From Phycisphaerae bacterium (GTDB taxonomy: Bacteria; Planctomycetota; Phycisphaerae; Sedimentisphaerales; Anaerohalosphaeraceae): a stretch of 64,000 bases of DNA. Shown here in pieces: positions 1 through 64,000 of the stretch. The translations under genes were made by a program, and so were the position numbers. The notes beneath the pieces were generated by a model that had not been told where the DNA came from, searched no databases, and saw nothing but the letters and a program-made list of their open reading frames with translations. How positions within the stretch are numbered: the first letter of the stretch is position 1; each line of letters opens with the position of its first letter. The stretch lies in NCBI GenBank assembly GCA_018052735.1, contig JAGPMT010000004.1, positions 96,558 through 160,557 on the forward strand. Reading direction: 5' to 3'.

Positions 1-1287
1 ATCGAGGCCGGCATCGGCAATCGCCAACGTATTGGTTCCGGCACCGGAAATATTGCCGCCGTCTGTCAGGAGAATATCTTCACCGCCGGCAACACGATAC
101 CATTGGTACACTGTCGGGGATTGCGAGTCGACTGTCACAGAAAAGACTGCAGTGCCGCCGGCATCGATAATCTGATGCCCCGGATGGGAAAGAATGATAG
201 GTTTTGAGAATTCTGTATAGAAAATCCATTCAATACCCTGCCGCACAGTATTGTCATTCATTACCGAATCAACACGCCATCGGTAGGTGCTGTTTTTCTG
301 CAGTTCCTGAGCCGGCACATATGCAGCTCGCAAGGTCTGTGGATCCCACACAGTAACATCAATCGGCGAGGCGGCATTCAAGTTCGGGTCTGTGCAGCTG
401 TAATAGAGCTTGAAGGAAACCAAGTTGGGATCGGCCACCATCACTTGCGGATTTACCGAACTGCGTATCTGGGGAATGGCCCATGACAGTTCCAGTCCAG
501 CAACCGGAACATATTCCTGCTTATAAGACGGCATCGGAGCATGGGCAGTTTTGAGCCAGTCCTCGTGGATTCGCAGATTGTCGAACCATTGGTCACTGTC
601 GTTGCCGCCCTCGGTATAAACCTGGATTCCGGTAATGGCCGTTCCAGTGAATGTTCCTACCCATCTGTCAATAATCGGACCGACATTGGAATTGCCGTCA
701 TCAGCGTTGTTGCCCCATCCTGCAGGATTATCGGGAATTGAACCTTCTGAGACGGTCATCTCATACGAATTGGGCCCCGTTAACGTAAAGACGACCTGAA
801 AGATGTCGTACCGGTCATAATATTTGGCAATATCCGTATATGCACCTGTACCGGTATCCCATCGCGTGTAAACAATCTTTCCGCCCAAGAAGACAAGAGC
901 GACCTCGGGGCTGGAGCCATTGAGCAGACGAATGCCGATCGATGTTCCGTTATCGATGCTGATGTTATGTGCCCAGTCGATGCTGACGGACTGGCCCACA
1001 GTCAGCGGGCCGCCGGCAAAGGTATGGGTTGCATACGTTCCGGCCCCGCCGTCGAGATCCCAAATGGTCCACATATATGGGTTGCCGTCTTGCATATCCT
1101 TTAGAAAGCTGCGTGAAGCACCTCCGTCTCCGGTAACCGCCCAGACATCTACTGTGCCGTTGTTTGCATCGGGCGAAGAGCCCGGACTGCCAGATGCCGT
1201 GTAGGACACAAGGTCTGCGGCATTTGCAAAGGCTGCAAACAGGCATACAACCACTCCTGTCATCCATACTTTCCTGCAATTTCTCAT
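1..1287 (-). CDS. Secreted repeat protein, N-terminal 429 codons only (3' end lies beyond the window start); signal peptide, Y-x-W-R-V-D module, Ig-like domain
   Basis: Absent from the ORF track because it has no in-window stop. My reverse-complement translation from ATG at 1287-1285 reads MRNCRKVWMTGVVVCLFAAFANAADLVSY... and stays open down to position 1 (1287 nt = 429 codons). It has a hydrophobic signal peptide. The segment STYRWRVDSV..IEWIFYT resembles modules in the 25429-31788 protein. The last in-window part (PIILSHPGHQIIDAGGTAVFSVTVDS..YQWYRV) looks Ig-like. Confidence 0.6.
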   Translation of the reverse strand, partial: MRNCRKVWMTGVVVCLFAAFANAADLVSYTASGSPGSSPDANNGTVDVWAVTGDGGASRSFLKDMQDGNPYMWTIWDLDGGAGTYATHTFAGGPLTVGQSVSIDWAHNISIDNGTSIGIRLLNGSSPEVALVFLGGKIVYTRWDTGTGAYTDIAKYYDRYDIFQVVFTLTGPNSYEMTVSEGSIPDNPAGWGNNADDGNSNVGPIIDRWVGTFTGTAITGIQVYTEGGNDSDQWFDNLRIHEDWLKTAHAPMPSYKQEYVPVAGLELSWAIPQIRSSVNPQVMVADPNLVSFKLYYSCTDPNLNAASPIDVTVWDPQTLRAAYVPAQELQKNSTYRWRVDSVMNDNTVRQGIEWIFYTEFSKPIILSHPGHQIIDAGGTAVFSVTVDSQSPTVYQWYRVAGGEDILLTDGGNISGAGTNTLAIADAGLD

Positions 1288-1678
1288 CTTTTTACCCTTT
1301 CCGAAAAGTTTTATTTCTTAACCTGCCAACGGTTAGTAAACTTGCTGATTGTTTTGTTAATTTTGAAAAAGAGCAGGCAAAAATATATTAAGCGTTTGAC
1401 ATTATACAGATCCTGATGCGGGGAATTTTAATAATACTCGTACCCTCTCTTTGTACTATTGCTTCAGGCCACAGGCAGTTGAAATTGATATCTCCACCTT
1501 AAAAACTTCTTCATTTTCAGCCCTGTATGATTCCCATCTCTCCGATACCTGCCGACCGAATACTCCGGAACAAGCATGCTTTTTTTATTATACTCTATTT
1601 TCCGTTTAAATCGCTATCAAAATAAAAACTTATCTAATTTTATTGATTCCTGTTTATCGCTAAACAAGATTTTTTTGC

Positions 1679-1706
1679 TTTACAGAGCGCAGGCATTAGG
1701 GATAAT
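1679..1706 (+). promoter_or_regulatory. Candidate sigma70 promoter of the GH51 gene (TTTACA-N16-GATAAT)
   Basis: Hexamers at 1679-1684 and 1701-1706 in an AT-rich divergent intergenic region. AAGGAG RBS at 1733-1738. Confidence 0.35.
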
Positions 1707-1745
1707 AAAGGGCCAATATTAATCTGTTTTTTAAGGAGAAAAAAA

Positions 1746-3305
1746 GTGAAAATGTACAAAGTTTTATTGGTTTGTGTGTTACTCATTCCTTTGCAGGGAT
1801 TTTCAAAAACCACAATTCAAGATGCCGATGGCGTTAATCGTCTTACGATTTATGCCGGTCAGGAAAAAGGCACTATCGCACCGGAGATTTACGGGCATTT
1901 TTCCGAACATCTGGGCCGGTGCATTTATGATGGGATTTGGGTCGGGCCGAACTCTAATATTCCCAACATACGGGGAATCCGCAAGGATGTTCTGGAGGCC
2001 CTGAAAAATCTTAATATTCCTGTTCTTCGCTGGCCGGGCGGATGCTTTGCCGATGAATATCACTGGAAGGATGGTATTGGACCGCGTCAGCAGCGGCCCC
2101 GGACAGTCAATACTCACTGGGGAATGGTAACGGAAGACAACTCATTCGGCACACATGAATTTCTGGACTTGTGCGAACTGCTGGGGTGCAAGGCCTATAT
2201 TGCAGGCAATGTCGGCTCAGGTACCCCTCAGGAGATGATGGAATGGGTGGAATACATGACCTTTGACGGCGACAGCACCATGGCTAATCTGCGCCGGCAA
2301 AACGGACGCGATAAACCCTGGAAAATCGATTATTTCGGCGTTGGGAATGAAAACTGGGGCTGCGGGGGAAATATGACGCCGGAATATTACGCCGATGTTT
2401 ACAAACGCTACCAAACCTTTGTAAAAAATTACCCTGGCAGCCGGATAACCAAGATTGCCTGCGGTCCTAACGGCAACGACACACGCTGGATGGAAGTTGT
2501 GCTGGGAAGGGCCGGCCAGCAAATTCAGGCCATCAGCGTCCATTATTATGTGATGAGCGGTTCGTGGGGCAACAAAGGCAGCGCTACGCAATTTGATGAA
2601 AATGAGTGGTTTTCCCTAATGGATAAAACCGTGGGCGTCAGAAAGCTGCTGCAAGACCAAATCTCAGTTATGGACCGGTTCGATCCACGCAAGCGGATTG
2701 CTTTGTACGTAGATGAGTGGGGAACATGGTGGGACCAGGAACCCGGTTCCCAGCCCGGTTTTCTGTATCAACAAAATACGCTGCGGGATGCGGTTTCGGC
2801 AGGGATTTATCTCAATGAGTTCAATAACCACTGTGACCGCGTTAAGATGGCCAATATCGCCCAGACAGTCAATGTGCTGCAGGCAATGATTCTGACCGAA
2901 GGGCCAAAAATGCTGCTGACGCCCACCTATCATGTGTTTGAGATGTATAAAGTGCATCAAGGGGCCAGACTGCTGGAAAATGAATTGGTTTGCAATGCCT
3001 ATGCCAAAGGGGGCACAAAATTGGCTGCACTGAATGTCTCGGCATCCAAGAAAGACGGCGTAATTTCGGTTTCCATCTGCAATCTGGATCCGACCGCTCC
3101 GGCAGAGCTGGAGTGCCGGCTGGACGGGATGCAGGCACAGAAGGCATCAGGACGGGTGCTGACAGCAGAAGCGATGAATGCTCACAACACCTTTGACAAG
3201 CCCAATGCAATCCAGCCAACGGAATTAAAAGGTATCGAGATTAAAGACGGCCTTGTCCGGGCTACGCTGCCTGCAAAATCGGTTGCGATCCTAATTATAC
3301 AATAA
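1746..3305 (+). CDS. abfA: Alpha-L-arabinofuranosidase, GH51 family, secreted
   Basis: 519-aa ORF with signal peptide MKMYKVLLVCVLLIPLQG. GH51 hallmarks: IYGHFSEHLGRCIYDGIWVG, LRWPGGCFADEYHW, and GVGNENWGCGG (acid/base Glu in NEN). AAGGAG lies 7 nt before GTG 1746; ATG at 1752 is an alternative start. Confidence 0.85.
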   Translation: MKMYKVLLVCVLLIPLQGFSKTTIQDADGVNRLTIYAGQEKGTIAPEIYGHFSEHLGRCIYDGIWVGPNSNIPNIRGIRKDVLEALKNLNIPVLRWPGGCFADEYHWKDGIGPRQQRPRTVNTHWGMVTEDNSFGTHEFLDLCELLGCKAYIAGNVGSGTPQEMMEWVEYMTFDGDSTMANLRRQNGRDKPWKIDYFGVGNENWGCGGNMTPEYYADVYKRYQTFVKNYPGSRITKIACGPNGNDTRWMEVVLGRAGQQIQAISVHYYVMSGSWGNKGSATQFDENEWFSLMDKTVGVRKLLQDQISVMDRFDPRKRIALYVDEWGTWWDQEPGSQPGFLYQQNTLRDAVSAGIYLNEFNNHCDRVKMANIAQTVNVLQAMILTEGPKMLLTPTYHVFEMYKVHQGARLLENELVCNAYAKGGTKLAALNVSASKKDGVISVSICNLDPTAPAELECRLDGMQAQKASGRVLTAEAMNAHNTFDKPNAIQPTELKGIEIKDGLVRATLPAKSVAILIIQ

Positions 3306-3323
3306 TTTGAATACAAACATGCC

Positions 3324-3354
3324 AAGAGCCGGTTAGCAGCCGGCTCTTTTTTTT
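3324..3354. terminator. Bidirectional intrinsic terminator between convergent abfA and larB
   Basis: AAGAGCCGG (3324-3332) pairs with CCGGCTCTT (3340-3348) and is followed by a T8 run. Confidence 0.65.
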
Positions 3355-3369
3355 GGCAAGATATTTCAG

Positions 3370-4146
3370 CTAGTCTGCGGGGCGGGATTGTTCAATTTTC
3401 ATATTTATGAGGCTGGCAGCGTAGGCGGCACCGAAGCCGTTGTCGATATTGACAACCGTCACCCCTGCAGCGCAACTATTGAGCATCGCCAACAGGGCTG
3501 CAAGTCCTTCAAAACTGGCTCCGTAGCCGACACTGGTGGGCACCGCAATCACAGGACAATCGACCAGCCCCCCTACAACACTGGCTAAAGCCCCTTCCAT
3601 TCCCGCTACTACGATTACAACATTGGCCTGCCGCAGGACTTCCAAATGTCCCAACAGCCGATGCAAACCTGCTACTCCTACATCACAGACCATCTGCACA
3701 TTCTGCCCCAGCATCTGTGCTGTTACCCGGGCTTCTTCAGCTGCGGGCATATCGGCTGTGCCGGCTGTTACGATGACAATTCTGCCGACAGAGGCTTCAA
3801 TCGGCCGCTGCTGCAGGATAATAATGCGGGCGGCCTGTTCATATCGGAGAGCATCCAAATTTGCGGTGCTTTTGACTCTTTCAAACACTTCTGCAGATGC
3901 CCGCGTAGCCAGAATAGTATGGCCGGTTGGCGCCAGCCGCTGAAAGATTTCGGCAATCTGCTCTACCGTTTTGCCGGGGCAGTAAATCACTTCCGGAAAG
4001 CCGCATCGCAGCGAGCGATGATGATCCACTTTGGCAAATCCGATATCCTCAAACGGCAGATGCCGCAGACGTTCGACGGCTTCACACACAGCCATGCGGC
4101 CTTCGCGCACATCCGTCAGCAGAGTCTCAATTTGCTTCCGATTCAT
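3370..4146 (-). CDS. larB: LarB-type AIR-carboxylase-like protein (nickel-pincer cofactor biosynthesis, pyridinium-3,5-biscarboxylic acid mononucleotide synthase family)
   Basis: 258 aa. Typical LarB/CpmA N-terminus (LPFEDIGFAKVDHHRSLRCGFPEVIYCPGKT) and PurE-like C-terminal half (IVTAGTADMPAAEEA..VVAGMEGALASVVGGL..VIAVPTSVGYG). Confidence 0.8.
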   Translation of the reverse strand: MNRKQIETLLTDVREGRMAVCEAVERLRHLPFEDIGFAKVDHHRSLRCGFPEVIYCPGKTVEQIAEIFQRLAPTGHTILATRASAEVFERVKSTANLDALRYEQAARIIILQQRPIEASVGRIVIVTAGTADMPAAEEARVTAQMLGQNVQMVCDVGVAGLHRLLGHLEVLRQANVVIVVAGMEGALASVVGGLVDCPVIAVPTSVGYGASFEGLAALLAMLNSCAAGVTVVNIDNGFGAAYAASLINMKIEQSRPAD

Positions 4147-4162
4147 TGGATTTTTTGTACTG

Positions 4163-6124
4163 CTACTGTACTGTTAATTGGAGCACTGTCATGGAATAGG
4201 GCTTGAACAAATATTCAAACGCCGGACCCTGCACATTCACAGGTTCGTTAACCGGCAAGACCTTTGCCGGCTGGTCGATTGTATTTTCATCCTGCGGAAG
4301 ACCAGTTAGAATTACCGACTGTGCTGAGCTGACAGAGGTGATGCCTTTAAGGTTAATGTCTGCAGCAACGGATTTGCTGGATGGATTAACTGCTTTCAAA
4401 ATAATGGATTTGCCGCTGCGGACAGCCGAAACAAACAATGTCTGCGCCTGTCTGCATTCGGCCGGCAAAAGAGCATCACCGCGGTAATTGCTGAACAGCT
4501 TTTGGACATAATAGCTGGGTGTTCCATATACGGACAGGTTGTCAAACCAAATCAGATTGGGCTTCCACTGCCAGGCATCTACGTGAGCTGTCAGCGGAGC
4601 ATAGGCTGCCATCCTAACCAAATCGGCATTGCGTTCCAAACCGGTCATAAAAGCTGCTTCCGCCAGCGCACCGGCCAGATTGTTTCGGTTATTCGGACTG
4701 CCGACATTCTGGCTTATGGCAGCATATTCACCGATAAATATGCGAGGACCGCTGCGTTTATAGGCATCGTAACGGGCGGCATTCTGAATAAACCAATCCG
4801 GGGGTCGATAAAAATGTTCATCCACGATATCGGCATTGAGCCGACGGAGTTCCTGCCATAAGTATTCAACTTCTTTGGGGCCATTGGGGAAAATCGCCGG
4901 ATCGGAACCGGTTGCTCCAATCAGCTTAATATCGGGATATTTTTCTTTGATGGCCTTTACAAAAACCTTATACCGTTCGATATACTGTGGACCCCATTGT
5001 TCATTGCCGACACCCAAAAATTTCATATTAAAGGGCTTGGGATGTCCCATGTCCGCTCGTTTGCGTCCCCACGGGCTGTCAGCCGGTCCATTGGCAAATT
5101 CGATAAGATCCAAAGCGTCCTGAACATAAGGACCCAGTTTATCAACAGCTGCCGTCTCACCGGTGTTGAACTGGCAGGCCATTCCGCAGTTAATAATAGG
5201 CATTGGTTCTGCACCAATTTTTTCACAGAGAAGGAAGTACTCAAAGAACCCTAAACCGAATGACTGATAATAATCCGGTGTGAGGCGGTGTTTAAATTCG
5301 GTATTCCAGCGGTTGATGATTGTTTTCCGCTGGTTTATATCGCCTATGGTATTCTTCCATTGATACCGGTTGCTTAATGTAACTCCTTCAACAATGCAGC
5401 CGCCGGGGAAACGCAGGAAACCGGGTTTTAAATCCGCCAGCATTGCAACAATATCTTCACGAAGACCAGGAATAGGGCGGTCGGCCATCTGAGCTGAATC
5501 TGCAGGAAATAAGGAGATCATATCCAAATCAACAGTCCCGAAGGAATCCATAAATATCTCTAAATGGGCTTTGGGTTCTGTGGCCCTGGCTTCCATTTTA
5601 CAGGTGTAGTTTTTCCAGTCGCCGGTAATGTTCTCGATTCTCCCTTCCATCAGTTTTTCAGTTCCGCTGGCGACTTCGATACGCAGACTCACGGCCGGCG
5701 AACCAATATTGCGGGCAAAAACCGAGAACCAATAGGATCTGCCCTGCCGGATGCCCATCCCGCGAAATCCTTCGTTGGCAATTCCAAAGGGCTGCCCCCG
5801 CGATGCGCTCATTTTGAGATAATGAGGATTTTTTTCATCCACAGGCTCTTTAACGACCACAGCAGTCTGTCCGTCCGAGTCAGCGCTGAGAATAAGAGAC
5901 CAGCCCATCATTGGATTGTCGAATTCAAACGAGCGGTTCTTAACCAATTCCGCATAGAGACCGCCGTCGGCTCCGAAATTTATATCCTCAAAAAAAATAC
6001 CCCACATTGTCGGAGCAATTGGAGTACCAGGCTGATCGGCAGAAATGGTGATTGTTGATTGGGCTGATGCGATTGCTGCCGTACTCATTAACACCGCTGC
6101 ACGGAAGATTTGATTTATTTTCAT
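4163..6124 (-). CDS. Alpha-L-arabinofuranosidase, GH51 family, long form with N-terminal beta-sandwich (CBM-like) domain, secreted
   Basis: The track ORF runs to 6271. An internal ATG at 6124 is preceded by AGGAG and starts a signal peptide (MKINQIFRAAVLMSTAAIASAQS), and it removes the overlap with tsaD. Motifs: FLRFPGGCIVEG, FLGVGNEQWG, IFIGEYA. Confidence 0.8.
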   Translation of the reverse strand: MKINQIFRAAVLMSTAAIASAQSTITISADQPGTPIAPTMWGIFFEDINFGADGGLYAELVKNRSFEFDNPMMGWSLILSADSDGQTAVVVKEPVDEKNPHYLKMSASRGQPFGIANEGFRGMGIRQGRSYWFSVFARNIGSPAVSLRIEVASGTEKLMEGRIENITGDWKNYTCKMEARATEPKAHLEIFMDSFGTVDLDMISLFPADSAQMADRPIPGLREDIVAMLADLKPGFLRFPGGCIVEGVTLSNRYQWKNTIGDINQRKTIINRWNTEFKHRLTPDYYQSFGLGFFEYFLLCEKIGAEPMPIINCGMACQFNTGETAAVDKLGPYVQDALDLIEFANGPADSPWGRKRADMGHPKPFNMKFLGVGNEQWGPQYIERYKVFVKAIKEKYPDIKLIGATGSDPAIFPNGPKEVEYLWQELRRLNADIVDEHFYRPPDWFIQNAARYDAYKRSGPRIFIGEYAAISQNVGSPNNRNNLAGALAEAAFMTGLERNADLVRMAAYAPLTAHVDAWQWKPNLIWFDNLSVYGTPSYYVQKLFSNYRGDALLPAECRQAQTLFVSAVRSGKSIILKAVNPSSKSVAADINLKGITSVSSAQSVILTGLPQDENTIDQPAKVLPVNEPVNVQGPAFEYLFKPYSMTVLQLTVQ

Positions 6125-6155
6125 CTTATACTCCTGGACAATTGGGTTCCGATTT

Positions 6156-7202
6156 TTAAGCTGTTGCGCTGGGCTCCAGATCCAGCCCAGCAAACTGCTT
6201 TGCCTGATACTTATAGTATGCCAGCGAGGCCACCATCGCTGCATTATCGGTACACAGCGGCTTGGGAGCAATCAGCAAAGTCAGATGCTCCCTGCTGCAC
6301 ATCGCTTCCATTGCCTGCCGCAATGCACTGTTGCACGCCACGCCGCCGCCCAGCAGGACTGTTTTAGCCCCGATTTGGCGGGCGGCACGGCGGGTTTTTC
6401 TGACAAGCACTTCAGCAACGGCAGCCTGAAACGAAGCCGCAATATCGGCTGTCTCCTGACGGCTCATAGACGCTGCGCGGTTCTGCCCCTTCATATCCTG
6501 CCCCCGACAATGATAAAGCACCGCTGTTTTCAGCCCGCTGAATGAAAAGTTGAGATTGTCTTTCTGCATCAGCGAACGGGGAAACCGGATGGCTTTTGGA
6601 TTTCCTTCTTTGGCAATCTTTTCTATACTGGGACCACCGGGATACGGCAATCCAAGGATGGACGCCACCTTGTCGAATGCCTCGCCGGCCGCGTCGTCAA
6701 TCGTCCGTCCCAGCAGCCGCAGGTCCAGCGCCGATTCAGCATCGTACAGATTGGTATGCCCGCCGGACACAATCAGGGCGACAGCGGGAAGTTCTATGGA
6801 TTCCTGCTCCAGTATAGCCGATTGCAGGTGGGCGTGGACGTGGTTGACGGCAATCAGGGGCTTGCCCCAGGCGAACGCCAACGTCTTGGCTGCGGTAACG
6901 CCCACCATCAGCGCAATAGCCAAACCCGGCTGACTGGCCACAGCAACAGCGTCAATCTGGGATGGTTCAATGCAAGCCTGCTGGATTGCTTTTTCAATAA
7001 CCGGCAGAATATTTTCCACATGGGCGCGTGAGGCAATCTCCGGCACTACACCGCCGTACTGCTCGTGCAGTGCCGTCTGCGAGGCCACAACAGACGATTT
7101 AATCTGCCGGCCATTGGCAACGACCGCCGCGGCCGTCTCATCGCAACTTGTCTCTATCCCCAGAATATGAATGCCCTGCTCGGCCAAATCGGTTCCTTTC
7201 AA
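6156..7202 (-). CDS. tsaD: tRNA N6-adenosine threonylcarbamoyltransferase TsaD
   Basis: ILGIETSCDETAAAVV, VAVASQPGL, GGHT and GGGVACNSALR motifs. The start is uncertain (TTG at 7202 or 7187). Confidence 0.9.
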   Translation of the reverse strand: MKGTDLAEQGIHILGIETSCDETAAAVVANGRQIKSSVVASQTALHEQYGGVVPEIASRAHVENILPVIEKAIQQACIEPSQIDAVAVASQPGLAIALMVGVTAAKTLAFAWGKPLIAVNHVHAHLQSAILEQESIELPAVALIVSGGHTNLYDAESALDLRLLGRTIDDAAGEAFDKVASILGLPYPGGPSIEKIAKEGNPKAIRFPRSLMQKDNLNFSFSGLKTAVLYHCRGQDMKGQNRAASMSRQETADIAASFQAAVAEVLVRKTRRAARQIGAKTVLLGGGVACNSALRQAMEAMCSREHLTLLIAPKPLCTDNAAMVASLAYYKYQAKQFAGLDLEPSATA

Positions 7203-7270
7203 TTTACCTGCCTATAGATTAACCCCACAGGCGAAAGATGTCAATAAATTTGAAAACAGCAGGTATTTGC

Positions 7271-7299
7271 TTGATTTTGTGCCGCTTTCGGGCTAAAAT
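7271..7299 (+). promoter_or_regulatory. Candidate sigma70 promoter of the RNase D gene (TTGATT-N17-TAAAAT)
   Basis: Hexamers at 7271-7276 and 7294-7299, 30 nt upstream of ATG 7329. Confidence 0.35.
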
Positions 7300-7328
7300 A
7301 CCCATCAGACTTATCAAGAAACAGACGC

Positions 7329-8516
7329 ATGACAACACGGGAAAGCAACAAGAACGTCTTCTTTGAGCTAATTCAAACAGAAGAAGGCCTTGCAAAACTG
7401 ATCGGACTGATTAAATGCGTCCATACTGTAGCATTGGATACCGAGGCCGACAGTTTTCATCACTATCGGCCCAAGGTTTGCCTGATACAACTTAGCTTTA
7501 ACGGATATACAGCAATTGTTGATCCGCTGGCGGGGGTGTCATTAAAGCCGTTTCTTGAGGAGCTGGCAGCAAAAGAGCTGGTGATTCACGATGCCGGCTA
7601 CGACCTGCGGATACTTAAGGGCGATTTCAATTTTGTGCCTCAAAACGGCATTTTCGATACCATGCTGGCTGCAGCACTGACAGGAATGGCAAATGTTGGG
7701 CTGTCCAGCGTGCTTCAAGAAGTACTGCAGATACAGATAGCTAAGCATAATCAGAAGGCAGACTGGTCGATGCGTCCCCTGCCGGACTATTTGCTCCGCT
7801 ATGCGGCGGAAGATACCTGCTATTTAATGCAAATCCGAGACAATCTCGAGTCACGTCTAAACGAGCTTGGCCGTCTGGATTGGCATCGGGAATCCTGCCG
7901 GCAGGCTGTTCGGAGTGCTATCGCCGCAAAGGAAACTCCAGATATAGATAACCTGTGGCGAATCAAGGGAAGCGGTATTCTGACAGACCGTCAAATGGCT
8001 TTTCTCCGCGAGATATGGCATTGGCGGCACAGCATTGCCAAACGTACCAATGTAGCGCCGTTTATGATTTGCCGCAATGAGGATGTGGTTAAATTAGCGA
8101 TTTGGGCCAGCCACCACCGAAAACCAGTCGAACCAGATGCCCAACTGCCGATACGATGCAAGGCATCATACCGAAATGCACTGCTGACAGCACTTCAAAA
8201 AGCGCATTGCCTCCCGAAAGACCAGTGGCCCAGTCTGCCGCCGTCCGACCCGTCAAAACGGCTGCCGGATTCTGTTCGCAAGATTGTGAATATCTTAAAA
8301 ACCGAGTGCGAAACAATCGCTAAGAAAAACGGACTGCCTTTGCAGTGGATAGCTTCCCGGGCGGCCCTGACGGAAATTGTTCTCAAGCAGGCAACAAGTC
8401 TCGAACAAATTCAGAAAGAACAGATTCTTTTAAATTGGCAGGCCAAGCTTATACTGCCGGCAATTTCCAAGGTGCTTGCAGAGGGCGGGCAAACAGATCA
8501 TCGCTTGTCCGAATGA
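7329..8516 (+). CDS. rnd: Ribonuclease D-like 3'-5' exonuclease with HRDC domain
   Basis: DEDDy motifs (VALDTEADSF; HDAGYDLRIL; YAAEDTCYL) followed by an HRDC-like segment (QMAFLREIWHWRHSIAKRTNVAPFMI). Confidence 0.75.
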   Translation: MTTRESNKNVFFELIQTEEGLAKLIGLIKCVHTVALDTEADSFHHYRPKVCLIQLSFNGYTAIVDPLAGVSLKPFLEELAAKELVIHDAGYDLRILKGDFNFVPQNGIFDTMLAAALTGMANVGLSSVLQEVLQIQIAKHNQKADWSMRPLPDYLLRYAAEDTCYLMQIRDNLESRLNELGRLDWHRESCRQAVRSAIAAKETPDIDNLWRIKGSGILTDRQMAFLREIWHWRHSIAKRTNVAPFMICRNEDVVKLAIWASHHRKPVEPDAQLPIRCKASYRNALLTALQKAHCLPKDQWPSLPPSDPSKRLPDSVRKIVNILKTECETIAKKNGLPLQWIASRAALTEIVLKQATSLEQIQKEQILLNWQAKLILPAISKVLAEGGQTDHRLSE

Positions 8517-9463
8517 CGGGCCCATTTATTCTTCAGAAGCATCCATCCCTGCAGAGTGATACTTTTGCATATTCGGGGCAGTGAAAATCGTAACGGGGTT
8601 TGGACAGCAGGCACAAAATCAGGGCATATCGGCCCATCAAAGGTATCACCTGTAATTTCAAGAGTACTGTCTAAAGTATATCCCATTTGTTCAGCAGTCT
8701 GCAGGAGCGGGAGATCTTTTGGATTAAAGCCCACCAGCTGGCAGCAGATTCGTTCACAAGCAGCAGGATTGCGGCTGGCAATCAAATATCCTATCTGACG
8801 CGGCGAACCATTAATCGGCCCTTGCCCCTCCATGCCGACAATACCGTCAATCAGATTCAAAACCGGATTGAGACGCTGGAATATACCAATAATAAGCCGG
8901 CAAAAAGACTCTACCCTGTCACCGCGGGCAAAGTGCCACCATGCCTTTTCCTTGCCGCCCAGCCCAGCAACGCAGCCGAACATATTCTTAAATGCAAATG
9001 TGGCTGTCAGCTGCTGATGGGTCTTCAATTTAGGGAGATTGATAATGGCATCCGCTTCCAAAGCTGTTCGGCTGATTCGGACAACAGAATCCTCAATTTG
9101 AATGGGAACCGGATTATTTAACTGGACAATATCGACCCCTAAATGTTTTAAACGCTTATCCACACCCAGCGCTTTCAAGCAGGCCCAGACATTTCCCCAA
9201 GCAGGGGAATCTCCTACAAGCGGTTTGCCGCCGGCATCCTTCACGCATCGGGCTGCCGCACAAATTACTTCCGGATGCGTTTGTGCGGGGATTTCAGGGC
9301 TATAGGGGACAATTAAATTGGGCTTAATCAAAACCCGCTGGTTTCTGCCGAAAAATGCATCTACACCCCCCAGCAGCTCAAACTGCCTGCATACGGCATT
9401 ATAAACTTGTTGAGCATCATAAGACTGACACCGCTGGAGGGCAACGAGGGATGTCTGATTCAT
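8498..9463 (-). CDS. DUF362 domain protein
   Basis: 321 aa with family-typical stretches VLIKPNL, INLPKLKTHQQLTATFAFKNMFG and IDGIVGMEGQGP. Its 3' end overlaps rnd convergently by 19 nt. Confidence 0.6.
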   Translation of the reverse strand: MNQTSLVALQRCQSYDAQQVYNAVCRQFELLGGVDAFFGRNQRVLIKPNLIVPYSPEIPAQTHPEVICAAARCVKDAGGKPLVGDSPAWGNVWACLKALGVDKRLKHLGVDIVQLNNPVPIQIEDSVVRISRTALEADAIINLPKLKTHQQLTATFAFKNMFGCVAGLGGKEKAWWHFARGDRVESFCRLIIGIFQRLNPVLNLIDGIVGMEGQGPINGSPRQIGYLIASRNPAACERICCQLVGFNPKDLPLLQTAEQMGYTLDSTLEITGDTFDGPICPDFVPAVQTPLRFSLPRICKSITLQGWMLLKNKWARHSDKR

Positions 9464-9464
9464 T

Positions 9465-10268
9465 TTAGAGTCCTGCTTTGTCGCAAAGAATCACAAAAAA
9501 CTGCATCTGCGGCTTTCGTCCGGCAAGGAGGAAAAGGATTTTGCCTAAGGTGTTTTGCTCAGGCATTTTCCCATTGGGCCCTAAGAGAAGAAATCCGCCT
9601 TCTTCAAGACGAGCCAGAACACGTCCTGCTTCAAGAGGCTTAAAATCTATCGGCTGCTTGCCCATCCGCAGCCGAAGGTCTTCGGCGCCTTTCTGCCAAT
9701 AAGACGGAACAAAGGTCAGCTGAACATGCTTTTCTAATCTGGGATCGGGGCGGGCGAGCATCGTCCATCCGATGAATGTACTGGGGGGCAGTACAATTTC
9801 GTTGATGCGTCCTTGGAATGGGCAGTACAGAAAGGTCAGCCCCTGCTGCTGAAAAGTACTTGATAAAATTTGAATCTCTTCTGGCGGTATCAGCAGTTTG
9901 CTTTGGCTGATGCGGACGGCTCCTATTTCATAAAGCCGCTGGGCAATGCGCGATGCCTCCTGACTTGGGCCCGATGCAATCGCCAGTCCGTTGAGAGCAA
10001 ATACGTCCCTGTTTGCTGTACGAATAGCCTGTTGCGACAGCATGTCATATACGGTTTTCAGCTCATCGGCAGAGGCTGAGTCAAGCACATAGGTTAAAAC
10101 GCGAAGTTCAATTAGGTATTCGGCATTCGGCTTGAAGTTTGCGCTGTCTTTCAAATCAGAGAGTTTTAACCCTTCCACAGGTACCGGCGCCGGCATACTC
10201 TGGGGAGACACAGCGCAGCCCCAAAGCAGTCCGACTCCAGTCATTAAACACACAGCCAATAATCTCAT
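9465..10268 (-). CDS. Lipoprotein of unknown function
   Basis: Lipobox LLWGC at residues 14-18. There is a 1-nt gap to the downstream DUF362 gene, so they are probably one operon. No recognisable domain. Confidence 0.5.
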   Translation of the reverse strand: MRLLAVCLMTGVGLLWGCAVSPQSMPAPVPVEGLKLSDLKDSANFKPNAEYLIELRVLTYVLDSASADELKTVYDMLSQQAIRTANRDVFALNGLAIASGPSQEASRIAQRLYEIGAVRISQSKLLIPPEEIQILSSTFQQQGLTFLYCPFQGRINEIVLPPSTFIGWTMLARPDPRLEKHVQLTFVPSYWQKGAEDLRLRMGKQPIDFKPLEAGRVLARLEEGGFLLLGPNGKMPEQNTLGKILFLLAGRKPQMQFFVILCDKAGL

Positions 10269-10276
10269 GCATTAGG

Positions 10277-10304
10277 ATTTTACTTTTCTTAAAGCAGATG
10301 TCAA
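10277..10304 (-). promoter_or_regulatory. Candidate sigma70 promoter (TTGACA-N16-TAAAAT) giving a near-leaderless mRNA for the lipoprotein/DUF362 operon
   Basis: Minus-strand TTGACA at 10304-10299 and TAAAAT at 10282-10277. The ATG (10268) begins 9 nt after the -10 hexamer, with no Shine-Dalgarno in between. Confidence 0.4.
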
Positions 10305-10326
10305 TGCACCCCCGCAAAAGCCGGCT

Positions 10327-10659
10327 TCAGACACGCAGTTTCGGTAAATCGCAGAATTCTAATGCAAGCGTTTTTTCTGTCGACTCCTGAGAGGTTCCTA
10401 CATCAGAACGCACAACACGGGCATAGCTGGAAAAGCTGCCTCCAAAATCAAGCAGACCTTCCGTGGGAGGAACCGTCATTTCTACACTCAGCAGCTGGCC
10501 ATCGGAAATATCACCGGCCTTCATTTCTACCAGCATCCCGCCGGGGCTGACATTAATCGTGCGGCCTGAATAAATACGACCATCAGAAATGCCTACTTTT
10601 TGGCAAAATATTGATAACTTCAAAGGAAACCTTTTATGTCTCCTTCTTTCTTCTTCCAT
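10327..10659 (-). CDS. PilZ domain protein (c-di-GMP binding type)
   Basis: RRRHKR (RxxxR) and NVSPGG (D/NxSxxG) motifs. AAGGAGG lies 8 nt upstream of ATG 10659. The longer track ORF (to 10725) has no RBS. Confidence 0.65.
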   Translation of the reverse strand: MEEERRRHKRFPLKLSIFCQKVGISDGRIYSGRTINVSPGGMLVEMKAGDISDGQLLSVEMTVPPTEGLLDFGGSFSSYARVVRSDVGTSQESTEKTLALEFCDLPKLRV

Positions 10660-10984
10660 TTTTTCTGCCTCCTTGCAAAAATACGGATACAGAAAAGCAT
10701 TCTCGTAATAATGTGCAAAATACATTCCAGTCTTTCCTTAAAACGAAGAGTCAAACTTGGTGCATGAAAGTCCTGTTTGTAAAACGATTTAAATCTACTT
10801 TAGCAACAATACTCACTAGATTTCTTTATCGGCATTTCCTGTTTTTGTTGATAATAATAAACGCTTTATAATTTAAATAATTTAATACAAAACATTCTAT
10901 GTCATTTTGGTCTTTTAATTTTTTGAAACATATTCTAAGATTTTTAGGATGAGCTGTATATTGTTCTTTTTTTTCAACATATGC

Positions 10985-11013
10985 TTGACAAAATAAATCG
11001 GGTTATGTTCAAT
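10985..11013 (+). promoter_or_regulatory. Candidate sigma70 promoter of the kinase/regulator operon (TTGACA-N17-TTCAAT)
   Basis: Hexamers at 10985-10990 and 11008-11013 in a 420-bp AT-rich intergenic region. Confidence 0.35.
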
Positions 11014-11078
11014 GTTTACTGAAAAGAACATTGTGTTGCGGTTTTGTCTATAAAGAACATCAAATTTGAAAAGCACAA

Positions 11079-12164
11079 ATGTCTATGCATAATCATTCAC
11101 TTCTTCAATTTGATGCATTATGTAAAATGATAGCCGAGCCATTGCATCTTGGACTTATTTCTTTTGACCCCCTGCTGAACATTATTGACTATACACCGTC
11201 TGTCGCCAAATTCGTTTATTTGGAGCCGACCGTCGATTTAGCTTTATTACGCGGCACCGATACAAATATCTGGAAAGACTGGAAATCGCTTCTCTTATCC
11301 TCCCTTCACACAGGCCAAAAGGCAGATTTCGGAACTGTCAAGTATATGCACGAGGGACAAGTTCGTCTGCTGAATCTCTCCTGCCTCCCCGTGCGCAATT
11401 CCGATGCCGCAGATCTTTTGGGGGGAGTTTTGGCATTTCACGATACAACAGAAAAAAACGATATTGAGCATGGATTAGCTCAGGCAGAACGGCTGATTGC
11501 TATTGGAAAAGTAACAGGAAAAGTTGCCCACGAATTGAATAATCCGCTGGATGGAATTTTACGATACGTGAATCTGAGCATGCGGATTATAGAGCAGGGC
11601 CAGCCCCAGAAGGCCATGGAGTATCTTCAGCACTGCCGAACGGGGCTGCAGCGAATGACACAGGTCATCACCGAATTGCTTGAATTTTCCCGAAGCACAC
11701 ATCTGGCATTTGAAACAAGTCCAGTAGATAAGCTTTTGGAAGATGCTTTGCGCGCAATGGAGGGGCTGCTTCGGAATGTTGAGGTGAAGATACAGAGGGA
11801 ATATACAGCCCCCCTGCCGCATCTGAAAAGTGATTCGTTATTCCAGGTTTTCTGCAATCTGATAAAAAATGCAGCCGATGCTATGGAGGGCCGAGGGCAA
11901 TTAACCATCACAATCCGTCAAACATCCAGTGAGTGGCAAATCGAGTTTCGTGATACGGGTCCGGGCATAGATCCCAAACATATGGATGATATTTTCAAGC
12001 CCTTCTTTACCACCAAACCACAGGGCAAGGGCACGGGTTTGGGACTTGCCATCTGTAAAGACATTCTGGCAAAACTTGACGGCCGGATAACTGCCCAAAA
12101 TGCTCCCCAAGGCGGCGGGCTGTTTACTGTATATCTTCCGCTTCACAATCCAAACAGGAGCTGA
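11079..12164 (+). CDS. Cytoplasmic sensor histidine kinase (PAS-like N-terminus, HisKA, HATPase_c)
   Basis: H-box AHELNNPLDGI, N-box NLIKNAADAM, G1 FRDTGPGI, G2 GTGLGLAI. No hydrophobic segments. Confidence 0.8.
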   Translation: MSMHNHSLLQFDALCKMIAEPLHLGLISFDPLLNIIDYTPSVAKFVYLEPTVDLALLRGTDTNIWKDWKSLLLSSLHTGQKADFGTVKYMHEGQVRLLNLSCLPVRNSDAADLLGGVLAFHDTTEKNDIEHGLAQAERLIAIGKVTGKVAHELNNPLDGILRYVNLSMRIIEQGQPQKAMEYLQHCRTGLQRMTQVITELLEFSRSTHLAFETSPVDKLLEDALRAMEGLLRNVEVKIQREYTAPLPHLKSDSLFQVFCNLIKNAADAMEGRGQLTITIRQTSSEWQIEFRDTGPGIDPKHMDDIFKPFFTTKPQGKGTGLGLAICKDILAKLDGRITAQNAPQGGGLFTVYLPLHNPNRS

Positions 12165-12166
12165 TT

Positions 12167-13546
12167 ATGCCAAAAGCTTCAATACTTATTGCCGACGACG
12201 ATGCCATCATTACCAATTCACTCTGTGAATTTCTGACAATGGAGGGATATCAAACTGCAGGTGTCGGAACTGTGGCACAGGCACGGCAGAAACTGAAAGA
12301 GCAGCCTTTTGCACTGGTTATTACGGATGTGAATCTGCCGGATGGGGATGGTTTCGACATTTTGGATATTGTTCGGGCCAATTACCCTCAAACTGTGGTT
12401 CTTTTAATTACCGGCTATGGTACGATTGAAAGCGCTGTTGAGGCCATAAAAAAGGGAGCCTATGATTATCTGACTAAGCCGATTGTGGATGATGACCTGC
12501 TGCTGGCGGTTGAGCGGGCAATTCGTCAGCAGTCTTTAATGAGTGAAAACCAGCAGCTTCGCCAGCAGATTGAAAACAAATACAGATTGAATAATATCAT
12601 CAGCCAGAATTATAAAATGTCGCGAATCTTCGAACTCATAGAAGCTGTCGCCGACAGTAAAACGACCATTTTGATGACAGGTGCTTCCGGCACCGGCAAA
12701 TCGCTGCTGGCCAAAGCCATTCATTTCCGCTCACTCCGCCGCGACCAGCCGTTTGTTGAAGTAAGCTGCGGGGCTCTACCTGAAACGCTGCTGGAGAGCG
12801 AACTGTTCGGGCATGTAAAAGGGGCGTTTACCGGCGCTATCAGCGACAAGGAAGGAAAATTTTTGGCTGCCAACGGCGGTACGATTTTTTTGGATGAAAT
12901 TTCCTCGGCTTCGCCCGCGATGCAGGTAAAACTGCTTCGCGTGCTTCAAGAGCGTCAATTCGAGCCGGTCGGCAGCAACCGCACTATAACGGTAGACACA
13001 CGGGTTATTTTGGCCTCTAACAGGGATTTGGCTGAGGAAGTGAAACAAGGCCGATTTCGAGAAGATTTGTATTACCGGATTAATGTTGTCGCCATCAACC
13101 TCCCGCCGCTGGCCGAACGGATAGGCGATGTGCCGCTGCTGGCTGACCACTTTCTCAAACACTTCTGCCTTGTTCACAACCGCCGCAAGTCAGGTCTGAC
13201 TGACCAAGCCCTTCATTGCCTGCAGAGTTATCACTGGCCGGGAAATGTGCGGGAACTGGAGAACGTTATAGAACGGGCTGTCCTATTAAGCAAAGGACCG
13301 CTGATTGATGTTGAAGACCTGCCGCAAAATGTGGTGCAAAATAGTCATCGTTTAGGGAATTACACGCATCAGAGCTTAAAAGAAGCTCTCGAAGGACCTG
13401 AGCGTGCTATTATTCGAGCTGCGCTGGAAGCCAACAACTGGAATCGGCAGGAAACAGCTAAAGCCCTTGATATCAACCGTACGACACTATACAAAAAAAT
13501 GAAACGCTACGGTCTCGAAGAAGAAGCGCAGCGCATAGGATTGTAA
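12167..13546 (+). CDS. Sigma54-dependent response regulator (REC - AAA+ - Fis-type HTH; NtrC family)
   Basis: REC domain (ILIADDD..VITDVNLPDGDG), Walker A GASGTGKS, the GAFTGA sigma54-contact motif, and C-terminal HTH NWNRQETAKALDINRTTLYKKMKRYGL. It starts 2 nt after the kinase stop. Confidence 0.9.
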   Translation: MPKASILIADDDAIITNSLCEFLTMEGYQTAGVGTVAQARQKLKEQPFALVITDVNLPDGDGFDILDIVRANYPQTVVLLITGYGTIESAVEAIKKGAYDYLTKPIVDDDLLLAVERAIRQQSLMSENQQLRQQIENKYRLNNIISQNYKMSRIFELIEAVADSKTTILMTGASGTGKSLLAKAIHFRSLRRDQPFVEVSCGALPETLLESELFGHVKGAFTGAISDKEGKFLAANGGTIFLDEISSASPAMQVKLLRVLQERQFEPVGSNRTITVDTRVILASNRDLAEEVKQGRFREDLYYRINVVAINLPPLAERIGDVPLLADHFLKHFCLVHNRRKSGLTDQALHCLQSYHWPGNVRELENVIERAVLLSKGPLIDVEDLPQNVVQNSHRLGNYTHQSLKEALEGPERAIIRAALEANNWNRQETAKALDINRTTLYKKMKRYGLEEEAQRIGL

Positions 13547-13603
13547 TAGTCACCGCTGTCCCACATTACAGCTATCAATAATGTGGATACAAGTTGACAA
13601 TAT

Positions 13604-13986
13604 TAACAAGAGCGGGTCTGTAAGCCGAGTTCTGTTCCCCAAAAGGGTGACGGTCATTACACTGGACCGGCCGTTGCCGGCCGGCTCTGCCCAAAAGTTT
13701 CCTTTTCGGCAAGCAACCTACCCGCTGTGAATGTTCGGGCCAAACACACAGCTTCTTGGTCTTGCAGGCGGCGGGGTTTGCCGTGCCGCTGCCGTTACCG
13801 GCAGCGCGGTGCGCTCTTACCGCACCGTTTCACCCTTGCCTGTGCCATGAAAGGCCATCGGCGGTCTATTCTCTGCTGCACTTTCCCGCGGGTCGCCCCG
13901 GGCGGCTGTTAGCCGTCGCCGTGCCCTATCCTGCTCGGACTTTCCTCCGGATGTCTTTCAATCCGGCGACCGTCCGACCCACTCTT
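13604..13986 (-). ncRNA. rnpB: RNase P RNA, bacterial type A
   Basis: The minus strand reads AAGAGUGGGUCGGACGGUCGCCGGAU..CCGGAGGAAAGUCCGAGC..AUAGGGCA..AGUGCAGCAGAGAAUAGACCGCCGAUGGCC..GGCAAGGGUGAAACGGUGCGGUAAGAGCGCACCGCGC..ACAGAACUCGGCUUACAGACCCGCUCUU. These match the universally conserved CR-I to CR-V blocks of E. coli M1 RNA. The P1 stem AAGAGUGGGUC/GACCCGCUCUU closes the molecule. Confidence 0.92.
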
Positions 13987-13993
13987 ATTTTTT

Positions 13994-14023
13994 ATTATAC
14001 CCATTTTGGAACTTTGTTTACAA
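13994..14023 (-). promoter_or_regulatory. rnpB promoter (TTGTAA-N18-TATAAT)
   Basis: Minus-strand TTGTAA at 14023-14018 and consensus TATAAT at 13999-13994. The predicted TSS, 7-8 nt downstream, coincides with the 5' strand of P1. Confidence 0.5.
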
Positions 14024-14074
14024 TCCCTTTTGCAACATATATTGCAGCTTCTTCTATATCTCATCACAAACCTG

Positions 14075-14094
14075 CAATGATATACAATGATATA
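14075..14094 (+). repeat. Exact tandem 10-bp direct repeat CAATGATATA x2 upstream of the glycosidase gene
   Basis: 14075-14084 equals 14085-14094, one helical turn apart, 72-91 nt upstream of ATG 14166. Confidence 0.6.
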
Positions 14095-14165
14095 TTTTGC
14101 TTTATTAAGAACATTAGATATATTAACAGGGGAAAATAGTATGAATCTTTATTAAGGTGTGTCTT

Positions 14166-16082
14166 ATGTCTCAAAAAAAGATTCTTCTGGTACAGATTGT
14201 ATGTTTATTTCTGGTTCTTGATATTTCTTGTGTGTGTTTGTCTGCTGAAATCAATCCCTATGGAATCTGTGCTCATGTTTCCCGCCCCAGTGATCACAAT
14301 CTGGCAGAACAAGAATTTGAACTGATGCGCCAAGCGGGTATTTATTGGGTACGGACTGATTTTGATTGGACTACCGTACAGCAGCAACAGGATGGGCCGT
14401 GGGATTACTCTGTGCTGGATGCAACAGTGAATAAGGCCGAGCAGGCGGGCATACAAATCCTGCCGATTTTAGCTTATGACACGCCGTGGGCGAGGCCGGC
14501 CTATAAACATTTAGATAAATGGATAGAGTATGTTCGCAACACAGTGAGCCGCTACCACCGGCAGCTCCGTTATTGGGAGATCTGGAACGAGCCGGATTTG
14601 GAGCAGTTTTGGAAAGATAAGCCCAATCCTGCAGACTATACTTCCCTGCTGAAAGCTGCATATCAGGAAATCAAAAAAATCGATCCGGAATTAAAGGTTC
14701 TGCTGGGGGGATTGTCAGGCATTCCTTATGAATATATTGAAGGCATCTATCGGGCCGGCGGGAAAGATTTTTTTGACATTATGGCAGTTCATCCCTATCG
14801 ATATCCAGATGCGCCTGAACTAAACTCCCTTAGAAATGATTTGGATAAACTGCGTCAATTGATGAGCCGGTTTGGGGATGCAGATAAGCCTATCTGGATA
14901 ACAGAAATCGGCTGGCCGACACATCAAAATGGAGTTCCTCTTCTGGATGATATTATCCGGTGCGCGCTGAATTATCTGGAACCCAGTCGTAAAAACTGGA
15001 CATTGGCAGTATTAAGTATTCCGGAATATCCGCCGCGATATTCGTATTCGGATGAACGCTTACAGGGAATGCTGCCGGGAGGCGGGCGTATTGTTCATTT
15101 GAACATTGAAACCATAAACTTTTTAAATCCCCAGATACATAACGCCCTTCTGATGCCGCCCGATGAGGCATTCCCTGCCGACTGCTTTGATATTATTGAA
15201 GACTATGTCCGCAAAGGCGGTATTATACTCTTTACACAAGGTGTGCCCCTTTATTACACCATCCGCCAAGACAGTCAAGGAAATTGGACTCGGAATAATG
15301 CAGACTCATCCTATCGGAAACGACTTCATATCGGTTGGGAAGCATGGTGGACCCGCCCCGGCGTCCCGCGGCAGATTTCAACATTATTAGTACCAATAGA
15401 TTTCAGAACCCAAGTACACCTGCCCGGCACCCAAATAACCGCTGAACGATTTCTAACTGATTCTGAGCTGAAGACAGGGGATAAATTTATACCTTTGCTG
15501 GAGGCTGCCGAGGGTGACTATAAAGGCAGTGCAGCGGCAGTTTTTGATTTAGATAGCGACTTAAAAGGCGCTGTTATTGTTTCGGCTTTGATTCAAGACC
15601 TTCGCGGCATTTCGGAAGAGCAGCAAGCCGCTATTCTGCCGCGTGCACTGCTGGCCGCATTGCACAGCGGGGCAGAATGCGTATTCTGGTACAATTTCAG
15701 GGCTTTTGAAAACAATCCCTATTATAATGAAGATCATTTCGGCATCATTCACAAAGATTTGCGTCCAAAGCCTGCGTATTGGGGGATACAATCCCTGACT
15801 CGTGCTCGACCGGCCGGCTCAAAACCGCTGATGGAGAATTGGCAAACTGAAGACTTATTTTATCCCGGCTGGAAACGACCTGATGGGCAGAACGGCTATG
15901 CCGTATGGACTACGGGAAAACCTCGTTATGCGGGATTTCTTGCCGAGGGAAAGATTTCCGGCATGTTCGACAATTCAGGATCGCCTCTTGCGGTTGAGCA
16001 GTCTAATAATATGATTCGCCTTTTTGTAACTGAAACGCCCCTTTATTTGATTGGCCCCGAGAAACTTTTACCAGCCCAGTAA
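14166..16082 (+). CDS. Secreted clan GH-A (TIM-barrel) glycoside hydrolase, GH5/GH39-like, with a ~350-aa C-terminal region of unknown function
   Basis: Signal peptide MSQKKILLVQIVCLFLVLDISCVCLSA. YWEIWNEPD (acid/base NEP motif) and WITEIGWPT (nucleophile Glu). The family assignment is tentative. Confidence 0.65.
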   Translation: MSQKKILLVQIVCLFLVLDISCVCLSAEINPYGICAHVSRPSDHNLAEQEFELMRQAGIYWVRTDFDWTTVQQQQDGPWDYSVLDATVNKAEQAGIQILPILAYDTPWARPAYKHLDKWIEYVRNTVSRYHRQLRYWEIWNEPDLEQFWKDKPNPADYTSLLKAAYQEIKKIDPELKVLLGGLSGIPYEYIEGIYRAGGKDFFDIMAVHPYRYPDAPELNSLRNDLDKLRQLMSRFGDADKPIWITEIGWPTHQNGVPLLDDIIRCALNYLEPSRKNWTLAVLSIPEYPPRYSYSDERLQGMLPGGGRIVHLNIETINFLNPQIHNALLMPPDEAFPADCFDIIEDYVRKGGIILFTQGVPLYYTIRQDSQGNWTRNNADSSYRKRLHIGWEAWWTRPGVPRQISTLLVPIDFRTQVHLPGTQITAERFLTDSELKTGDKFIPLLEAAEGDYKGSAAAVFDLDSDLKGAVIVSALIQDLRGISEEQQAAILPRALLAALHSGAECVFWYNFRAFENNPYYNEDHFGIIHKDLRPKPAYWGIQSLTRARPAGSKPLMENWQTEDLFYPGWKRPDGQNGYAVWTTGKPRYAGFLAEGKISGMFDNSGSPLAVEQSNNMIRLFVTETPLYLIGPEKLLPAQ

Positions 16083-16104
16083 ACTTAAATAAAAAATGCT
16101 GATA

Positions 16105-16146
16105 CCTGCGGCAAATATTTGACAATCCTACAGCCGCAGGTTTTAA
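16105..16146 (+). terminator. Hairpin terminator after the glycosidase gene
   Basis: CCTGCGGC (16105-16112) pairs with GCCGCAGG (16133-16140) and is followed by TTTT. The 20-nt loop is large, so confidence is moderate. Confidence 0.45.
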
Positions 16147-16147
16147 T
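16119..16147 (+). promoter_or_regulatory. Candidate carB promoter (TTGACA-N17-TTTAAT) embedded in the preceding hairpin
   Basis: TTGACA at 16119-16124 (in the hairpin loop) and TTTAAT at 16142-16147. Confidence 0.4.
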
Positions 16148-16206
16148 CCTGAAAATTCTGCATAATACGAAGACCAAAAACCCTAATTCCAGAGAAGAGA
16201 AGAATT

Positions 16207-19200
16207 ATGCCGAAACGCAAGGATATACACAAAGTAATGATTATTGGTTCAGGCCCGATTATTATAGGTCAGGCCTGTGAATTCGATTATTCCGGTACCC
16301 AAGCCTGCAAGGCACTTCGAAAATTGGGGTATCAAATTGTTCTGGTCAATTCCAATCCGGCCACCATAATGACTGATCCCGGTATGGCAGATGTCACCTA
16401 TATTGAGCCGCTAAATCTCGAAAGCATGACCAAAATTATCCAAAAAGAACGCCCTGATGCTCTTCTGCCAAACCTCGGGGGTCAAAGCGGACTTAATCTT
16501 GCCTCGGAATTAGCTAAAGCAGGGGTGCTTGATAAGTATGGGGTAAAGGTTATCGGGGTGCAGGTTGATGCTATTGAACGGGGCGAAGACCGGATCGAGT
16601 TCAAAAAAACTATGGACAAATTGGGTATTGATATGCCCAAAAGTCAGCCGGCCTATTCGGTAGAGGAAGCAGAAGCAATTGCCGGACAAATGGGATTTCC
16701 GCTTGTTATTCGTCCGGCTTACACAATGGGAGGAACCGGCGGGGGTTTAGTTTATAATATGGATGAACTGAAAACCATTGCCGCCCGCGGTATAGCTGCC
16801 AGCTTAGTCGGGCAAATATTGGTTGAGGAGTCGGTTCTGGGATGGGAGGAACTGGAACTGGAGGTTGTCCGCGATGCGAAAGGACAGAAAATTACTGTCT
16901 GCTTTATTGAAAATGTTGATGCAATGGGCATCCATACGGGGGATTCTTACTGCACAGCTCCGATGCTGACTATCAGCCAAGAACTGCAGAACCGGCTTCA
17001 GAAATACTCTTATGATATAGTCGATGCAATCGGAGTTATCGGCGGAACGAATGTTCAATTTGCTCATGACCCCCAAACCGACCGTGTTGTAGTTATCGAA
17101 ATCAATCCGCGGACTTCCCGTTCATCGGCGCTGGCTTCTAAGGCCACGGGGTTTCCTATTGCGATGGTTTCTTCGATGCTGGCCGGCGGCTTAACGCTGG
17201 ATGAGATACCTTACTTGCGAAGCGGCACATTGGAAAAATACACGCCCTCCGGTGACTATGTTGTTGTTAAGTTTGCCCAATGGGCTTTTGAGAAATTCAA
17301 GGGTGCAGAGGATAAGCTCGGCACACAAATGCGGGCTGTCGGCGAAGTGATGAGCATCGGGAAAAATTACAAAGAGGCATTTCAAAAGGCCATTCGTTCG
17401 CTTGAAATCGGCCGGTATGGGCTGGGATTTGCAAAAAATTTTAACTCGCTTTCCTTGGAGGAGCTTCTGCAACGGCTAAATTTTCCAACCAGCGAACGGC
17501 AGTTTTTAATGTATGAAGCCCTTCGCAAGGGTGCTGACATTGACATACTGCATAAGAAGACACATATCAAGAAATGGTTTATCCAGCAGATGAAGGAACT
17601 GGTGGATTTAGAGGAAACCATCCTGAAATACAAAGGCAAACCGCTTCCCGATGCACTTCTCAAGCAGGCCAAGCAGGATGGTTTTGCAGATCGCTATCTG
17701 GCACAGTTGCTTTCTGTTTCAGAAGAAAGTATCCGAAAACAGCGTACCAAGTTGGGTATTGTTGAAGGTTGGGAAGCAGTCCCTGTCAGCGGTGTAGAAA
17801 ACGCGGCGTATTATTTTTCCACTTACAATGCCCCTGACCAAGTCGGCTCATCAAACAGACGAAAAGTAATGGTTTTAGGGGGAGGCCCAAACCGTATCGG
17901 GCAGGGAATTGAATTTGATTACTGCTGTGTCCATGCCGCTTTCACACTGCGTGAAGAAGGATTTGAAACCATTATGGTCAACTGCAATCCGGAAACTGTT
18001 TCTACAGACTATGATACTTCGGATAAACTTTATTTTGAACCCTTGACGGTTGAGGATGTGCTGAGCATTTATGAAAAGGAAAAACCGGAAGGCATTATTG
18101 TCCAATTTGGAGGTCAGACGCCTCTGAATATAGCCCGTCAGTTGGAGGAAGCCGGCGTTAAAATTATCGGCACAACGACCGAAACGATTGATCTGGCAGA
18201 AGACAGGGATCGGTTCAGAATAATGATGGAAAAACTAGGTATCCCCATGCCGCAATCGGGGATGGCCAGCACACTGCAAGGCGCTCTTGAGATTGCTGAA
18301 AAAATCGGGTATCCTTTAATGGTGCGTCCTTCCTATGTCTTGGGAGGGCGGGGGATGGAGGTTATTTACGATGAAGACATGCTGCGGCGGTATGTAGCAG
18401 CGGCAGTCGAGGTCACGCCGGAGCGGCCGATTCTGATTGATAAGTTTCTTGTAAATGCCATTGAAGCAGAAGCAGACGCCATTGCTGACGGCACAGATGC
18501 ATTTGTGCCGGCCGTAATGGAGCATATTGAACTGGCCGGAATCCATTCAGGAGATTCTGCCTGTGTAATACCTCCGGTTTCGATTCCGCAAAAGCATCTG
18601 GATACAATTTATGAATACACACGTAAAATTGCCATTAATCTAAATGTAGTTGGCTTGATGAATATCCAATATGCAATCGCAGACGATGTTGTCTATGTCC
18701 TGGAGGCCAATCCGCGGGCTTCGCGAACGGTTCCCCTGGTATCCAAGGTGTGCGGTTTCCCAATGGCCAAAATTGCCACCCAAGTGATGCTTGGGAAGAA
18801 GCTGTCGGAATTGAATGTAAAACCCAAACGGTTTCTGCATTTCGGCGTTAAAGAGGCGGTCTTCCCCTTCCGAATGTTTCCCGAAGTTGACCCACTTCTG
18901 GGACCAGAGATGCGATCGACTGGGGAAGTCCTCGGTTTGGCCGACTCGTTCGGACTGGCATTCTTTAAGGCACAGGAAGCCGCTCAGGAAACCCTTCCTC
19001 TTTCAGGGACGGTCTTGATAACAGTTGCCGAACAGGATAAAGCCTATATTGCTGAAACAGCGAGGCGGTTTGCGGAGATGGGATTTAAGATTCTTGCGAC
19101 AGATGGGACACATCGTTTTCTGACAGGCAAGGGAATTGCGTCCGAACGTATTCTAAAACTCTACGAAGGCCGGCCGAATATTATTGACCGAATTAAAAAT

Positions 19201-19407
19201 AAGGAAATCCAGCTTATTATTAATACTCCTGTCGGCAAACAGAGCCAAACAGACGATTCCTATATTCGCAAGGCCGCTATTCGCTATAAGATACCTTATA
19301 TCACCACAGCGACAGCAGCGGCGGCCACGGCCAAAGGAATTGCCGCACGATTAAAGTCAAAATCAGATGTAAAATCACTGCAGGACTATCACAAGGAAAT
19401 TCTATAA
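16207..19407 (+). CDS. carB: Carbamoyl-phosphate synthase large subunit
   Basis: 1066 aa with duplicated ATP-grasp halves ([22 protein letters not shown] / [22 protein letters not shown]) and an MGS-like C-terminus. No carA is adjacent. Confidence 0.95.
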   Translation: [1066 protein letters not shown]

Positions 19408-19586
19408 AAATCTTAGGACTTTTAAGCTCTTTTATGTCGGGGATTATCAATTAAAAAATATGATCCGAAAAGGACATATTCAGATGTCTCCTGTCGATTA
19501 CAGGTGATTAAGCTTTTTGAAATCTCTTTACTTTCAGACAAAGCTGGATTACACTATTTAGTCTAAATCGATACAGCCAAAAAAAT

Positions 19587-21170
19587 ATGAGAAAAATCAA
19601 GATATACGATACAACGCTGCGTGATGGGATGCAGGCCGAGGGTATCAGTTTTTCCGTAGAGGATAAACTGCTGATTGCGCGGAAACTGGATGACTTCGGG
19701 ATTGATTACATTGAAGGCGGATATCCTCAAAGCAATCCTAAGGAAGAAGAGTTTTTCGCATGTGTGCGTCAAATACCGTTTCGTAATGCTAAGCTGACAG
19801 CTTTCGGCAGCACGCGCCGTGCTCAAACAAAGATAGAGGACGATATATGTATCCGTGCCCTGCTGGCCAGCGGCGCTCCAGCCGTAACAATGGTTGGAAA
19901 AACATGGGATCTGCACGTTACAGATGTACTTCGCTGCAGTCTCGATGAAAATATAGCGATGTGCGCGGAATCGATTGCTTATGTCAAAAAACAAGGCCGA
20001 GAAGTCCTTTTTGACGCCGAGCACTTTTTTGACGGCTATAAAAATAATCCCGACTATGCAATGAAAGTTCTTCAGGCAGCGGCAGAAGCAGGTGCTGATG
20101 CATTGGTATTGTGTGAAACAAACGGCGGCTGCCTTCCGCATGAGGTTTTCGATATCACACAGACCGTATGCAGGACATTTACAGGGATAGAAGTCGGCAT
20201 TCATTGTCATAATGATTCAGATTGTGCGGCTGCCAATTCGTTGGCAGCTGTTCGGGCAGGTGCTGTCCATGTACAAGGGACCATCAATGGACTTGGGGAG
20301 CGCACCGGCAATGCCAATTTATGCACGATTATCCCGAATCTGTCGCTGAAGATGGGGTATGAAACTGTCGGCAGCGAGCAGCTGAAAACCCTGACAGAAG
20401 TATCGCGCTTTGTCTTTGAAATTGCCAATCTGCCGCTGGTAACACAGATGCCTTATGTCGGTGAAAGTGCCTTTGCCCACAAGGCGGGACTGCATATTGA
20501 CGCTCTGCGCAAAAACAAAAAAACCTACGAGCATATTAGTCCGGAAGCCGTGGGAAATGAGCGGCGGTTCTTAATCTCCGAGCTTTCTGGGTCTTCGAAT
20601 GTTTTGGATAGACTTGAAAAACGCAAAATAATTACGGATAAAGCAGCGGCACGAAAGATTTTGAATCGCGTACAGGAGCTGGAAAATCAGGGCTATCAGT
20701 TTGAAACTGCCGAAGCCAGTTTTGAACTGCTGGTGAAAAAAGAACTGGGAACTTACCGCAGAAGCTTTGATCTGCTCAAATATCATATTGATGTGGAGCG
20801 GAGTCCCGACGGGAAAATGATTACGGAAGCAACCGTAAAGCTTCAGGTGGACGGCAAAACGGAGCATGTGGTCAGTGAGGGGGACGGACCTGTCAATGCC
20901 CTGGATGGAGCTTTACGGAAAGCATTGGAACCTTTTTATCCGCAGCTGCGGGATATGACGCTGATTGATTATAAAGTACGGGTTGTGAATGCCCGTGCAG
21001 GAACCGCCGCACGTGTTCGGGTAATTATTGAAAGCCGGGACAAGGATGGCTCGGTATTCGGCACAGTCGGGGTTTCAGAAAATATTATTGAGGCAAGCTG
21101 GCTGGCTTTGGTGGATAGTGTTGAATACAAACTCCTGAAAGCGGCGGAAAAATTGGAGCAGACAGTCTAA
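19587..21170 (+). CDS. cimA: Citramalate synthase (CimA-type, LeuA-like with C-terminal LeuA dimerisation/regulatory domain)
   Basis: 527 aa. IYDTTLRDGMQAEGISFSVEDKLLIARKLDDFGIDYIEGGYPQSNPKEEEFF and the HCHNDSDCAAANSLAAV metal site. Confidence 0.8.
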   Translation: MRKIKIYDTTLRDGMQAEGISFSVEDKLLIARKLDDFGIDYIEGGYPQSNPKEEEFFACVRQIPFRNAKLTAFGSTRRAQTKIEDDICIRALLASGAPAVTMVGKTWDLHVTDVLRCSLDENIAMCAESIAYVKKQGREVLFDAEHFFDGYKNNPDYAMKVLQAAAEAGADALVLCETNGGCLPHEVFDITQTVCRTFTGIEVGIHCHNDSDCAAANSLAAVRAGAVHVQGTINGLGERTGNANLCTIIPNLSLKMGYETVGSEQLKTLTEVSRFVFEIANLPLVTQMPYVGESAFAHKAGLHIDALRKNKKTYEHISPEAVGNERRFLISELSGSSNVLDRLEKRKIITDKAAARKILNRVQELENQGYQFETAEASFELLVKKELGTYRRSFDLLKYHIDVERSPDGKMITEATVKLQVDGKTEHVVSEGDGPVNALDGALRKALEPFYPQLRDMTLIDYKVRVVNARAGTAARVRVIIESRDKDGSVFGTVGVSENIIEASWLALVDSVEYKLLKAAEKLEQTV

Positions 21171-21393
21171 ATTGACCTATCCGTTTTATCTTGAATTCGC
21201 AGATGAAATCTGTCTTGCTCATCCTGGCTGATGAGGGGGCAAACAGCCAATGCAATAAATGAACGGATTGGCTTGTTTTGAAATTAAAAATGTTGCAGTT
21301 TGTCCAAAATCCGGTACAGTTTGTTTATGAATCGGTTTTCGGCAAGCTGTTTTAATCCTGCAAAGATATAAAATCAGACATAGGGAGGTAAGA

Positions 21394-22308
21394 ATGAATC
21401 GACGCAGTTTTATTGCCGTTGGCACCGCCGCAACTGTGCTGGGCTCGACCGCACTGACAACTGACACACATGCCGCTGATACATCAGCTTCATCCCAGCG
21501 ATTCAAGCTTAAGTATGCACCCGGACCCGGAATGTTCAAAAATCTGGCCGGTGACAACGTATTGGACCAGATCAAATTCATTCATGACCAAGGTTTTGGG
21601 GCCTTTTTTGACAACGGATTGATGGGCAGGCCTGCCGATATGCAGGAGAGAATCGCCCAAACCCTATCCGGGCTGGGTATGGAGCTGGGCCCCTTTGTGC
21701 TGTACGCGGATTTTGGAGCCAAAAGCTTTGTCCTTTCATCGGCAGATACCCGAAAGATGCTGACGGATAAGGCTCGGCAGGGAGTTGAAACAGCCAAACG
21801 TACCGGTGCCAAATGGGCACTGATGGTTCCCGGCCGCTATGATGAAAGTCTCGAATGGGATTATCAGACAGCCAACGTGATCGATAATCTCAAATACTGT
21901 GCGGATATTTGCGGCCAAGGCGGGCTGACTATCGTAATTGAGCCGCTGAATCCTCACGATCATCCGGGGCTTTTTCTGACCAAAATCCCACAGGCCTATC
22001 AAATCTGCAAAGCTGTCGGCAGCCCATTCTGCAAGATCGTCAATGACCTATACCACCAGCAGATTACGGAAGGCAATCTGATACCCAACATCAACCGCGC
22101 CTGGAGCGAGATTGCCGCATTTCATATCGGCGATAATCCCGGCCGGAAGGAACCCGGCACCGGCGAAATCAATTATAAAAATATCTTCCGCCATATCCAC
22201 CAAAAAGGATATACCGGTGTTCTGTGTATGGAGCACGGCCTCAGCAGCGGCGGACGAGAAGGAGAACAGGCACTTCTGGCGGCCTATCGGGAATGCGACA
22301 GCTTTTGA
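21394..22308 (+). CDS. Tat-exported xylose-isomerase-like TIM-barrel protein (sugar phosphate isomerase/epimerase / hydroxypyruvate isomerase family)
   Basis: Twin-arginine signal MNRRSFIAVGTAATVLG. GGGAGG RBS. IEPLNPHD and HIGDNPGR metal-site-like motifs. Confidence 0.75.
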   Translation: MNRRSFIAVGTAATVLGSTALTTDTHAADTSASSQRFKLKYAPGPGMFKNLAGDNVLDQIKFIHDQGFGAFFDNGLMGRPADMQERIAQTLSGLGMELGPFVLYADFGAKSFVLSSADTRKMLTDKARQGVETAKRTGAKWALMVPGRYDESLEWDYQTANVIDNLKYCADICGQGGLTIVIEPLNPHDHPGLFLTKIPQAYQICKAVGSPFCKIVNDLYHQQITEGNLIPNINRAWSEIAAFHIGDNPGRKEPGTGEINYKNIFRHIHQKGYTGVLCMEHGLSSGGREGEQALLAAYRECDSF

Positions 22309-22320
22309 GGAGTCTAATTC

Positions 22321-23181
22321 ATGACAGCAGACATTACACGGCGGGGATTTTTGGCCGGATCTACAGCTGGATTGGCAGCCGGGTTGGCAGGTTCGGCATG
22401 GGCGGATGAACCAGCCCTGAAGCTTAAAGGGCGCATTCGTCAATCTGTATGCAGATGGTGCTACAGCTCGATCCCCTTAGACAGTTTTGCGGCTTCCTGT
22501 GCCCGCATCGGCCTACAATCTATTGAACTGGTTGAGCCGGCAGACTGGCCGATTCTGAAAAAACATGGATTGATTTGCGCAATGACACCCAGCCATAGCA
22601 TCACCAAGGGGCTTAACCGCATAGAAAATCATCCTGAATGCCTTGCTAAAATCCGCGCTGCCATCGAAGCGGCCTCAGCCGAAAATTTTCCAAATGTCAT
22701 CTGTTTTTCCGGCAACCGAGCAGGACTGGATGATGCGGAAGGATTGAAAAATTGCGAAATCGCTATCAAGCAGATAGCCGGATTTGCTGAAGAAAAAAAA
22801 GTGACTTTATGCATGGAGCTGCTTAATTCCAAACGCAATCACAAGGATTACATGTGCGACCGAACAGGCTGGGGAGCGGAGCTAGTTAAACGAGTTGGTT
22901 CGCCCCGCTTTAAATTGCTTTATGATATTTACCACATGCAGGTACAGGAAGGTGATGTTATTGCTACAATCCGAGAATACGCCGATTGCATCGGTCATTA
23001 TCATACAGCAGGCGTACCGGGACGAAATGAAATTGATGATACACAGGAATTGAATTACCCTGCCATTATGAAAGCCATTCTCGACAGCGGATTCGGCGGC
23101 TATGTTGGCCAGGAATTCATTCCCCGCCAAAAAGATCCGCTGGCCTCGCTGGCTAAAGCCGCTGAATTGTGCGATATTTGA
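22321..23181 (+). CDS. Second Tat-exported xylose-isomerase-like TIM-barrel protein
   Basis: Signal ITRRGFLAGSTAGLAAGLAG. MELLNSKRNHKDY, YDIYHMQ and HYHTAGVPGRNE motifs. GAGGAG RBS. 12-nt gap to the previous gene. Confidence 0.75.
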   Translation: MTADITRRGFLAGSTAGLAAGLAGSAWADEPALKLKGRIRQSVCRWCYSSIPLDSFAASCARIGLQSIELVEPADWPILKKHGLICAMTPSHSITKGLNRIENHPECLAKIRAAIEAASAENFPNVICFSGNRAGLDDAEGLKNCEIAIKQIAGFAEEKKVTLCMELLNSKRNHKDYMCDRTGWGAELVKRVGSPRFKLLYDIYHMQVQEGDVIATIREYADCIGHYHTAGVPGRNEIDDTQELNYPAIMKAILDSGFGGYVGQEFIPRQKDPLASLAKAAELCDI

Positions 23182-23197
23182 AGAAAGATTCAATTGT

Positions 23198-23815
23198 ATG
23201 AAGAAAAAAATATTTTCTATTGTCGGACTCATTCTGCTGGCACTTTCCGGCTGTGCATCCAAAGAGGAGCTTTTCAATGGCCGAAATCTGGACGGATGGA
23301 AGCCGTATTTGGCGGACGCCTCCGTTGATCCCTCAACGGTCTGGTCTGTCAAAGATGGAGTACTTCGATGCGAGGGGGTACCCAATGGCTATCTGAGCAC
23401 TGTCCGCACATACAGCAACTATTCGCTGCATCTGGAATGGCGATGGGTCGAAACGCCGACCAACAGCGGCGTTCTTCTGCATATGAATGGGCCGGATAAG
23501 TTATGGCCGCAATGCATTGAAGCACAATTGAAGCATCAGGACGCAGGCGATATTTATTTAATCGGCGGAACGGATTGCAAAGGAATCACTGACCGGCAGG
23601 GTTCTCGGCTTCCGAAAATCAATCCGACAAGTGAAAATACTGCCGGCCAATGGAACAGGTACGATATCGTATGCCGCGGCGACACAATCGAACTGCATGT
23701 CAATGGCATCCTTCAAAACAAAGCAACGCAGGCATCGGTTACATCAGGAAAAATTTGTCTGCAATCGGAAGGATCTCCGATTGAATTTCGCAATATAAAA
23801 CTCAGGCCTTTATAA
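23198..23815 (+). CDS. DUF1080 (3-keto-disaccharide hydrolase family, concanavalin-like) lipoprotein
   Basis: The start was moved to ATG 23198 (MKKKIFSIVGLILLALSGC lipobox). LFNGRNLDGWK...W.V.DGVL...GYL.T...Y.N..L..EWR and the C-terminal GKICLQSEGSPIEFRNIKL are family-typical. Confidence 0.75.
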   Translation: MKKKIFSIVGLILLALSGCASKEELFNGRNLDGWKPYLADASVDPSTVWSVKDGVLRCEGVPNGYLSTVRTYSNYSLHLEWRWVETPTNSGVLLHMNGPDKLWPQCIEAQLKHQDAGDIYLIGGTDCKGITDRQGSRLPKINPTSENTAGQWNRYDIVCRGDTIELHVNGILQNKATQASVTSGKICLQSEGSPIEFRNIKLRPL

Positions 23816-23860
23816 TTAACAAAGGGCGAAAACCCGAAATCACAGTTAAAGGAGTACACA

Positions 23861-25132
23861 ATGAAAGCAGGTTTGAATCGCAGGGAGTTTGTTAAAAGTG
23901 CAGCGGCAGTTGCTGCAGGCACATTGGTTTCCCCAACCGGATTATTTGCGGCCGGTTCAGAAACCATTAAAGTGGGATTGGTCGGCTGCGGCGGACGGGG
24001 CAACGGCGCCCTGAATGACTTTCTGAATGCTGCGAAACATTTGAACCTCAAAGTGGAAATCGCCGCATTAGCTGATTTCTTCAAGGAAAGGGCAGACGGC
24101 ACAGCTGAGAAATTCGGCGTTTCAAAGGATATTGCTTACGGCGGAGCAGATGCCTATAAAAAAGTAATGGCCTCGGATGCACAGATCGTTCTCATGGCTA
24201 CACCCCCGATTTCGCGGCCGGCACATTTTGAAGCGGCTGTAAAGGCGGGTAAACACATTTTTATGGAAAAACCCGTTGCAGTTGATCCGCCGGGCGCACG
24301 CAAAATAATCGCAATGGGCAAGGAAGCAGCCCAGAAAGGGCTTTCGATTGTAGCTGGAACCCAGCGGCGGCACGAAGCTGCATACCTGAAGACCAAATAT
24401 GCAATAGACCAAGGCGCCATCGGGCCTATTCGGGGGGGGGCAATCTGGTGGTGCGGCGGCGCTCTTTGGTATAAAAAGCGGGAACCCGGCGAAAGCGACG
24501 CATCTTATATGGTCCGCAACTGGGTCAGCTTTACAGAAATGTCCGGTGATCATATTGTTGAACAGCATGTCCACAATATCGATGTTGCCAACTGGTTTAT
24601 CGGCAGAACGCCGGAACTGGCCATAGGCTTCGGCGGACGTGCTCGCCGGAAAACCGGCAACCAGTTTGACTTCTTCAGTGTTGATTTTGATTACGGCGAC
24701 GGGGTGCATATACACAGTATGTGCCGGCAGATTAATGGGACTTACAGCCGGGTCTCGGAGTACTTTACCGGAACTCTCGGCGGGACATGGGGATCAGGCC
24801 CCGGCAAAGAAGGTTTTCCCAAAAAGGTTGACATTCCTGAGATACCGTATGTCGGCAATCCTTATGTACAGGAACATGTCGATCTGCTCGAAAGCATCCT
24901 GAATGGAAAACCCATTAATGAAGCCGAGAACGTTGCTACATCGACTTTGACCGGCATTATGGGGCGCATCAGCGCCTATACCGGCCAATTGGTCCGATGG
25001 AAGGACCTTGTGGACGAGACAACCGGCTCTCCATGGTATAATTTAACCCTCAGTCCGACAGAGGCAGATTTTGAAAACAACACCGTACAGGCCCCTGCCG
25101 ATGAGATCTGTGCTATTCCGGGCAAGGAGTGA
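23861..25132 (+). CDS. Tat-exported Gfo/Idh/MocA family NAD(P)-dependent oxidoreductase
   Basis: Signal LNRREFVKSAAAVAAG. Rossmann motif KVGLVGCGGRG. EKPVA motif. AAGGAG RBS. Confidence 0.85.
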   Translation: MKAGLNRREFVKSAAAVAAGTLVSPTGLFAAGSETIKVGLVGCGGRGNGALNDFLNAAKHLNLKVEIAALADFFKERADGTAEKFGVSKDIAYGGADAYKKVMASDAQIVLMATPPISRPAHFEAAVKAGKHIFMEKPVAVDPPGARKIIAMGKEAAQKGLSIVAGTQRRHEAAYLKTKYAIDQGAIGPIRGGAIWWCGGALWYKKREPGESDASYMVRNWVSFTEMSGDHIVEQHVHNIDVANWFIGRTPELAIGFGGRARRKTGNQFDFFSVDFDYGDGVHIHSMCRQINGTYSRVSEYFTGTLGGTWGSGPGKEGFPKKVDIPEIPYVGNPYVQEHVDLLESILNGKPINEAENVATSTLTGIMGRISAYTGQLVRWKDLVDETTGSPWYNLTLSPTEADFENNTVQAPADEICAIPGKE

Positions 25133-25152
25133 ACAATCTTTTTCCCACAGTC

Positions 25153-25188
25153 AAGCCGGCGGATACATATCCGCCGGCTTATTTTTTT
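25153..25188 (+). terminator. Intrinsic terminator of the sugar-oxidation cluster
   Basis: AAGCCGGCGGAT (25153-25164) pairs with ATCCGCCGGCTT (25169-25180), a 12-bp perfect stem, followed by ATTTTTTT. Confidence 0.8.
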
Positions 25189-25428
25189 GGTTATACTTGG
25201 ATGACGTCTCTGTTAGTGCAACACAACATCCAAAGGGAATAGGCAGGAACAGCTTAATAGTACTATCAATAGTTTTCCGCAAATTTGTTAAGCAGACCTT
25301 TATCTGGACTGTTTACATCGGAATCAACTTCAAATAATATTGTCACAAACTGACCTTTTATATCAGCAATAAACAGCCCCACTGCGTCCAATCGATGCGG
25401 TAACCTTCAAATTACACTTGGGGCAAAA

Positions 25429-28400
25429 CTATTGACCCGGTGAAGGTTCTATTTCTCCCCAGCTGGCTGGATTGTTGCCGCTGCCGGTAATTGTTATCCG
25501 TCCCAGAGCCATCCCTGTTCCATCCGGTTCTGCAGGCCACGGCCAAGCATCGCCATAAATGCATTCATCAACAATTATCCAGGAAATAGCCGTCGGAACA
25601 AGTGGATCATCCGAATCCTGCGGTTTTTCCAGCGTGAGACGCTCGCCTGCATTTGACAGATCGCCTGTCCAAGGGCCGAAAATATTGACCCCGGCCACTA
25701 AATCTGTGTTGTTGTAAACCGCTTTAAACGCATTCAAGCGTTGTGCATCCGCCGCAGGATCAAATCCTACAATAACAATCTTGGTCTGCGCAGGCAACTG
25801 AATTGACGGAGAAAATTGAAAGTTGACTGCCCCATCCAATGCCCACGGCCCTGCTGAAGTCTGCAGCTCAATTGCCGTATCGGTGGGATTGTACAATTCA
25901 ATATATTCATCTTGGTTTGTGCCGTTTTGGGGATGGTACATAATTTCCGATATAATAATACTTGGAAGCGGCTGGATATTGGGAGCATTTCGACTCGGCT
26001 GCATCGCGAGCCAATACGGTCCTGCATCCGGATAGCGTCCATACGAGAAGCCGTTTTCCTGTCCTTTGAACTTGATGCAATCAACAATCCTGTCGGCATT
26101 TGGAACGCCGGGCAGATAAGACAGGAATATCTGTTCGCCCGCCTTATCCAAGCCGAATCCTGTGGAAAGGGGACTGTGGAAACCGGTGACTTCGTCAAAA
26201 CTGATAAATTGGCCGGATAAAACAGACCGGACCGGAAGCGGCCACTTTTTCAGATTATTCCCATCATCACTGAGATACCAATTGCCATCCAGACTCATCG
26301 AATTTCCTGCATTGTAGAGTTCAATCCAGTCGTTGCTGTCATAGCCGGGATAATTCTGGTCAGAAAAATCGGTATGGGCCATAAACTCATTAATAAGCAG
26401 CCCTGCCGGCAACGAGGGATCATCAGCCGCAGGAGATCCGCCGATATAGGCACTTTGCCGCCAGTTGCCGCCATAATTAAGCGTACTTGATGGCCGGCCT
26501 ACAACAATCGCATTCGGCAAAGGCACCAGCGAATGACCGGTTCCATCTGCCGCAATCGGCCAACCACGGCCGTCATTGTATTCAAACTCGGCTAACGTTC
26601 CATTCCATGTATCTTCCAGCTTAATCACTTCGCCGCTGTTTGAAAGCGAGCCGGTATAGGTTCCCGCAATCCGGCTGGATAATCCCGGATAACGCGAGTC
26701 GAAAGCCGCCGCATTCTTTACCACCAATACAAACTGACCGGGATTGAGAGTGGTAACTGCACTGCCGGCGAAACTGAAGGTAACGCCGCTGGTGAATGAG
26801 ACAGCACTTAAATCCAGAATTTTATCAACGCTGCAATTTTTGAGTTCGATAAATTCAAATTCATTGTTATCGACATTTAATTCGTTGCGTGCAGGATTGG
26901 CAGCGGCGGGATTGTACATCACTTCGGTAATCCGCAGATAATCTCGGATTTCTGAACCAATAGGCTCGCCGGCAACAAACTCAATCGGGGCCGACCAATG
27001 ACTCCACCGCCCTGTCGTATCTTTCATCTTGCAGCGGACCCGGTAGGTACGGCCGGGTTTTACACCATCGGCGGGAATTTGAATATCTGAATTGAAGGTG
27101 GTCAATTCACCGCTTTCCCAGACCGGCTGCAGCTCGTATTTATGCCGAGATAAACCTTTTTTCAGTTCCTCTGAAGGGGCAGACAATTTGGCGATCACTT
27201 CCAAATCTGCATAGCAATCACTGCTGCCGCTAAGCGAGACATTGATAACCTGAATTGCTATGACATTCGTCCCGGCTGTTAGATACTGCTGGGGATTGGT
27301 GATTTCAAAGGATTTATAAATTGTTTCGTCAGGGATATAACTGAGCCCATAGGACTCCAAAACGGTATTGTAAGGCAGATTTTCTTGAGCCGGAACATTT
27401 TCCTCCAGCGCCAGCTGGCCGTTAATCCACAGCTTAAATCCATCATCCCGCAGGATAGCAAACTGAAGAGACTGAATCTTTTCCAGATCAGCAACCGTAA
27501 AAGCCTTTCGCAGATAAATCGTGCTGTAATTGCCTCTCATATCATTCAGCGATGTACCCATCACAAGATTTGTGTCATAACCCACAGGAGCTGTGCCTTC
27601 GGACCACTGACTATCGTCAAATCCTATCTGCCGCCATGCACCGGTTTGTGCGGAGGGTTCCTGGGTACCCTTGAAATAGCGCCATAAAGCACCCCGATTT
27701 ATCAAATTTATCTGGGTCGGAGTTGAAGGGCCTCCCAAATTTTCATATTCAGCAATGCGCCACTTCATTGCTGCAAAAGTACCATTGCCTTGCGGATCGC
27801 TGAACGCCGATGTACGGAAGCGAAGGTCATTTTCAGGATACCCTGGCGTGCCAATGTATGTAATAGTCGGAGTGTTTGGGATATTCGTCGAATCGCCTTC
27901 GGCTCCGGCCAAGGTATCTAAATTGCTGGCGGTACCGGACCAGTAGTATTTGCCGTCAAATGTTCCAGCTGACCAGGCAAATTGCTCCATCAGTGCCACG
28001 CCCTCTTCCAGAGGCCCATTGTCAATTGAATTGCTGACCAGCCGCCAGCGGTCGCGGTCGGCAGGTACAAAATCCGCAATCACAGAAGCCAGTTCAGCGA
28101 TAAGGGGATTAATGACTTCCGGCTGCCATAAAAGATCCCGGAATTCGCGAATGTAGTTGCGGTATTCCTGCTTGATTGGCGCTTTTTCCGGCTTGGCTGT
28201 ATATTGCCGAAGGACGTGATCGCCATCGTACATCTGGTCATAAATGGCGCCTTTGGCATGATCGCAGCCGTAATTAAAATAGGGACCCCATGTATCATCT
28301 ACATCGAATGGAAGAAATTGGAGTTGTCCATAGGGATTTTCTGCGGAGTAATTTGGATAAAAATACCACGCACAGTTTTTCAGACAGTGAATGCAGGTTG

Positions 28401-31400
28401 AACCGGAGAAAATATCATAATGGCGGATGGCTTCTGTGACGGTATGGTAGCGGTACCATTCATCACAATCCAGATAGCGGCGGATAAAATCTGCGGAGGC
28501 CTGGTAATTCAGATTCCACCGTATATTTTCATAGTCCGAACTGTCGGCCACCGCATTTTCCCCTTGATAGCGAAGCTGGCGGGCGCCGTCATATATCTTA
28601 TCCGACAGTTTATACAGATTTGCTTTCGGCAGATTGAGCCGTTCCAGAAAGGCGCCGTCGTAATTTTCGAATGCTAAATAAAGCCCCCAGAAGTCTCCCT
28701 CATATTGTCCCTGTGTTCCCGCCGGTGCCTCTTCTAATCCATCGACGACGCGGAAGTGAATCCAGTAGGTTTCCGGGGCAGGCACACCAGCGATATTAAA
28801 CAGCAGCATATCCATCACTTCATTGAGGCCGTAAGGATATTTACGGTATTCTGTTATTTTATTTCCGAACATTTTGCCTGTGTTGAGATGCTGCCATTTC
28901 GAAGGAAATGGATTGCCGTACAGGTCTTTGGCCTGAAAATAATTGCCGCGATTAAAGCGGAATTTCATGGAGCGTTTGCCCCCAAGACCGTAATTGTAAC
29001 GGCCGTTGCCGCCCCGCAAACGATAGCCGATATGGTCATAGACCTTGCCCTCATAGACAAAGGCGCCTTCCCAGTTATAGACCCTGCCGGCATCCTGTGT
29101 TTTAACATCTGTTGTCCCCTGATCGATTCGATCGGCGGCGTTGTAGCCATTGCATTGATATAAATCCGCTGCACGCGTAATCAGCGTATAAACGGGTATA
29201 GACGTAAGAATATCTGAACTATAGGAATGGCCGACACCATCAGGATGTACCGAAGCGTGTGTCGTGGTATAATCCGGCACACCGTCATATATAAAACAAG
29301 CAAAATTAAGAGAAGGATCATCGGCATACGGCACGCGGATGGAATTGTCGTTCTGGTCCCACGCCTCAATGCGGTACCGAAGCAGGACTCGGTTGGACTG
29401 GGGCGACAAACGACAGGTATAAATATTATCGCCGGCAACTGCATCACCAAACAAGCCGTTATCCATCATCAGCACAGTAATCCAAGAATTCTCAAATTCC
29501 GGATTTAACGGCTGAGGCTGGTAGGGATCGGCTATCAGGGATGAAATCGGAATTGGCAGATAGGCGGGAATATAGGAGCCGGGCGATACCAGCTGATAGT
29601 TTAAATAAACTCTCTTAACGCCGTCCGGGTCTGAAATTTTGGCGGTGATTAGAATCGGTTCTGTTGACCGCGGCTGCTGGGGAGTATGGCGAACCTGACG
29701 AATCTGGGGAGGAGCGTTGAGGGCATAGACGCTGTTTCGGCGTCCGGGGGTTGGTGAGCCGTACGACAATTCAGGACGTCCTGCCTCATTGTAGCCGGAG
29801 CTGCGCCAGCTTCCTGCCAAGTCATTATCCAGCGACGGATGAATCAGCTCCATTGAAGCGCCTTCGCCGCCAGCAGCAATCGGCCAAGGAAATTCGCTGT
29901 CGTAATTGACTTCGTCAATGATAAGGCCGGTCGGGTTTCGCAGAACAAGACGCTCGCCTTCATTGCTCAGCTTGCCTTCAAACGGCCCATAAGCCGGCAG
30001 GCCAAACTTGATCTGAAATGCCTCGGGATTTTCACTAACAACAATATAGGCACCGGGATGCATCACCGGCACATTGCGGAAGGTATATTTAACGGCCCCA
30101 TCAAGACGCCAGCCGTTTAAATCTACTGACATAGCAGAAGCGTTGTATAATTCGACAAATTCGACAGGTTCCTTGTTGCTGTCTGGATGGTAGTGGATTT
30201 CATTGATAACCACTTGCGGATAACGCGAATCAAGCCAGTTATCGGCTAAAACTGTAAGGTCCGCAGTATCAACCCAACGGTTTTGGTCCCAATCCGGGCA
30301 ATCAAAGGCACTGCAGTCTATATTGCTCATCCAGTATGAACTGAACAATGCGGCATCCTGCAGATTTACCTGACAGTCGCCATCTAAATCGCCGCCCAAA
30401 CAGGATGCGGGCTTTTCCATTGTGGTAAATGTCCAGACATCGCCGATAATTGTCTCAGAAGGATAGATCTCATCAATCCGCCAATAATAAACCGTTTCAA
30501 AGTCGAGCTTCGGCAGCGAATAGGATGTCAGCGGATAATTCATCTCAAGCGTACTCAAAGCCGCCGGCGAAGTACCCCACAGAATTTGATGACCGACAGC
30601 GCCGGCTCCTGACTGCCAATGCAGTGTTACTCCTTCTGTTCCAACTCCCTGAACACCGTTTGAAGGAAACGGGGTATGGGCTTTCAAATTGACAGTACGG
30701 AAATTCCAGACCGGCCCGCTGAACACATAGCCGCTGACTGTAACCTCTTCTATTCGCCAGAAATAGGTTTGATCCATCATCAGTGCAGCGGCTGGAGTAT
30801 AGTTTTCGCTGCCGGCGGGTCTAACACCTTGGAAAATCCCCGCTGATTCAGGTGTGGCCTTCAGAACACTTTGGTAGTCCGTTCCTAAATAGACGCGATG
30901 ACCGGTGATATCGGCTGATGTGTCCGACTGCCATGTCAATACCGGCGTCAATCCGCCGGAAATTCCGCCGCTGTACGGCTGGGGATTAGATGGTGCCGCG
31001 TATGCTGCAATCGGGGCATCGGGGCCGGCTTGGTAACTGGCCAGCAGCATTGCATCACTCAGCGCGATGTCATAGATACGAAACTCATTGTAACTGCCGT
31101 TAAATGCCGGGTCCGGCCACTGGGACCGTCCCAGCCAGTTATTGACATCTTTCAACTGGGATAACGTAAACAAAAGCGGACCGCTGGCTACCCGCTGGCC
31201 ATTATAATACATCCGTACTTGACCGGCTACATCATCCCAGACAATGGCTACATGCACCTGCTGGTTGACCGGCAATGCAGCAGAATCGATGGTCAATTCA
31301 ACAGGTGTCCCCAATTCGATGCCGTTACGGTGACCAAAACGGTACGTTCCGCCGCCGGAATACGGAGTCAGGAAAAAATACCCTGAATTGGCGGAGTTGA

Positions 31401-31788
31401 CAGATTGGTTTTCGCCGGCATCACTGATTCCAATGTCAAAAATCCTTTGCCAAGCGGAATTGGATGGGCCGTACCAAGTAACCCAAGCTTCCAGCGTTAC
31501 TGCCGGGCTGATTGAGGAAATAATGCCATTGGGCAAATCAACATAATTGATGGTAGAGCTGCTTGAATTGGGAAGTTCAGAATTACCCATTTCAAGCGTC
31601 GTACTGGTAAAGTAGGCATCGGCTCCATTATTGACAAGCACACCATGGGCATTGCCGATAGAATCGTTTGCATTTCCTGAAAAACTGTATCGATGAATCA
31701 TCCCTCCATAGGCCGCTATGGAGAGCATACTTAAAATACCTGCGATTAACCTATGTAAAACCGGCTTGCTGCTTCTCATGCTCGTCAT
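25429..31788 (-). CDS. Giant secreted multidomain protein: LamG-like, 2 x YxWRI[DE]E modules, dockerin-like, 4 lamin-tail domains (LTD), CotH kinase-like domain, galactose-binding-like domain
   Basis: Start placed at ATG 31788 (MTSMRSSKPVLHRLIAGILSMLSIAAYG). LTD signatures VVINEIHYHPD..EFVELYN (~29818-30216), LRITEVMYNP..FEFIELKN (~26518-26940), LLINEFMAHTD..DWIELYN (~25993-26406), IIISEIMYHPQ..EYIELYN (~25483-25962). Dockerin-like GGDLDGDCQVNLQDAALF (~30223-30399). The CotH-like region is ~27988-29205. Confidence 0.8.
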   Translation of the reverse strand: MTSMRSSKPVLHRLIAGILSMLSIAAYGGMIHRYSFSGNANDSIGNAHGVLVNNGADAYFTSTTLEMGNSELPNSSSSTINYVDLPNGIISSISPAVTLEAWVTWYGPSNSAWQRIFDIGISDAGENQSVNSANSGYFFLTPYSGGGTYRFGHRNGIELGTPVELTIDSAALPVNQQVHVAIVWDDVAGQVRMYYNGQRVASGPLLFTLSQLKDVNNWLGRSQWPDPAFNGSYNEFRIYDIALSDAMLLASYQAGPDAPIAAYAAPSNPQPYSGGISGGLTPVLTWQSDTSADITGHRVYLGTDYQSVLKATPESAGIFQGVRPAGSENYTPAAALMMDQTYFWRIEEVTVSGYVFSGPVWNFRTVNLKAHTPFPSNGVQGVGTEGVTLHWQSGAGAVGHQILWGTSPAALSTLEMNYPLTSYSLPKLDFETVYYWRIDEIYPSETIIGDVWTFTTMEKPASCLGGDLDGDCQVNLQDAALFSSYWMSNIDCSAFDCPDWDQNRWVDTADLTVLADNWLDSRYPQVVINEIHYHPDSNKEPVEFVELYNASAMSVDLNGWRLDGAVKYTFRNVPVMHPGAYIVVSENPEAFQIKFGLPAYGPFEGKLSNEGERLVLRNPTGLIIDEVNYDSEFPWPIAAGGEGASMELIHPSLDNDLAGSWRSSGYNEAGRPELSYGSPTPGRRNSVYALNAPPQIRQVRHTPQQPRSTEPILITAKISDPDGVKRVYLNYQLVSPGSYIPAYLPIPISSLIADPYQPQPLNPEFENSWITVLMMDNGLFGDAVAGDNIYTCRLSPQSNRVLLRYRIEAWDQNDNSIRVPYADDPSLNFACFIYDGVPDYTTTHASVHPDGVGHSYSSDILTSIPVYTLITRAADLYQCNGYNAADRIDQGTTDVKTQDAGRVYNWEGAFVYEGKVYDHIGYRLRGGNGRYNYGLGGKRSMKFRFNRGNYFQAKDLYGNPFPSKWQHLNTGKMFGNKITEYRKYPYGLNEVMDMLLFNIAGVPAPETYWIHFRVVDGLEEAPAGTQGQYEGDFWGLYLAFENYDGAFLERLNLPKANLYKLSDKIYDGARQLRYQGENAVADSSDYENIRWNLNYQASADFIRRYLDCDEWYRYHTVTEAIRHYDIFSGSTCIHCLKNCAWYFYPNYSAENPYGQLQFLPFDVDDTWGPYFNYGCDHAKGAIYDQMYDGDHVLRQYTAKPEKAPIKQEYRNYIREFRDLLWQPEVINPLIAELASVIADFVPADRDRWRLVSNSIDNGPLEEGVALMEQFAWSAGTFDGKYYWSGTASNLDTLAGAEGDSTNIPNTPTITYIGTPGYPENDLRFRTSAFSDPQGNGTFAAMKWRIAEYENLGGPSTPTQINLINRGALWRYFKGTQEPSAQTGAWRQIGFDDSQWSEGTAPVGYDTNLVMGTSLNDMRGNYSTIYLRKAFTVADLEKIQSLQFAILRDDGFKLWINGQLALEENVPAQENLPYNTVLESYGLSYIPDETIYKSFEITNPQQYLTAGTNVIAIQVINVSLSGSSDCYADLEVIAKLSAPSEELKKGLSRHKYELQPVWESGELTTFNSDIQIPADGVKPGRTYRVRCKMKDTTGRWSHWSAPIEFVAGEPIGSEIRDYLRITEVMYNPAAANPARNELNVDNNEFEFIELKNCSVDKILDLSAVSFTSGVTFSFAGSAVTTLNPGQFVLVVKNAAAFDSRYPGLSSRIAGTYTGSLSNSGEVIKLEDTWNGTLAEFEYNDGRGWPIAADGTGHSLVPLPNAIVVGRPSSTLNYGGNWRQSAYIGGSPAADDPSLPAGLLINEFMAHTDFSDQNYPGYDSNDWIELYNAGNSMSLDGNWYLSDDGNNLKKWPLPVRSVLSGQFISFDEVTGFHSPLSTGFGLDKAGEQIFLSYLPGVPNADRIVDCIKFKGQENGFSYGRYPDAGPYWLAMQPSRNAPNIQPLPSIIISEIMYHPQNGTNQDEYIELYNPTDTAIELQTSAGPWALDGAVNFQFSPSIQLPAQTKIVIVGFDPAADAQRLNAFKAVYNNTDLVAGVNIFGPWTGDLSNAGERLTLEKPQDSDDPLVPTAISWIIVDECIYGDAWPWPAEPDGTGMALGRITITGSGNNPASWGEIEPSPGQ

Positions 31789-32041
31789 CACCCCTATACC
31801 CTTAAACAAAATATAACTCTTTTTGTTTCCAATTAATATAATACAGAATATATAGAATCTTCTTTGTTTGTTTCGAATCGAATACAAACACCCTGCCGCT
31901 TAAAGCACAGATAAAGCATTCTACCTCTCTAGTTATGCTTTTACCCCCATATGCCGAAATTACAAGGTATCATTGTTATTATATCCATTACTGTTATGGA
32001 AATCAATTTCATTTACCATTTTAGACTTAAAATACGCATTT

Positions 32042-33058
32042 TTATTGAAAAATCCTGCAATTATGAAGCGATATAAATACCATTTGCCCGACGGTTATAT
32101 TCAGACGTTTGTAAATCTGCCGGGTAATCTCTGCCTGAATAGATTCATTTGTATCAAGACGTGCAAGCTCGACTTTTACGGTCGGTCCTACAGCGGCTAC
32201 ATGAAGAATCCTTGCTTGAATTGAACCTGTATCAAGGGCGGTTTTTGAGATTTCAATATCGTGAGGCCTGATATAAGAAGCTGTTGCAGAAGGTTGAGTC
32301 GATTGACTGCCAAACGGGCTTCGTAGAATATTCACATCCCCTAAAAAACTGAAAACAAATGGATTAGCGGGATTATCGTAAACTTCTTCCGGTTTGCCTA
32401 TCTGCTCGATCCGACCGGCATTCATCACCACAATCCGATCAGCCAGTTCAAGCGCTTCTTCCTGATCATGGGTAACAAAAACGCTGGTTATGGACATTTC
32501 ATCATGAAGCCGGCGAAGCCAATGCCGGAGCTCTTTTCGAACTTTGGTATCCAGCGCCCCGAACGGCTCATCCAGCAAAAGAATTTTCGGCTCTACGGCC
32601 AGCGAACGAACCAGCGCGACCCGCTGACGCTGCCCGCCGGAAAGCTGCGAGGGATAAAGGTCTGCATGACGTTCCAACTGGACTAATTTCAGGAGGGAAA
32701 AAACGCGTTCCCTAATTTGGGACTTGCTGAGCCGATACCTCCGCGGCCGCACATTCAAGCCAAATGCAACATTCTCAAAAATAGTCATATGCCGAAACAG
32801 AGAATAATGCTGAAATACAAATCCCACCCGCCGCTGTCGCACACTTTGACTGCTGACATCGTCCTCATAAAATAAAACCGGCCCGCTGCCCGGATCCGGC
32901 GACTCCAGACCGGCGATAATTCGCAGCAGTGTGGTTTTGCCGCAGCCGGACGGGCCGAGCAAGGCCACCAGCTCTCCATGACTGACAGTTAAACTGACAT
33001 TTTGGAGGGCCTTAAATGTTCCAAAAGTCTTGCTGATATTGGTAATTTGAATACTCAT
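32042..33058 (-). CDS. cysA: Sulfate/thiosulfate ABC transporter ATP-binding protein
   Basis: Walker [10 protein letters not shown], signature LSGGQRQR, Walker B LLLDEP. ATG 33058 overlaps the cysW stop (ATGA). The longer track ORF was rejected. Confidence 0.9.
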
Positions 33059-33894
33059 TCGATACCTCCGATGACCGCGGCGGCTTGTTCGTTTCTGGTT
33101 TTCCATTCTACCAGCGACTTCACGGCAAGCGTCAGCAAGGCCAGCAGCGTCAGCAGAGAAGCCATAGCAAACGCACCCACAAAATTATACTCGTTATAGA
33201 GAATTTCAATGTGCAGCGGGATCGTAGTCGTCTGACCGCGTATATGGCCGGAAACTACCGAAACTGCCCCGAATTCCCCAATTGCACGGGCATTGCACAG
33301 AATAATGCCGTATAGCAGGCCCCATTTGATATTGGGCAGGGTAATACGGCGGAAGATCTGCCATCCCCCTGCTCCCAGCACCATAGCCGCTTGTTCTTCC
33401 TCTGTACCCTGAGACTGCATCAGCGGAATGAGTTCTCGTGCAATAAATGGAAACGTTACAAACATCGTTGCCATAATAATGCCGGGCGCTGCAAATATTA
33501 TCTTGATATCGTGTTCCAAGAGCCATGGTCCCAGCCATCCGCGAGCACCAAACAGCAAAACAAATAGAAGTCCGGAAACAACCGGTGAAACAGCAAATGG
33601 CAGATCAATCAGCGTCAGCAGAAGACCTTTGCCGCGAAAGTCGAATTTGGCGATGGCCCAGGCCGCTGCAAGGCCAAAGATGAGGTTAAACGGAACAGCT
33701 GTCAGTACAACCAGCAGGGTCAGACAGACAGCCGATCGTGCATAGGGATCGGCAAATGTCTGAAAATAGGGACCTATTCCTTTGCGAAACGCTTCGATGA
33801 AAACCGCTGCCAGCGGCAGCAGTAAAAACAAGCCCAAAAACGCAAGTGCAGCTGCAGTCAGCACTATCGGGATCCAAGGTAATTTATTTTTCAT
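33055..33894 (-). CDS. cysW: Sulfate ABC transporter permease CysW
   Basis: 279-aa polytopic permease with the EAA-type loop ([15 protein letters not shown]). ATGA overlap with cysT. Confidence 0.88.
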
Positions 33895-34727
33895 TTGGCC
33901 TCCGTTTGCCTGCTCTGCAGCATCCAGCGCTGCATAAGATTGATCGTCAAGAGAAGCACAAACGACAGCAGCAGCATTCCGGCAGCAATGGCTATGGCAC
34001 CTTCATAGTCATACTGCTCCAGTTTTGTGATAATCAGCAGCGGCGCAATTTCCGTTTTCATCGGCATATTTCCTGAAATGAACACAACTGAACCGTACTC
34101 GCCGATGGCACGGGCAAAAGCCAGCGCAAAGCCCGTCAGCAGCGATGGAAGCAGTTCGGGGAAAATAACGCGTCTAAATGTCTGAAAAGGAGTTGCACCG
34201 AGACTTGCCGCCGCCTCTTCTAATTCCTTCCCAATATCTTCAAGAACCGGCTGAACCGTGCGGACAACAAAGGGCAGTCCGACAAAGGTCATAGCGATAA
34301 CAATGCCCAGCGGAGTAAAGGCCGCTTGTATGCCCAGCGGCTCCAGCAGGCGTCCGATCCAGCCGGTTGGAGCATAAAGGGTTGTTAACGTAATGCCGGC
34401 TACAGCGGTCGGAAGCGCAAAAGGCAAATCGACCATGGCATCGAATAATTTTCGACCGGGAAAACGATACCGCACCAACACCCATGCGGTCAAAAGGCCG
34501 AACACCGCATTGACCGCAGCGGCCGCAAACGATGTAGTGAAACTTAACCGGTAGGAAGCCAGCACACGCGGGGAGGTCATCGCCGCCCAGAGCTGATGAG
34601 GTTCCATTCGGACGGCAGAAATAACTAAGGCTGATAGCGGAATCAGTACAATCAAGCACAAATACAGTGCCGAATAGCCCAGAGTCAGCCCAAAACCGGG
34701 CAGCACATTTTTAGGTTTATACTGCAT
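33891..34727 (-). CDS. cysT: Sulfate ABC transporter permease CysT
   Basis: 278 aa. [16 protein letters not shown] loop. A paralogue of cysW. Confidence 0.88.
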
Positions 34728-34788
34728 CTTTATTGTTTAGAAACCGGCTTATTCACCCCTCTTCCTTGGGCAGCCGCCGAACCGCTGT

Positions 34789-35835
34789 TTATTTAACTCC
34801 ATAAATCTGATCAAACACACCACCATCATTGAAATGCCGTTCCTGAGCGGCCTGCCATCCTCCAAACACCTCATCAATAGTAAATAGTTTGATTTCAGGG
34901 AAGAGGTTCTTGTATTTTTGTGCAACCGTTTTCATTTGCGGCCGATAAAAGTGCTTGGCAGCTATTTCCTGCCCCTGTTCTGAATAAAGATATTCCAGAT
35001 AGGCCTGAGCAACCGCCAGAGTGCCCTTGCGCTGGGCAACTTTATCAACCACCGCAACGGGGGGTTCAGCCAATATGCTCAAAGAGGGTATTACCATCTC
35101 AAATTTGTCTGCTCCAAACTCTTTGATAGCCAGGAAGGCCTCGTTTTCCCAAGATAGGAAAACATCCCCAATGTTTCTCTGAACAAAGGTTGTTGTAGAA
35201 CTCCGCGCGCCGGAATCCAGCACCGGTACATTTTTATAAATTTTGCTGACAAAATCCCGAGCATATGCGTCTGCTTTAGATGCATTCTCCTCATCGGGAT
35301 GAGCAGCCCGATACTTTGCAAGAGCATATCCCCAAGCAGCCAAGTAGTTCCAGCGTGCTCCGCCGGATGTTTTGGGATTGGGTGTGATAACGGAGATATC
35401 CGAGCGGGTCAGATCGTCCCAGTCTTTGACATTTTTCGGATTTCCCTTACGCACAAGAAATACAATGGTCGAGGTATAAGGTGAACTGTTATTCGGGAGG
35501 CGAGATTTCCATTGCTTATCAATCAGGTTCCCTTTATCCGCAATAGCATCTATATCATATGCCAGCGCCAGTGTTACAACATCGGCCGGCAGTCCGTCAA
35601 TAACAGCGCGCGCTTGTTTGCCTGAACCGCCATGGGATTGCTGAATAATGACTGTATCTTGGGTTTTAACTTTCCAATAGTCGGCAAAGGCCTTGTTATA
35701 TTCCTGATACAGCTCGCGCGTTGGATCGTATGAAACATTCAGGATAGTAATTTCCTTTGAAAACGCCCAATTTCCGATACCCAGAATCATCATCCATAAT
35801 ACAGATATGAGATATGTTTTTTTGTTGATTTTCAT
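34789..35835 (-). CDS. sbp: Sulfate-binding periplasmic protein (Sbp/CysP)
   Basis: Start moved to ATG 35835 ([19 protein letters not shown] signal). [16 protein letters not shown] and [18 protein letters not shown] are classic sulfate-binding protein motifs. Confidence 0.88.
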
Positions 35836-35875
35836 AGTAAAATCCCTCCTATCAATTCCATATTCAATCTCACCG

Positions 35876-37291
35876 TTAAAATTTGATTGTAAAATCCGCA
35901 AGCACGACATCATAATCCGTTGTTTTCCCGCTGCGGGTACGCTTGGCATCCATATATGACAAGCCGATTTGGGTATTGGGAGCCAATTGGTAGCTGAAGC
36001 TGTATTTATGCCCCTTTAAATCAGTCCCCCCGCCACCAAAGGTCGCTTCTGTTAGTACACCAAGAAGAGCATCGGCTTCTATATCCCGATAGTTATAAGC
36101 AAAGGACCAAGTGCCTTTTTGCGCGGCCTTTCCTATGCTTGCTCCAGCCAGCCATGCATTGTTTTGGCCGGACTCCGCACCGGTATTGTGCGCCAAATCG
36201 CCGAAGACACGCAGAGGCAGACTGCCCATAGGCACTCCAATCTCCGCAAATCCCTGAATAATATCAAAGTCGCTGACATAGTAGCCGCCAATAGCCTTAT
36301 TGCCGTAAAACTGGCTGCTGTTGGCACCTAATCCTTCCCTTCCTTTAACATTGCCAAAATCATAATACCCCCCGCCGGCTGTCAGATACTCATCGCTGTG
36401 ACCAAATTGCCATGTGGTGCCGGCCTGAACAGCCCATAAACTGCTGTCGGCTTCCGTCTGGCGTTCTTCGAGCCAGTAGCCTCCAACGGTTCCAAATACC
36501 TTTATAGTACTGGATACGCTGGTACTATAAACACCGGCTATTCCCTCTGGGGTAATATCTGTATCAAACATCAAATCACTGTTGCCAACCATATAATACG
36601 GATTTTTTATCTTGCCGGCATAAATATTCAGTCCCCCAATTCCTGCCGGATGATAATCCACATAGGCCAAATCCAGCCAGATGTTTTTGCTGGAAAAGGC
36701 ATTGTCTAAATCCTGATTATTCGATGTCGGCGATCCTTCCCCCAAGGGGGCTTCGCTGTTGCCGCTGGCTAACCGGAATCCATAAGAAAACTCCTCATTG
36801 ACAGCATTAGTTAATCCAATTCGCGTCTGAATGCGGTTTCTGTTGCGGTCGGCTGTTTTGGAGGCATCGTCTGTCCATTCATAGCGATAGCGAAAATCTC
36901 CGAATATCTGCATTTTCTCAAGCCACTGAGGCACAGCAAAATTCTTTTTTCTCATTTCAAGCCGCTGGTCAACAATCTGCTCAATCTGCTTTCTTTCATC
37001 AGGTTGCCCAGACGAGTTATCCTGCAGAACAACAGCACCCGACGCGATGGTACCTTGCGCTTGCATAAGCCGGTCAAGTTCGGCCTGTGTTTTTGCGAGC
37101 TGTTCCGCAAGATAGGCCGTTCGCTGCCGCTCCATTTCAAGCTGTCTTTCCACATCTATCTGTTTTTGTTCCAGCTGGTTCAGACGTTCCTCCAATGTCT
37201 TGGTATCCTGCGGAGAATCGGCATGAGCCGTACACAAAAAGAGGGTGAAAACAAGGATTAAAAAAGCCAATACGGTACTGTCGTCTTTCAC
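35876..37291 (-). CDS. Outer-membrane porin-like beta-barrel with N-terminal coiled coil
   Basis: GTG start with GGAAAGGA RBS. Signal peptide ...FLCTAHA. A ~70-aa heptad-rich segment ([24 protein letters not shown]...). Alternating aromatic/glycine beta-strand pattern ending in ...DFTIKF (C-terminal Phe). Confidence 0.6.
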
Positions 37292-37324
37292 TCTTCAGTC
37301 CTTTCCTTCTTTTTCTTTTGTTTT

Positions 37325-37350
37325 ATAACGACCATTTTAGTCGTATTATA
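37325..37350 (-). promoter_or_regulatory. -10 TATAAT plus palindromic Rrf2-type operator (ACGAC-N7-GTCGT) of the porin-sbp-cysTWA operon
   Basis: The minus strand reads TATAATACGACTAAAATGGTCGTTAT. The GAC-N7-GTC core matches the architecture of IscR/Rrf2 type-1 sites and starts immediately after a consensus -10. Confidence 0.5.
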
Positions 37351-37365
37351 GAAGATAGAACACCT

Positions 37366-37830
37366 CTAAATACCTGCACCATCTGTAAACTGGGCTGCCA
37401 ATGCTTCATCATCCTGAATTAACATGTTCTGAAATACATCCGCCAGGGAAGTATGGTCCAGCCGTTTAGCCGCATAGTTGCGAACATCCAGAAAGAGCGA
37501 GCGAAACCGACAAACAGGCCGCTGATCACAATGTTCATAATGCCTCAAAGAAACGCAGCCAATAGGTGCCAAAACACCATCAAAGTGCCTTATTACCTCT
37601 CCGGCCGTAATTTTGTGGGGCGGCTTAGCTAATATGTACCCCCCCTGCTTGCCCATTGTGCTGGCTACCCACCCTTTGGCTTTCATTTCGAGCATAATAT
37701 GCTCCAGAAACCGTTTGGGGACATTATTGCGGCGGGCAAGCTCACGAATTGGAATGGGGCCTCGCTGATAATGCTCTACCAGAGTAAACAACGCTCGAAA
37801 CGCATAATCGGTTTTCATCGATATTTTCAT
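37366..37830 (-). CDS. Rrf2 family transcriptional regulator (CymR/IscR-like) with three conserved Cys
   Basis: MKISMKTDYAFRALFTL winged-helix N-terminus. The Cys cluster CVSLRHYEHCDQRPVC is a possible Fe-S ligand set. Confidence 0.85.
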   Translation of the reverse strand: MKISMKTDYAFRALFTLVEHYQRGPIPIRELARRNNVPKRFLEHIMLEMKAKGWVASTMGKQGGYILAKPPHKITAGEVIRHFDGVLAPIGCVSLRHYEHCDQRPVCRFRSLFLDVRNYAAKRLDHTSLADVFQNMLIQDDEALAAQFTDGAGI

Positions 37831-37843
37831 CGTTACCGCCTAT

Positions 37844-37891
37844 ATACGACTGAATTAGTAATATATTAGCAAATATGACTGCACCAGTCAA
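37844..37891 (-). promoter_or_regulatory. rrf2 promoter (TTGACT-N17-TAATAT) with overlapping Rrf2-type operator
   Basis: Minus-strand TTGACT at 37891-37886 and TAATAT at 37868-37863, followed directly by ATTACTAATTCAGTCGTAT (TAC-N7-GTC). This is related to the operator at 37325-37349. Confidence 0.5.
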
Positions 37892-37978
37892 TACCTAAAT
37901 GTAAAAAAAGCAATCAGCTGATCTTTACGATAAATACAAAGACAAAATCAGGCATGAAAGAATACAAACGGGTAAATT

Positions 37979-38407
37979 CTATGTCTTTGAAAATAAATGA
38001 GTTACTGTTTTTTTTACCACAAGCTGTTCTCTGTGATAAGCATCGTATCGGCTGTCAGTAGCAATACCAATTACCTCGTAAACTTTCTGGATTTCATTTT
38101 GCGATATAAGGGCAATTGAACAACGAATTTGTACAGGGGATTCATCCACCGTTAAAATCACTGTTTTTTCTAAATCATTCAGTTTGGATTGATGAACAGA
38201 CGCCCAAGTCAAACCGCTCCTGCAGGCATCTTTGGCGTGCTGCTGGAGCTGTTCCATTCGAACCTGATAGCCCAGAATTTTGGAATTTGCCGAAAAAATC
38301 GCCATAGCCATCCCCATCAGGGGGATTAGAACAAAGACAATCATTAAGATAAAACCACTATTTCGCTTCGTATTCATAAGGCCTTTCATTGCTTTGCCGC
38401 TTGGCAC
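37979..38407 (-). CDS. Small N-terminally anchored protein, PilX/GspK-like minor pseudopilin candidate
   Basis: Last gene of the operon. RNSGFILMIVFVLIPLMGMAMAIF resembles PilX_N/GspK anchors, which have no Glu+5. The start is ambiguous (GTG 38407, ATG 38389 or 38377). Confidence 0.45.
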   Translation of the reverse strand: MPSGKAMKGLMNTKRNSGFILMIVFVLIPLMGMAMAIFSANSKILGYQVRMEQLQQHAKDACRSGLTWASVHQSKLNDLEKTVILTVDESPVQIRCSIALISQNEIQKVYEVIGIATDSRYDAYHREQLVVKKTVTHLFSKT

Positions 38408-38424
38408 ATGGATTCAAATTATTA

Positions 38425-39231
38425 TCAATCAGGATCCTTGAAGTTAACCATCCATTCAGGCCATTGAGGCAGAGGTTTTGAAGTATCAAAACCTTTGTGC
38501 CATTTGAGCCGCCACAATTCCTTAGGGCTTACTGCAGAAACATCGCCATTAGGAAAAAGCACATTGAGCATGTTTCGATGCCAATCCACACAGAATCGCT
38601 GCATCTGGTTGTCAGGCTGGGCAGCCCACTGGGTATTTAATAAATAGTCTCTGCTTTGCGGAGGTACATCACTATCTTCAGGACGTCCGGTGTACCATAA
38701 GGCATCCAGAAACAGCGGGATTTTATAGCCGCCCACTACATCGATTGTCCGCCAGCTGTATTGGGTATCATGTCCTTCTGTCTGGATAACTTCAGGGGGA
38801 GTATCGCAGACCCACCCATTTAATCCATAGCTGCCTGAAAGAATAGTCTCTGCCTGTCCTGATTGGGAAGTGCTTTTTCCCGTTCCGTATGTTTGACGTG
38901 CAGCCGGACAAAACTTTAGTTTCGGGGTATCATAATACGCCTGCATCGCATACGGCCACAGGTCTGCACTGCGGCTTTGCAGTAAAACGCCGCTTGGATC
39001 AGCATAGGAATAATATCCTGCAAAAAAGCGGCCGTCGTGGTCTTCAGCGTACAAGGTAAACAATTCTCCCCACTGCGACAGATTAGCCATACATAGCACC
39101 TTTCTTGCCTGTTCTCTGGTTGCCCTGAGAGCCGGCAGAACAATCGACATCAGCATAGCAATGAGACTAATAACAACCAGCAGTTCGACTAAGGTAAAAG
39201 CAGTTTTCTTGCGATGGACATTTGCTTTCAT
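38425..39231 (-). CDS. Prepilin-type N-terminal cleavage/methylation protein, DUF1559-like (PVC-type major pseudopilin candidate)
   Basis: KKTAFTLVELLVVISLIAMLMSIVLPAL is a class III signal with Glu+5. The 268-aa size and Trp/Tyr-rich C-terminus are typical of planctomycete DUF1559 proteins. Confidence 0.8.
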   Translation of the reverse strand: MKANVHRKKTAFTLVELLVVISLIAMLMSIVLPALRATREQARKVLCMANLSQWGELFTLYAEDHDGRFFAGYYSYADPSGVLLQSRSADLWPYAMQAYYDTPKLKFCPAARQTYGTGKSTSQSGQAETILSGSYGLNGWVCDTPPEVIQTEGHDTQYSWRTIDVVGGYKIPLFLDALWYTGRPEDSDVPPQSRDYLLNTQWAAQPDNQMQRFCVDWHRNMLNVLFPNGDVSAVSPKELWRLKWHKGFDTSKPLPQWPEWMVNFKDPD

Positions 39232-39234
39232 GGC

Positions 39235-39729
39235 TTATATCTCTTTTTTGATAAAGTAAACATGTGTTTGTTGGAATTTCTGTTTGGATTGACCAAGGAT
39301 AGGCCGCTCGTTCCAGACAGCAAGTTCCAGAGCAATCGGCCCCTGTTCGTTTTTCCATACAATCCATTTAAGATACACATTCGGCAGTTCCCAGACATCT
39401 TCCTTTCGGTCCCTCGGCAGATTGGATTGACGAACGACTTTGCCGTCTGCCAAGCAATAACTCACTAATCCGCCGGCCTGCTTAAGAATAAGCAGATTGC
39501 TGCTGATGCGGGGATCCATCTCTATGACAGATAAATGATCCGAATGCTCCACATCCTCTTGAAGATGCTTGAGCATATGAAGCGTCTGCGTCAGTGTTTG
39601 ATAGTCCTTATAGCTTCGGGGCAGCTCTGAAATAATTTGGTGCATCGGTTTGGTCAGCAGTGCCATCATAACAACAAGTGCTGCCAGCACAGCCAGCATC
39701 TCCATTATTGTATAGCCCTTGAGCTTCAC
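39235..39729 (-). CDS. Prepilin-type pseudopilin
   Basis: GTG start overlapping the upstream stop (GTGA). MKLKGYTIMEMLAVLAALVVMMALL has G|YTIME with Glu+5. Confidence 0.65.
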   Translation of the reverse strand: MKLKGYTIMEMLAVLAALVVMMALLTKPMHQIISELPRSYKDYQTLTQTLHMLKHLQEDVEHSDHLSVIEMDPRISSNLLILKQAGGLVSYCLADGKVVRQSNLPRDRKEDVWELPNVYLKWIVWKNEQGPIALELAVWNERPILGQSKQKFQQTHVYFIKKEI

Positions 39730-40130
39730 TGTTTGAGCTCCTTTTGTGCTGCAACATAGCGGACCAAAGAGGTCTTAACCGTTTTCCTTCCTGATTTTGC
39801 AGACAGAGTCAGCTGAATTCTTTGAAGTCCCTGCCATTGCCCCTCCCCCTCAGTTATGTCAATACGGCAGTCAACATTCGGCCAGAGGCAGGCAAACGTA
39901 TCCTTGGCAATAGGTTTTCCAGTAATGTCCAAAGCATCCATCTGAGCCTGCCCAGCAGCAAGCAGCGTATGCCGAATCCAGCGCAGGTCATTTGCTTTCT
40001 TAAATGTACCCCCGACAGCTGCCAGAGCACCTATCAGGATTGTCAGCACACTGATAGCAGTTATCAATTCAAAGCTTAACACGCCAAACCGTTTTTTGTG
40101 CGCGTGAAATCTAAAACTAAAATTTTTCAT
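39726..40130 (-). CDS. Prepilin-type pseudopilin
   Basis: ATG 40130 overlaps the upstream stop (ATGA). KKRFGVLSFELITAISVLTILIGAL has G|VLSFE with Glu+5. The longer track ORF was rejected. Confidence 0.65.
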   Translation of the reverse strand: MKNFSFRFHAHKKRFGVLSFELITAISVLTILIGALAAVGGTFKKANDLRWIRHTLLAAGQAQMDALDITGKPIAKDTFACLWPNVDCRIDITEGEGQWQGLQRIQLTLSAKSGRKTVKTSLVRYVAAQKELKQ

Positions 40131-41596
40131 AAAAACATCTCGATTATTTTCACCATCGGCAAATACATTCCTGCAATCACAAATCCCACAAAACAACCAA
40201 GACCCACAATTATCAATGGACAGCATACAGCATTCATCAGATTGATTCGATAGTGGTATCGGCTTCGGTATAGATGCTCGAGGGCATCAAGAATCTGCGG
40301 TGTATTGCCCTTATTGATAGATTCATCAAAGGACCAAATCAAGGCCTTGTCAAAGCCGCACTGCTGGGCGGATTTTGCAATATTTTGCCCCTCCTCCACT
40401 CGACTAAGCCACTGCTCGAGCCGTTTTCGAAAACACCAATTCATATCGAGGTCCAGCGCATTTTGAATTACAGTATTGACAGGCCAGCCGGCCTGCAGCC
40501 CTACTTTCAGCATTTCAATCAGCTGCAGATGTGCTCGCGTTTTCTCAAACCAATGTATCACAGGCAGATGCCACTTGAACCAATCGCTCAGACGGTTTGT
40601 CAGACTAAGACGCCCGGACCTGCGGCGATAAATACTGCTGAATACACAACGTAAAACAATCAGCAGAATAACGGCGGCAATAACAGCTGCATTAAAACCT
40701 CTTGGCCCCATTATAAATTGCACTATTTGAAACAGTATCTGCGTGACGGCAGGCAATGCTGTCTGATGATCACTCAAATCTTCAAGAAGCTGTGCAAATT
40801 GGGGTATTATAAAAACAGCCAAACCCAATACAAAAAAAACTGCTGCAATCATAACCAGCAGCGGATACCAAGGATGAACCGGCCGAACTCGTCTGTAATT
40901 GTCCACTCTTTCGGTAATATCTGCCAAAATGGTTTCAATAGCATTCGGAAGCTGATTCATTTTTTCGCCACAGCGAACAGCAGCCAGCAGTTCCGGAGGG
41001 CACTTGGGATAGCCGCGGGTCAGTGCCTCCGAAAGCGTCCAGCCCTGCGTCAGCCATTCAGCAATATCTCTGAAGATGCGGGACCGCCGTTTTTTTTGAC
41101 CCTGTGCTGCAGCGTTCAATACCATCGGCAGCGGCAACGACTGCCGCATACTCATTCGGACAGCCGACAGAACATCCAGCGCCAGCGTATATCGGCAGGT
41201 CAGCTTGTAGCGAACAATTCCAACCACAACAAGAATAAACAGAACAATTCCTAAGATGTGAAATACTGCTGTTAAAAGGGCTAATAAAATCAGATATTTG
41301 AAAAGAATGATAACAATAATAGCAAACGACTTGTACCAAGGAGTTTCCAGATGACCGGCTGTCGGGACCAATCGCACCAGTACAATAGCTGCACAAAACA
41401 GACCTATCGCCATCACAACGATCCAGAAAGCCTCGTCAGTAATACCAGCAATAGCACCTCTGTCAAAATCAATTGCCGACAGGATCATACCAGCCATGGC
41501 AAACGGCAGTAAAATCAGTCCCAAAGCCGGTTTTTTCCAGATCAGAACGCAGAAGACAGCGAAAAAGATTAGATTTCCCAGATAAAGCATCCACAT
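40127..41596 (-). CDS. GspF/PilC-family platform protein paralogue with ~130-aa N-terminal polytopic extension
   Basis: 489 aa. About five hydrophobic helices precede two T2SSF-type repeats (..MRQSLPLPMVLNAAAQ..; ..MLKVGLQAGWPVNTVIQNAL..). C-terminal TM GFVIAGMYLPMVKIIEMF. Confidence 0.7.
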   Translation of the reverse strand: MWMLYLGNLIFFAVFCVLIWKKPALGLILLPFAMAGMILSAIDFDRGAIAGITDEAFWIVVMAIGLFCAAIVLVRLVPTAGHLETPWYKSFAIIVIILFKYLILLALLTAVFHILGIVLFILVVVGIVRYKLTCRYTLALDVLSAVRMSMRQSLPLPMVLNAAAQGQKKRRSRIFRDIAEWLTQGWTLSEALTRGYPKCPPELLAAVRCGEKMNQLPNAIETILADITERVDNYRRVRPVHPWYPLLVMIAAVFFVLGLAVFIIPQFAQLLEDLSDHQTALPAVTQILFQIVQFIMGPRGFNAAVIAAVILLIVLRCVFSSIYRRRSGRLSLTNRLSDWFKWHLPVIHWFEKTRAHLQLIEMLKVGLQAGWPVNTVIQNALDLDMNWCFRKRLEQWLSRVEEGQNIAKSAQQCGFDKALIWSFDESINKGNTPQILDALEHLYRSRYHYRINLMNAVCCPLIIVGLGCFVGFVIAGMYLPMVKIIEMFL

Positions 41597-41597
41597 A

Positions 41598-42797
41598 CTA
41601 CATCAAAACTTGAGTTATTTTTACCATCGGCAGAAACAAAGACAAGATAATCAGACCAATAATGCCGCCAAGGAGGATAATTAGCAGCGGCATCAGTACG
41701 GCCTGAAGCTGGGATTGGAGGGTATAGGTCTTGGCAGCATACAATTGCGCTAGCCCGTCCAAATTCTCCCTCAATTCATTCCGCTGCGATCCGAGCTGCA
41801 CCGAATAAAGAAACAAATGGCTGATTACGGAGCAGTTCAGGCCTGCCTCCATTACATTAAAGCCCTCGCGCAGCTGTCCGGCCAGCAGAACACAGTCCTG
41901 CTTGAGCCGCTCGCTGCCGGAAGATTGTCCAGCCAATTCGACCGCTGTATCCATCGTACAGCCGGCCTTGATTAAGGCCGACAGGGATTCTGCAAAGCGG
42001 GACATCAATCCGTTTCGATAAACCCGCCCCAAAAGCGGGATATTGTCCAGTACTTTCTCCTTAATTTGCCGGCCTTCCGGAGAAGCCGACAGCACTATCC
42101 AGAACAAAATACAACCACCTATAAGGATGCCGGCTCCAATCCAAAATGACCAGATATGCTCGGCCAGATTTAAAAGAAAAACTGTCAGCATCGGAAGCCC
42201 CAATCTGCCATCCGACATGTCCCACATCAATTCGGCGAAAGCGGGAACAACCATTGTAAAAAGAAACGTTACCAGAATTGCTGCAATCAGCAAAATCATC
42301 AGCGGATAGGAGATTGCCTCTATCACAATTCTGCGGGTCCTATGCTCAACCTGCAAATGGCGGTTTAAGTTCGCCAGCATCTCATGCAGCCGGCCTGTTT
42401 CAATGCCTGCCTTAAATATCATATTGTACAGCGGCGGAAAGTGTTTCTGCCGTTTTTCTATGGCTTTGTCAATCGGAATTCCCTGCTCAAGATCATCGGC
42501 AATGCTGTTGAGTAAGCTTTTCATTCGGCCAGAACCTGCATCGTGGGCCAGTTCACGCAATCCTCGCTCCAGCGGAATGCCGGCCTTGGTCAGTGAGGCA
42601 AGCTGTTCATTGAAGAGCATAAATTCGCTGCGGCCGACAGGATGCGGAGCCGGCGCCGGCTTGGCCTGCTCCAGTTCGGTCACTTGCAGGCCCAGTTCCT
42701 CCAGCGATATCCGGGCCTGATCTATATTGGCCGCTTCAATGGTTCCGGTCATCAGACGCCCTGCTTTCGTACAAGACCGATATTCAAATAATGCCAT
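41598..42797 (-). CDS. gspF: GspF/PilC-family inner-membrane platform protein (canonical length)
   Basis: 399 aa. F.Y....G....G.I.A type N-terminus (MALFEYRSCTKAGRLMTGTIEA), two T2SSF repeats, and C-terminal LFLPMVKITQVL. Confidence 0.8.
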   Translation of the reverse strand: MALFEYRSCTKAGRLMTGTIEAANIDQARISLEELGLQVTELEQAKPAPAPHPVGRSEFMLFNEQLASLTKAGIPLERGLRELAHDAGSGRMKSLLNSIADDLEQGIPIDKAIEKRQKHFPPLYNMIFKAGIETGRLHEMLANLNRHLQVEHRTRRIVIEAISYPLMILLIAAILVTFLFTMVVPAFAELMWDMSDGRLGLPMLTVFLLNLAEHIWSFWIGAGILIGGCILFWIVLSASPEGRQIKEKVLDNIPLLGRVYRNGLMSRFAESLSALIKAGCTMDTAVELAGQSSGSERLKQDCVLLAGQLREGFNVMEAGLNCSVISHLFLYSVQLGSQRNELRENLDGLAQLYAAKTYTLQSQLQAVLMPLLIILLGGIIGLIILSLFLPMVKITQVLM

Positions 42798-42800
42798 AGA

Positions 42801-44033
42801 TTATTCCTTTGCATGGGACATAAGGCGGATTTTATATCGGAATGCCGACGGCATCGGCTCGCGGAGGACGTCGGCTGTCTGGAGGATATAGGCATCCTCC
42901 TGCCTGTAATAAATCAGAGGTCTTTTTGTTACAGGATCACAGGGCAGACGTATTTCTGTTATCTCACCCAGTGAGTTTGGTAAAAGGCCATCATAGACAG
43001 ATGCATAATATCGCAATCCCTCTATGCATTCGAGAACCGCAATAAAACGATCGATCTGCTGACACATTTGTTCGGCTTGTCTGCTCGTATAGACAGGCAG
43101 GGTTTCTTGTTGCGTCCTGATCTCATTGACATCCGGTATTGCTGCAGTGCCATCGGATAGCATCTCCATCATCGGATTAAACTGTCCGGTCTTCTTGTGA
43201 TCCGGTGCATCTGTACTGTCTGCGACTAAAAAAGGCATCGGCAAATCCTGCAGAGACCGATAGAGACTTGGTGCACCGGGAGTCTGAATCCATAGTTCGA
43301 TCTGGGTGAGGATTGCAGCAGCGTTGGCGGCTGCCATCATAGCCAGCTGGGGATTTGAGCGGCACACCATTTGCCGGCTGATGCTGAGGCCGGATTGAAG
43401 CCATTCTGCAGCGCTATTATACTCCCGCCGGACAATATGATACCGAGCTTTGAGGGCTGTCAGCCTGCCGTATCGATAAATATCCATAAGAAAATCAAGA
43501 TATTCCTTCGGCGTCAAAGTAAACAGCGCTGATTCATCCGGATGAACCGCCGATACCGGATAACTGTTTATAGGAGAGTGGCTGTCCAGAGCTGGCCACT
43601 CAATATTTCTGCAGATGCTTGCTTTCTGGAGCAGTTGAAGTCTATCACGACAGCGTTCAAGCTCAGTGGCTACGGCTTTTATGTCCAGTTGCTCAGCCGG
43701 CAGACTAATCTGCTGTTCTATCAATTCGAAGTCGGGATTTTTTTCCGGTTGATTCGGGTCTTCTGTGAATACCTGCAAATAAATCGGCAGCGAAGCTTCA
43801 TTTGTCAGATCGGTCTTTAACGGCAGCAGATGAAACATTGGCCGGCCGATGTCCGCCGCTGGCGTCAGTTCCACAATCTTCATTGCTGAAGCAGAAATCC
43901 ATTGCAGAATGTTTGGGTCTGCAGGTCCCCTTGCAGGTAATATATTGGGCTTCGGTTCTGCCTGATTGGGGGCATCGGCCAAACTGCAGACACAGACGGT
44001 TAAAATCAACAATAAAGAAAACGCTTTTCTCAT
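42801..44033 (-). CDS. Signal-peptide protein of unknown function embedded in the secretion/filament operon
   Basis: 410 aa. MRKAFSLLLILTVCVCSLADA signal. No domain recognised. 3-nt gap to gspF. Confidence 0.5.
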   Translation of the reverse strand: MRKAFSLLLILTVCVCSLADAPNQAEPKPNILPARGPADPNILQWISASAMKIVELTPAADIGRPMFHLLPLKTDLTNEASLPIYLQVFTEDPNQPEKNPDFELIEQQISLPAEQLDIKAVATELERCRDRLQLLQKASICRNIEWPALDSHSPINSYPVSAVHPDESALFTLTPKEYLDFLMDIYRYGRLTALKARYHIVRREYNSAAEWLQSGLSISRQMVCRSNPQLAMMAAANAAAILTQIELWIQTPGAPSLYRSLQDLPMPFLVADSTDAPDHKKTGQFNPMMEMLSDGTAAIPDVNEIRTQQETLPVYTSRQAEQMCQQIDRFIAVLECIEGLRYYASVYDGLLPNSLGEITEIRLPCDPVTKRPLIYYRQEDAYILQTADVLREPMPSAFRYKIRLMSHAKE

Positions 44034-44063
44034 ATATCAGATGAACCTCATTTCTGTTTCGAT

Positions 44064-45212
44064 TTACACTCCGCAGACACGGCGGATTTCATCTTCGGTG
44101 GTAATGCCGCGGCTGACCAGCCGCCGCCCATCGTGCATCAGATTCATATGACCGCGGGAAGCCAGAATGGCATCCAGCGTTTCCATATCGCTGCGGTCGA
44201 GAATCGCCTTGCGCAGCATCCCGTCAAGCTCTACCATCTCTGCAATCAGTACCCGCCCATGATAGCCTGTCATATGACACCGAGAGCAGCCGACCGCTTC
44301 GTAAGCTCCATCAGGCAACTGCCTTTTGCAGCTGTCGCATAGTTTTCTAACCAGACGCTGGTTAAGAACCGCATGTATACCCGATGTAACCTGATACGGT
44401 TCAATGCCCATCTCCAGCAGACGCAGCAGCGCACCGCTGCAGCTGCCGCTGTGCATCGTTGTCATCAGCAGGTGTCCGGTCAATCCGGCTTCTACTGCAA
44501 TTCTGGCCGTTTCAGCATCCCGAATCTCGCCTATCATCAGCACTTGCGGGTCTTGACGCAGCAGTGACCGCAGCGCCATGGGAAAGGACATCTGACCCTG
44601 CGGCTCTATTTGAACCTGAGTAATCCCTTCAATGGCCCGTTCGACAGGATCTTCCAATGTCACGATGCTGTTGCCGGGAAATTGCTGCAAAATATAGCGC
44701 AGCAATGCGGCCAAGGTTGTACTCTTGCCGCTTCCAGCCGGTCCAGTCAGCAGAAGAATACCCTGATTTCTGCAGGCAAACTTCCGCAAAGCGGATTCGA
44801 TGAAGTCATTAAGGCCAAGTTCATCCAGCTGCATCAGGCCGCGATTTTCATAAAAGATTCGAACCACTGCCCGCTGCCCATAAATCGTCGGGAAAACTGC
44901 CAGCCGCAAGTCTGTAATAGTCCCGGCTTCCGACGCCACAGAGATATCCTTGAATCCCTCCATCCGGCCTTCCTGAGGGATATCGTTGCGGTAGGTCAGA
45001 AGTCCGGCCAAGACTTTTAATCGGGCTATGATATTTTCACTGATTGCCTTTGGCAGCGTTTCCACCGTATTAAGCGACCCGTCAAGTCTGAATTTAACCA
45101 GCAATGACTTGGCAGTCGGTTCAAAGTGGACATCGCTTGCCCCATATCGAATGGCTTCCGAGAGAAGTTGTTCAACTAATGCTGCAACGTTAGGTTGTGA
45201 TGTCTGATTCAT
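44064..45212 (-). CDS. gspE: GspE/PilB-family secretion ATPase, short form
   Basis: ASDVHFEP, Walker A GPAGSGKST, TLEDPVE, Walker B VLMIGEIRD, His box TGHLLMTTMHS, and zinc motif CDSC...CSRC. ATG 45212 was preferred over GTG 45245 because of the predicted TSS. Confidence 0.85.
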   Translation of the reverse strand: MNQTSQPNVAALVEQLLSEAIRYGASDVHFEPTAKSLLVKFRLDGSLNTVETLPKAISENIIARLKVLAGLLTYRNDIPQEGRMEGFKDISVASEAGTITDLRLAVFPTIYGQRAVVRIFYENRGLMQLDELGLNDFIESALRKFACRNQGILLLTGPAGSGKSTTLAALLRYILQQFPGNSIVTLEDPVERAIEGITQVQIEPQGQMSFPMALRSLLRQDPQVLMIGEIRDAETARIAVEAGLTGHLLMTTMHSGSCSGALLRLLEMGIEPYQVTSGIHAVLNQRLVRKLCDSCKRQLPDGAYEAVGCSRCHMTGYHGRVLIAEMVELDGMLRKAILDRSDMETLDAILASRGHMNLMHDGRRLVSRGITTEDEIRRVCGV

Positions 45213-45252
45213 AAATTTTTTTCCAAAAATATATTGGGCTTTCACAGAAACG

Positions 45253-45279
45253 GACGACCAGCAAGTCCCTTTTGTTACC
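45253..45279 (-). promoter_or_regulatory. ECF-type promoter GGTAAC-N17-CGTC of the gspE operon
   Basis: Minus-strand GGTAAC at 45279-45274, a 17-nt spacer, and CGTC at 45256-45253. The pattern is identical to 48223-48249. It lies between the upstream terminator and the ATPase start. Confidence 0.55.
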
Positions 45280-45310
45280 TAAAAAGAGCAAAAAAATCCA
45301 ACTCCCATAA

Positions 45311-45352
45311 ACAAAAAGGCCTGTCGTCAAAAGAATCAAGGACAGGCCTTTT
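45311..45352 (-). terminator. Intrinsic terminator of the 887-aa beta-helix gene
   Basis: GGCCTGTC (45318-45325) pairs with GACAGGCC (45341-45348). On the minus strand it is followed by TTTTTGTTT. Confidence 0.7.
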
Positions 45353-45376
45353 ACGAAAAATCAGACTAATTTAAAG

Positions 45377-48040
45377 TTAAGGAGCCCGATACATAAGCTT
45401 GAATTTCGCACCATTTTTCGGATAAAGATAACGTACCGTTGAGGTGGCTTGCACCCATTGAAAATCAGCACCAACAGAAGTCTCTAAACCCACATCCAAG
45501 TCGCAGTTATAAGTGCCTCGAACAATCAGGCCGGTTCCGGAACTATACACTGTTCCATCAGCATTATAGGTTACCCATCCAAGGGTCAGCTTGTGGTTCT
45601 CTGAAGGAGTCAGCTGCTCGACGATAAACTTGCCATATCGCCCTGCCGAAGTTTTGTATACAAAATAGGTGCCGGGATTGAACTCCATACCATCGGAGCC
45701 GTAAATACTGGCGGTGCTCATCTGGCTTTCTAATGTTACTACGGCGGCCCGGTTTAGGGCGTCATAATCATGATATACGGCACGCCAAAAACGTGAAATA
45801 ACACTGAAATCTTCCAGCTTAACCCGGCTGTTCCAGTTGATGTCGCTGTTTTCACACCAATTGGGCATTATACAGTCGGACACCATCCAATTATCGGCCA
45901 CAACAGACAAATCGCCAAGATTTACTGAACGGTCATCATTTATATCACCCGGATACCGTTCAACATACTGACCTGTCAATTGCAGATTAAAGTCCCACGG
46001 GTGCGTATTCCAATTGGACCATAGTTCCATATTGGCCGGCTGGCCGGAGACATTCGCAGCATACCCTGTGCTGGACGGCCATGGATTATCCCATCGGCCG
46101 CAGACTCCAGAGGTAAACTCATTGTATTCACCCTGATAGAGATAGCAGGTGAAGATATATGTCTGGTTCGGTTCCAGCCAAAGATTGGAAAAAGGCATCA
46201 TCACCCAGCCGCCGGTAAAGTTTGACGGAACCAGCTTGACACTTGGGGCGAGTATGCTGCCATCTGCTTTCCGTGCATACATAATCAGATAAACCGCGTG
46301 GCCATGTCCTTCCGGGTTTGTGTAATAATCAAACGGATCATCAAACCGGAAACCTGCTGAGGTAACGTTGGCTGGACGGGTTAATGTGATACTCTGCCCA
46401 ACGCCGACGTTGCGTTTGTCGACCCGATCATCTCCGCCAAACCAGATAACCGCATTGTGCTGGTCATGAATCACATTGAAATCCAGCAGAACTCCAATCA
46501 TCGCCCACGTGGTCAAAGGACCATAGATATTGTTGGTTTCATAGGTTTCTTCAACTTCGCCTTCGGTATCCACCTGTGCATACATTCTTTTAATACCTTC
46601 GGTGGCATAGGTATAGGTTACCGTCATTGCATCTGAGGCACCTGCTGCCAAACTGGAGAATCTTTTCCATCGATCCCCTACGGTACCCGGACTGGGCAAA
46701 GAAGCTCGGTCGGCATACCAGTCCAGATAAAAAGACCCCGCATTGGTAGTACCCGCATTATGAATAGTTACGGTTACAGCAACCGGCTGGCCAACATGCG
46801 GAACTTTGGGATTGAGGCTAATAGAGGTAATCCGCAAATCGACGTTAATATACTCAAATTCATACGCTCCCATATCGATAGCGGCTATACTGTCCCCATT
46901 GCCATCCAGCGGACGGGGTTTACCATCCAAATCCTCGGCCGGAGCATCAAAATCGGACCCGGCATCAATGCAGGGGCTCGAGGCAGTCAAATGGTAATCA
47001 CCGCTGCCTGTAAACAGAGGATTAGCATTTATATTCCCCGTGCCGGCAAAACCGCCCTGAATATCGCAGTAGGAGGCAGTAGGGCCCGGACTGCTGTAAT
47101 AATCGACAATCTGATTGGGACTGTTGCCCCAGAAAATGCAATTTCTCAAGGTGGGACTGGATGTATTGGTATAAAGTGCCCCCCCGCCTGCTGCATACGC
47201 TGCCGTATTATCAGCAAAAGTGCAGTTGATAATGCTGGGCCAGGCCTGATGATAGGAAATCGCTCCTCCATAGGATGCTGAACTGTTGCTGACAAACAAG
47301 CAATTGATAATCGAGCCGTATGTTTGATAATCTCCTAAGATCGCCCCGCCTCCAAAGCCGCCTGCTGTAGAGGAGTTTGACTTGAAAATGCACTTTTCAA
47401 TCCGGGAATTTGTCTGCAACTGCCAAATGGCTCCGCCGTTATCAGCACTGTTGTCCTGAAACAGACACTCTTTAATCACCAGATTGGAACGGAGATCATA
47501 CACGGCACCGCCGACAACAGTGGCAACATTGTTGAGAAATCTGCAGTTTTGCAATGTTGTGCTGAAATCAAACCCCAGACAGCTGTAGGTTGGGCTTTCA
47601 ATATACAGCGCCCCGCCGCTCGAAGCAAGGCCGTTCTGAAATATAAAACCGTCAATGATGCTGTAGGAAGTAATCTTCATGCACCGTACAGAATTGCTAC
47701 CGTTGATAATTGTCGGATAAACGGCGGGATTGCGATCATCAAGTGTCGGTGACGCCATACCATTTGGAAAACCGCCATACATCACAACAACTTTGTTCAG
47801 TGTCAATTCGCTGGTTAGGTTGTACGTTCCGCTCTTTACCCAGATCTGGTCACTGGGAGCATAGCAAATCATATACAGCGGGCTTGCAGCAGCGATGGCA
47901 GCAGAAATCGAATTGAAAGCTGTTGGCCAGCTTTTGCCATCTCCTCCGGGCGCAACATCTGAATCAACATACCAAACAGCAGCAGAGAGACTCCCTGCTA
48001 AATAGAAAAAGAAAAGAAACAATACTGATTTGCCTTTCAT
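45377..48040 (-). CDS. Secreted right-handed beta-helix (Pmp/pectate-lyase-like repeats) - CARDB - dockerin-like protein
   Basis: Signal MKGKSVLFLFFFYLAGSLSA. Repeated GGA[IL]y...n..F.nN units (aa ~130-300). CARDB-like segment (aa ~400-510: PHVGQPVAVTVTIHNAGTTNAGSFYLDWY). Dockerin-like GDINDDRSVNLGDLSVVADNW (aa ~697-720). Confidence 0.75.
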   Translation of the reverse strand: MKGKSVLFLFFFYLAGSLSAAVWYVDSDVAPGGDGKSWPTAFNSISAAIAAASPLYMICYAPSDQIWVKSGTYNLTSELTLNKVVVMYGGFPNGMASPTLDDRNPAVYPTIINGSNSVRCMKITSYSIIDGFIFQNGLASSGGALYIESPTYSCLGFDFSTTLQNCRFLNNVATVVGGAVYDLRSNLVIKECLFQDNSADNGGAIWQLQTNSRIEKCIFKSNSSTAGGFGGGAILGDYQTYGSIINCLFVSNSSASYGGAISYHQAWPSIINCTFADNTAAYAAGGGALYTNTSSPTLRNCIFWGNSPNQIVDYYSSPGPTASYCDIQGGFAGTGNINANPLFTGSGDYHLTASSPCIDAGSDFDAPAEDLDGKPRPLDGNGDSIAAIDMGAYEFEYINVDLRITSISLNPKVPHVGQPVAVTVTIHNAGTTNAGSFYLDWYADRASLPSPGTVGDRWKRFSSLAAGASDAMTVTYTYATEGIKRMYAQVDTEGEVEETYETNNIYGPLTTWAMIGVLLDFNVIHDQHNAVIWFGGDDRVDKRNVGVGQSITLTRPANVTSAGFRFDDPFDYYTNPEGHGHAVYLIMYARKADGSILAPSVKLVPSNFTGGWVMMPFSNLWLEPNQTYIFTCYLYQGEYNEFTSGVCGRWDNPWPSSTGYAANVSGQPANMELWSNWNTHPWDFNLQLTGQYVERYPGDINDDRSVNLGDLSVVADNWMVSDCIMPNWCENSDINWNSRVKLEDFSVISRFWRAVYHDYDALNRAAVVTLESQMSTASIYGSDGMEFNPGTYFVYKTSAGRYGKFIVEQLTPSENHKLTLGWVTYNADGTVYSSGTGLIVRGTYNCDLDVGLETSVGADFQWVQATSTVRYLYPKNGAKFKLMYRAP

Positions 48041-48222
48041 CTTTATACCCTCCTAAAAATGTATGCCATTGAATATTTATTCTGACATCTTTTTAGGCTT
48101 TGTCAAATAAAAAAAATGCAAAAAGAAAATAAAGATTAAACAATCATAAAACTGGCCTTGTATTCAGCCTTTATTATGTCTGTTATTTACAGAATTATTT
48201 TTTGTCTTTTTATCCAAAATCT

Positions 48223-48249
48223 GGTAACATATAGGAATGTAAAAGCGTC
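48223..48249 (+). promoter_or_regulatory. ECF-type autoregulatory promoter GGTAAC-N17-CGTC
   Basis: GGTAAC at 48223-48228, a 17-nt spacer, and CGTC at 48246-48249, just upstream of the sigma-factor gene. Confidence 0.55.
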
Positions 48250-48260
48250 TTTGATTCGAA

Positions 48261-48863
48261 ATGAGCGTGGACGCAGAAGAAGGGATAATGGCCATGAATC
48301 CAGCGACCTTGCGGCTGGCATTTGAGCTGACGGGTAGTACGGCTGCAGAAAAAAGCCAGATGTGGATATTATCTGCAATGCAGTACTATGGACCAGCTAT
48401 CGTCAGCATGCTGTGGCGGATTCTGGGCAGAGAAGAAGATGTTTGCGATGCCTATCAGGAAACTTTTCTTCATCTGGCCTATCTGCCTCAGCAGCAAAAA
48501 CCAGCCAACCTTCGTGCCTATCTGTTCCGTACGGCTTCCAATGTGGCCATATCCATGCTCCGCCGGAGGCAGATTGAAAAGAAATATCAGGAGCAGATTC
48601 AGCACAAAGCAATTCCGTCTTCTCCTGATCCTGCCGGTTTTTTGGATGCAATGGATCTTCAGCAGCAGCTTCGGGAAGCCATTGCTCATCTTCCGGACTA
48701 TTTGTCCGATGTTGTTGTGCTGCGGGACTTGGCCGAACTGCCATATCCGCAGGTGGCTAAAATTCTTGGAATAACAACGACAGCCGCCAGAGTTTACCGC
48801 CACAAAGCAGTCAAACTGCTGGCTCAGTGGATGTCAAAATTAGATAAGCGGGACGACTTATGA
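48261..48863 (+). CDS. ECF (sigma70 family group 4) RNA polymerase sigma factor
   Basis: Region 2 (DVCDAYQETFLHL..LRAYLFRTASNVAISMLRRR) and region 4 (LPYPQVAKILGITTTAARVYRHKAVKLL). The true start is probably ATG 48288, which has a GAAGGG RBS and fits the predicted TSS near 48256. Confidence 0.85.
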   Translation: MSVDAEEGIMAMNPATLRLAFELTGSTAAEKSQMWILSAMQYYGPAIVSMLWRILGREEDVCDAYQETFLHLAYLPQQQKPANLRAYLFRTASNVAISMLRRRQIEKKYQEQIQHKAIPSSPDPAGFLDAMDLQQQLREAIAHLPDYLSDVVVLRDLAELPYPQVAKILGITTTAARVYRHKAVKLLAQWMSKLDKRDDL

Positions 48864-49369
48864 AGACAATAAGATTAAACAATCTGTGCAGAGTTTTACA
48901 GCAGCGCAAAGTCGGTCTGTTTGATTCGTTCAGACAGCACGTGCAGCATCGCTTAATTGAACATATGGCAAATTGTCCGCGGTGCCGAAAACGCCTTGGT
49001 CTGGCCAGTCGGTTAGAAATCGCTTTGGCTATGATTAAATCCCAGCCCCATCATATTGATCTTTTACAACGGGCTAACACGCAAACATTAGCTGTATTTG
49101 CGCATGCACTTCGGTATGCTCCGAAATCACAAACATTGCGCATCAGCCGGCCAGAGCCAATTTGGGCAGTTAAAAACAGGTCCCTTATTGATCGTCTGCT
49201 GAATATTGCAGCGTGTCTTTTTGTTGTTCTGATGATGCGTTCGGGAATTTTTCATTCGCTGACCAGTTATAAAGAACAAAGTGAAGCCGTTATTCACAAC
49301 TATTACGCCCGCAATCTTGACAGCAATATGTTCAATGAAATCTTCCCCAATAACGACACGCTGGCGTGA
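48860..49369 (+). CDS. Anti-sigma factor, zinc-binding (ZAS) type, single-pass membrane protein
   Basis: Overlaps the sigma stop by 4 nt (ATGA). Has HMANCPRC (H-x3-C-x2-C), a TM segment LLNIAACLFVVLMM, and only a ~45-aa extracytoplasmic tail. Confidence 0.65.
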   Translation: MKTIRLNNLCRVLQQRKVGLFDSFRQHVQHRLIEHMANCPRCRKRLGLASRLEIALAMIKSQPHHIDLLQRANTQTLAVFAHALRYAPKSQTLRISRPEPIWAVKNRSLIDRLLNIAACLFVVLMMRSGIFHSLTSYKEQSEAVIHNYYARNLDSNMFNEIFPNNDTLA

Positions 49370-49548
49370 CTGAAATGGGCACATTTCTTTATCTTTGCAG
49401 ACAGAAAGAAGCGGCTGAAAAACTGCAAAAGTAAAATATATAAATTTTGTCGAGTTTTTCATCGTTTCTAACTTCTTAAATTCCTCAGCATTAGATTCCA
49501 ACATATATATTGTCAGGCATTTTTTCTAAACTTCGATTTATTTATTTC

Positions 49549-49577
49549 TTGAAATTTTGCCGATAGTGTGATATAGT
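49549..49577 (+). promoter_or_regulatory. Strong sigma70 promoter (TTGAAA-N17-TATAGT) with no protein gene downstream
   Basis: Hexamers at 49549-49554 and 49572-49577 inside the 490-bp gap between convergent genes. Confidence 0.5.
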
Positions 49578-49583
49578 AAAATA

Positions 49584-49819
49584 CGCGGGTTAACCCCTGC
49601 GGTGTTAGTGTCAGAGGCCTATATTTGGAAGAACCGATGACATCCCCAAGGGAAGCCAGGTCGGGAGTGGATCGGGTATGCCTGCACGACAGGACATTCG
49701 GACAACCGCAACGGCTGCCCACATTAGAATAAGGGGTTTCTTTCCACATGCCTGCTGCACGGCATACGCGGAGGTGTACCTCACATAAAAAAGGCCTGTC
49801 CTCGTTACAGGCCTTTTTT
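49584..49819 (+). ncRNA. Candidate structured small RNA (~235 nt), class unknown
   Basis: Bounded by the promoter above and a perfect intrinsic terminator. Has a 5' hairpin at 49584-49601 and a long-range helix 49673-49682/49761-49770 (9 of 10 bp) with extensions. The only plus-strand ORF is 31 codons. Confidence 0.45.
49787..49819. terminator. Bidirectional intrinsic terminator (A6-stem-loop-T6)
   Basis: GGCCTGT (49793-49799) pairs with ACAGGCC (49807-49813), flanked by AAAAAA and TTTTTT. It ends both the minus-strand operon (stop at 49860) and the plus-strand RNA. Confidence 0.8.
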
Positions 49820-49859
49820 ATGCGTTCAGCCAACTGCTGCAATTGTAATAAACTCTGCT

Positions 49860-50882
49860 CTACTGCCTCTGTTCTAATTGTTTCACTATTATTTTCAAGG
49901 CAGGATTGCCAACGGGAAGCTGACGGCTCTGATTCCAGTTTTCCAAACCAGCTTCCAGCGAACGCAAAAAACCATAATCCATATCCCCGCATCGTGTTGC
50001 AACAGGCTCGTCTCTTTCATCCCAGCGCTGGTATCTTCCTGTAATTGTCGCCATATACCAGCGATAGGGAAATTCGTGTTCGACAATCAAAGGATCAAGA
50101 GCAGAAATATCGATATTATGTGCTTCTTTCAGATTATGTTCAGTTACTTTCCTAGTTATATCACGCGTATAATAGTGTTCGCCCCAGTACTGACTTTTCT
50201 GACATTCAGGCAATTCGAAAACTTGCCCCAATTGTTCGGCTTCCCATTTATCCGGTATATAGGCATCTAAAAATGTCAGGTGAAATTGTGTGTTCGGATA
50301 TTTTCGGGCAATCTGTCTGGCTGCAGAATGAATAACCCACGAGCCGGCGGAAAGTCCAACAAGATGAATGTGCTTAAACGGTCTATCCAGCTTCAGCACA
50401 GCCGCTGCGAGTCGGGGGCCGGCGATGTCCCGGGCATACTGCGCCGCCTGTACCGATGTAAAGACCACTGAGCCGCCCTTCCAATCATACGAGGCACAAA
50501 CCCACTCATTCGGATCTATCCGAGCGGCGATTGCCTCGGCCATCTGGCTTGGCCAGTCATCCTCGCCCTTATCCAGCCAGCCATGCGTTACCACTGTCAA
50601 TTTGTCTGCTGTCGGAATAATGCATAATCCATCCTGAATTACCACATTCGGCTCGGCAGAATGTGCCGGCGTCAGCAGCTCATGCTGAACAGCAAACACC
50701 CCTTGATCTGCTATCAACAAAAGTCCGGGGGCCTTTGGGGTAATCGTTACAGGGGCTTTGAGATATTTTTCCAGCCCGACATTTTCCATCAGTTTTATGA
50801 CTTTTTGGCGGGCGCTAAAATCCCCGCGGACGAGGGTACAGAGACATAAGAATAAAATGATCCTGCTATGCTTTGCTGTCAC
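49860..50882 (-). CDS. Secreted alpha/beta-hydrolase, lipase-like (GLSAG nucleophile elbow)
   Basis: GTG start 7 nt after AGGAG. Signal SRIILFLCLCTLVRG. VVTHGWLDKG and HLVGLSAGSWV resemble the oxyanion and nucleophile motifs of triacylglycerol-lipase-type hydrolases. Confidence 0.6.
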   Translation of the reverse strand: MTAKHSRIILFLCLCTLVRGDFSARQKVIKLMENVGLEKYLKAPVTITPKAPGLLLIADQGVFAVQHELLTPAHSAEPNVVIQDGLCIIPTADKLTVVTHGWLDKGEDDWPSQMAEAIAARIDPNEWVCASYDWKGGSVVFTSVQAAQYARDIAGPRLAAAVLKLDRPFKHIHLVGLSAGSWVIHSAARQIARKYPNTQFHLTFLDAYIPDKWEAEQLGQVFELPECQKSQYWGEHYYTRDITRKVTEHNLKEAHNIDISALDPLIVEHEFPYRWYMATITGRYQRWDERDEPVATRCGDMDYGFLRSLEAGLENWNQSRQLPVGNPALKIIVKQLEQRQ

Positions 50883-50897
50883 ACATCGGCTCCTGCC

Positions 50898-53735
50898 TTA
50901 TTTTTTCTGCTTCATCACAGTACGCGCCCGCAAGCCGTCTTCTTCAAACGTAATTCCCAATCGAACCTGCTGGACTGCTTGCATGGGGGTTAATAAATCA
51001 TCCGGCATTCTCGGCTGTCCCGGATGTCCAAAAACTGTCGATTCAAATGTATGAAATTGTTCATTCCAAACATATTGACCCCCGCCGGGGCAAGTCAGCC
51101 TTGTATGCCAATACCGCAAGTGGAAATCGGTTTCAGTCAATTCTCCTTTCCGCATTCGCCATTCGGCCAGAATCGGCAGATGTCTCCACGACTGCATCTG
51201 GAGATAGCGGTTCCAGCTTTGTGATGCAATTATTTCAATCACCTTCCATGCCTTTTCATCAGCCTGCACAGCAAGATTTTTGCCAAGCCACTGGACCGGC
51301 GCTTTGGTGCCATTTTGGCGGGCTGATACACTGGCACGCTCAATCGCCTGCTGAAGAAGCTTTTCATGGGGTGTTATAATCAGCTGGTTTGGCAGTGCTG
51401 CATAATACAATGACGGCGGATTCTGCTTTGCTTGCTCGTACTGAAAGGTAATCTTGACATAAGATTTCTGCTGCCAGTTCAGTGTTTCCCACACAGTCAT
51501 ATTCGGTGCAGTCTGCTCGATAAAAGCACGCAAGCCGACAAGAAAGATGGTCAGCTGGGATGGGCTGTCAACATCCATTGCAGCCGCAAGCGGCAGTCGA
51601 TTGATATTTTGTTCCAGATACTCAAAAAATTCGTAATCCAAGGTATGGCCGGAAAGGATGCCGGCCAGTTCTCCCCAAAAAGAATCTTCTTCGGCGTATA
51701 TTGTAATCCATCGCCCCAGCCAACTAAGCGGATGGGTGTTTATCCATTCCGGTCCGCCCATCGGTCGGGCAAAGCCCCCCGCCAAGCGAACCGGTTCGGA
51801 GTCTGAATCGATAGCTAAAATTGCCTGCAGAATTGTTTTTGCGTGAGGATCTCCATCATCAGGTTGAAGAAAATTCTTGCCGCCAATCTGCATCAGCTGG
51901 CGATATTCACTGTCTGCAATCAGCGGACGGATAGTTATGTCAATATCTATTGTATCGGACTCCAGCAGAACTGCAGCAGCAACAGGATCAAAAAAAGTGC
52001 GCCAGCGAGACTGATAACTGCTCCGAAAGCGGTTATACTGATTGCGTTCCCTTTCTGTAGCTTTTTCAATAGCCAGCTCGCTGATGGGTGTCATAAATCG
52101 AAGATTTCCATAAACAGAAGAGGTGATCCCTGCATTGGTAATAGTAATATCCCCTATATCTGGCGCCCAATTCAGCGCTGTCGTCTGCGCAGCGGCAAGG
52201 TCAAATCTATCTTGATTATCCAGATAGCCGGCCTGAAGCTGTGATAAAACTGTCGAAACCAGCATTCTGCGAGCTGCCCCTATGCGCCAGCGAGGACTGC
52301 ACCAGCGGCGAATAGCTGCATCAGTCAAAACCAGAAATGCTGTTTGCCTGTTTTCATCCGCCGGATAACAGCTGCGGAAAAAGGCATATTCACCCGCTTC
52401 AGCCAAAGAGGGCTGCTTGCCTTGGGCTGTTTTTATGATTTTTTCCAGCTGAACCAGCGAATTGCTCACAATAACTGCATTATCAAGGCGAGCCAAATAT
52501 GAACTGACTGTCCTATCCGGAGAAACTACCGCCTGATAAGGTATTCCGCTGACCATTCCGGTCAATTTCTTGGCATCTTTAACTTTCTCCAGCGCTTCCT
52601 GCTGTTTAGATTCGGTATTGGAATAGACCAGTCGAGCTATTGGTGCATCAAAAAGTACAGCCGAATCTGTTCCAGCCTTCCAATACAGATCAGAACCAGT
52701 CAAGGCAACACTGGCTATCGTTTTAGGACCCCAAAAACGCGACCAGCCATCCAGCCAGACACACATCTGCCGCTCGTACGATTCGATATTTTGAGTTTGA
52801 AACTCATCCGGAAGATACCACGTCCCTTTAAGCCTATCCAATAAATGCATCATCGACTTGAATGTCGGATAAAAAAGAGCATGCTGGTCAGCGGGAATAA
52901 AACGAGCTAAAGCATCCTTTTTAAATACAATGCCCTCGTTCTGCTTGTTCCAATCTATTGCCGATGTTGTAATGCCTTCAATACCAGCAATGTCAACTAC
53001 ACGCGGCTCATTGAATCGGGTCTGCAGAGTCCGATCGAGTTGAATATTTTCCATAACTGCTTTGCGGCCGGTAAAAAAGAGCATTATATCTTCAAATGGA
53101 TCCTGTTCGGGCAACAATCTGCCTTGCTGGCTCACTCCTGAACACTGCTGGTCATCCAGTATTTTCTGTGCCTGCTTGGCTCGATAGGCAAACCATTCAG
53201 TTCCAGTGAATCCGCAACTTTGCAGAAGGGTGTAATGGTTTTTCATCGCTGTAAAAAAATGCCGTTTTGCCGAAGTTTGCTCAGCATTCACCGGTTCCTT
53301 AGAAATCCTGAATCGTACAGCCGACATACTCTTTAAATTCGCTGTTGGAAGGAAAATAATGCCGGTTATCGGCAGAGAATGGCTGCTTTTAATCGCAACA
53401 GATGCATTATCCAGCAACTGCCCAACCGATTGAATCCGCCAAAAATCGGGGCGGTTTTGTCCACCAGACTGGATAAATTCACCAAAATCGATATAGATTT
53501 CTTCTTGCCTGTCGCCGGCCGCATAGGGCAAATAATATTTGATTTGCTGCCTTAGACCCCAATCAAGCGGAGCCGGCGACGACAGCACCTTATCCGGCCA
53601 CTGTCCTTCAATCTCAATCTGCCGCAGAGGCAGACAGTAATACATTTCTGTATTCTGTGAGAAGACGACAGAAACCGTAAAGCCGGCAGCAAACACTGCT
53701 GCAAAAAGGTAATTTTGTAGCCTCATTTTAAACAC
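50898..53735 (-). CDS. Large signal-peptide protein of unknown function
   Basis: ~942-945 aa. The probable start is ATG 53726, 1 nt after the DUF2339 stop, with GAAGG 8 nt upstream. Signal MRLQNYLFAAVFAAGFTVSVVFSQ. No recognisable domain. Confidence 0.6.
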   Translation of the reverse strand: MFKMRLQNYLFAAVFAAGFTVSVVFSQNTEMYYCLPLRQIEIEGQWPDKVLSSPAPLDWGLRQQIKYYLPYAAGDRQEEIYIDFGEFIQSGGQNRPDFWRIQSVGQLLDNASVAIKSSHSLPITGIIFLPTANLKSMSAVRFRISKEPVNAEQTSAKRHFFTAMKNHYTLLQSCGFTGTEWFAYRAKQAQKILDDQQCSGVSQQGRLLPEQDPFEDIMLFFTGRKAVMENIQLDRTLQTRFNEPRVVDIAGIEGITTSAIDWNKQNEGIVFKKDALARFIPADQHALFYPTFKSMMHLLDRLKGTWYLPDEFQTQNIESYERQMCVWLDGWSRFWGPKTIASVALTGSDLYWKAGTDSAVLFDAPIARLVYSNTESKQQEALEKVKDAKKLTGMVSGIPYQAVVSPDRTVSSYLARLDNAVIVSNSLVQLEKIIKTAQGKQPSLAEAGEYAFFRSCYPADENRQTAFLVLTDAAIRRWCSPRWRIGAARRMLVSTVLSQLQAGYLDNQDRFDLAAAQTTALNWAPDIGDITITNAGITSSVYGNLRFMTPISELAIEKATERERNQYNRFRSSYQSRWRTFFDPVAAAVLLESDTIDIDITIRPLIADSEYRQLMQIGGKNFLQPDDGDPHAKTILQAILAIDSDSEPVRLAGGFARPMGGPEWINTHPLSWLGRWITIYAEEDSFWGELAGILSGHTLDYEFFEYLEQNINRLPLAAAMDVDSPSQLTIFLVGLRAFIEQTAPNMTVWETLNWQQKSYVKITFQYEQAKQNPPSLYYAALPNQLIITPHEKLLQQAIERASVSARQNGTKAPVQWLGKNLAVQADEKAWKVIEIIASQSWNRYLQMQSWRHLPILAEWRMRKGELTETDFHLRYWHTRLTCPGGGQYVWNEQFHTFESTVFGHPGQPRMPDDLLTPMQAVQQVRLGITFEEDGLRARTVMKQKK

Positions 53736-56700
53736 CTTCTTTCTGGCTTACTTTAGCAAGTTCCACAATTCTGCTTTGATTGGATTCAAAAAATCCCTTT
53801 TTCTTTAAGAACTGATACAAGAAAGAAATCCCAACCAAAATCAGCCCTGTCGTCAGAAAAGTAGCAATTCGGTATTCTGTTCCCAATACCCACATATCCA
53901 GATTAATTTTGCCCAGCAGGATAGCGAAAATTCCAAAGGAAAGATATCGAATCCAAGCCGACCTGACAACAAAGCCGATAACAAGCAAAAACGCAGCATA
54001 AAACGCCCACGAAACAGATATATACATGCGAGACAGGAATTTCCAGCTATCCAGCACCGGTGCCTGCATTCTAAAATACCAATAGATTTCTTCAGACAGC
54101 AGAATCCAAAGCAGTATCAGTGATGCCATAACAATAGCCGCCGGCAGGGGTCCGCCCTTCCCCCGTGAACATTTGACAAACCATGCACCCAGCAGCATTG
54201 CTGCGGCATAGAATACCGCAATGGCAAACGGAATATTTGCAAAAAGAATAAATGGCTTATAATAGACTTTATTGGCTGCAATTGCCGTAAATACTGCCCC
54301 GCCCAGAGCAGATAATATCCCGATGCGCTGAACAAAATCCCCGACCGGGGGAAGCGGCCGGGCCAGAAGGATCAGCATCGTTATTCCGCTCAATAGGATG
54401 CCGCCCAGCAACAAATTCGAATGTCCAGCAGTAGACGGCTCTATCTGCCAGCGGCAGTGTGCGTGCCATTCCAACCAGCAGCCGGCCGTCAGCAACAGAA
54501 CACCGGCGGCATAATAAATCTGGGCTGCAAGCCTGCTTTCCTCCAAAACAGCAGCTTTCATCCATCGCCATAGCACGTGCCCAGCCAGCAATCCGGCAGA
54601 CACAACGACCCATGCAACAAACGGCATATTAAATACAAATGTAAATGCACCATTTGCATGCAGCGGAAGTTGGCAGAACAGTCCGGCTGCCGAAAGCCCC
54701 GATGCGATTACTCCCAGTATTCGGATGGAGAATTTATTAAAATGAATCCCTGCCGCCAGCATGACCAATCCGTAGAACATCCAGGCCATCAATATCGAGA
54801 AATGCGCCCGCATCTTCCAGTCAACCACTGTCGGGCCGTACTGATTGCGGCAGTACCAATACATATAAAACTGTTCACTGATGACTGCAAAGATAAGAAG
54901 CAAGCCCAGCATAAACAATGCATCGGGCATTTGACGCTGGTGTGATTCAGAAGGAAGAGCTTTCCGGATTTGCCGGATGCTGAAATAAAACGAACCTATA
55001 AACACGCATGCTATTGCAAACGGAATGTTCAAAAACATCCTGAATTGGTCATAATAGACACCCATCATAGCCATCGCGGTAAAAATTGCTCCGGCCCCAG
55101 CAGTCAAAACGGCAGTCATTCGGACAAAATCGCCGTGGGGGCAGATTGGGCGAGTTGCAAAACCTATCAGTAAAATTGCTGCTACTATCATGACGCCCAT
55201 CAAAAAATAGGCCTGTCCCTGTTTGAGAAATTCGATATGCCAATCACAGTATGCATACCATTCCAGCACAGCACCAATTGCCAGCAGCAGGCGCCCCCAG
55301 ACAAAATATACCTGTGTCAGAAGGCGGCCCGCTTCATTTTGACCGGACGCCATAACACGCCAGAGTGCGTGGCATATCAGAATTGACACAGACACCCAAA
55401 TCCATGTTCCAAAGGGTGCATTGAAAACCAAACGAAAATCAGCATCTGGATGCAGCGGCAGATGATAGAACAAACCCGCTGAGGCAACCGCCGCAGTCAA
55501 AAATGCCATCCCCCTTGACCATAAACTGCTATAGCGGATACTGACAAAAGTAAGAACGATAGCCTCAACGGACCAGCCAACCAGTGACGGCTGTAAAGCA
55601 TCAAAATACAGCGGGATTGCCGCCGCTATAAATGCGCTGCCCAGCACCCCCAAAACAGCTTGCAGCCGGCCGTCGTCTCTGCACCGCAGCATCGCAAAGA
55701 CCAGAAGCACCAGATGCATCATGCCCCATGCGGCAGCTGCCAATCCCAGCTGCCCCTGATAATCGGCATAGAGCATCCGCCAAAGGTAATAAAATACCAC
55801 AGCACTATTCACCACAATCAGAATCACATCCTCTAACCGAGCTGCAACTTTCCGGGTCAGAGCATAAAGAACCGGCTGCACAAGATAAATGCATCCAAAT
55901 ACCCCCAACCAGAACAGGGCTGTCTGTATCTGGGCAGCTGTGTAAAACTTTTCAAACCATGCGGTATAAAGCAAATAGGTGCCGACCATTGCTATCCAAT
56001 TGACAGCCCTCCATCGGCGAACCAGTGCACAGCCCAGTGCCCCGCCGCTGAGCACTAAAATATAGCTGAAAAGCGGGATGGGAAGATTTCGACCGGTTGT
56101 GATTATAGCCGGCGACAAATAGCCGCCCAGCAATGAAAGGAAGGCAATAAACACTTCATTTAGAACAACAGCATATGTCATTGCCGAGCCGGTAATAATC
56201 ATCGACAAAGCAAATGCCCATTCAGTACCAAAAAGATGATAGACCCGGCTGCCGCTGAAAACGGCGGCATACAAAAGTGCAAAACCCAGTGCTGCAATGC
56301 CTTTGGCAACAATTTCATAACCGCGCCGGCGGGTCAGCTCGCCAATGATAATGGCCGCAATCCCGCCGACGGCTACCATACTAACCCGGGTTACAGGTCC
56401 AAAGAGCATCTTTTCATAGACATATTTGAGAAAAAATCCCACTCCTGCAATCACCAGAATTGTTCCCACGGCCAGCGCAATCGTCGTGCCGATTGTCAGT
56501 TCCCAGCCGCTCTTGCCTGCGGTCGGCACCGGCCTAATCTGTCCCAATCCAGTGTCTGTCGGTTTTGGCTGAGGCGCAGGCGCATAGGGCAATGAGGGCT
56601 TAACACCAAACTGATTAGACACTGGAGCCGAGACGTTTATCTCGGCAATTTGAACTGGCATCGGGGGCTGTGCCGGCGGAATTATCGGTTCTTCAACAGC

Positions 56701-56928
56701 CGGCTTTGCCGCAGTCCTGTCAACTGCTGCCTGACCGCTCCAGACCGGGTCTTTGGGTACAGCCGGCATTGACAGACCTCTGTGTTCAGTCTTACCCTCC
56801 AATCGATTCAGCCGCTGCTGAATGCTGCTGATTTTATTAAACAGAACAATGGCAAGAATAATTGCAACCGGTCCGGCAGCAGCTAATCCTATTCCCAGAA
56901 AAACCAGCAGTACAGCAAAAAATTCCAT
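53728..56928 (-). CDS. DUF2339-type giant polytopic membrane protein
   Basis: 1066 aa. N-terminal TM plus short coiled coil (NKISSIQQRLNRLEGK), a Pro-rich linker, then more than 30 hydrophobic helices with an internal ~265-aa duplication. Confidence 0.7.
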   Translation of the reverse strand: MEFFAVLLVFLGIGLAAAGPVAIILAIVLFNKISSIQQRLNRLEGKTEHRGLSMPAVPKDPVWSGQAAVDRTAAKPAVEEPIIPPAQPPMPVQIAEINVSAPVSNQFGVKPSLPYAPAPQPKPTDTGLGQIRPVPTAGKSGWELTIGTTIALAVGTILVIAGVGFFLKYVYEKMLFGPVTRVSMVAVGGIAAIIIGELTRRRGYEIVAKGIAALGFALLYAAVFSGSRVYHLFGTEWAFALSMIITGSAMTYAVVLNEVFIAFLSLLGGYLSPAIITTGRNLPIPLFSYILVLSGGALGCALVRRWRAVNWIAMVGTYLLYTAWFEKFYTAAQIQTALFWLGVFGCIYLVQPVLYALTRKVAARLEDVILIVVNSAVVFYYLWRMLYADYQGQLGLAAAAWGMMHLVLLVFAMLRCRDDGRLQAVLGVLGSAFIAAAIPLYFDALQPSLVGWSVEAIVLTFVSIRYSSLWSRGMAFLTAAVASAGLFYHLPLHPDADFRLVFNAPFGTWIWVSVSILICHALWRVMASGQNEAGRLLTQVYFVWGRLLLAIGAVLEWYAYCDWHIEFLKQGQAYFLMGVMIVAAILLIGFATRPICPHGDFVRMTAVLTAGAGAIFTAMAMMGVYYDQFRMFLNIPFAIACVFIGSFYFSIRQIRKALPSESHQRQMPDALFMLGLLLIFAVISEQFYMYWYCRNQYGPTVVDWKMRAHFSILMAWMFYGLVMLAAGIHFNKFSIRILGVIASGLSAAGLFCQLPLHANGAFTFVFNMPFVAWVVVSAGLLAGHVLWRWMKAAVLEESRLAAQIYYAAGVLLLTAGCWLEWHAHCRWQIEPSTAGHSNLLLGGILLSGITMLILLARPLPPVGDFVQRIGILSALGGAVFTAIAANKVYYKPFILFANIPFAIAVFYAAAMLLGAWFVKCSRGKGGPLPAAIVMASLILLWILLSEEIYWYFRMQAPVLDSWKFLSRMYISVSWAFYAAFLLVIGFVVRSAWIRYLSFGIFAILLGKINLDMWVLGTEYRIATFLTTGLILVGISFLYQFLKKKGFFESNQSRIVELAKVSQKEGV

Positions 56929-56976
56929 ATTTTTTGCCCTTTAAAGTTATTTTTTAAGAAGAAAATCTGTATCTTT

Positions 56977-59900
56977 TCAGCTTTCTGATTTCTGCATCTG
57001 AATATATTTTTCAGCTGTCTGGCGAAGCTTTATCATATCCAGCTTGCCGGAACCAAGATGCGGGATTTCATCGATGCCGATAAGGTTCTCCCGTTTGGGG
57101 ATATACAGTTTCGGCAGACTGCTCTCTGTCAGAACAGCATATAGTTTATCGCCGTCAACTTTTCGTTTATCATATAAAATAACAAGCTGTTCACCTTTTT
57201 TTTCATCCGGAAGACTGGTTACGGCCAAAACCGACTCATGAAAACCCAGCTTTTCCATCGCCGTTTCTTCAATGGTCAGATGGGGTACCATTTCACCGCC
57301 GATTTTGCTGAATCGGCTCAGGCGGTCATGAATGGTTACGAATCCGTCTTCATCGATGCTGACAATATCGCCGGTATTATACCAGCCGTCTTTAAGGACC
57401 TGCCGGGTTATTTCCGGCTGCTTCAAGTAGCCCTTCATCACATTGGGCCCTTTGACAAAAAGCAATCCGGGTTGTCCCAGTTCGACGGGCCGGCCTGTTT
57501 CAACATCCAATACTTTGACAGCCAATCCGGGAATTGTATGCCCCACTGTTCCTTCTTTGGTGCCGATTTGCCGTACACCGTCAATTTCAACATCGGGTAT
57601 ATTGAATGCGATCAAAGGGGAACATTCCGTTGCTCCATATCCTTCACAGGGCCGAATTCCGAATTTTTCCTCAAAAGCATCTATCAGCTTAGTCTTGAGC
57701 TTCTCGGCTCCTGCCACAATAAAACGGATAGTTTTGAAATCTTCCGGACGGCAGCGGCACAGATAATTGAGCAGAAACGTCGGCGTAGCGAAAAGCAAGG
57801 TTGCCTTTTCAGCCGCAATCGTTTCGCCTACGAGTTTTCCATCCAGCGGATTGGACACAAAACAAGCCGGTACCCCTGCAATCAAAGGCAGCCACAGGGT
57901 ACAAGTTAGACCAAATGAATGAAAGAACGGCAGCACGCCGCACAATTTATCGCTTTTAAATATCTTAAATACCGTCAAAGCACACTCAATATCGGACTGG
58001 ATATTACAATGGGTTAATTCCACCCCTTTCGGCCTGCCTGAACTGCCGGAGGAAAACAGAATCACGGCAGTCTCATCGGCGCTGAAATTTCGGGGAATTC
58101 GTGCCAGTTTGTCAGCAGGCCAGAAACGCGCCTTCAGAAATGCCTTGCGTTTATCTCCGTCTGAGACAGCCGCCAGCAGGTCTTCGATAAAAAGCACGCC
58201 CGGCAGCGTGTCAGCCCTGAAGCCGAGTTTATCTAAAAATGTCCGGCTGGTAAGTACCGTTTTAATTTCGGCGGTTTCCACCATGCAAGCCCGGTCGCTG
58301 TCGGAGGCGGTATAGGACAAGTTGACAACTGTTTTATTCAGCAGCGCAGCCGCATAATTGGCCAAAGCCCCTGCAACAGAAGGCGGCAGAAAAATCCCAA
58401 GATTTCTTTGGCCAGCGGTTAGAGTCTCAATTTTATCAGCCAGCGCTGCAGCGGCAATAAGCGTCCTGCCGAATGTCAGCCGTTTTCCAGCCGTATCAGA
58501 TAGGCACGGCTGATTCCAGCGTTTCCGAGCGGCTTGTATCAGTGTCTGTCCTAAGCTGTGCTGATTAGAATATCTGCTGCTGAAATAATCCACAGATAAT
58601 TCCTCAATCGCCCAGCGGATATCGCGCACCGAGGACTCAGACGGCATCGGGCGACCAAAATGGACACAAACCGGACACGGCAGCCGCTGCGGCCACGCAC
58701 TCATCAATCGTCCGTGGTAATGGCTTAAGATACTGCCCCACAGGCCGCCCAGATATGTCGGAATAACAGGATAATCGGTATCTCTGACAATTTTCTCAAA
58801 ACCGGCATGGAACCGTCCCAGCATTCCTGTCCGCGTAAGCATCCCTTCGGCAAAGATACAGACCAGATATCCTTCCTCCAACGCCTGTCGGGCCTGCCTT
58901 ATGGCACTGATAATCTGTTTGGGCTCTTGGCTGATTGGAATCATCCGCCCCAGCCGGAACACCCATCCCAGCCAAGGATTACTGTAAATTGTCTTGTCCA
59001 TCACAAAGCGAATACGCCGCTGCTGGGTAGCCATCAGAACAACGGCATCGGCCCATGACACATGGTTGGAAACGATCAGTGCAGGTCCCTCCATTGGAAT
59101 ATTTTCCATGCCAACGACCCGTATGCGATAGATAAGCCGTGTAATGAGCACAACGATCAGCCGTATCAGGAAATCGGGCATAATCATAACTGCCGCAACA
59201 GCTAATAGAAAGGTCAAAATCCCCCACACAAGAAACATCCATCGCGGCGGCACACCGAGATTTCCGCAGACAAATTTGACCAGCAAGGCCGCCAACAGAA
59301 CACCCACCCAGCCCAGAAAACTGGAAGCCGCCAGCACCCGCCCGCGAATGGATACCGGTGTTCGAATCTGAATAAATGAATGAATTGATACAATATAAAG
59401 GCCGCAGCTGATGCCCATCAGAAATGTCAGAATAAAAACACTCCACCGTGGATTCTCAAGAATAGGCGTTGGGACTGCTCCGCCGGCGGGGGAAACCATT
59501 CCCAAGCCGATAGAAGATGCTGCCATACCGATTGCCCCCAAAGGCACAATCCCCATTTCCACCGTACGCCCGCTGAGCTTTCCGGCCAGCCAGCAGCCAA
59601 TGCCGATGCCGACAGCCGCCATCACAAACAAAAAGCCGCTGTCTATATCACTGTAGCCGCAGACTTCCATCCCATAGGGTATTAGATTAATTTTGGCAAA
59701 CCCGCCAATCAGCATAAAATAAGCGCTGGCCCATATCGTCAGCATGAGCTGGCGGTCGCCTCTAACTTGCTGAAGCGTGCTCCATACATCTTTGACAAAC
59801 AGCAGCGATGCCTGCGACTTTTCACCGGCTGGTTTTGTTTTGGCTATGCGGGTGCTGGTTAAAAAACCCGCCGCAGCAACAGCCACACAAGCCAATCCTG

Positions 59901-60423
59901 CCAAAGCAAAATTGCGGCCGCTGAGCTTTGCCAGAATCGGTCCGGCGGCAGCACCGATAACAATAGACAGATATGTCATGCTTTCCAGATAACTGTTGGC
60001 CCGAGCGATATGATCCCTATGGACCAACTCAGGAATAATACCGTACTTACAGGGTCCGAAAAATGCGCTCTGGGTGCACATCAAAAACAAGACAGCCCAA
60101 ATCCCCATCGGAAAATTGTAGTAGAATACCACACAGCCCAGTATCATAATCACCAGTTCGGCGGCCTTTGCCAGCACGATAATGTTGCGTTTGCTGAATC
60201 GATCAGCCAGTACGCCGGCAGCCGGCACAAACAGCAAAAACGGTACAACAAAAATAATGCCGGCCATCGCATTGATATCTGCCTTTTTATCTGCTCCCAG
60301 CAGGCCTATTAAAAAAAATATCATCAGACCCTGAAAAATATTGTCATTGAGAGCGCCCAAAAACTGAGTGGCGTTGTGCCAGTCAAATGAACGGCTTAAT
60401 TTCATTGATTGTTCTGTATCCAA
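56977..60423 (-). CDS. aas: Triple fusion: MFS lysophospholipid transporter (LplT-like) - PlsC-type acyltransferase - AMP-forming acyl-ACP/CoA synthetase (Aas-like)
   Basis: An ~400-aa MFS region, the HX4D motif SNHVSWAD, the AMP-binding motif ILFSSGSSGRPKGV, and GYGATECS. The start is TTG 60423 or ATG 60405. Confidence 0.8.
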   Translation of the reverse strand: MDTEQSMKLSRSFDWHNATQFLGALNDNIFQGLMIFFLIGLLGADKKADINAMAGIIFVVPFLLFVPAAGVLADRFSKRNIIVLAKAAELVIMILGCVVFYYNFPMGIWAVLFLMCTQSAFFGPCKYGIIPELVHRDHIARANSYLESMTYLSIVIGAAAGPILAKLSGRNFALAGLACVAVAAAGFLTSTRIAKTKPAGEKSQASLLFVKDVWSTLQQVRGDRQLMLTIWASAYFMLIGGFAKINLIPYGMEVCGYSDIDSGFLFVMAAVGIGIGCWLAGKLSGRTVEMGIVPLGAIGMAASSIGLGMVSPAGGAVPTPILENPRWSVFILTFLMGISCGLYIVSIHSFIQIRTPVSIRGRVLAASSFLGWVGVLLAALLVKFVCGNLGVPPRWMFLVWGILTFLLAVAAVMIMPDFLIRLIVVLITRLIYRIRVVGMENIPMEGPALIVSNHVSWADAVVLMATQQRRIRFVMDKTIYSNPWLGWVFRLGRMIPISQEPKQIISAIRQARQALEEGYLVCIFAEGMLTRTGMLGRFHAGFEKIVRDTDYPVIPTYLGGLWGSILSHYHGRLMSAWPQRLPCPVCVHFGRPMPSESSVRDIRWAIEELSVDYFSSRYSNQHSLGQTLIQAARKRWNQPCLSDTAGKRLTFGRTLIAAAALADKIETLTAGQRNLGIFLPPSVAGALANYAAALLNKTVVNLSYTASDSDRACMVETAEIKTVLTSRTFLDKLGFRADTLPGVLFIEDLLAAVSDGDKRKAFLKARFWPADKLARIPRNFSADETAVILFSSGSSGRPKGVELTHCNIQSDIECALTVFKIFKSDKLCGVLPFFHSFGLTCTLWLPLIAGVPACFVSNPLDGKLVGETIAAEKATLLFATPTFLLNYLCRCRPEDFKTIRFIVAGAEKLKTKLIDAFEEKFGIRPCEGYGATECSPLIAFNIPDVEIDGVRQIGTKEGTVGHTIPGLAVKVLDVETGRPVELGQPGLLFVKGPNVMKGYLKQPEITRQVLKDGWYNTGDIVSIDEDGFVTIHDRLSRFSKIGGEMVPHLTIEETAMEKLGFHESVLAVTSLPDEKKGEQLVILYDKRKVDGDKLYAVLTESSLPKLYIPKRENLIGIDEIPHLGSGKLDMIKLRQTAEKYIQMQKSES

Positions 60424-60536
60424 GGCCTTACCCTGATTTACGAAATAACCAAATTTGCAGATATTTTTTGTGTATTTTAAGCTGATTTAATCCAATTTTC
60501 ACCTTCTAAATTTGACATATTTCCCAATCACCGCAT

Positions 60537-61616
60537 CTATATTCCCATTTCTGCGCCGCAGTGTTCACAGTACGGCAGAAGGATATGACGGATGCCGCCG
60601 CAACTGGCGCATTTGTCATATAATTTTGTACCGCAGGAGGGGCAAATATAGGGTTCCTGCTGCGCTGCCGCCGGTTGTCCGAACAGAGCATGTTCTTTCT
60701 TGCCAAAAGCACCGATATAACGAAGCGGCCCCGTTCGAATAGGCTTGCTGCAAACGGGGCAGATGCATTTGTCATAATGCTGCTGATACTGCTTGACAAG
60801 CAAATCTTTCTTCGGCGCAGCTATCATACGGATTAAATAAATGAGAATCCTTATCACAATTGCCGTTACAACAGCCCAAGCAATATATTTAAAATATCGG
60901 GTGGGGAAATATTCATGTGCTACGAGGGCAATTTTGACAAATGCCGCCAGAAACACAGCCCATACCAGCGGCCAATAGGCACTGATTCGGTATTTCATAA
61001 AGAAAAAGGAAGCTGCCAGAAAAATCGGCACCAGAAACGCCAGCTTCAATACGGCTGTCTTGAGCCAATGCCGCCGGCAGGCTTCTTGAAAGTCTTTCTG
61101 TGCCTCCTGCTCTTGGGCTTTTATAGTCTCATTCACAGCTTTCAGCGCATCTTCTTGTTCCCGCTTTTGCCGGGTCAGCTCGGCGATCTCCCTGCTGTAT
61201 TCCTGATTTTTTTCCTGATTTTTCAAAAATGCAGCCTGGCTTTCTTGGAGGGTTTGAATGCTTTTTTCCGAAAACACAAGATTTTTCGCTACGCTTTCTT
61301 TCTGAATAGAAAGCAGCTGGTTAATCGTATTCTGCAGATTATTTGTGGCGCTGTTCAAAAGCTGCTGTTGTTCGGACTGCACTTGTATCTTGCGTTGAAG
61401 AGCATCGACTTCACTGCTCAGCGATTTCTGCTTTTCGTCCAGTTCCGCTGCCACGTGCCGGCTCCGGATAACTTGCCAGTCGGGCCCTGCCATCGTGCCA
61501 ATGTCATCTTCGATAAAGCATAAAAACCAGTAAAACAGTACACCTAAAACAACTCCCAGCACAACAACTGAAAACCGCAGTCCCCAGGATCCTTTTGTTT
61601 TCCGTTTCGTTTCCAT
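60537..61616 (-). CDS. Membrane protein with long coiled coil and C-terminal multi-Cys zinc-ribbon region
   Basis: Start at ATG 61616 (METKRKTKGSWGLRFSVVVLGVVLGVLFYWF). A ~170-aa heptad-rich Q/E/K segment, three further TMs, then CPVC..CPSC..CASC..CEHC. Confidence 0.55.
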   Translation of the reverse strand: METKRKTKGSWGLRFSVVVLGVVLGVLFYWFLCFIEDDIGTMAGPDWQVIRSRHVAAELDEKQKSLSSEVDALQRKIQVQSEQQQLLNSATNNLQNTINQLLSIQKESVAKNLVFSEKSIQTLQESQAAFLKNQEKNQEYSREIAELTRQKREQEDALKAVNETIKAQEQEAQKDFQEACRRHWLKTAVLKLAFLVPIFLAASFFFMKYRISAYWPLVWAVFLAAFVKIALVAHEYFPTRYFKYIAWAVVTAIVIRILIYLIRMIAAPKKDLLVKQYQQHYDKCICPVCSKPIRTGPLRYIGAFGKKEHALFGQPAAAQQEPYICPSCGTKLYDKCASCGGIRHILLPYCEHCGAEMGI

Positions 61617-61659
61617 AACCTGTTCTCCTGTATTGTATTTAATATAGCTGTTGTTCTCA

Positions 61660-62628
61660 CTATGCCAATTGGTCTTGAAAATACTTCCCGATAAGGGCCA
61701 GCGCCTGCTGTCGGTATTCAGCCGCTTCATTGAACAGCTCATGGTTGGCGCCGGCAATCATTTCGATACGGACATTGGGAAATTTCCGGCTGAGCAGATT
61801 CAGATTGTATTTCCACTCCACCGTGCCGTCTTTGTCGCCCTGCAAAACCAGAACTTCCCTGTCGCAGGGATTCATGGATTCAATTTGATCATTCCAGTCG
61901 AAAAGGGCTTTGACCCATTTAAGAGACAGGTGTTTGGCGTGCAGATAGTCTTGCGTTTTATTGAAAACCAAAAAGTCCTTATCCGAGGAATTTTTACGGT
62001 GAAAACGTGCAATTTTGTCCGTAAAGGCGCTGTATATTTTATACGTTCCCTTAGACTGTTCATAAGCCGTCCAATGGATCAGGGGAGCGGCAAGGACAAT
62101 TTTTCCCAAGTCTCCTTCGGATTTTTCCAGCATCATCTCTGTAAGAATCGCCGCACCAGTACTGAAACCGACAGCATAAAACGGTCCGATTAAATACCCT
62201 TTCACAAGTTTTAGAAAATCCTGTGCAGTTTGGACATACTGATCAAAAGATTCGATCGCTGCGGCTGGGCCGGATGACAGACCGTGGCCGGGCAGGTCAT
62301 AGACGGCGGCAGCAAATCCCTTATCCAGAAGAAACCGAATCAAATGCCGGAATTGTCCGCTGTGATTGAGATAGCCGTGCAGCAAGACCGCCGTCGCGAT
62401 ATAGTTGGACGGCTCATACAGATGCGCCGCTAAGGTAAAACCGGCAGATTCAAACGAGCCGAACAAATGCCTTGCCTCACACCAGTCGCCATCCAGACCG
62501 TAATGGGCAAAATAATCCACAACCGCCGACGGATACATAGCCGGATCGACCTTATGCATCGGCTCAACAGTAAATGGCTTGGACAACGTCGTGGTCTCCC
62601 GATTCATTGTCTCTTGTTGTTCTACCAC
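61660..62628 (-). CDS. Alpha/beta-hydrolase, lysophospholipase / monoacylglycerol-lipase-like
   Basis: LLHGYLNHSGQF (oxyanion region), GFSTGAA nucleophile elbow, LQGDKDGTV, and GANHELFNE (catalytic His). The start is GTG 62628 or ATG 62607. Confidence 0.7.
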   Translation of the reverse strand: MVEQQETMNRETTTLSKPFTVEPMHKVDPAMYPSAVVDYFAHYGLDGDWCEARHLFGSFESAGFTLAAHLYEPSNYIATAVLLHGYLNHSGQFRHLIRFLLDKGFAAAVYDLPGHGLSSGPAAAIESFDQYVQTAQDFLKLVKGYLIGPFYAVGFSTGAAILTEMMLEKSEGDLGKIVLAAPLIHWTAYEQSKGTYKIYSAFTDKIARFHRKNSSDKDFLVFNKTQDYLHAKHLSLKWVKALFDWNDQIESMNPCDREVLVLQGDKDGTVEWKYNLNLLSRKFPNVRIEMIAGANHELFNEAAEYRQQALALIGKYFQDQLA

Positions 62629-62703
62629 TTGTACTACAACACCTCACAAAAAGCAACTACTCATTCTTTGCGGCAACAATCCTTCCTTTTCTGATGAATT
62701 TTT

Positions 62704-63264
62704 CTAAAAATTCGGATTTTCTCTTTCGAGACGCTCGATTTCTTCAGCACTGATCGGTTTGTGGTCCTTCAACTGGCCTATCCATTCATACGCCTTTGGA
62801 CGGGGATTAAACAGCTTCGCCAGTTCCATTGTTACATCCACAACGTCCGCATCGTCTGCCAGATAATCGCATTCCCACTTGCTGACAATAACATCCACAC
62901 CGGCGGCCTTAGCAGCGGCCGGAATCTGCTGCTTGATGCACTCAAAACATTCATGAACCGGCGCTGTCCCAAAGCCCTGCTGGTGGGCTCTTGCCTGGTG
63001 CTGCCGGCCCCATGCTTCCAATTCTTTGACCTTGTTGGAAACGTTGTCTTTTTTTGCCTGTTCCAGTGCTAGACGTTTTTCCGCGAGGATTTTATCAAAA
63101 TGCTCTGAATTCATATATGCAACCGCAATCCCCCGGCTGTCATAGACACCGACCCGCAGCAGTGTCTTTTTTTCCGCGCCGTTCACCGGCTGAACCGAGC
63201 TAAACAGATACATCGCTCCGAGCGATAACACAACCAATCCTAAACCCATCATTTTGCGTTTCAT
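62704..63264 (-). CDS. Secreted protein of unknown function
   Basis: ATG 63264 is preceded by AAGGAAAGG. Signal MKRKMMGLGLVVLSLGAMYLFSSVQPVNGA. The longer TTG-initiated track ORF was rejected. Confidence 0.5.
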   Translation of the reverse strand: MKRKMMGLGLVVLSLGAMYLFSSVQPVNGAEKKTLLRVGVYDSRGIAVAYMNSEHFDKILAEKRLALEQAKKDNVSNKVKELEAWGRQHQARAHQQGFGTAPVHECFECIKQQIPAAAKAAGVDVIVSKWECDYLADDADVVDVTMELAKLFNPRPKAYEWIGQLKDHKPISAEEIERLERENPNF

Positions 63265-63311
63265 TTCAACCTTTCCTTTCGTTTTCATAGTTATCTTTTC
63301 TATATCGACTT

Positions 63312-64000
63312 TCAAAAAAGTCTAACAGGCGCTTTTTTCAAAACCGGAAATCGAAAATCGGCTATTGAAAATCTCATCCGTGCTGGGTTGTATCCTCTAA
63401 TCCCAAACACAATTGTCCTGCCAAAGTAGGCCCAGTTGAGGACAAATGGGTAGATAAAATGACTCCGTCCATTCGGGGCCCACAGCCAGCGAAAGGACCG
63501 CCGAAATATTCTCCATGGTGAATAGAATTTTCGGATAATCCAATCCGCGCCGGCCTGGAGCTGCTCAGCTGACATTTGACGGGGCTCAAAAACTACATGG
63601 CGATAATCATAATGTTCAAAATTATTATCCATAATACGGTCTGCCATCTGACTGTATAAAGGAGTGCCCGGCAGGGGCGTCAAAACAGAAACCTGAACGG
63701 CATCCATGCCGATATTCTCAAGCATTTTCAATGTCCGTTCAAATACATCGACGCAGTCTTCATCAAAACCAAAGATTACGCCGGATTCCACAAAAATCCC
63801 GTGTCTGTGGAGCGCACGAATCGCATTTTTATATCTTTCGGGCTTATTAAAATTTTTATCCGATTGGTTAAGACTTTGTTCATTAAACGTTTCCAGCCCG
63901 ATGAACAAACCGACGCATCCGGCTTTGGCCAATGCCGTCAAAAGTTCCTGGTCATGGGCTACTTCGATAGAGGCCTGTGTAATCCAATGCTTTTTGAGCG
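63312..64000 (-). CDS. B12-binding-type radical SAM protein, C-terminal part (DUF4070-like tail); 5' end beyond the window
   Basis: The reading frame stays open to position 64000 (..LKKHWITQASIEVAHDQELLTALAKAGCVGLFIGLETF..). The track 'start' at 63941 is only an internal TTG. The C-terminal FYSPWRIFRRSFRWLW tail is typical of DUF4070. Confidence 0.7.
   Translation of the reverse strand, partial: LKKHWITQASIEVAHDQELLTALAKAGCVGLFIGLETFNEQSLNQSDKNFNKPERYKNAIRALHRHGIFVESGVIFGFDEDCVDVFERTLKMLENIGMDAVQVSVLTPLPGTPLYSQMADRIMDNNFEHYDYRHVVFEPRQMSAEQLQAGADWIIRKFYSPWRIFRRSFRWLWAPNGRSHFIYPFVLNWAYFGRTIVFGIRGYNPARMRFSIADFRFPVLKKAPVRLF

Follow-up and report, generated by a model that had tools for sequence, protein, structure and literature searches.

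A conserved type IV filament-like gene cluster with two full-length platform proteins beside an ECF sigma factor in anaerobic Planctomycetes

The locus lies in a 64-kb window, the whole stretch of DNA analysed, from a Phycisphaerae MAG of the family Anaerohalosphaeraceae. All eight open reading frames originally predicted on the minus strand between positions 37979 and 45212 are present, encoding an ATPase (E), an exported protein (X), two consecutive platform proteins (F and F'), three prepilins (P1, P2 and P3) and a small prepilin-like protein (S). Direct reading of the sequence located the predicted ATGA overlap of F' with P1 (40130-40127) and GTGA overlap of P1 with P2 (39729-39726), and the gaps of 1-3 nt proposed elsewhere hold for X-F (3 nt), F-F' (1 nt) and P2-P3 (3 nt), but not for E-X (30 nt) or P3-S (17-35 nt). 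Divergent from this operon, on the plus strand, are the genes of an ECF sigma factor (48261..48863; Sigma70_r2 and r4_2) and a putative membrane-anchored zinc-type (ZAS) anti-sigma factor (48860..49369), the latter overlapping the sigma stop codon.

E (44064..45212, minus strand; 382 aa) is an extension-type ATPase of the GspE/PilB family (PF00437 at 1.3e-102 in the Pfam search) with N2 and CTD only. Its match to the GspE model is confined to model positions 104-485, from which it follows that the N1 domain is missing, in agreement with the claim of a short ATPase without the long N-terminal region. In a PDB comparison the protein spans the same region as the N1-less PilF and EpsE constructs that have been crystallised, Thermus PilF being the best PDB match (5e-79). 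The Walker A motif (157), Asp box (186), Walker B motif (224), His box (245) and the CDSC (292) and CSRC (309) pairs of the tetracysteine motif were located in the sequence, including all those claimed for it. Across 67 orthologues the core E proteins are 382-441 aa long, lack the N1 region in every case and keep CxxC..CxxC in all but one (66/67); their mean identity is 73% (62-100%), as against only 38% to a PilB-like ATPase from some of the same loci. No curated equivalog cut-off is reached by E among the GspE (372 vs 630), PilB (340 vs 676), ComGA (215 vs 300) and TadA/CpaF models, and assignment as a TadA/CpaF-type ATPase was rejected at 31.6 bits against a cut-off of 373. E falls below every such cut-off and stands in a tight group of its own, which speaks against its nesting in a characterised clade.

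F (41598..42797, minus strand; 399 aa) has the canonical GspF/PilC architecture, with three predicted TM segments and two T2SSF domains. It matches the GspF model TIGR02120 from end to end (5.8e-65; 220 bits, below the 424 cut-off) and PilC 3jc8 at 3.6e-36, and it misses the ComGB cut-off (110 vs 240). The divergent second platform F' (40127..41596, minus strand; 489 aa) also carries two T2SSF domains (1.4e-19, Pfam). At its N-terminus four to five extra TM helices replace the soluble N-terminal domain, and they are followed by the two T2SSF domains and three TM segments. The AF2 model of F' (pLDDT 79) gives Foldseek matches to PilC and to the cytoplasmic domains of EpsF, OutF and TcpE, so that a platform fold is predicted for it. 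The F' clade, present in 159 GTDB species, is sharply separate from other platforms and no closer to F than to other GspF/PilC proteins, indicating that F' is no recent duplicate, and the trees of F and F' mirror each other, indicating co-inheritance. Paired platforms are named in the literature only for Tad/Epd systems, with one T2SSF domain each (PMC6668835, PMC10191384), and the domain matches uphold the view that this otherwise Tad-like trait here involves two full-length proteins. Beyond its adjacent TadB/TadC genes, unique among described bacterial type IV filament (TFF) systems (PMC6668835, PMC10191384), Tad/Flp (type IVc) is a poor likeness: TadB and TadC derive their single domains from gene fission, whereas F and F' have two each, E is of another type, the pilins are not Flp-like, and TadZ, RcpA and TadV are lacking.

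The three predicted class-III signals with Glu5 were all recovered, in P1 (39726..40130, minus strand; 134 aa; G|VLSFE), P2 (39235..39729, minus strand; 164 aa; G|YTIME) and P3 (38425..39231, minus strand; 268 aa; A|FTLVE). P1 orthologues have Gly-1 in 46/46 cases and Glu5 in 45/46, and P2 orthologues have Gly/Ala-1 and Glu5 in 45/46. S (37979..38407, minus strand; 136-142 aa; G|FILMI) has no Glu5; its orthologues have Gly-1 in 46/46 and Phe+1 in 42/46, and all 46 carry L, I, F or M, never Glu, at position +5. P3 has an N_methyl match (27.7 bits, Pfam) and a C-terminal H-X9-(D/N)G motif, found as H-X9-[DN]G in 12 of 15 family members. This DUF1559-like pilin occurs in just 10 of 63 loci and is accessory, outside the core. 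No pilin of the operon reaches an equivalog cut-off, sequence searches matched the globular regions of these two Glu5 prepilins (P1 and P2) and of S to no known pilin, and no major pilin was recognised within this core set.

X (42801..44033, minus strand; 410 aa), described originally as a protein without a recognisable domain, indeed has no match in Pfam, NCBIfam or the PDB; a signal peptide is predicted, and its AF2 model has a pTM of 0.75. It is missing from 27 loci and doubled in nine, and is accessory rather than a core part of the machine. The wider family, with 4065 representative relatives, occurs in cassettes of sigma factor, TM protein, X and Y that contain no E or F genes, which ties it to ECF sigma factors and not to pilus machines; X is thus a member of a large uncharacterised ECF-sigma-linked family.

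The sigma factor scores 71.5 bits against TIGR02937 (sigma70-ECF; cut-off 42.9), and in at least 50 of 57 loci E has a homologous sigma gene upstream of it in divergent orientation. The anti-sigma protein has no Pfam or NCBIfam match, one hydrophobic stretch near residues 113-131 as judged by eye, and the motif H-MAN-C-PR-C (HxxxCxxC), kept in 56 of 57 orthologues. The 64 kb contain the sequence GTAAC-N17-CGTC just twice (0.13 expected), once 40 nt ahead of the start codon of E (45253..45278, minus strand) and once upstream of the sigma gene (48224..48249, plus strand), the latter consistent with putative autoregulation. Across the loci, TAAC-N16/17-CGTC precedes sigma in 50/58 (shuffle mean 0.135, maximum 2) and the motif precedes E in 55/63 (shuffle maximum 2), placing it ahead of both genes in ~87% of loci; 149 matches occur in 1.27 Mb of loci, 59 ahead of E and 50 ahead of sigma. 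Judged by motif conservation, the element is specific to the E and sigma genes within the loci and is a putative ECF promoter at both, and the operon is apparently switched on by the neighbouring sigma factor. An intrinsic terminator (45306..45352, minus strand; 12-bp stem, then UUUUUGUUU; -20.2 kcal/mol, z = -3.1) follows an 887-aa gene and separates it from the E operon.

In other genomes the order E-[X]-F-F'-P1-P2-S, adjoining the divergent ECF sigma and zinc-type anti-sigma pair, is conserved in ~80 loci, a recurrence showing that the cluster is not a chance assembly; its conserved core consists of E, F, F', P1 and P2 (both with Glu5) and S (without it). The proposed PVC-specific distribution proved correct in being lineage-restricted and too broad in extent, the loci belonging to Planctomycetota, mainly Phycisphaerae (Sedimentisphaerales, Anaerohalosphaeraceae). 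The reported lack of a secretin, A24 prepilin peptidase, GspC/L/M and PilM/N/O held in Pfam searches of 44 window ORFs of >=120 aa, which include all long non-nested ones, so that 'secretin-less' describes the locus and its 64 kb only. One explanation is that the operon is an inner-membrane and pilin sub-cluster of a canonical type IVa pilus or T2SS with a duplicated platform, its secretin, PilMNOP/GspCLM and peptidase genes being scattered as in the Legionella T2SS. E and F do score closest to GspE/PilB and GspF, a full-length PilB-like ATPase is encoded near some related loci, one prepilin peptidase, its gene lying elsewhere, often serves several systems (PMC6668835), and PilD, PilQ, PilMNO and PilT are encoded in other Planctomycetes (PMC7397252). 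However, the module keeps its composition in ~80 loci while the outer flanks vary, and no secretin, alignment-complex or GspL/M protein is among the annotated conserved neighbour families. Together with the distance of F' from F, the position of E and F far below every equivalog cut-off, and the absence from E, in all 67 orthologues, of the region that docks GspL in T2SS, this makes a scattered canonical system rather unlikely.

A gene for a PilT retraction ATPase (360.8 bits against TIGR01420; cut-off 319.1) is present in 17 of 63 loci, all of them related loci, where it overlaps S or comes immediately after it, its start overlapping the S stop by 1-4 nt in the four loci checked; it is absent from the operon in the lineage of the window. 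PilT is a T4aP feature lost in the T2SS lineage (PMC10191384), and its presence favours a retractile pilus over a T2SS. A T2SS-like device, using a periplasmic pseudopilus to drive folded cargo (for instance the large beta-helix or glycosyltransferase-domain proteins encoded nearby) through an outer-membrane conduit, is quite improbable. Such a device would suit the best scores of E and F, to the GspE and GspF models, and the frequency of large signal-peptide proteins nearby. The T2SS tip pseudopilin GspK lacks Glu5, as does S within its small prepilin set. Nevertheless, the loci have no large neighbour protein in common, the 887-aa gene forms its own transcription unit and lacks the ECF motif, no secretin or GspC for cargo recruitment was found among the window ORFs of >=120 aa, and the locus differs from T2SS (Gsp/Pul) further in lacking GspD, GspL, GspM and N1E and in its second platform.

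In its minimal parts list the locus resembles the monoderm Com pilus (ComGA-ComGG), whose operon likewise encodes an N1-less extension ATPase followed by a platform protein and then by a few small prepilins, and no PilMNOP, GspCLM or secretin (PMC10191384). A Com-like DNA-uptake pseudopilus, a short periplasmic filament pulling DNA in, would share this logic, weak N-terminal matches link P2 to ComGD/GF/GE and P3 to ComGC, and PilT in relatives would suit retraction-driven uptake. These pilin matches are limited to the generic prepilin helix, however, the ComGA and ComGB cut-offs are missed while GspE/PilB and GspF score higher, and no ComEA, ComEC or DprA homologue is among the annotated conserved neighbour families. 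Com pili, described for monoderms, have one platform and have lost PilT; the host here is a diderm Planctomycete with a porin gene neighbouring the operon, E keeps its tetracysteine motif, the operon is apparently under ECF control, and links to competence genes are lacking. DNA uptake is a highly improbable function. Type IVa pili share a PilB/PilF-type extension ATPase, a PilC-like platform and, in the 17 related operons, a bona fide PilT, but differ in that this locus lacks PilMNOPQ, PilY1 and the N-terminal domains of PilB, has two platforms, and encodes just three or four pilins, among which a FimU/PilVWX set is not recognisable. The layout thus fits no described pilus or secretion system family.

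A possible mechanism begins with release of the sigma factor by the anti-sigma factor and transcription of the operon, after which an assumed prepilin peptidase encoded elsewhere would process P1, P2, S and P3. The E hexamer would dock straight on the cytoplasmic domains of the F/F' platform, with no GspL/PilM adaptor between them, as in Com pili, and would there drive filament polymerisation. Minimal ATPase-plus-platform complexes and a platform-trimer model have published precedent (PMC10191384); a 3-fold platform has no obvious room for two paralogues, and F and F' might conceivably hetero-oligomerise, the extra membrane domain of F' perhaps standing in for part of the missing PilMNO/GspLM scaffold. 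S would be the first subunit, at the filament tip, followed by P1 and P2 and, in the lineage of the window, by P3. X would be periplasmic and probably tied to signalling rather than a machine part, and crossing of the outer membrane would need a conduit encoded elsewhere, surface exposure being assumed. In the 17 related loci, PilT would make the filament retractile.

The conserved order, the scores and the separate E group support the original prediction that the system is distinct within the type IV filament superfamily and has two full-length platforms, making it a variant that combines a Com-like parts list with a diderm host, a double platform and apparent ECF control. The cluster is real and conserved among anaerobic Planctomycetes, and it probably represents a self-contained, minimal, ECF-controlled TFF assembly module with two platforms that is specific to Planctomycetota.

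The module consists of eight co-directional open reading frames on the minus strand (37979-45212), arranged E-X-F-F'-P1-P2-P3-S. They begin with E, a GspE/PilB-type ATPase of 382 aa (44064-45212; PF00437, 1.3e-102), and X, an exported protein of 410 aa with a signal peptide (42801-44033), followed by two platform proteins, F (41598-42797), which aligned over the whole length of the GspF model (5.8e-65) and has three transmembrane segments as in canonical platforms, and F' (40127-41596; 489 aa), whose GspF/HofC match runs from about residue 150 onwards (1e-25). The remaining genes encode the Glu5 prepilins P1 (signal G↓VLSFE), P2 (G↓YTIME) and P3 (A↓FTLVE), and S, a prepilin-like protein without Glu5 (G↓FILMI). 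The ATGA and GTGA overlaps described in the original prediction were confirmed, but E and X are separated by 30 nt and P3 and S by 17-35 nt, more than the 1-3 nt that it gave for the other junctions. Pfam scans of 44 of the ORFs in the window that reach 120 aa, every long non-nested one among them, detected no secretin, A24 peptidase, PilM/N/O or GspC/L/M, in agreement with that prediction. Likewise X, described as having no recognisable domain, had no Pfam or NCBIfam match, and both platforms proved to be full-length, each with two T2SSF stretches and a match to the full-length GspF model.

E aligned with the GspE model over positions 104-485 only, and with the PilB model over 178-561, and is therefore an N2+CTD protein without N1, in line with the earlier claim that the long N-terminal region is missing; the longest possible ORF is 393 aa, and the extent of E is that of the N1-less PilF/EpsE constructs in the PDB. 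Its Walker A, Asp box, Walker B, His box and CDSC...CSRC motifs were all located. The core E proteins of the related loci share 62-100% mutual identity, but are only 38% identical to a full-length PilB-like ATPase that some of these loci also encode, and 22% to PilT.

F and F' each formed their own clade, and the internal topologies of the two mirror each other, so they have been co-inherited. F' lies at a distance of 0.91 from F and 0.92 from unrelated GspF/PilC proteins, and evolves faster; it is an old divergent paralogue rather than a recent copy. The AF2 model of F' (pLDDT 79) matched PilC and the cytoplasmic domains of EpsF, OutF, TcpE and PilC (TM 0.71-0.83 relative to target). Ahead of about residue 150, F' carries four or five hydrophobic helices, for which Foldseek returned no match. 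The idea that these N-terminal helices might be a prepilin peptidase fused to the platform was rejected, given that the membrane domain they form has no fold match, spans only ~130 aa, contains no invariant Asp and has P23 and W87 as its only invariant or near-invariant residues.

The prepilin signals were strongly conserved among 46 orthologues each of P1, P2 and S. Position -1 is Gly in 46/46 P1 proteins and Gly or Ala in P2, with Glu at +5 in 45/46 of both. In S, position -1 is also invariably Gly (46/46) and +1 is Phe in 42/46, while +5 is Leu, Ile, Phe or Met in all 46 and never Glu. The T2SS subunit GspK, which caps the filament, likewise has no Glu5, and this analogy suggests that S may be the tip or initiator subunit. 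Profile searches of P1, P2 and S against the PDB matched the prepilin helix alone, with no solved pilin matched by sequence to the globular parts. P3 was present in only 10/63 loci.

A PilT-like gene directly follows S in 17/63 loci (L016, L019, L023, L025, L030, L031, L034, L036, L039, L040, L055, L059, L062, L063, L071, L074 and L080), and in the four of these that were checked (L034, L039, L059 and L063) its start overlaps the S stop by 1-4 nt. The PilT-like protein scored 360.8 bits, above the PilT/PilU family cut-off of 319.1; the proteins of these loci are 342-375 aa and have no tetracysteine motif. No PilT was found in the window's operon or elsewhere in the window. PilT occurs in both major F' sub-clades, L016 for example carrying P3 together with PilT; owing to its presence in both sub-clades, PilT is probably ancestral, the window's lineage having dropped it from its operon.

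Proteins named after Anaerohalosphaeraceae or Phycisphaerae MAGs share 99-100% identity with X and F'. The F' family comprises ~76 clusters at E <= 1e-49, with complete members of 450-503 aa and all named members from Planctomycetota, and has a sharp boundary, the next matches being ordinary GspF/PilC proteins at E >= 1e-16. When each GTDB species was scanned through a single genome, F' relatives were identified in 159 species, and 80 loci were fetched. We called and clustered their ORFs ourselves, and four loci also had official gene calls; our ORF calls being crude, presence counts in fetched loci are lower bounds. The order retained across loci is a divergent pair, encoding the ECF sigma factor and a ~180-aa protein, followed by E, X where present, F, F', P1, P2 and S. 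The outer flanks vary, with a sulfate ABC transporter, porin and Rrf2 regulator in the window and a 1840-aa glycogen-synthase-domain protein, oxidoreductases or EamA transporters elsewhere. The ten most recurrent neighbour families that were annotated include no secretin and no alignment-complex protein such as GspL or GspM, the regular adjacency of which would have marked the window's copy as a fragment according to the original prediction, and no peptidase. The module is real and conserved, and is neither an artefact nor a fragment of a neighbouring canonical cluster.

Several further features of these loci were observed. Directly 3' of the module in the window (32042-37830, minus strand) are an Rrf2 regulator, a Porin_5 porin and a sulfate/thiosulfate-type ABC importer, an arrangement shared with L005 and absent from more distant loci. 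In Anaerohalosphaeraceae-type loci without these downstream genes (L003, L004, L007, L008, L011 and L012), S is followed at a distance of 110-220 nt by a gene whose ~1840-aa product has a glycogen/starch-synthase-like (GT5) domain at its C-terminus. Beyond the sigma pair, upstream and on the opposite strand, 11 loci (L020, L023, L030, L031, L040, L055, L059, L062, L071, L072 and L080) encode a full-length GspE/PilB-like ATPase of 618-663 aa with an MshEN domain, in several cases beside a ~434-aa protein with a GrpE-like domain; this ATPase and its neighbours may constitute a separate system. A 349-aa Hsp70/MreB-like family also recurs in the fetched loci. Among the 80 records with F' loci, 32 are titled 'uncultured Pirellulales' (L011, L020-L026 and others), yet these loci are syntenic with Sedimentisphaerales and Anaerohalosphaeraceae MAGs, L011 corresponding to L012 gene for gene, and the label of these third-party assemblies looks unreliable.

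The divergent pair consists in the window of an ECF sigma gene (48261-48863, plus strand) and the gene following it (48860-49369, plus strand), whose product has an HxxxCxxC motif in 56/57 orthologues and, by eye, one hydrophobic stretch in the window copy, and looks like a membrane ZAS anti-sigma factor. An unbiased gapped-motif search recovered the same bipartite element upstream of both E and sigma, with consensus -35 GTAAC(G/A)TT and -10 GCGTCTTA, separated by 16-17 nt between TAAC and CGTC; an AAC/CGT pattern is the classical signature of ECF promoters. TAAC-N16/17-CGTC was present upstream of E in 55/63 loci and of sigma in 50/58, whereas shuffled sequences averaged 0.135 and never exceeded 2. 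Of the 149 matches found across 1.27 Mb of locus sequence, 59 lie ahead of E and 50 ahead of sigma. Within the 64-kb window, GTAAC-N17-CGTC occurs exactly twice (0.13 expected), at 45253-45278 (minus strand), 40 nt 5' of the E start codon, and at 48224-48249 (plus strand), before sigma. The pair thus has the features of an ECF sigma factor and its ZAS partner, i.e. sigma2 and sigma4 domains only, an HxxxCxxC partner and a shared AAC/CGT-type promoter motif. As E and sigma carry the same promoter motif and retain it across most loci, the operon is very likely controlled directly by the neighbouring ECF sigma factor, which would also regulate its own gene.

A gene for an 887-aa signal-peptide protein (45377-48040, minus strand) with beta-helix, Chlamydia-PMP repeat, CARDB and choice-of-anchor Q matches separates E from the ECF sigma gene, but only in the window and its nearest relatives (L002, L005 and L006). 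The inserted gene has a strong terminator and a sigma-70-like promoter match (48106-48079) of its own. Membership of this beta-helix protein in the operon, or a role as its cargo, was rejected on the basis of that terminator, the lack of an ECF motif and the restriction of this position to the nearest relatives, and no large secreted neighbour conserved across the loci was found as an alternative cargo candidate.

Upstream of E, Rfam searches identified neither a riboswitch nor any other structured RNA, the only match in the window being a bacterial class A RNase P RNA (13605-13985, minus strand; 271.9 bits); a 127-aa ORF overlapping it (13756-14139, plus strand) is probably spurious. The window also encodes a stand-alone PilZ-domain protein (10327-10725, minus strand) adjoining genes for a histidine kinase and a sigma-54-dependent response regulator (11079-13546, plus strand), a region 25 kb from the pilus module and with no evident link to it, and a 2152-aa protein (25429-31887, minus strand) with three lamin-tail domains, LamG and CotH kinase domains.

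X is single in 30 loci, doubled in 9, accompanied by an unrelated ~550-aa protein in 7, and missing from 27, where no more than 256 nt, and mostly 21-70 nt, separate E from F. The AF2 model of X (pTM 0.75) had no PDB fold match at E < 1, and no PDB sequence match was found. A profile search recovered 4065 representative relatives, of which 1178 scored E <= 1e-30 or better, and none of the ten relatives tested contained a Pfam domain. X-like relatives, typically ~480 aa, were located in at least 594 metagenomic loci. The 80 of these that were fetched (L087-L166) contain cassettes of an ECF sigma factor, a ~145-220-aa transmembrane protein, an X-like protein and a ~460-540-aa partner, Y, and lack E and F genes. 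In 48/53 cases the Y partners are homologous to one another, one having a short DUF1559 match, and sigma lies no more than two genes upstream in at least 23/47 loci under crude ORF calling. Since its relatives occupy ECF sigma cassettes without E or F, X is an exported protein linked to ECF sigma factors and not a structural pilus component. A role as an analogue of GspL/M/C or a pilotin was rejected on these same grounds, together with the absence of X from 27 loci and its duplication in 9. By eye, a C-terminal helix-plus-sheet motif in X resembles the alpha1C region of DUF1559-type pseudopilins, and hhalign aligned the helix of X with the corresponding alpha1C segment of P3, albeit weakly (P = 0.0066, probability 5.8%). 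The X/Y cassettes may represent an undescribed ECF signalling module of Planctomycetes.

A 'generic' type IV filament (TFF) system has been defined as a clustered PilB/GspE-family ATPase, T2SSF platform and at least one class III prepilin signal (Denise et al. 2019; PMC6668835). The module falls within this definition, with PF00437 in E (1.3e-102), PF00482 in two genes, N_methyl in P3, and G/A↓(F,Y,V)xxxE in P1, P2 and P3. It differs from T2SS in that no GspC, GspL or GspM genes were found and the ATPase is without the GspL-binding N1 domain of GspE, and PF00263, the GspD secretin family, was absent from the scanned window ORFs and the annotated conserved neighbour families. The NCBIfam scores were below the cut-offs for GspE (372.2 against 630), GspF (F 220.1 and F' 90.4 against 424), GspG (26.2 against 88.9) and GspH (18.9 against 80). 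Unlike in T4aP, the PilMNOP alignment complex and PilQ secretin are missing from the window and conserved neighbourhoods, although the operons of relatives resemble T4aP in carrying PilT (17/63 loci). The closest likeness is to the Com pilus, in which the ATPase and platform have been proposed to form the entire membrane complex (PMC10191384), and which shares with the module a minimal membrane complex and an N1-less ATPase; the ComGA (214.7 against 300) and ComGB (109.9 against 240) scores nevertheless fell short of their cut-offs, and Com pilin matches were below cut-off and confined to the N-terminal helix. E scored 31.6 against the TadA cut-off of 373, and the only resemblance to Tad is the possession of two platform genes; the Tad/Epd platform pairs are single-domain fission products (PMC6668835, PMC10191384), whereas F and F' are both full-length double-domain proteins. 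The module does not show the defining features of T2SS, T4aP, Com and Tad, and searches of the accessible literature found no description of this architecture in Planctomycetes, Phycisphaerae or Sedimentisphaerales. It is a new TFF variant that combines an ATPase lacking N1, two full-length platforms, a core set of three prepilins and probable control by an ECF sigma factor.

The mechanism that appears most likely begins with the putative ZAS anti-sigma factor, which would release sigma on an envelope or redox signal and allow transcription of the operon. The prepilins would be processed by a peptidase encoded elsewhere, and the E hexamer would dock directly onto the platform cytoplasmic domains, as proposed for Com pili (PMC10191384). 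F and F' together would form this platform, with the extra membrane domain of F' compensating for the absent PilMNO/GspLM. S would prime the filament and P1, P2 and, in the window's lineage, P3 would follow, with retraction by PilT where present; the surface reach of the filament would depend on an outer-membrane conduit.

Current models place a homotrimeric platform, or 'drill chuck', beneath the ATPase hexamer, and regard PilMNO/GspLM as stabilisers and not core parts (PMC10191384). A natural diderm system without an alignment complex, and with two co-evolving full-length platforms, therefore tests both ideas, raising the questions of F/F' stoichiometry and of whether a platform-borne membrane domain can replace PilMNO. 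A PilT-containing, PilMNO-less machine could also sit near the proposed pre-T4aP ancestor. Further, the module provides a first genomic context for the X family, which has more than 4000 representatives with no Pfam model and no structural relative. A broader reading, possible though rather unlikely, is that of an unclassified TFF family of diderm Planctomycetes, PilMNO-less, double-platform and ancestrally PilT-equipped, lying outside T4aP, T2SS, MSH and Com, with a heteromeric F/F' platform that might assemble DUF1559/H-X9-DG proteins on an ECF-sigma signal. These prepilin-like proteins are hugely expanded in PVC bacteria, and to our knowledge no role has been established for DUF1559-type pseudopilins since the first Rhodopirellula genome. 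The module is a candidate assembly machine for such pseudopilins, and would connect an ECF sigma/anti-sigma switch found throughout the clade with a filament at the surface or in the periplasm.

Follow-up and report, generated by a model that had tools for sequence, protein, structure and literature searches.

A shared ECF-type promoter motif precedes a sigma factor gene and a pilus-like operon in Phycisphaerae

ECF sigma factors are the bacterial regulators that are easiest to read from sequence, and outside the model phyla very few of them have been tied to a function. They usually autoregulate, and bipartite motifs upstream of their genes are an accepted route to the promoters that they recognize (PMC3817407, PMC7776599). 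Here, we consider a 64-kb stretch of DNA from a Phycisphaerae bacterium (the window), in which one bipartite motif, GGTAAC-N17-CGTC, lies in front of both an ECF sigma gene and a nearby GspE/GspF/pseudopilin operon. Are these two copies the promoters of a single circuit, in which the sigma factor drives its own synthesis and that of its neighbor? An earlier sequence-only reading of the window had proposed as much, with the ZAS anti-sigma/ECF pair as a signal-dependent switch.

Table 1. Coordinates, within the 64-kb window, of the features discussed in the text
Feature	Position	Strand	Basis
Predicted autoregulatory ECF promoter, sigma/anti-sigma operon	48223..48249	+	Exact pattern match; best matrix site in window
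Parts of the sigma promoter	-35 GGTAAC(ATA) 48223-48231; -10 (G)CGTC(TT) 48245-48251	+	
Predicted transcription start, sigma promoter	about 48255-48258	+	
T-rich tract upstream of sigma -35 (possible UP-element or bend)	48194..48213	+	Sequence
ECF (group 4) sigma factor, 191 aa from conserved start	48288..48863	+	Pfam Sigma70_r2, Sigma70_r4_2; NCBIfam TIGR02937
Putative membrane-anchored ZAS-type anti-sigma factor, 169 aa	48860..49369	+	ZAS motif and gene position
Secreted beta-helix/CARDB protein gene, 887 aa	45377..48040	-	Pfam Beta_helix, CARDB, Chlam_PMP; signal peptide
Intrinsic terminator of the 887-aa gene	45313..45348	-	Hairpin 45318-45348, U-run 45313-45317
T-rich tract directly upstream of gspE -35	45281..45297	-	Sequence
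Predicted ECF promoter, gspE operon	45253..45279	-	Exact pattern match
Parts of the gspE promoter	-35 GGTAAC 45279-45274; -10 CGTC 45256-45253	-	
Predicted transcription start, gspE promoter	about 45247-45244	-	
GspE/PilB-type assembly ATPase, 382 aa, core without N-terminal N1 domain	44064..45212	-	Pfam T2SSE 1e-102
Variable operon member, 410 aa, N-terminal signal peptide	42801..44033	-	Sequence
GspF/PilC-type platform protein, 399 aa	41598..42797	-	Pfam T2SSF, two stretches
Second, divergent GspF/PilC paralogue, 489 aa	40127..41596	-	Pfam T2SSF
Four tightly packed prepilin-type (pseudopilin) genes	about 39726-40130, 39235-39729, 38425-39231, 37979-38407	-	N-terminal motifs

A pattern search of both strands of the window finds exactly two copies of GGTAAC-N17-CGTC, in the two places where the sequence-only reading had put them (Table 1). 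The plus-strand copy, which ends 38 nt before the conserved sigma start and 11 nt before an alternative ATG at 48261, has a score of 27.6 bits with a matrix built solely from other genomes. The minus-strand copy, which stops 40 nt short of the GspE ATG, sits just beyond the hairpin and U-run of the preceding gene, as that reading had placed it. Its score against the family matrix is 13.8 bits, versus a family median of 25.1, with only 2.4 bits contributed by the -10 block, whose flank reads GTCGTCCGT where the family form is tGCGTCTTA; it also starts 67 nt before its ATG, compared to about -82 to -120 in relatives. Because a site of at least 13.8 bits arises 0.46 times on average anywhere in a shuffled window, the significance of this copy rests on its position, its orientation and the stronger homologous sites in relatives. 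It is the only other site of at least 13.8 bits at spacer 16-17 in the 64 kb, and the matrix finds no further site at these spacers, including the region upstream of the 887-aa beta-helix gene, where the motif had already been reported as missing. Widening the spacer to 15-18 adds one weak match, inside an unrelated gene.

The gene assignments of the sequence-only reading are borne out. The sigma protein contains Sigma70_r2 (residues 41-104) and Sigma70_r4_2 (residues 135-187), and scores 71.5 bits against TIGR02937 (cut-off 42.9). Regions sigma-2 and sigma-4 stand alone, with neither sigma-3 nor sigma-1.1, within about 170-200 aa, which is the pattern that defines ECF factors. No NCBIfam equivalog model matches the protein, and among solved structures it is closest to M. 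tuberculosis SigE and B. subtilis SigW. Both ATG codons that had been offered as starts, 48261 and 48288, are possible in the reading frame, but a 26-sequence alignment has the family N-terminus MA(I/M)NP and the window protein begins MAMNP at 48288, which is thus probably the true start. The anti-sigma gene, which shares its first 4 nt with the end of the sigma gene, lies downstream of the sigma gene in 80/80 loci. Its ZAS motif, C-x24-H-x3-C-x2-C, is close to invariant, with C10 present in 77 of 81 orthologues and H35, C39 and C42 in all 81 each, and is followed by a single hydrophobic membrane helix at about 114-133, containing an invariant Cys119, and a tail of ~34 aa. Since no curated Pfam or NCBIfam model matches at E <= 0.01, the putative class assignment is based on the motif and the gene position.

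What would such a sigma factor control? The operon on the minus strand comprises eight genes (45212-37979), and its matches to T2SSE, T2SSF (twice), N_methyl and the solved structures of PilF, GspE and PilC assign it to the type IV filament superfamily in the broad sense. The ATPase matches PilF, GspE and PilB only over their C-terminal ~380 residues, and scores 371 bits against NCBIfam GspE (equivalog cut-off 630), with its PilB match likewise under the cut-off. The 399-aa and 489-aa platform proteins score 220 and 90 bits, respectively, against NCBIfam GspF (cut-off 424), and are only 24% identical to each other; the second, which adjoins the first in nearly all loci, has a hydrophobic N-terminal extension of ~145 aa and matches PilC across residues 153-483. 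Pseudopilin gene order is conserved across loci, and the translations have G-x-(T/S)-x-x-E-type N-termini, with an N_methyl/prepilin motif match in the 268-aa protein and weak ComG-type matches in the 164-aa protein. The 410-aa protein, without a Pfam or NCBIfam match, is detectable in only a subset of loci. Compared with a type II secretion system, the operon falls short on two counts: both GspE and GspF fall under their equivalog cut-offs, and no GspD or GspC/L/M is found at the locus, nor as a conserved neighbor in the 80 loci. No GspD, GspC/L/M, PilMNOP or prepilin peptidase occurs in the cassette or among the annotated open reading frames of the window, which are all those of at least 230 aa in 34.8-56.9 kb plus ten elsewhere, and leave aside 14 of the 34 window frames of at least 230 aa, including one of 2152 aa; genes for the secretin and GspC/L/M could lie elsewhere in the genome.

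Every check proposed with the sequence-only reading that can be made by computation favors it, among them the comparison with relatives. We compared 80 species-representative genomes of Phycisphaerae (Sedimentisphaerales, Anaerohalosphaeraceae), each with an orthologous sigma factor. In 73/80 species the pattern TAAC-N16/17-[CT]GTC precedes the sigma gene, lying between -43 and -68 relative to the sigma start; before gspE it is present in 65/71 regions, rearranged loci included. The spacer on the sigma side is 16 nt in 62 sites and 17 nt in the other 11. Two details of the motif as originally described change at the level of the family: the family has (G/T)TAAC rather than strictly GGTAAC, and prefers 16 nt to 17. 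Conservation extends beyond the searched pattern, with a G two bases before TAAC (65/73 sigma sites, 48/65 gspE sites), a G before CGTC (53/73 and 48/65) and a TTA after CGTC in both sets of sites. The consensus common to the two promoters is G(G/T)TAAC...tGCGTCTTA, or, in its extended form, G(G/T)TAACATA...tGCGTCTTA. An unbiased count of 6-mers is topped by TAACAT, which occurs in 73/80 sequences versus 1.4 expected, and GCGTCT and GTCTTA are also among the top 6-mers. Family-wide, the sigma -35 box is preceded by three T-tracts in phase with one another (spaced about 10-11 nt, 70-84% T), and on the gspE side T reaches 75-84% at -9 to -5 relative to TAAC.

Is the motif specific to these two positions? 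A matrix scan of both strands of 2.3 Mb, which covers 20 kb per species around the locus and so speaks to specificity within that DNA rather than genome-wide, gives 151 matches, 140 of them at the two promoter positions. Four of the 11 matches elsewhere represent this divergent promoter at the ends of contigs, and the other seven compare with about eight expected by chance, so that within the DNA scanned the motif is uncommon and its placement non-random. Two loci held out of matrix training (L081 and L083) each have exactly two sites of at least 12 bits in 20 kb, both at the promoters. About 70 related species show this pairing of a common predicted promoter at the sigma gene and at the pilus-like operon. 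From one species to the next, changes in the two bases before TAAC at one promoter are not matched at the other, and hence provide no co-evolution signal tying the sites to one protein.

In about 65 of the 80 species, as in L083, the gspE-gspF-gspF'-pseudopilin genes are directly divergent from the sigma gene; roughly 120-300 nt lie between them, 165-260 in most cases. In these loci, about 36-50 bp separate the two -35 boxes, which lie in inverted orientation amid phased A/T tracts. Judged from this comparison, the ancestral layout is one in which the sigma/anti-sigma genes and the gspE operon stand back-to-back around a single divergent promoter region of ~200 bp. The 887-aa gene lies between the two promoters only in the window and in its sister genome (L081) among the loci compared, and is on these grounds a recent lineage-specific insertion with its own predicted promoter and terminator. 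A sigma-70-like candidate promoter, TTGACA-16-CAGAAT at 48106-48079, precedes it. The terminator hairpin (dG -27.1 kcal/mol, z = -5.06, with 0/200 shuffles equally stable) is conserved in the sister genome, and is predicted to insulate the gspE promoter from the inserted gene. The site stays with gspE not only across this 2.9-kb insertion, where the sister genome has GATAAC-N16-CGTC, but also when gspE is in tandem orientation (L027), 9 kb away (L014) or separated by an inserted pseudopilin gene (L035). That the site travels with gspE through these rearrangements favors two independent promoters over one palindromic operator.

How else might the two copies be explained? Coincidence or a compositional artefact could be suspected only on the ground that the sequence-only reading chose the pattern after the data had been seen. 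We regard that account as refuted: the exact pattern is expected 0.01 times per window in 100 dinucleotide-preserving shuffles, none of which had two matches, and, besides the 6-mer enrichment and the specificity in 2.3 Mb, the motif is found again, in both places, in dozens of species whose intergenic regions are otherwise dissimilar. The conserved blocks might instead be operators of a regulator that is not a sigma factor, such as a dimer bridging the inverted GGTAAC half-sites, and the inverted -35 pair in its phased, apparently bent A/T setting would suit such a protein. We judge this very improbable, considering that every site has two parts at a fixed spacing of 16-17 nt and always faces its gene at promoter distance, that the pair persists where the copies lie 2.9-9 kb apart or have come to stand in tandem, as a bridging operator would not, and that the sigma and anti-sigma genes are the only regulators conserved in the cassette.

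A true ECF promoter need not be read by the adjacent sigma factor, which might itself be a target of a paralogous ECF cascade or of a lineage-specific general sigma. Cascades in which one ECF sigma transcribes the promoter of another have been proposed (PMC3817407), and the phylum Planctomycetes has been characterized as rich in ECF factors (PMC7826278). However, the motif accompanies the sigma gene in nearly all species and is otherwise essentially absent from the flanking DNA, as expected of a promoter dedicated to autoregulation. This pattern excludes a general housekeeping promoter; reading by another sigma seems unlikely to us. A fourth account concerns this genome alone: the gspE copy may be a decaying remnant, with the operon run by read-through or another promoter while the sigma copy still functions. 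The low score, the lost -10 flanks and the short 5' leader all speak for decay, but the TAAC and CGTC cores and their spacing are intact both here and in the sister genome (18.3 bits), a strong terminator separates the 887-aa gene from the site, and no sigma-70-like promoter was found on the gspE strand in the gap after that gene. Decay thus appears improbable as well.

We consider it likely, instead, that both motif copies are promoters read by the neighboring ECF sigma factor, one for its own operon and one for the gspE operon, with the ZAS anti-sigma factor holding the sigma. In the resting state, the membrane-anchored anti-sigma would bind and inhibit the sigma factor, until some envelope or redox signal inactivates it. 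The freed sigma, together with core RNA polymerase, would then bind both sites and initiate transcription there: the plus-strand copy would drive the sigma/anti-sigma operon, providing positive autoregulation, and the minus-strand copy the eight-gene operon. The genes for sigma, anti-sigma and the type-IV-filament-like machine form one conserved Phycisphaerae cassette, and each side would have kept its own promoter on insertion of the 887-aa gene. It is very probable that the sigma factor serves the neighboring pilus/secretion-like machine as a dedicated switch, much as the sequence-only reading had imagined, although other ECF sigmas of the same genomes could have overlapping specificity. A more speculative variant, which we think doubtful, is that the cassette is a distinct, self-regulating Phycisphaerae-specific filament machine whose anti-sigma monitors the machine itself (for instance the inner-membrane pseudopilin pool or the assembly state) rather than general stress. 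Sensing would occur through the membrane helix, with its invariant Cys119, and the very short periplasmic tail; if so, the sigma/anti-sigma pair would act as a feedback control built into filament assembly.

An ECF sigma factor that autoregulates and drives an adjacent operon is expected, textbook behavior, and no general concept is altered. The value of the locus lies in a specific, conserved prediction, simple to approach by experiment, for abundant, poorly studied planctomycetes of anoxic sediments. It singles out a sigma factor, an anti-sigma factor, two promoters and a definite target, the last an unusual pilus/secretion-like machine. The consensus G(G/T)TAAC-N16/17-CGTCTTA offers a means of delimiting the regulon in complete genomes, and, with the sigma factor, could serve as an orthogonal sigma/promoter pair in synthetic biology.

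The B. subtilis sigma-X promoter is TGTAAC-N17-CGAC and that of sigma-W is TGAAAC-N16-CGTA. The Phycisphaerae sites resemble promoters of the sigma-X/sigma-W/sigma-M type, and the models that Rhodius et al. 2013 (PMC3817407) give for ECF promoters, in the AAC of the -35 box, the 16-17 nt spacer and the CGT-type -10, which the sequence-only reading had named as the hallmark of many ECF groups, and also in standing before a sigma/anti-sigma operon and a small set of target operons. They differ from both in an extended consensus with phased upstream T-tracts that is specific to the Phycisphaerae family. The anti-sigma shares with RsrA, ChrR, RslA and RsiW the N-terminal C/H-x(23-26)-H-x3-C-x2-C motif (here C10-H35-C39-C42) and, with known ZAS proteins, translational coupling to the sigma gene. 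A single membrane helix is also found in RsiW and RslA, whereas the extracytoplasmic tail of only about 34 residues and the invariant Cys within the helix set the Phycisphaerae protein apart.

ECF sigma factors have been linked to envelope-spanning nanomachines before. HrpL/ECF32 is dedicated to type III secretion genes (PMC7826278), EcfK is associated with type VI secretion (PMC13147305), and, in the account given in PMC7826278, Kadowaki 2016 describes an ECF sigma that acts below a two-component system in the control of type IX secretion genes. Here, too, the sigma is genetically linked to such a machine and is its predicted driver, but the target is a type-IV-filament/T2SS-like core and the predicted control is by a ZAS anti-sigma rather than by a two-component system or kinase. 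The main text of the Casas-Pastor 2021 ECF classification describes no ECF group with a type II secretion or pilus context, and a literature search found no paper linking an ECF sigma to a GspE/GspF operon in Planctomycetota; as the sequence-only reading had supposed, this sigma family and its wiring appear to be uncharacterized so far. Like type II secretion systems and type IV pili, the cassette combines a GspE/PilB ATPase, a GspF/PilC platform and several prepilin-type proteins in one operon. Unlike them, it has no secretin, GspC/L/M, PilMNOP or prepilin peptidase of its own, its ATPase is without N1, all of its NCBIfam scores are far under the equivalog cut-offs, and it carries two full-length platform paralogues side by side, one with an extra N-terminal membrane domain.

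The pattern GGTAAC-N17-CGTC occurs just twice in the 64-kb window when both strands are searched, at 48223-48249 (+) and 45253-45279 (-), exactly where the sequence-only reading had placed it. Dinucleotide-preserving shuffles of the window gave a mean of 0.01 matches, and two matches were found in 0 of 100 shuffles. An ORF with possible starts at 48261 or 48288 follows the plus copy, and the ATG (45212) of a GspE-like gene is found 40 nt past the end of the minus copy. The two copies had been interpreted as ECF promoters of the sigma gene and the gspE operon, a proposal that comparative genomics supports through the conservation of the motif, its specificity and the arrangement of rearranged loci. 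We consider it very probable that both are cognate ECF promoters.

Looking for conserved bipartite motifs ahead of orthologous ECF genes is an established method, and the autoregulation of most ECF sigmas is an established premise (PMC3817407; PMC7776599). An alignment of the sigma protein was used to collect 80 loci, with flanks of up to 10 kb on both sides, from species-representative genomes. The strict pattern proved too narrow for these relatives and failed to pick up most orthologues, in which GTTAAC, GATAAC, ATTAAC or TGTC is used instead, and it was replaced by the relaxed core TAAC-N16/17-[CT]GTC and then by a two-block position-weight matrix. Conservation in orthologous loci, which the sequence-only reading had named as a check, was indeed found: the relaxed core precedes the sigma gene in 73 of 80 upstream regions and gspE in 65 of 71, each time in the orientation of the gene that follows. 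The conserved block in the 110 nt 5' of the sigma genes reads (G/T)(G/T/A)TAACATA, 12-13 nt, GCGTC(T/A)TA. A G two bases before TAAC, a position unconstrained by the search, is present in 65/73 sigma and 48/65 gspE sites; a G also precedes CGTC in 53 and 48 of these sites, respectively, and TTA follows CGTC in both sets. TAAC is followed by ATA in the sigma promoters, whereas the gspE promoters have (A/G)TTT. Spacers in the sigma promoters are 16 nt (62 sites) or 17 nt (11 sites), and those in the gspE promoters are likewise 16 nt (37) or 17 nt (28). When 6-mers were counted in the sigma upstream regions, TAACAT ranked first (73/80 sequences, with 1.4 expected), and GTCTTA, GCGTCT and CGTCTT were near the top in both the sigma and gspE sets. 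A shared reader would gain support if, species by species, the dinucleotide ahead of TAAC changed in step at the sigma and gspE promoters, but it does not (GA occurs with GC, and GT with GG, GA or AT).

Three T-tracts (70-84% T), in a phase of ~10-11 nt, cover roughly positions -30 to -3, counted from the sigma -35 element, across the 80 loci, and thereby fill the stretch that separates the back-to-back promoters. Ahead of the gspE -35 element the relatives have a single T-tract, and T-tracts are present upstream of both sites in the window. Such an arrangement suggests intrinsic DNA bending or an UP-element function common to both promoters.

Could the motif simply be a general promoter of these organisms, or be common and randomly placed, the latter being among the things that the sequence-only reading had listed as counting against it? 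The matrix was trained on 138 sites, all from genomes other than that of the window. When 2.3 Mb (the 80 loci, both strands) were scanned, 151 sites scored at least 13.8 bits and 140 of these were at the two promoter positions, a concentration which argues that the motif is not a general promoter. Four of the other 11 sites are the same divergent promoter at contig ends or with a differing neighbor, and for the remaining seven, shuffled sequence (0.46 sites per 128 kb) predicts ~8 by chance. These seven matches (in L003, L060, L010, L001, L042, L077 and L029), some of them inside or antisense to genes, were accordingly set aside as chance-level, and a window match at 2404 (-) with an 18-nt spacer was grouped with them. 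In two loci held out of the training, those of the sister genome (L081) and the next relative (L083), exactly two sites in 20 kb reach 12 bits, both at the promoters. In the window itself, with spacers of 16-17 nt, scores of at least 13.3 bits occur only at 48221 (+), with 27.6 bits, and 45281 (-), with 13.8 bits. The same scan upheld the earlier negative observation that the 887-aa gene lying between the sigma gene and gspE has no ECF motif.

The promoter model can be told apart from an operator model by rearranged loci, in which the site remains with gspE. The site is kept despite a 2.9-kb insertion in the window and the sister genome, when gspE lies in tandem after the anti-sigma gene (L027), when gspE is 9 kb away (L014), and when a pseudopilin gene has been inserted (L035). 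Each site therefore appears, from these arrangements, to be a self-sufficient bipartite element facing its gene.

In about 65 of the 80 loci, the gspE-gspF-gspF'-pseudopilin operon is directly divergent from the sigma gene, with an intergenic distance of ~120-300 nt, mostly 165-260. The genes flanking the cassette in the window (Rrf2, porin, lipase, DUF3352 and DUF2339) are not conserved across the related loci, and the cassette is thus self-contained. The 887-aa gene occupies the sigma/gspE gap only in the window and its closest relative, the sister genome (sigma 82% identical), while the next relative (sigma 73%) keeps the ancestral arrangement; the ancestral divergent promoter region was therefore split by a recent insertion. 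The gspE site of the window is a weak matrix match, with a -10 block of just 2.4 bits and a leader shorter than in the relatives, and that of the sister genome scores somewhat higher (18.3 bits). Perhaps the gspE promoter of the window was remodelled or weakened after the insertion. A GTTAT at ~48181, considered as a leftover of the ancestral gspE promoter beside the sigma promoter, is unproven in that role because it has no CGTC partner and is not conserved in the sister genome. An Rfam search of 44800-48700 for riboswitches or leader RNAs in the 5' leaders gave no match at E <= 1. The secreted 887-aa protein, encoded beside a secretion-like operon, could be a substrate, although its gene has no ECF motif. 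A 265-aa prepilin-type gene at 8485-9282 (+) of L035 is likewise found between gspE and the sigma gene, and insertions seem to recur in the divergent promoter region.

Features of the sigma/gspE region of the window
Feature	Position (nt)	Strand	Remarks
Anti-sigma	48860-49369	+	169 aa; 4-nt overlap with sigma stop; contains HMANCPRC
Sigma-70-like promoter of 887-aa gene	48106-48079	-	TTGACA-16-CAGAAT; came with insertion
Secreted beta-helix/CARDB gene, 887 aa	45377-48040	-	signal peptide; weak dockerin-like match
Strong terminator of 887-aa gene	45313-45348	-	hairpin and U-run upstream of minus motif copy, -27 kcal/mol, z = -5.06 (folding); came with insertion
GspE/PilB-type ATPase, 382 aa	operon from 45212	-	first listed gene of eight
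Signal-peptide protein, 410 aa	42801-44033	-	no family match; between gspE and gspF
GspF, 399 aa	41598-42797	-	platform protein
GspF paralogue, 489 aa	40127-41596	-	~145-aa N-terminal hydrophobic (membrane) extension
Four prepilin-type proteins	operon end to 37979	-	one of 268 aa; complete the eight-gene operon

The product of the plus-strand ORF matches Sigma70_r2 and Sigma70_r4_2 in Pfam and exceeds the cut-off of TIGR02937 in NCBIfam. Considering that an alignment of 26 homologues begins at MA(I/M)NP, 48288 is the likely start of the sigma gene, which ends at 48863. The protein is identical to entries of metagenome-assembled genomes labelled Phycisphaerae bacterium and Anaerohalosphaeraceae bacterium; there are >1000 homologues, those with names being from Planctomycetota, Phycisphaerae and Anaerohalosphaera, and among solved structures SigE of M. 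tuberculosis and SigW of B. subtilis are the closest. The downstream gene had been called a ZAS anti-sigma, and both its motif and its position bear this out, even though searches of curated models (Pfam, NCBIfam) gave no family match. C10, H35, C39 and C42 show little or no variation among 81 orthologues and form the ZAS signature C-x24-H-x3-C-x2-C. A single hydrophobic membrane helix at about residues 114-133 contains an invariant Cys119 (within AAC), and the predicted periplasmic tail of ~34 residues, with a conserved YY at 148-149, offers hardly any space for a sensor domain of the usual kind.

The gspE operon consists of eight minus-strand genes with gaps or overlaps of no more than ~30 nt. 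Two full-length GspF/PilC platform paralogues, 24% identical, adjoin each other, and almost all of the 80 related loci keep the pair; no account of a twin-platform arrangement like this was found. The 410-aa signal-peptide protein is probably an accessory component. Its gene is fast-evolving and was detectable in just a subset of related loci. With an ATPase, platform protein and prepilins, the predicted machine falls within a broadly defined type IV filament superfamily. The cassette and the annotated ORFs of the window (20 of the 34 ORFs of at least 230 aa; the other 14 include one of 2152 aa) yielded no secretin, GspC/L/M or prepilin peptidase. The machine cannot be classed as a type II secretion system, because secretin and GspC/L/M are missing from this set, the ATPase is without an N1 domain (PDB matches are confined to the C-terminal core), NCBIfam scores of the machine proteins are far under equivalog cut-offs, and there are two platform paralogues.

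The most likely reading of the cassette is a standard ECF circuit, in which the membrane-bound ZAS anti-sigma would sequester the sigma factor until a signal releases it, and the freed sigma would transcribe both the sigma/anti-sigma operon and the gspE operon, each from a promoter of the common consensus. With AAC in the -35 element, CGT in the -10 element and a 16-17 nt spacer, the sites described here resemble the sigma-X and sigma-W promoters of B. subtilis. For Planctomycetota/Phycisphaerae, a literature search found no ECF sigma linked to an operon for GspE/GspF, type II secretion or type IV pili. The main text of the ECF re-classification paper gives a type III secretion context for ECF32 and no type II secretion or pilus context (PMC7826278), and for secretion machines of types III, VI and IX there are known examples of a dedicated ECF sigma (PMC7826278; PMC13147305). 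The present sigma/anti-sigma/promoter set with a defined target is thus well supported, appears to be previously undescribed, and involves no new principle.

A few minor observations concern other genes. A motif-like ATAACAT-N-TTCGTCTGA (14-18 bits) is found in L042 at ~2010-2042 (-), in L077 at ~1026 (-) and in L029 at ~1979 (-), ~100 nt 5' of a gene for a 607-aa multi-pass membrane protein and a few kb past the pseudopilin genes. Given its recurrence in three genomes, a count within chance, this gene could be an extra regulon member. In the window, a sigma-54 activator (response regulator) is encoded at 12167-13546, and 1746-6271 and 14157-16082 hold genes for two GH51-type alpha-L-arabinofuranosidases and a further glycoside hydrolase, which point to a lifestyle of polysaccharide degradation; these genes are unrelated to the promoter finding.
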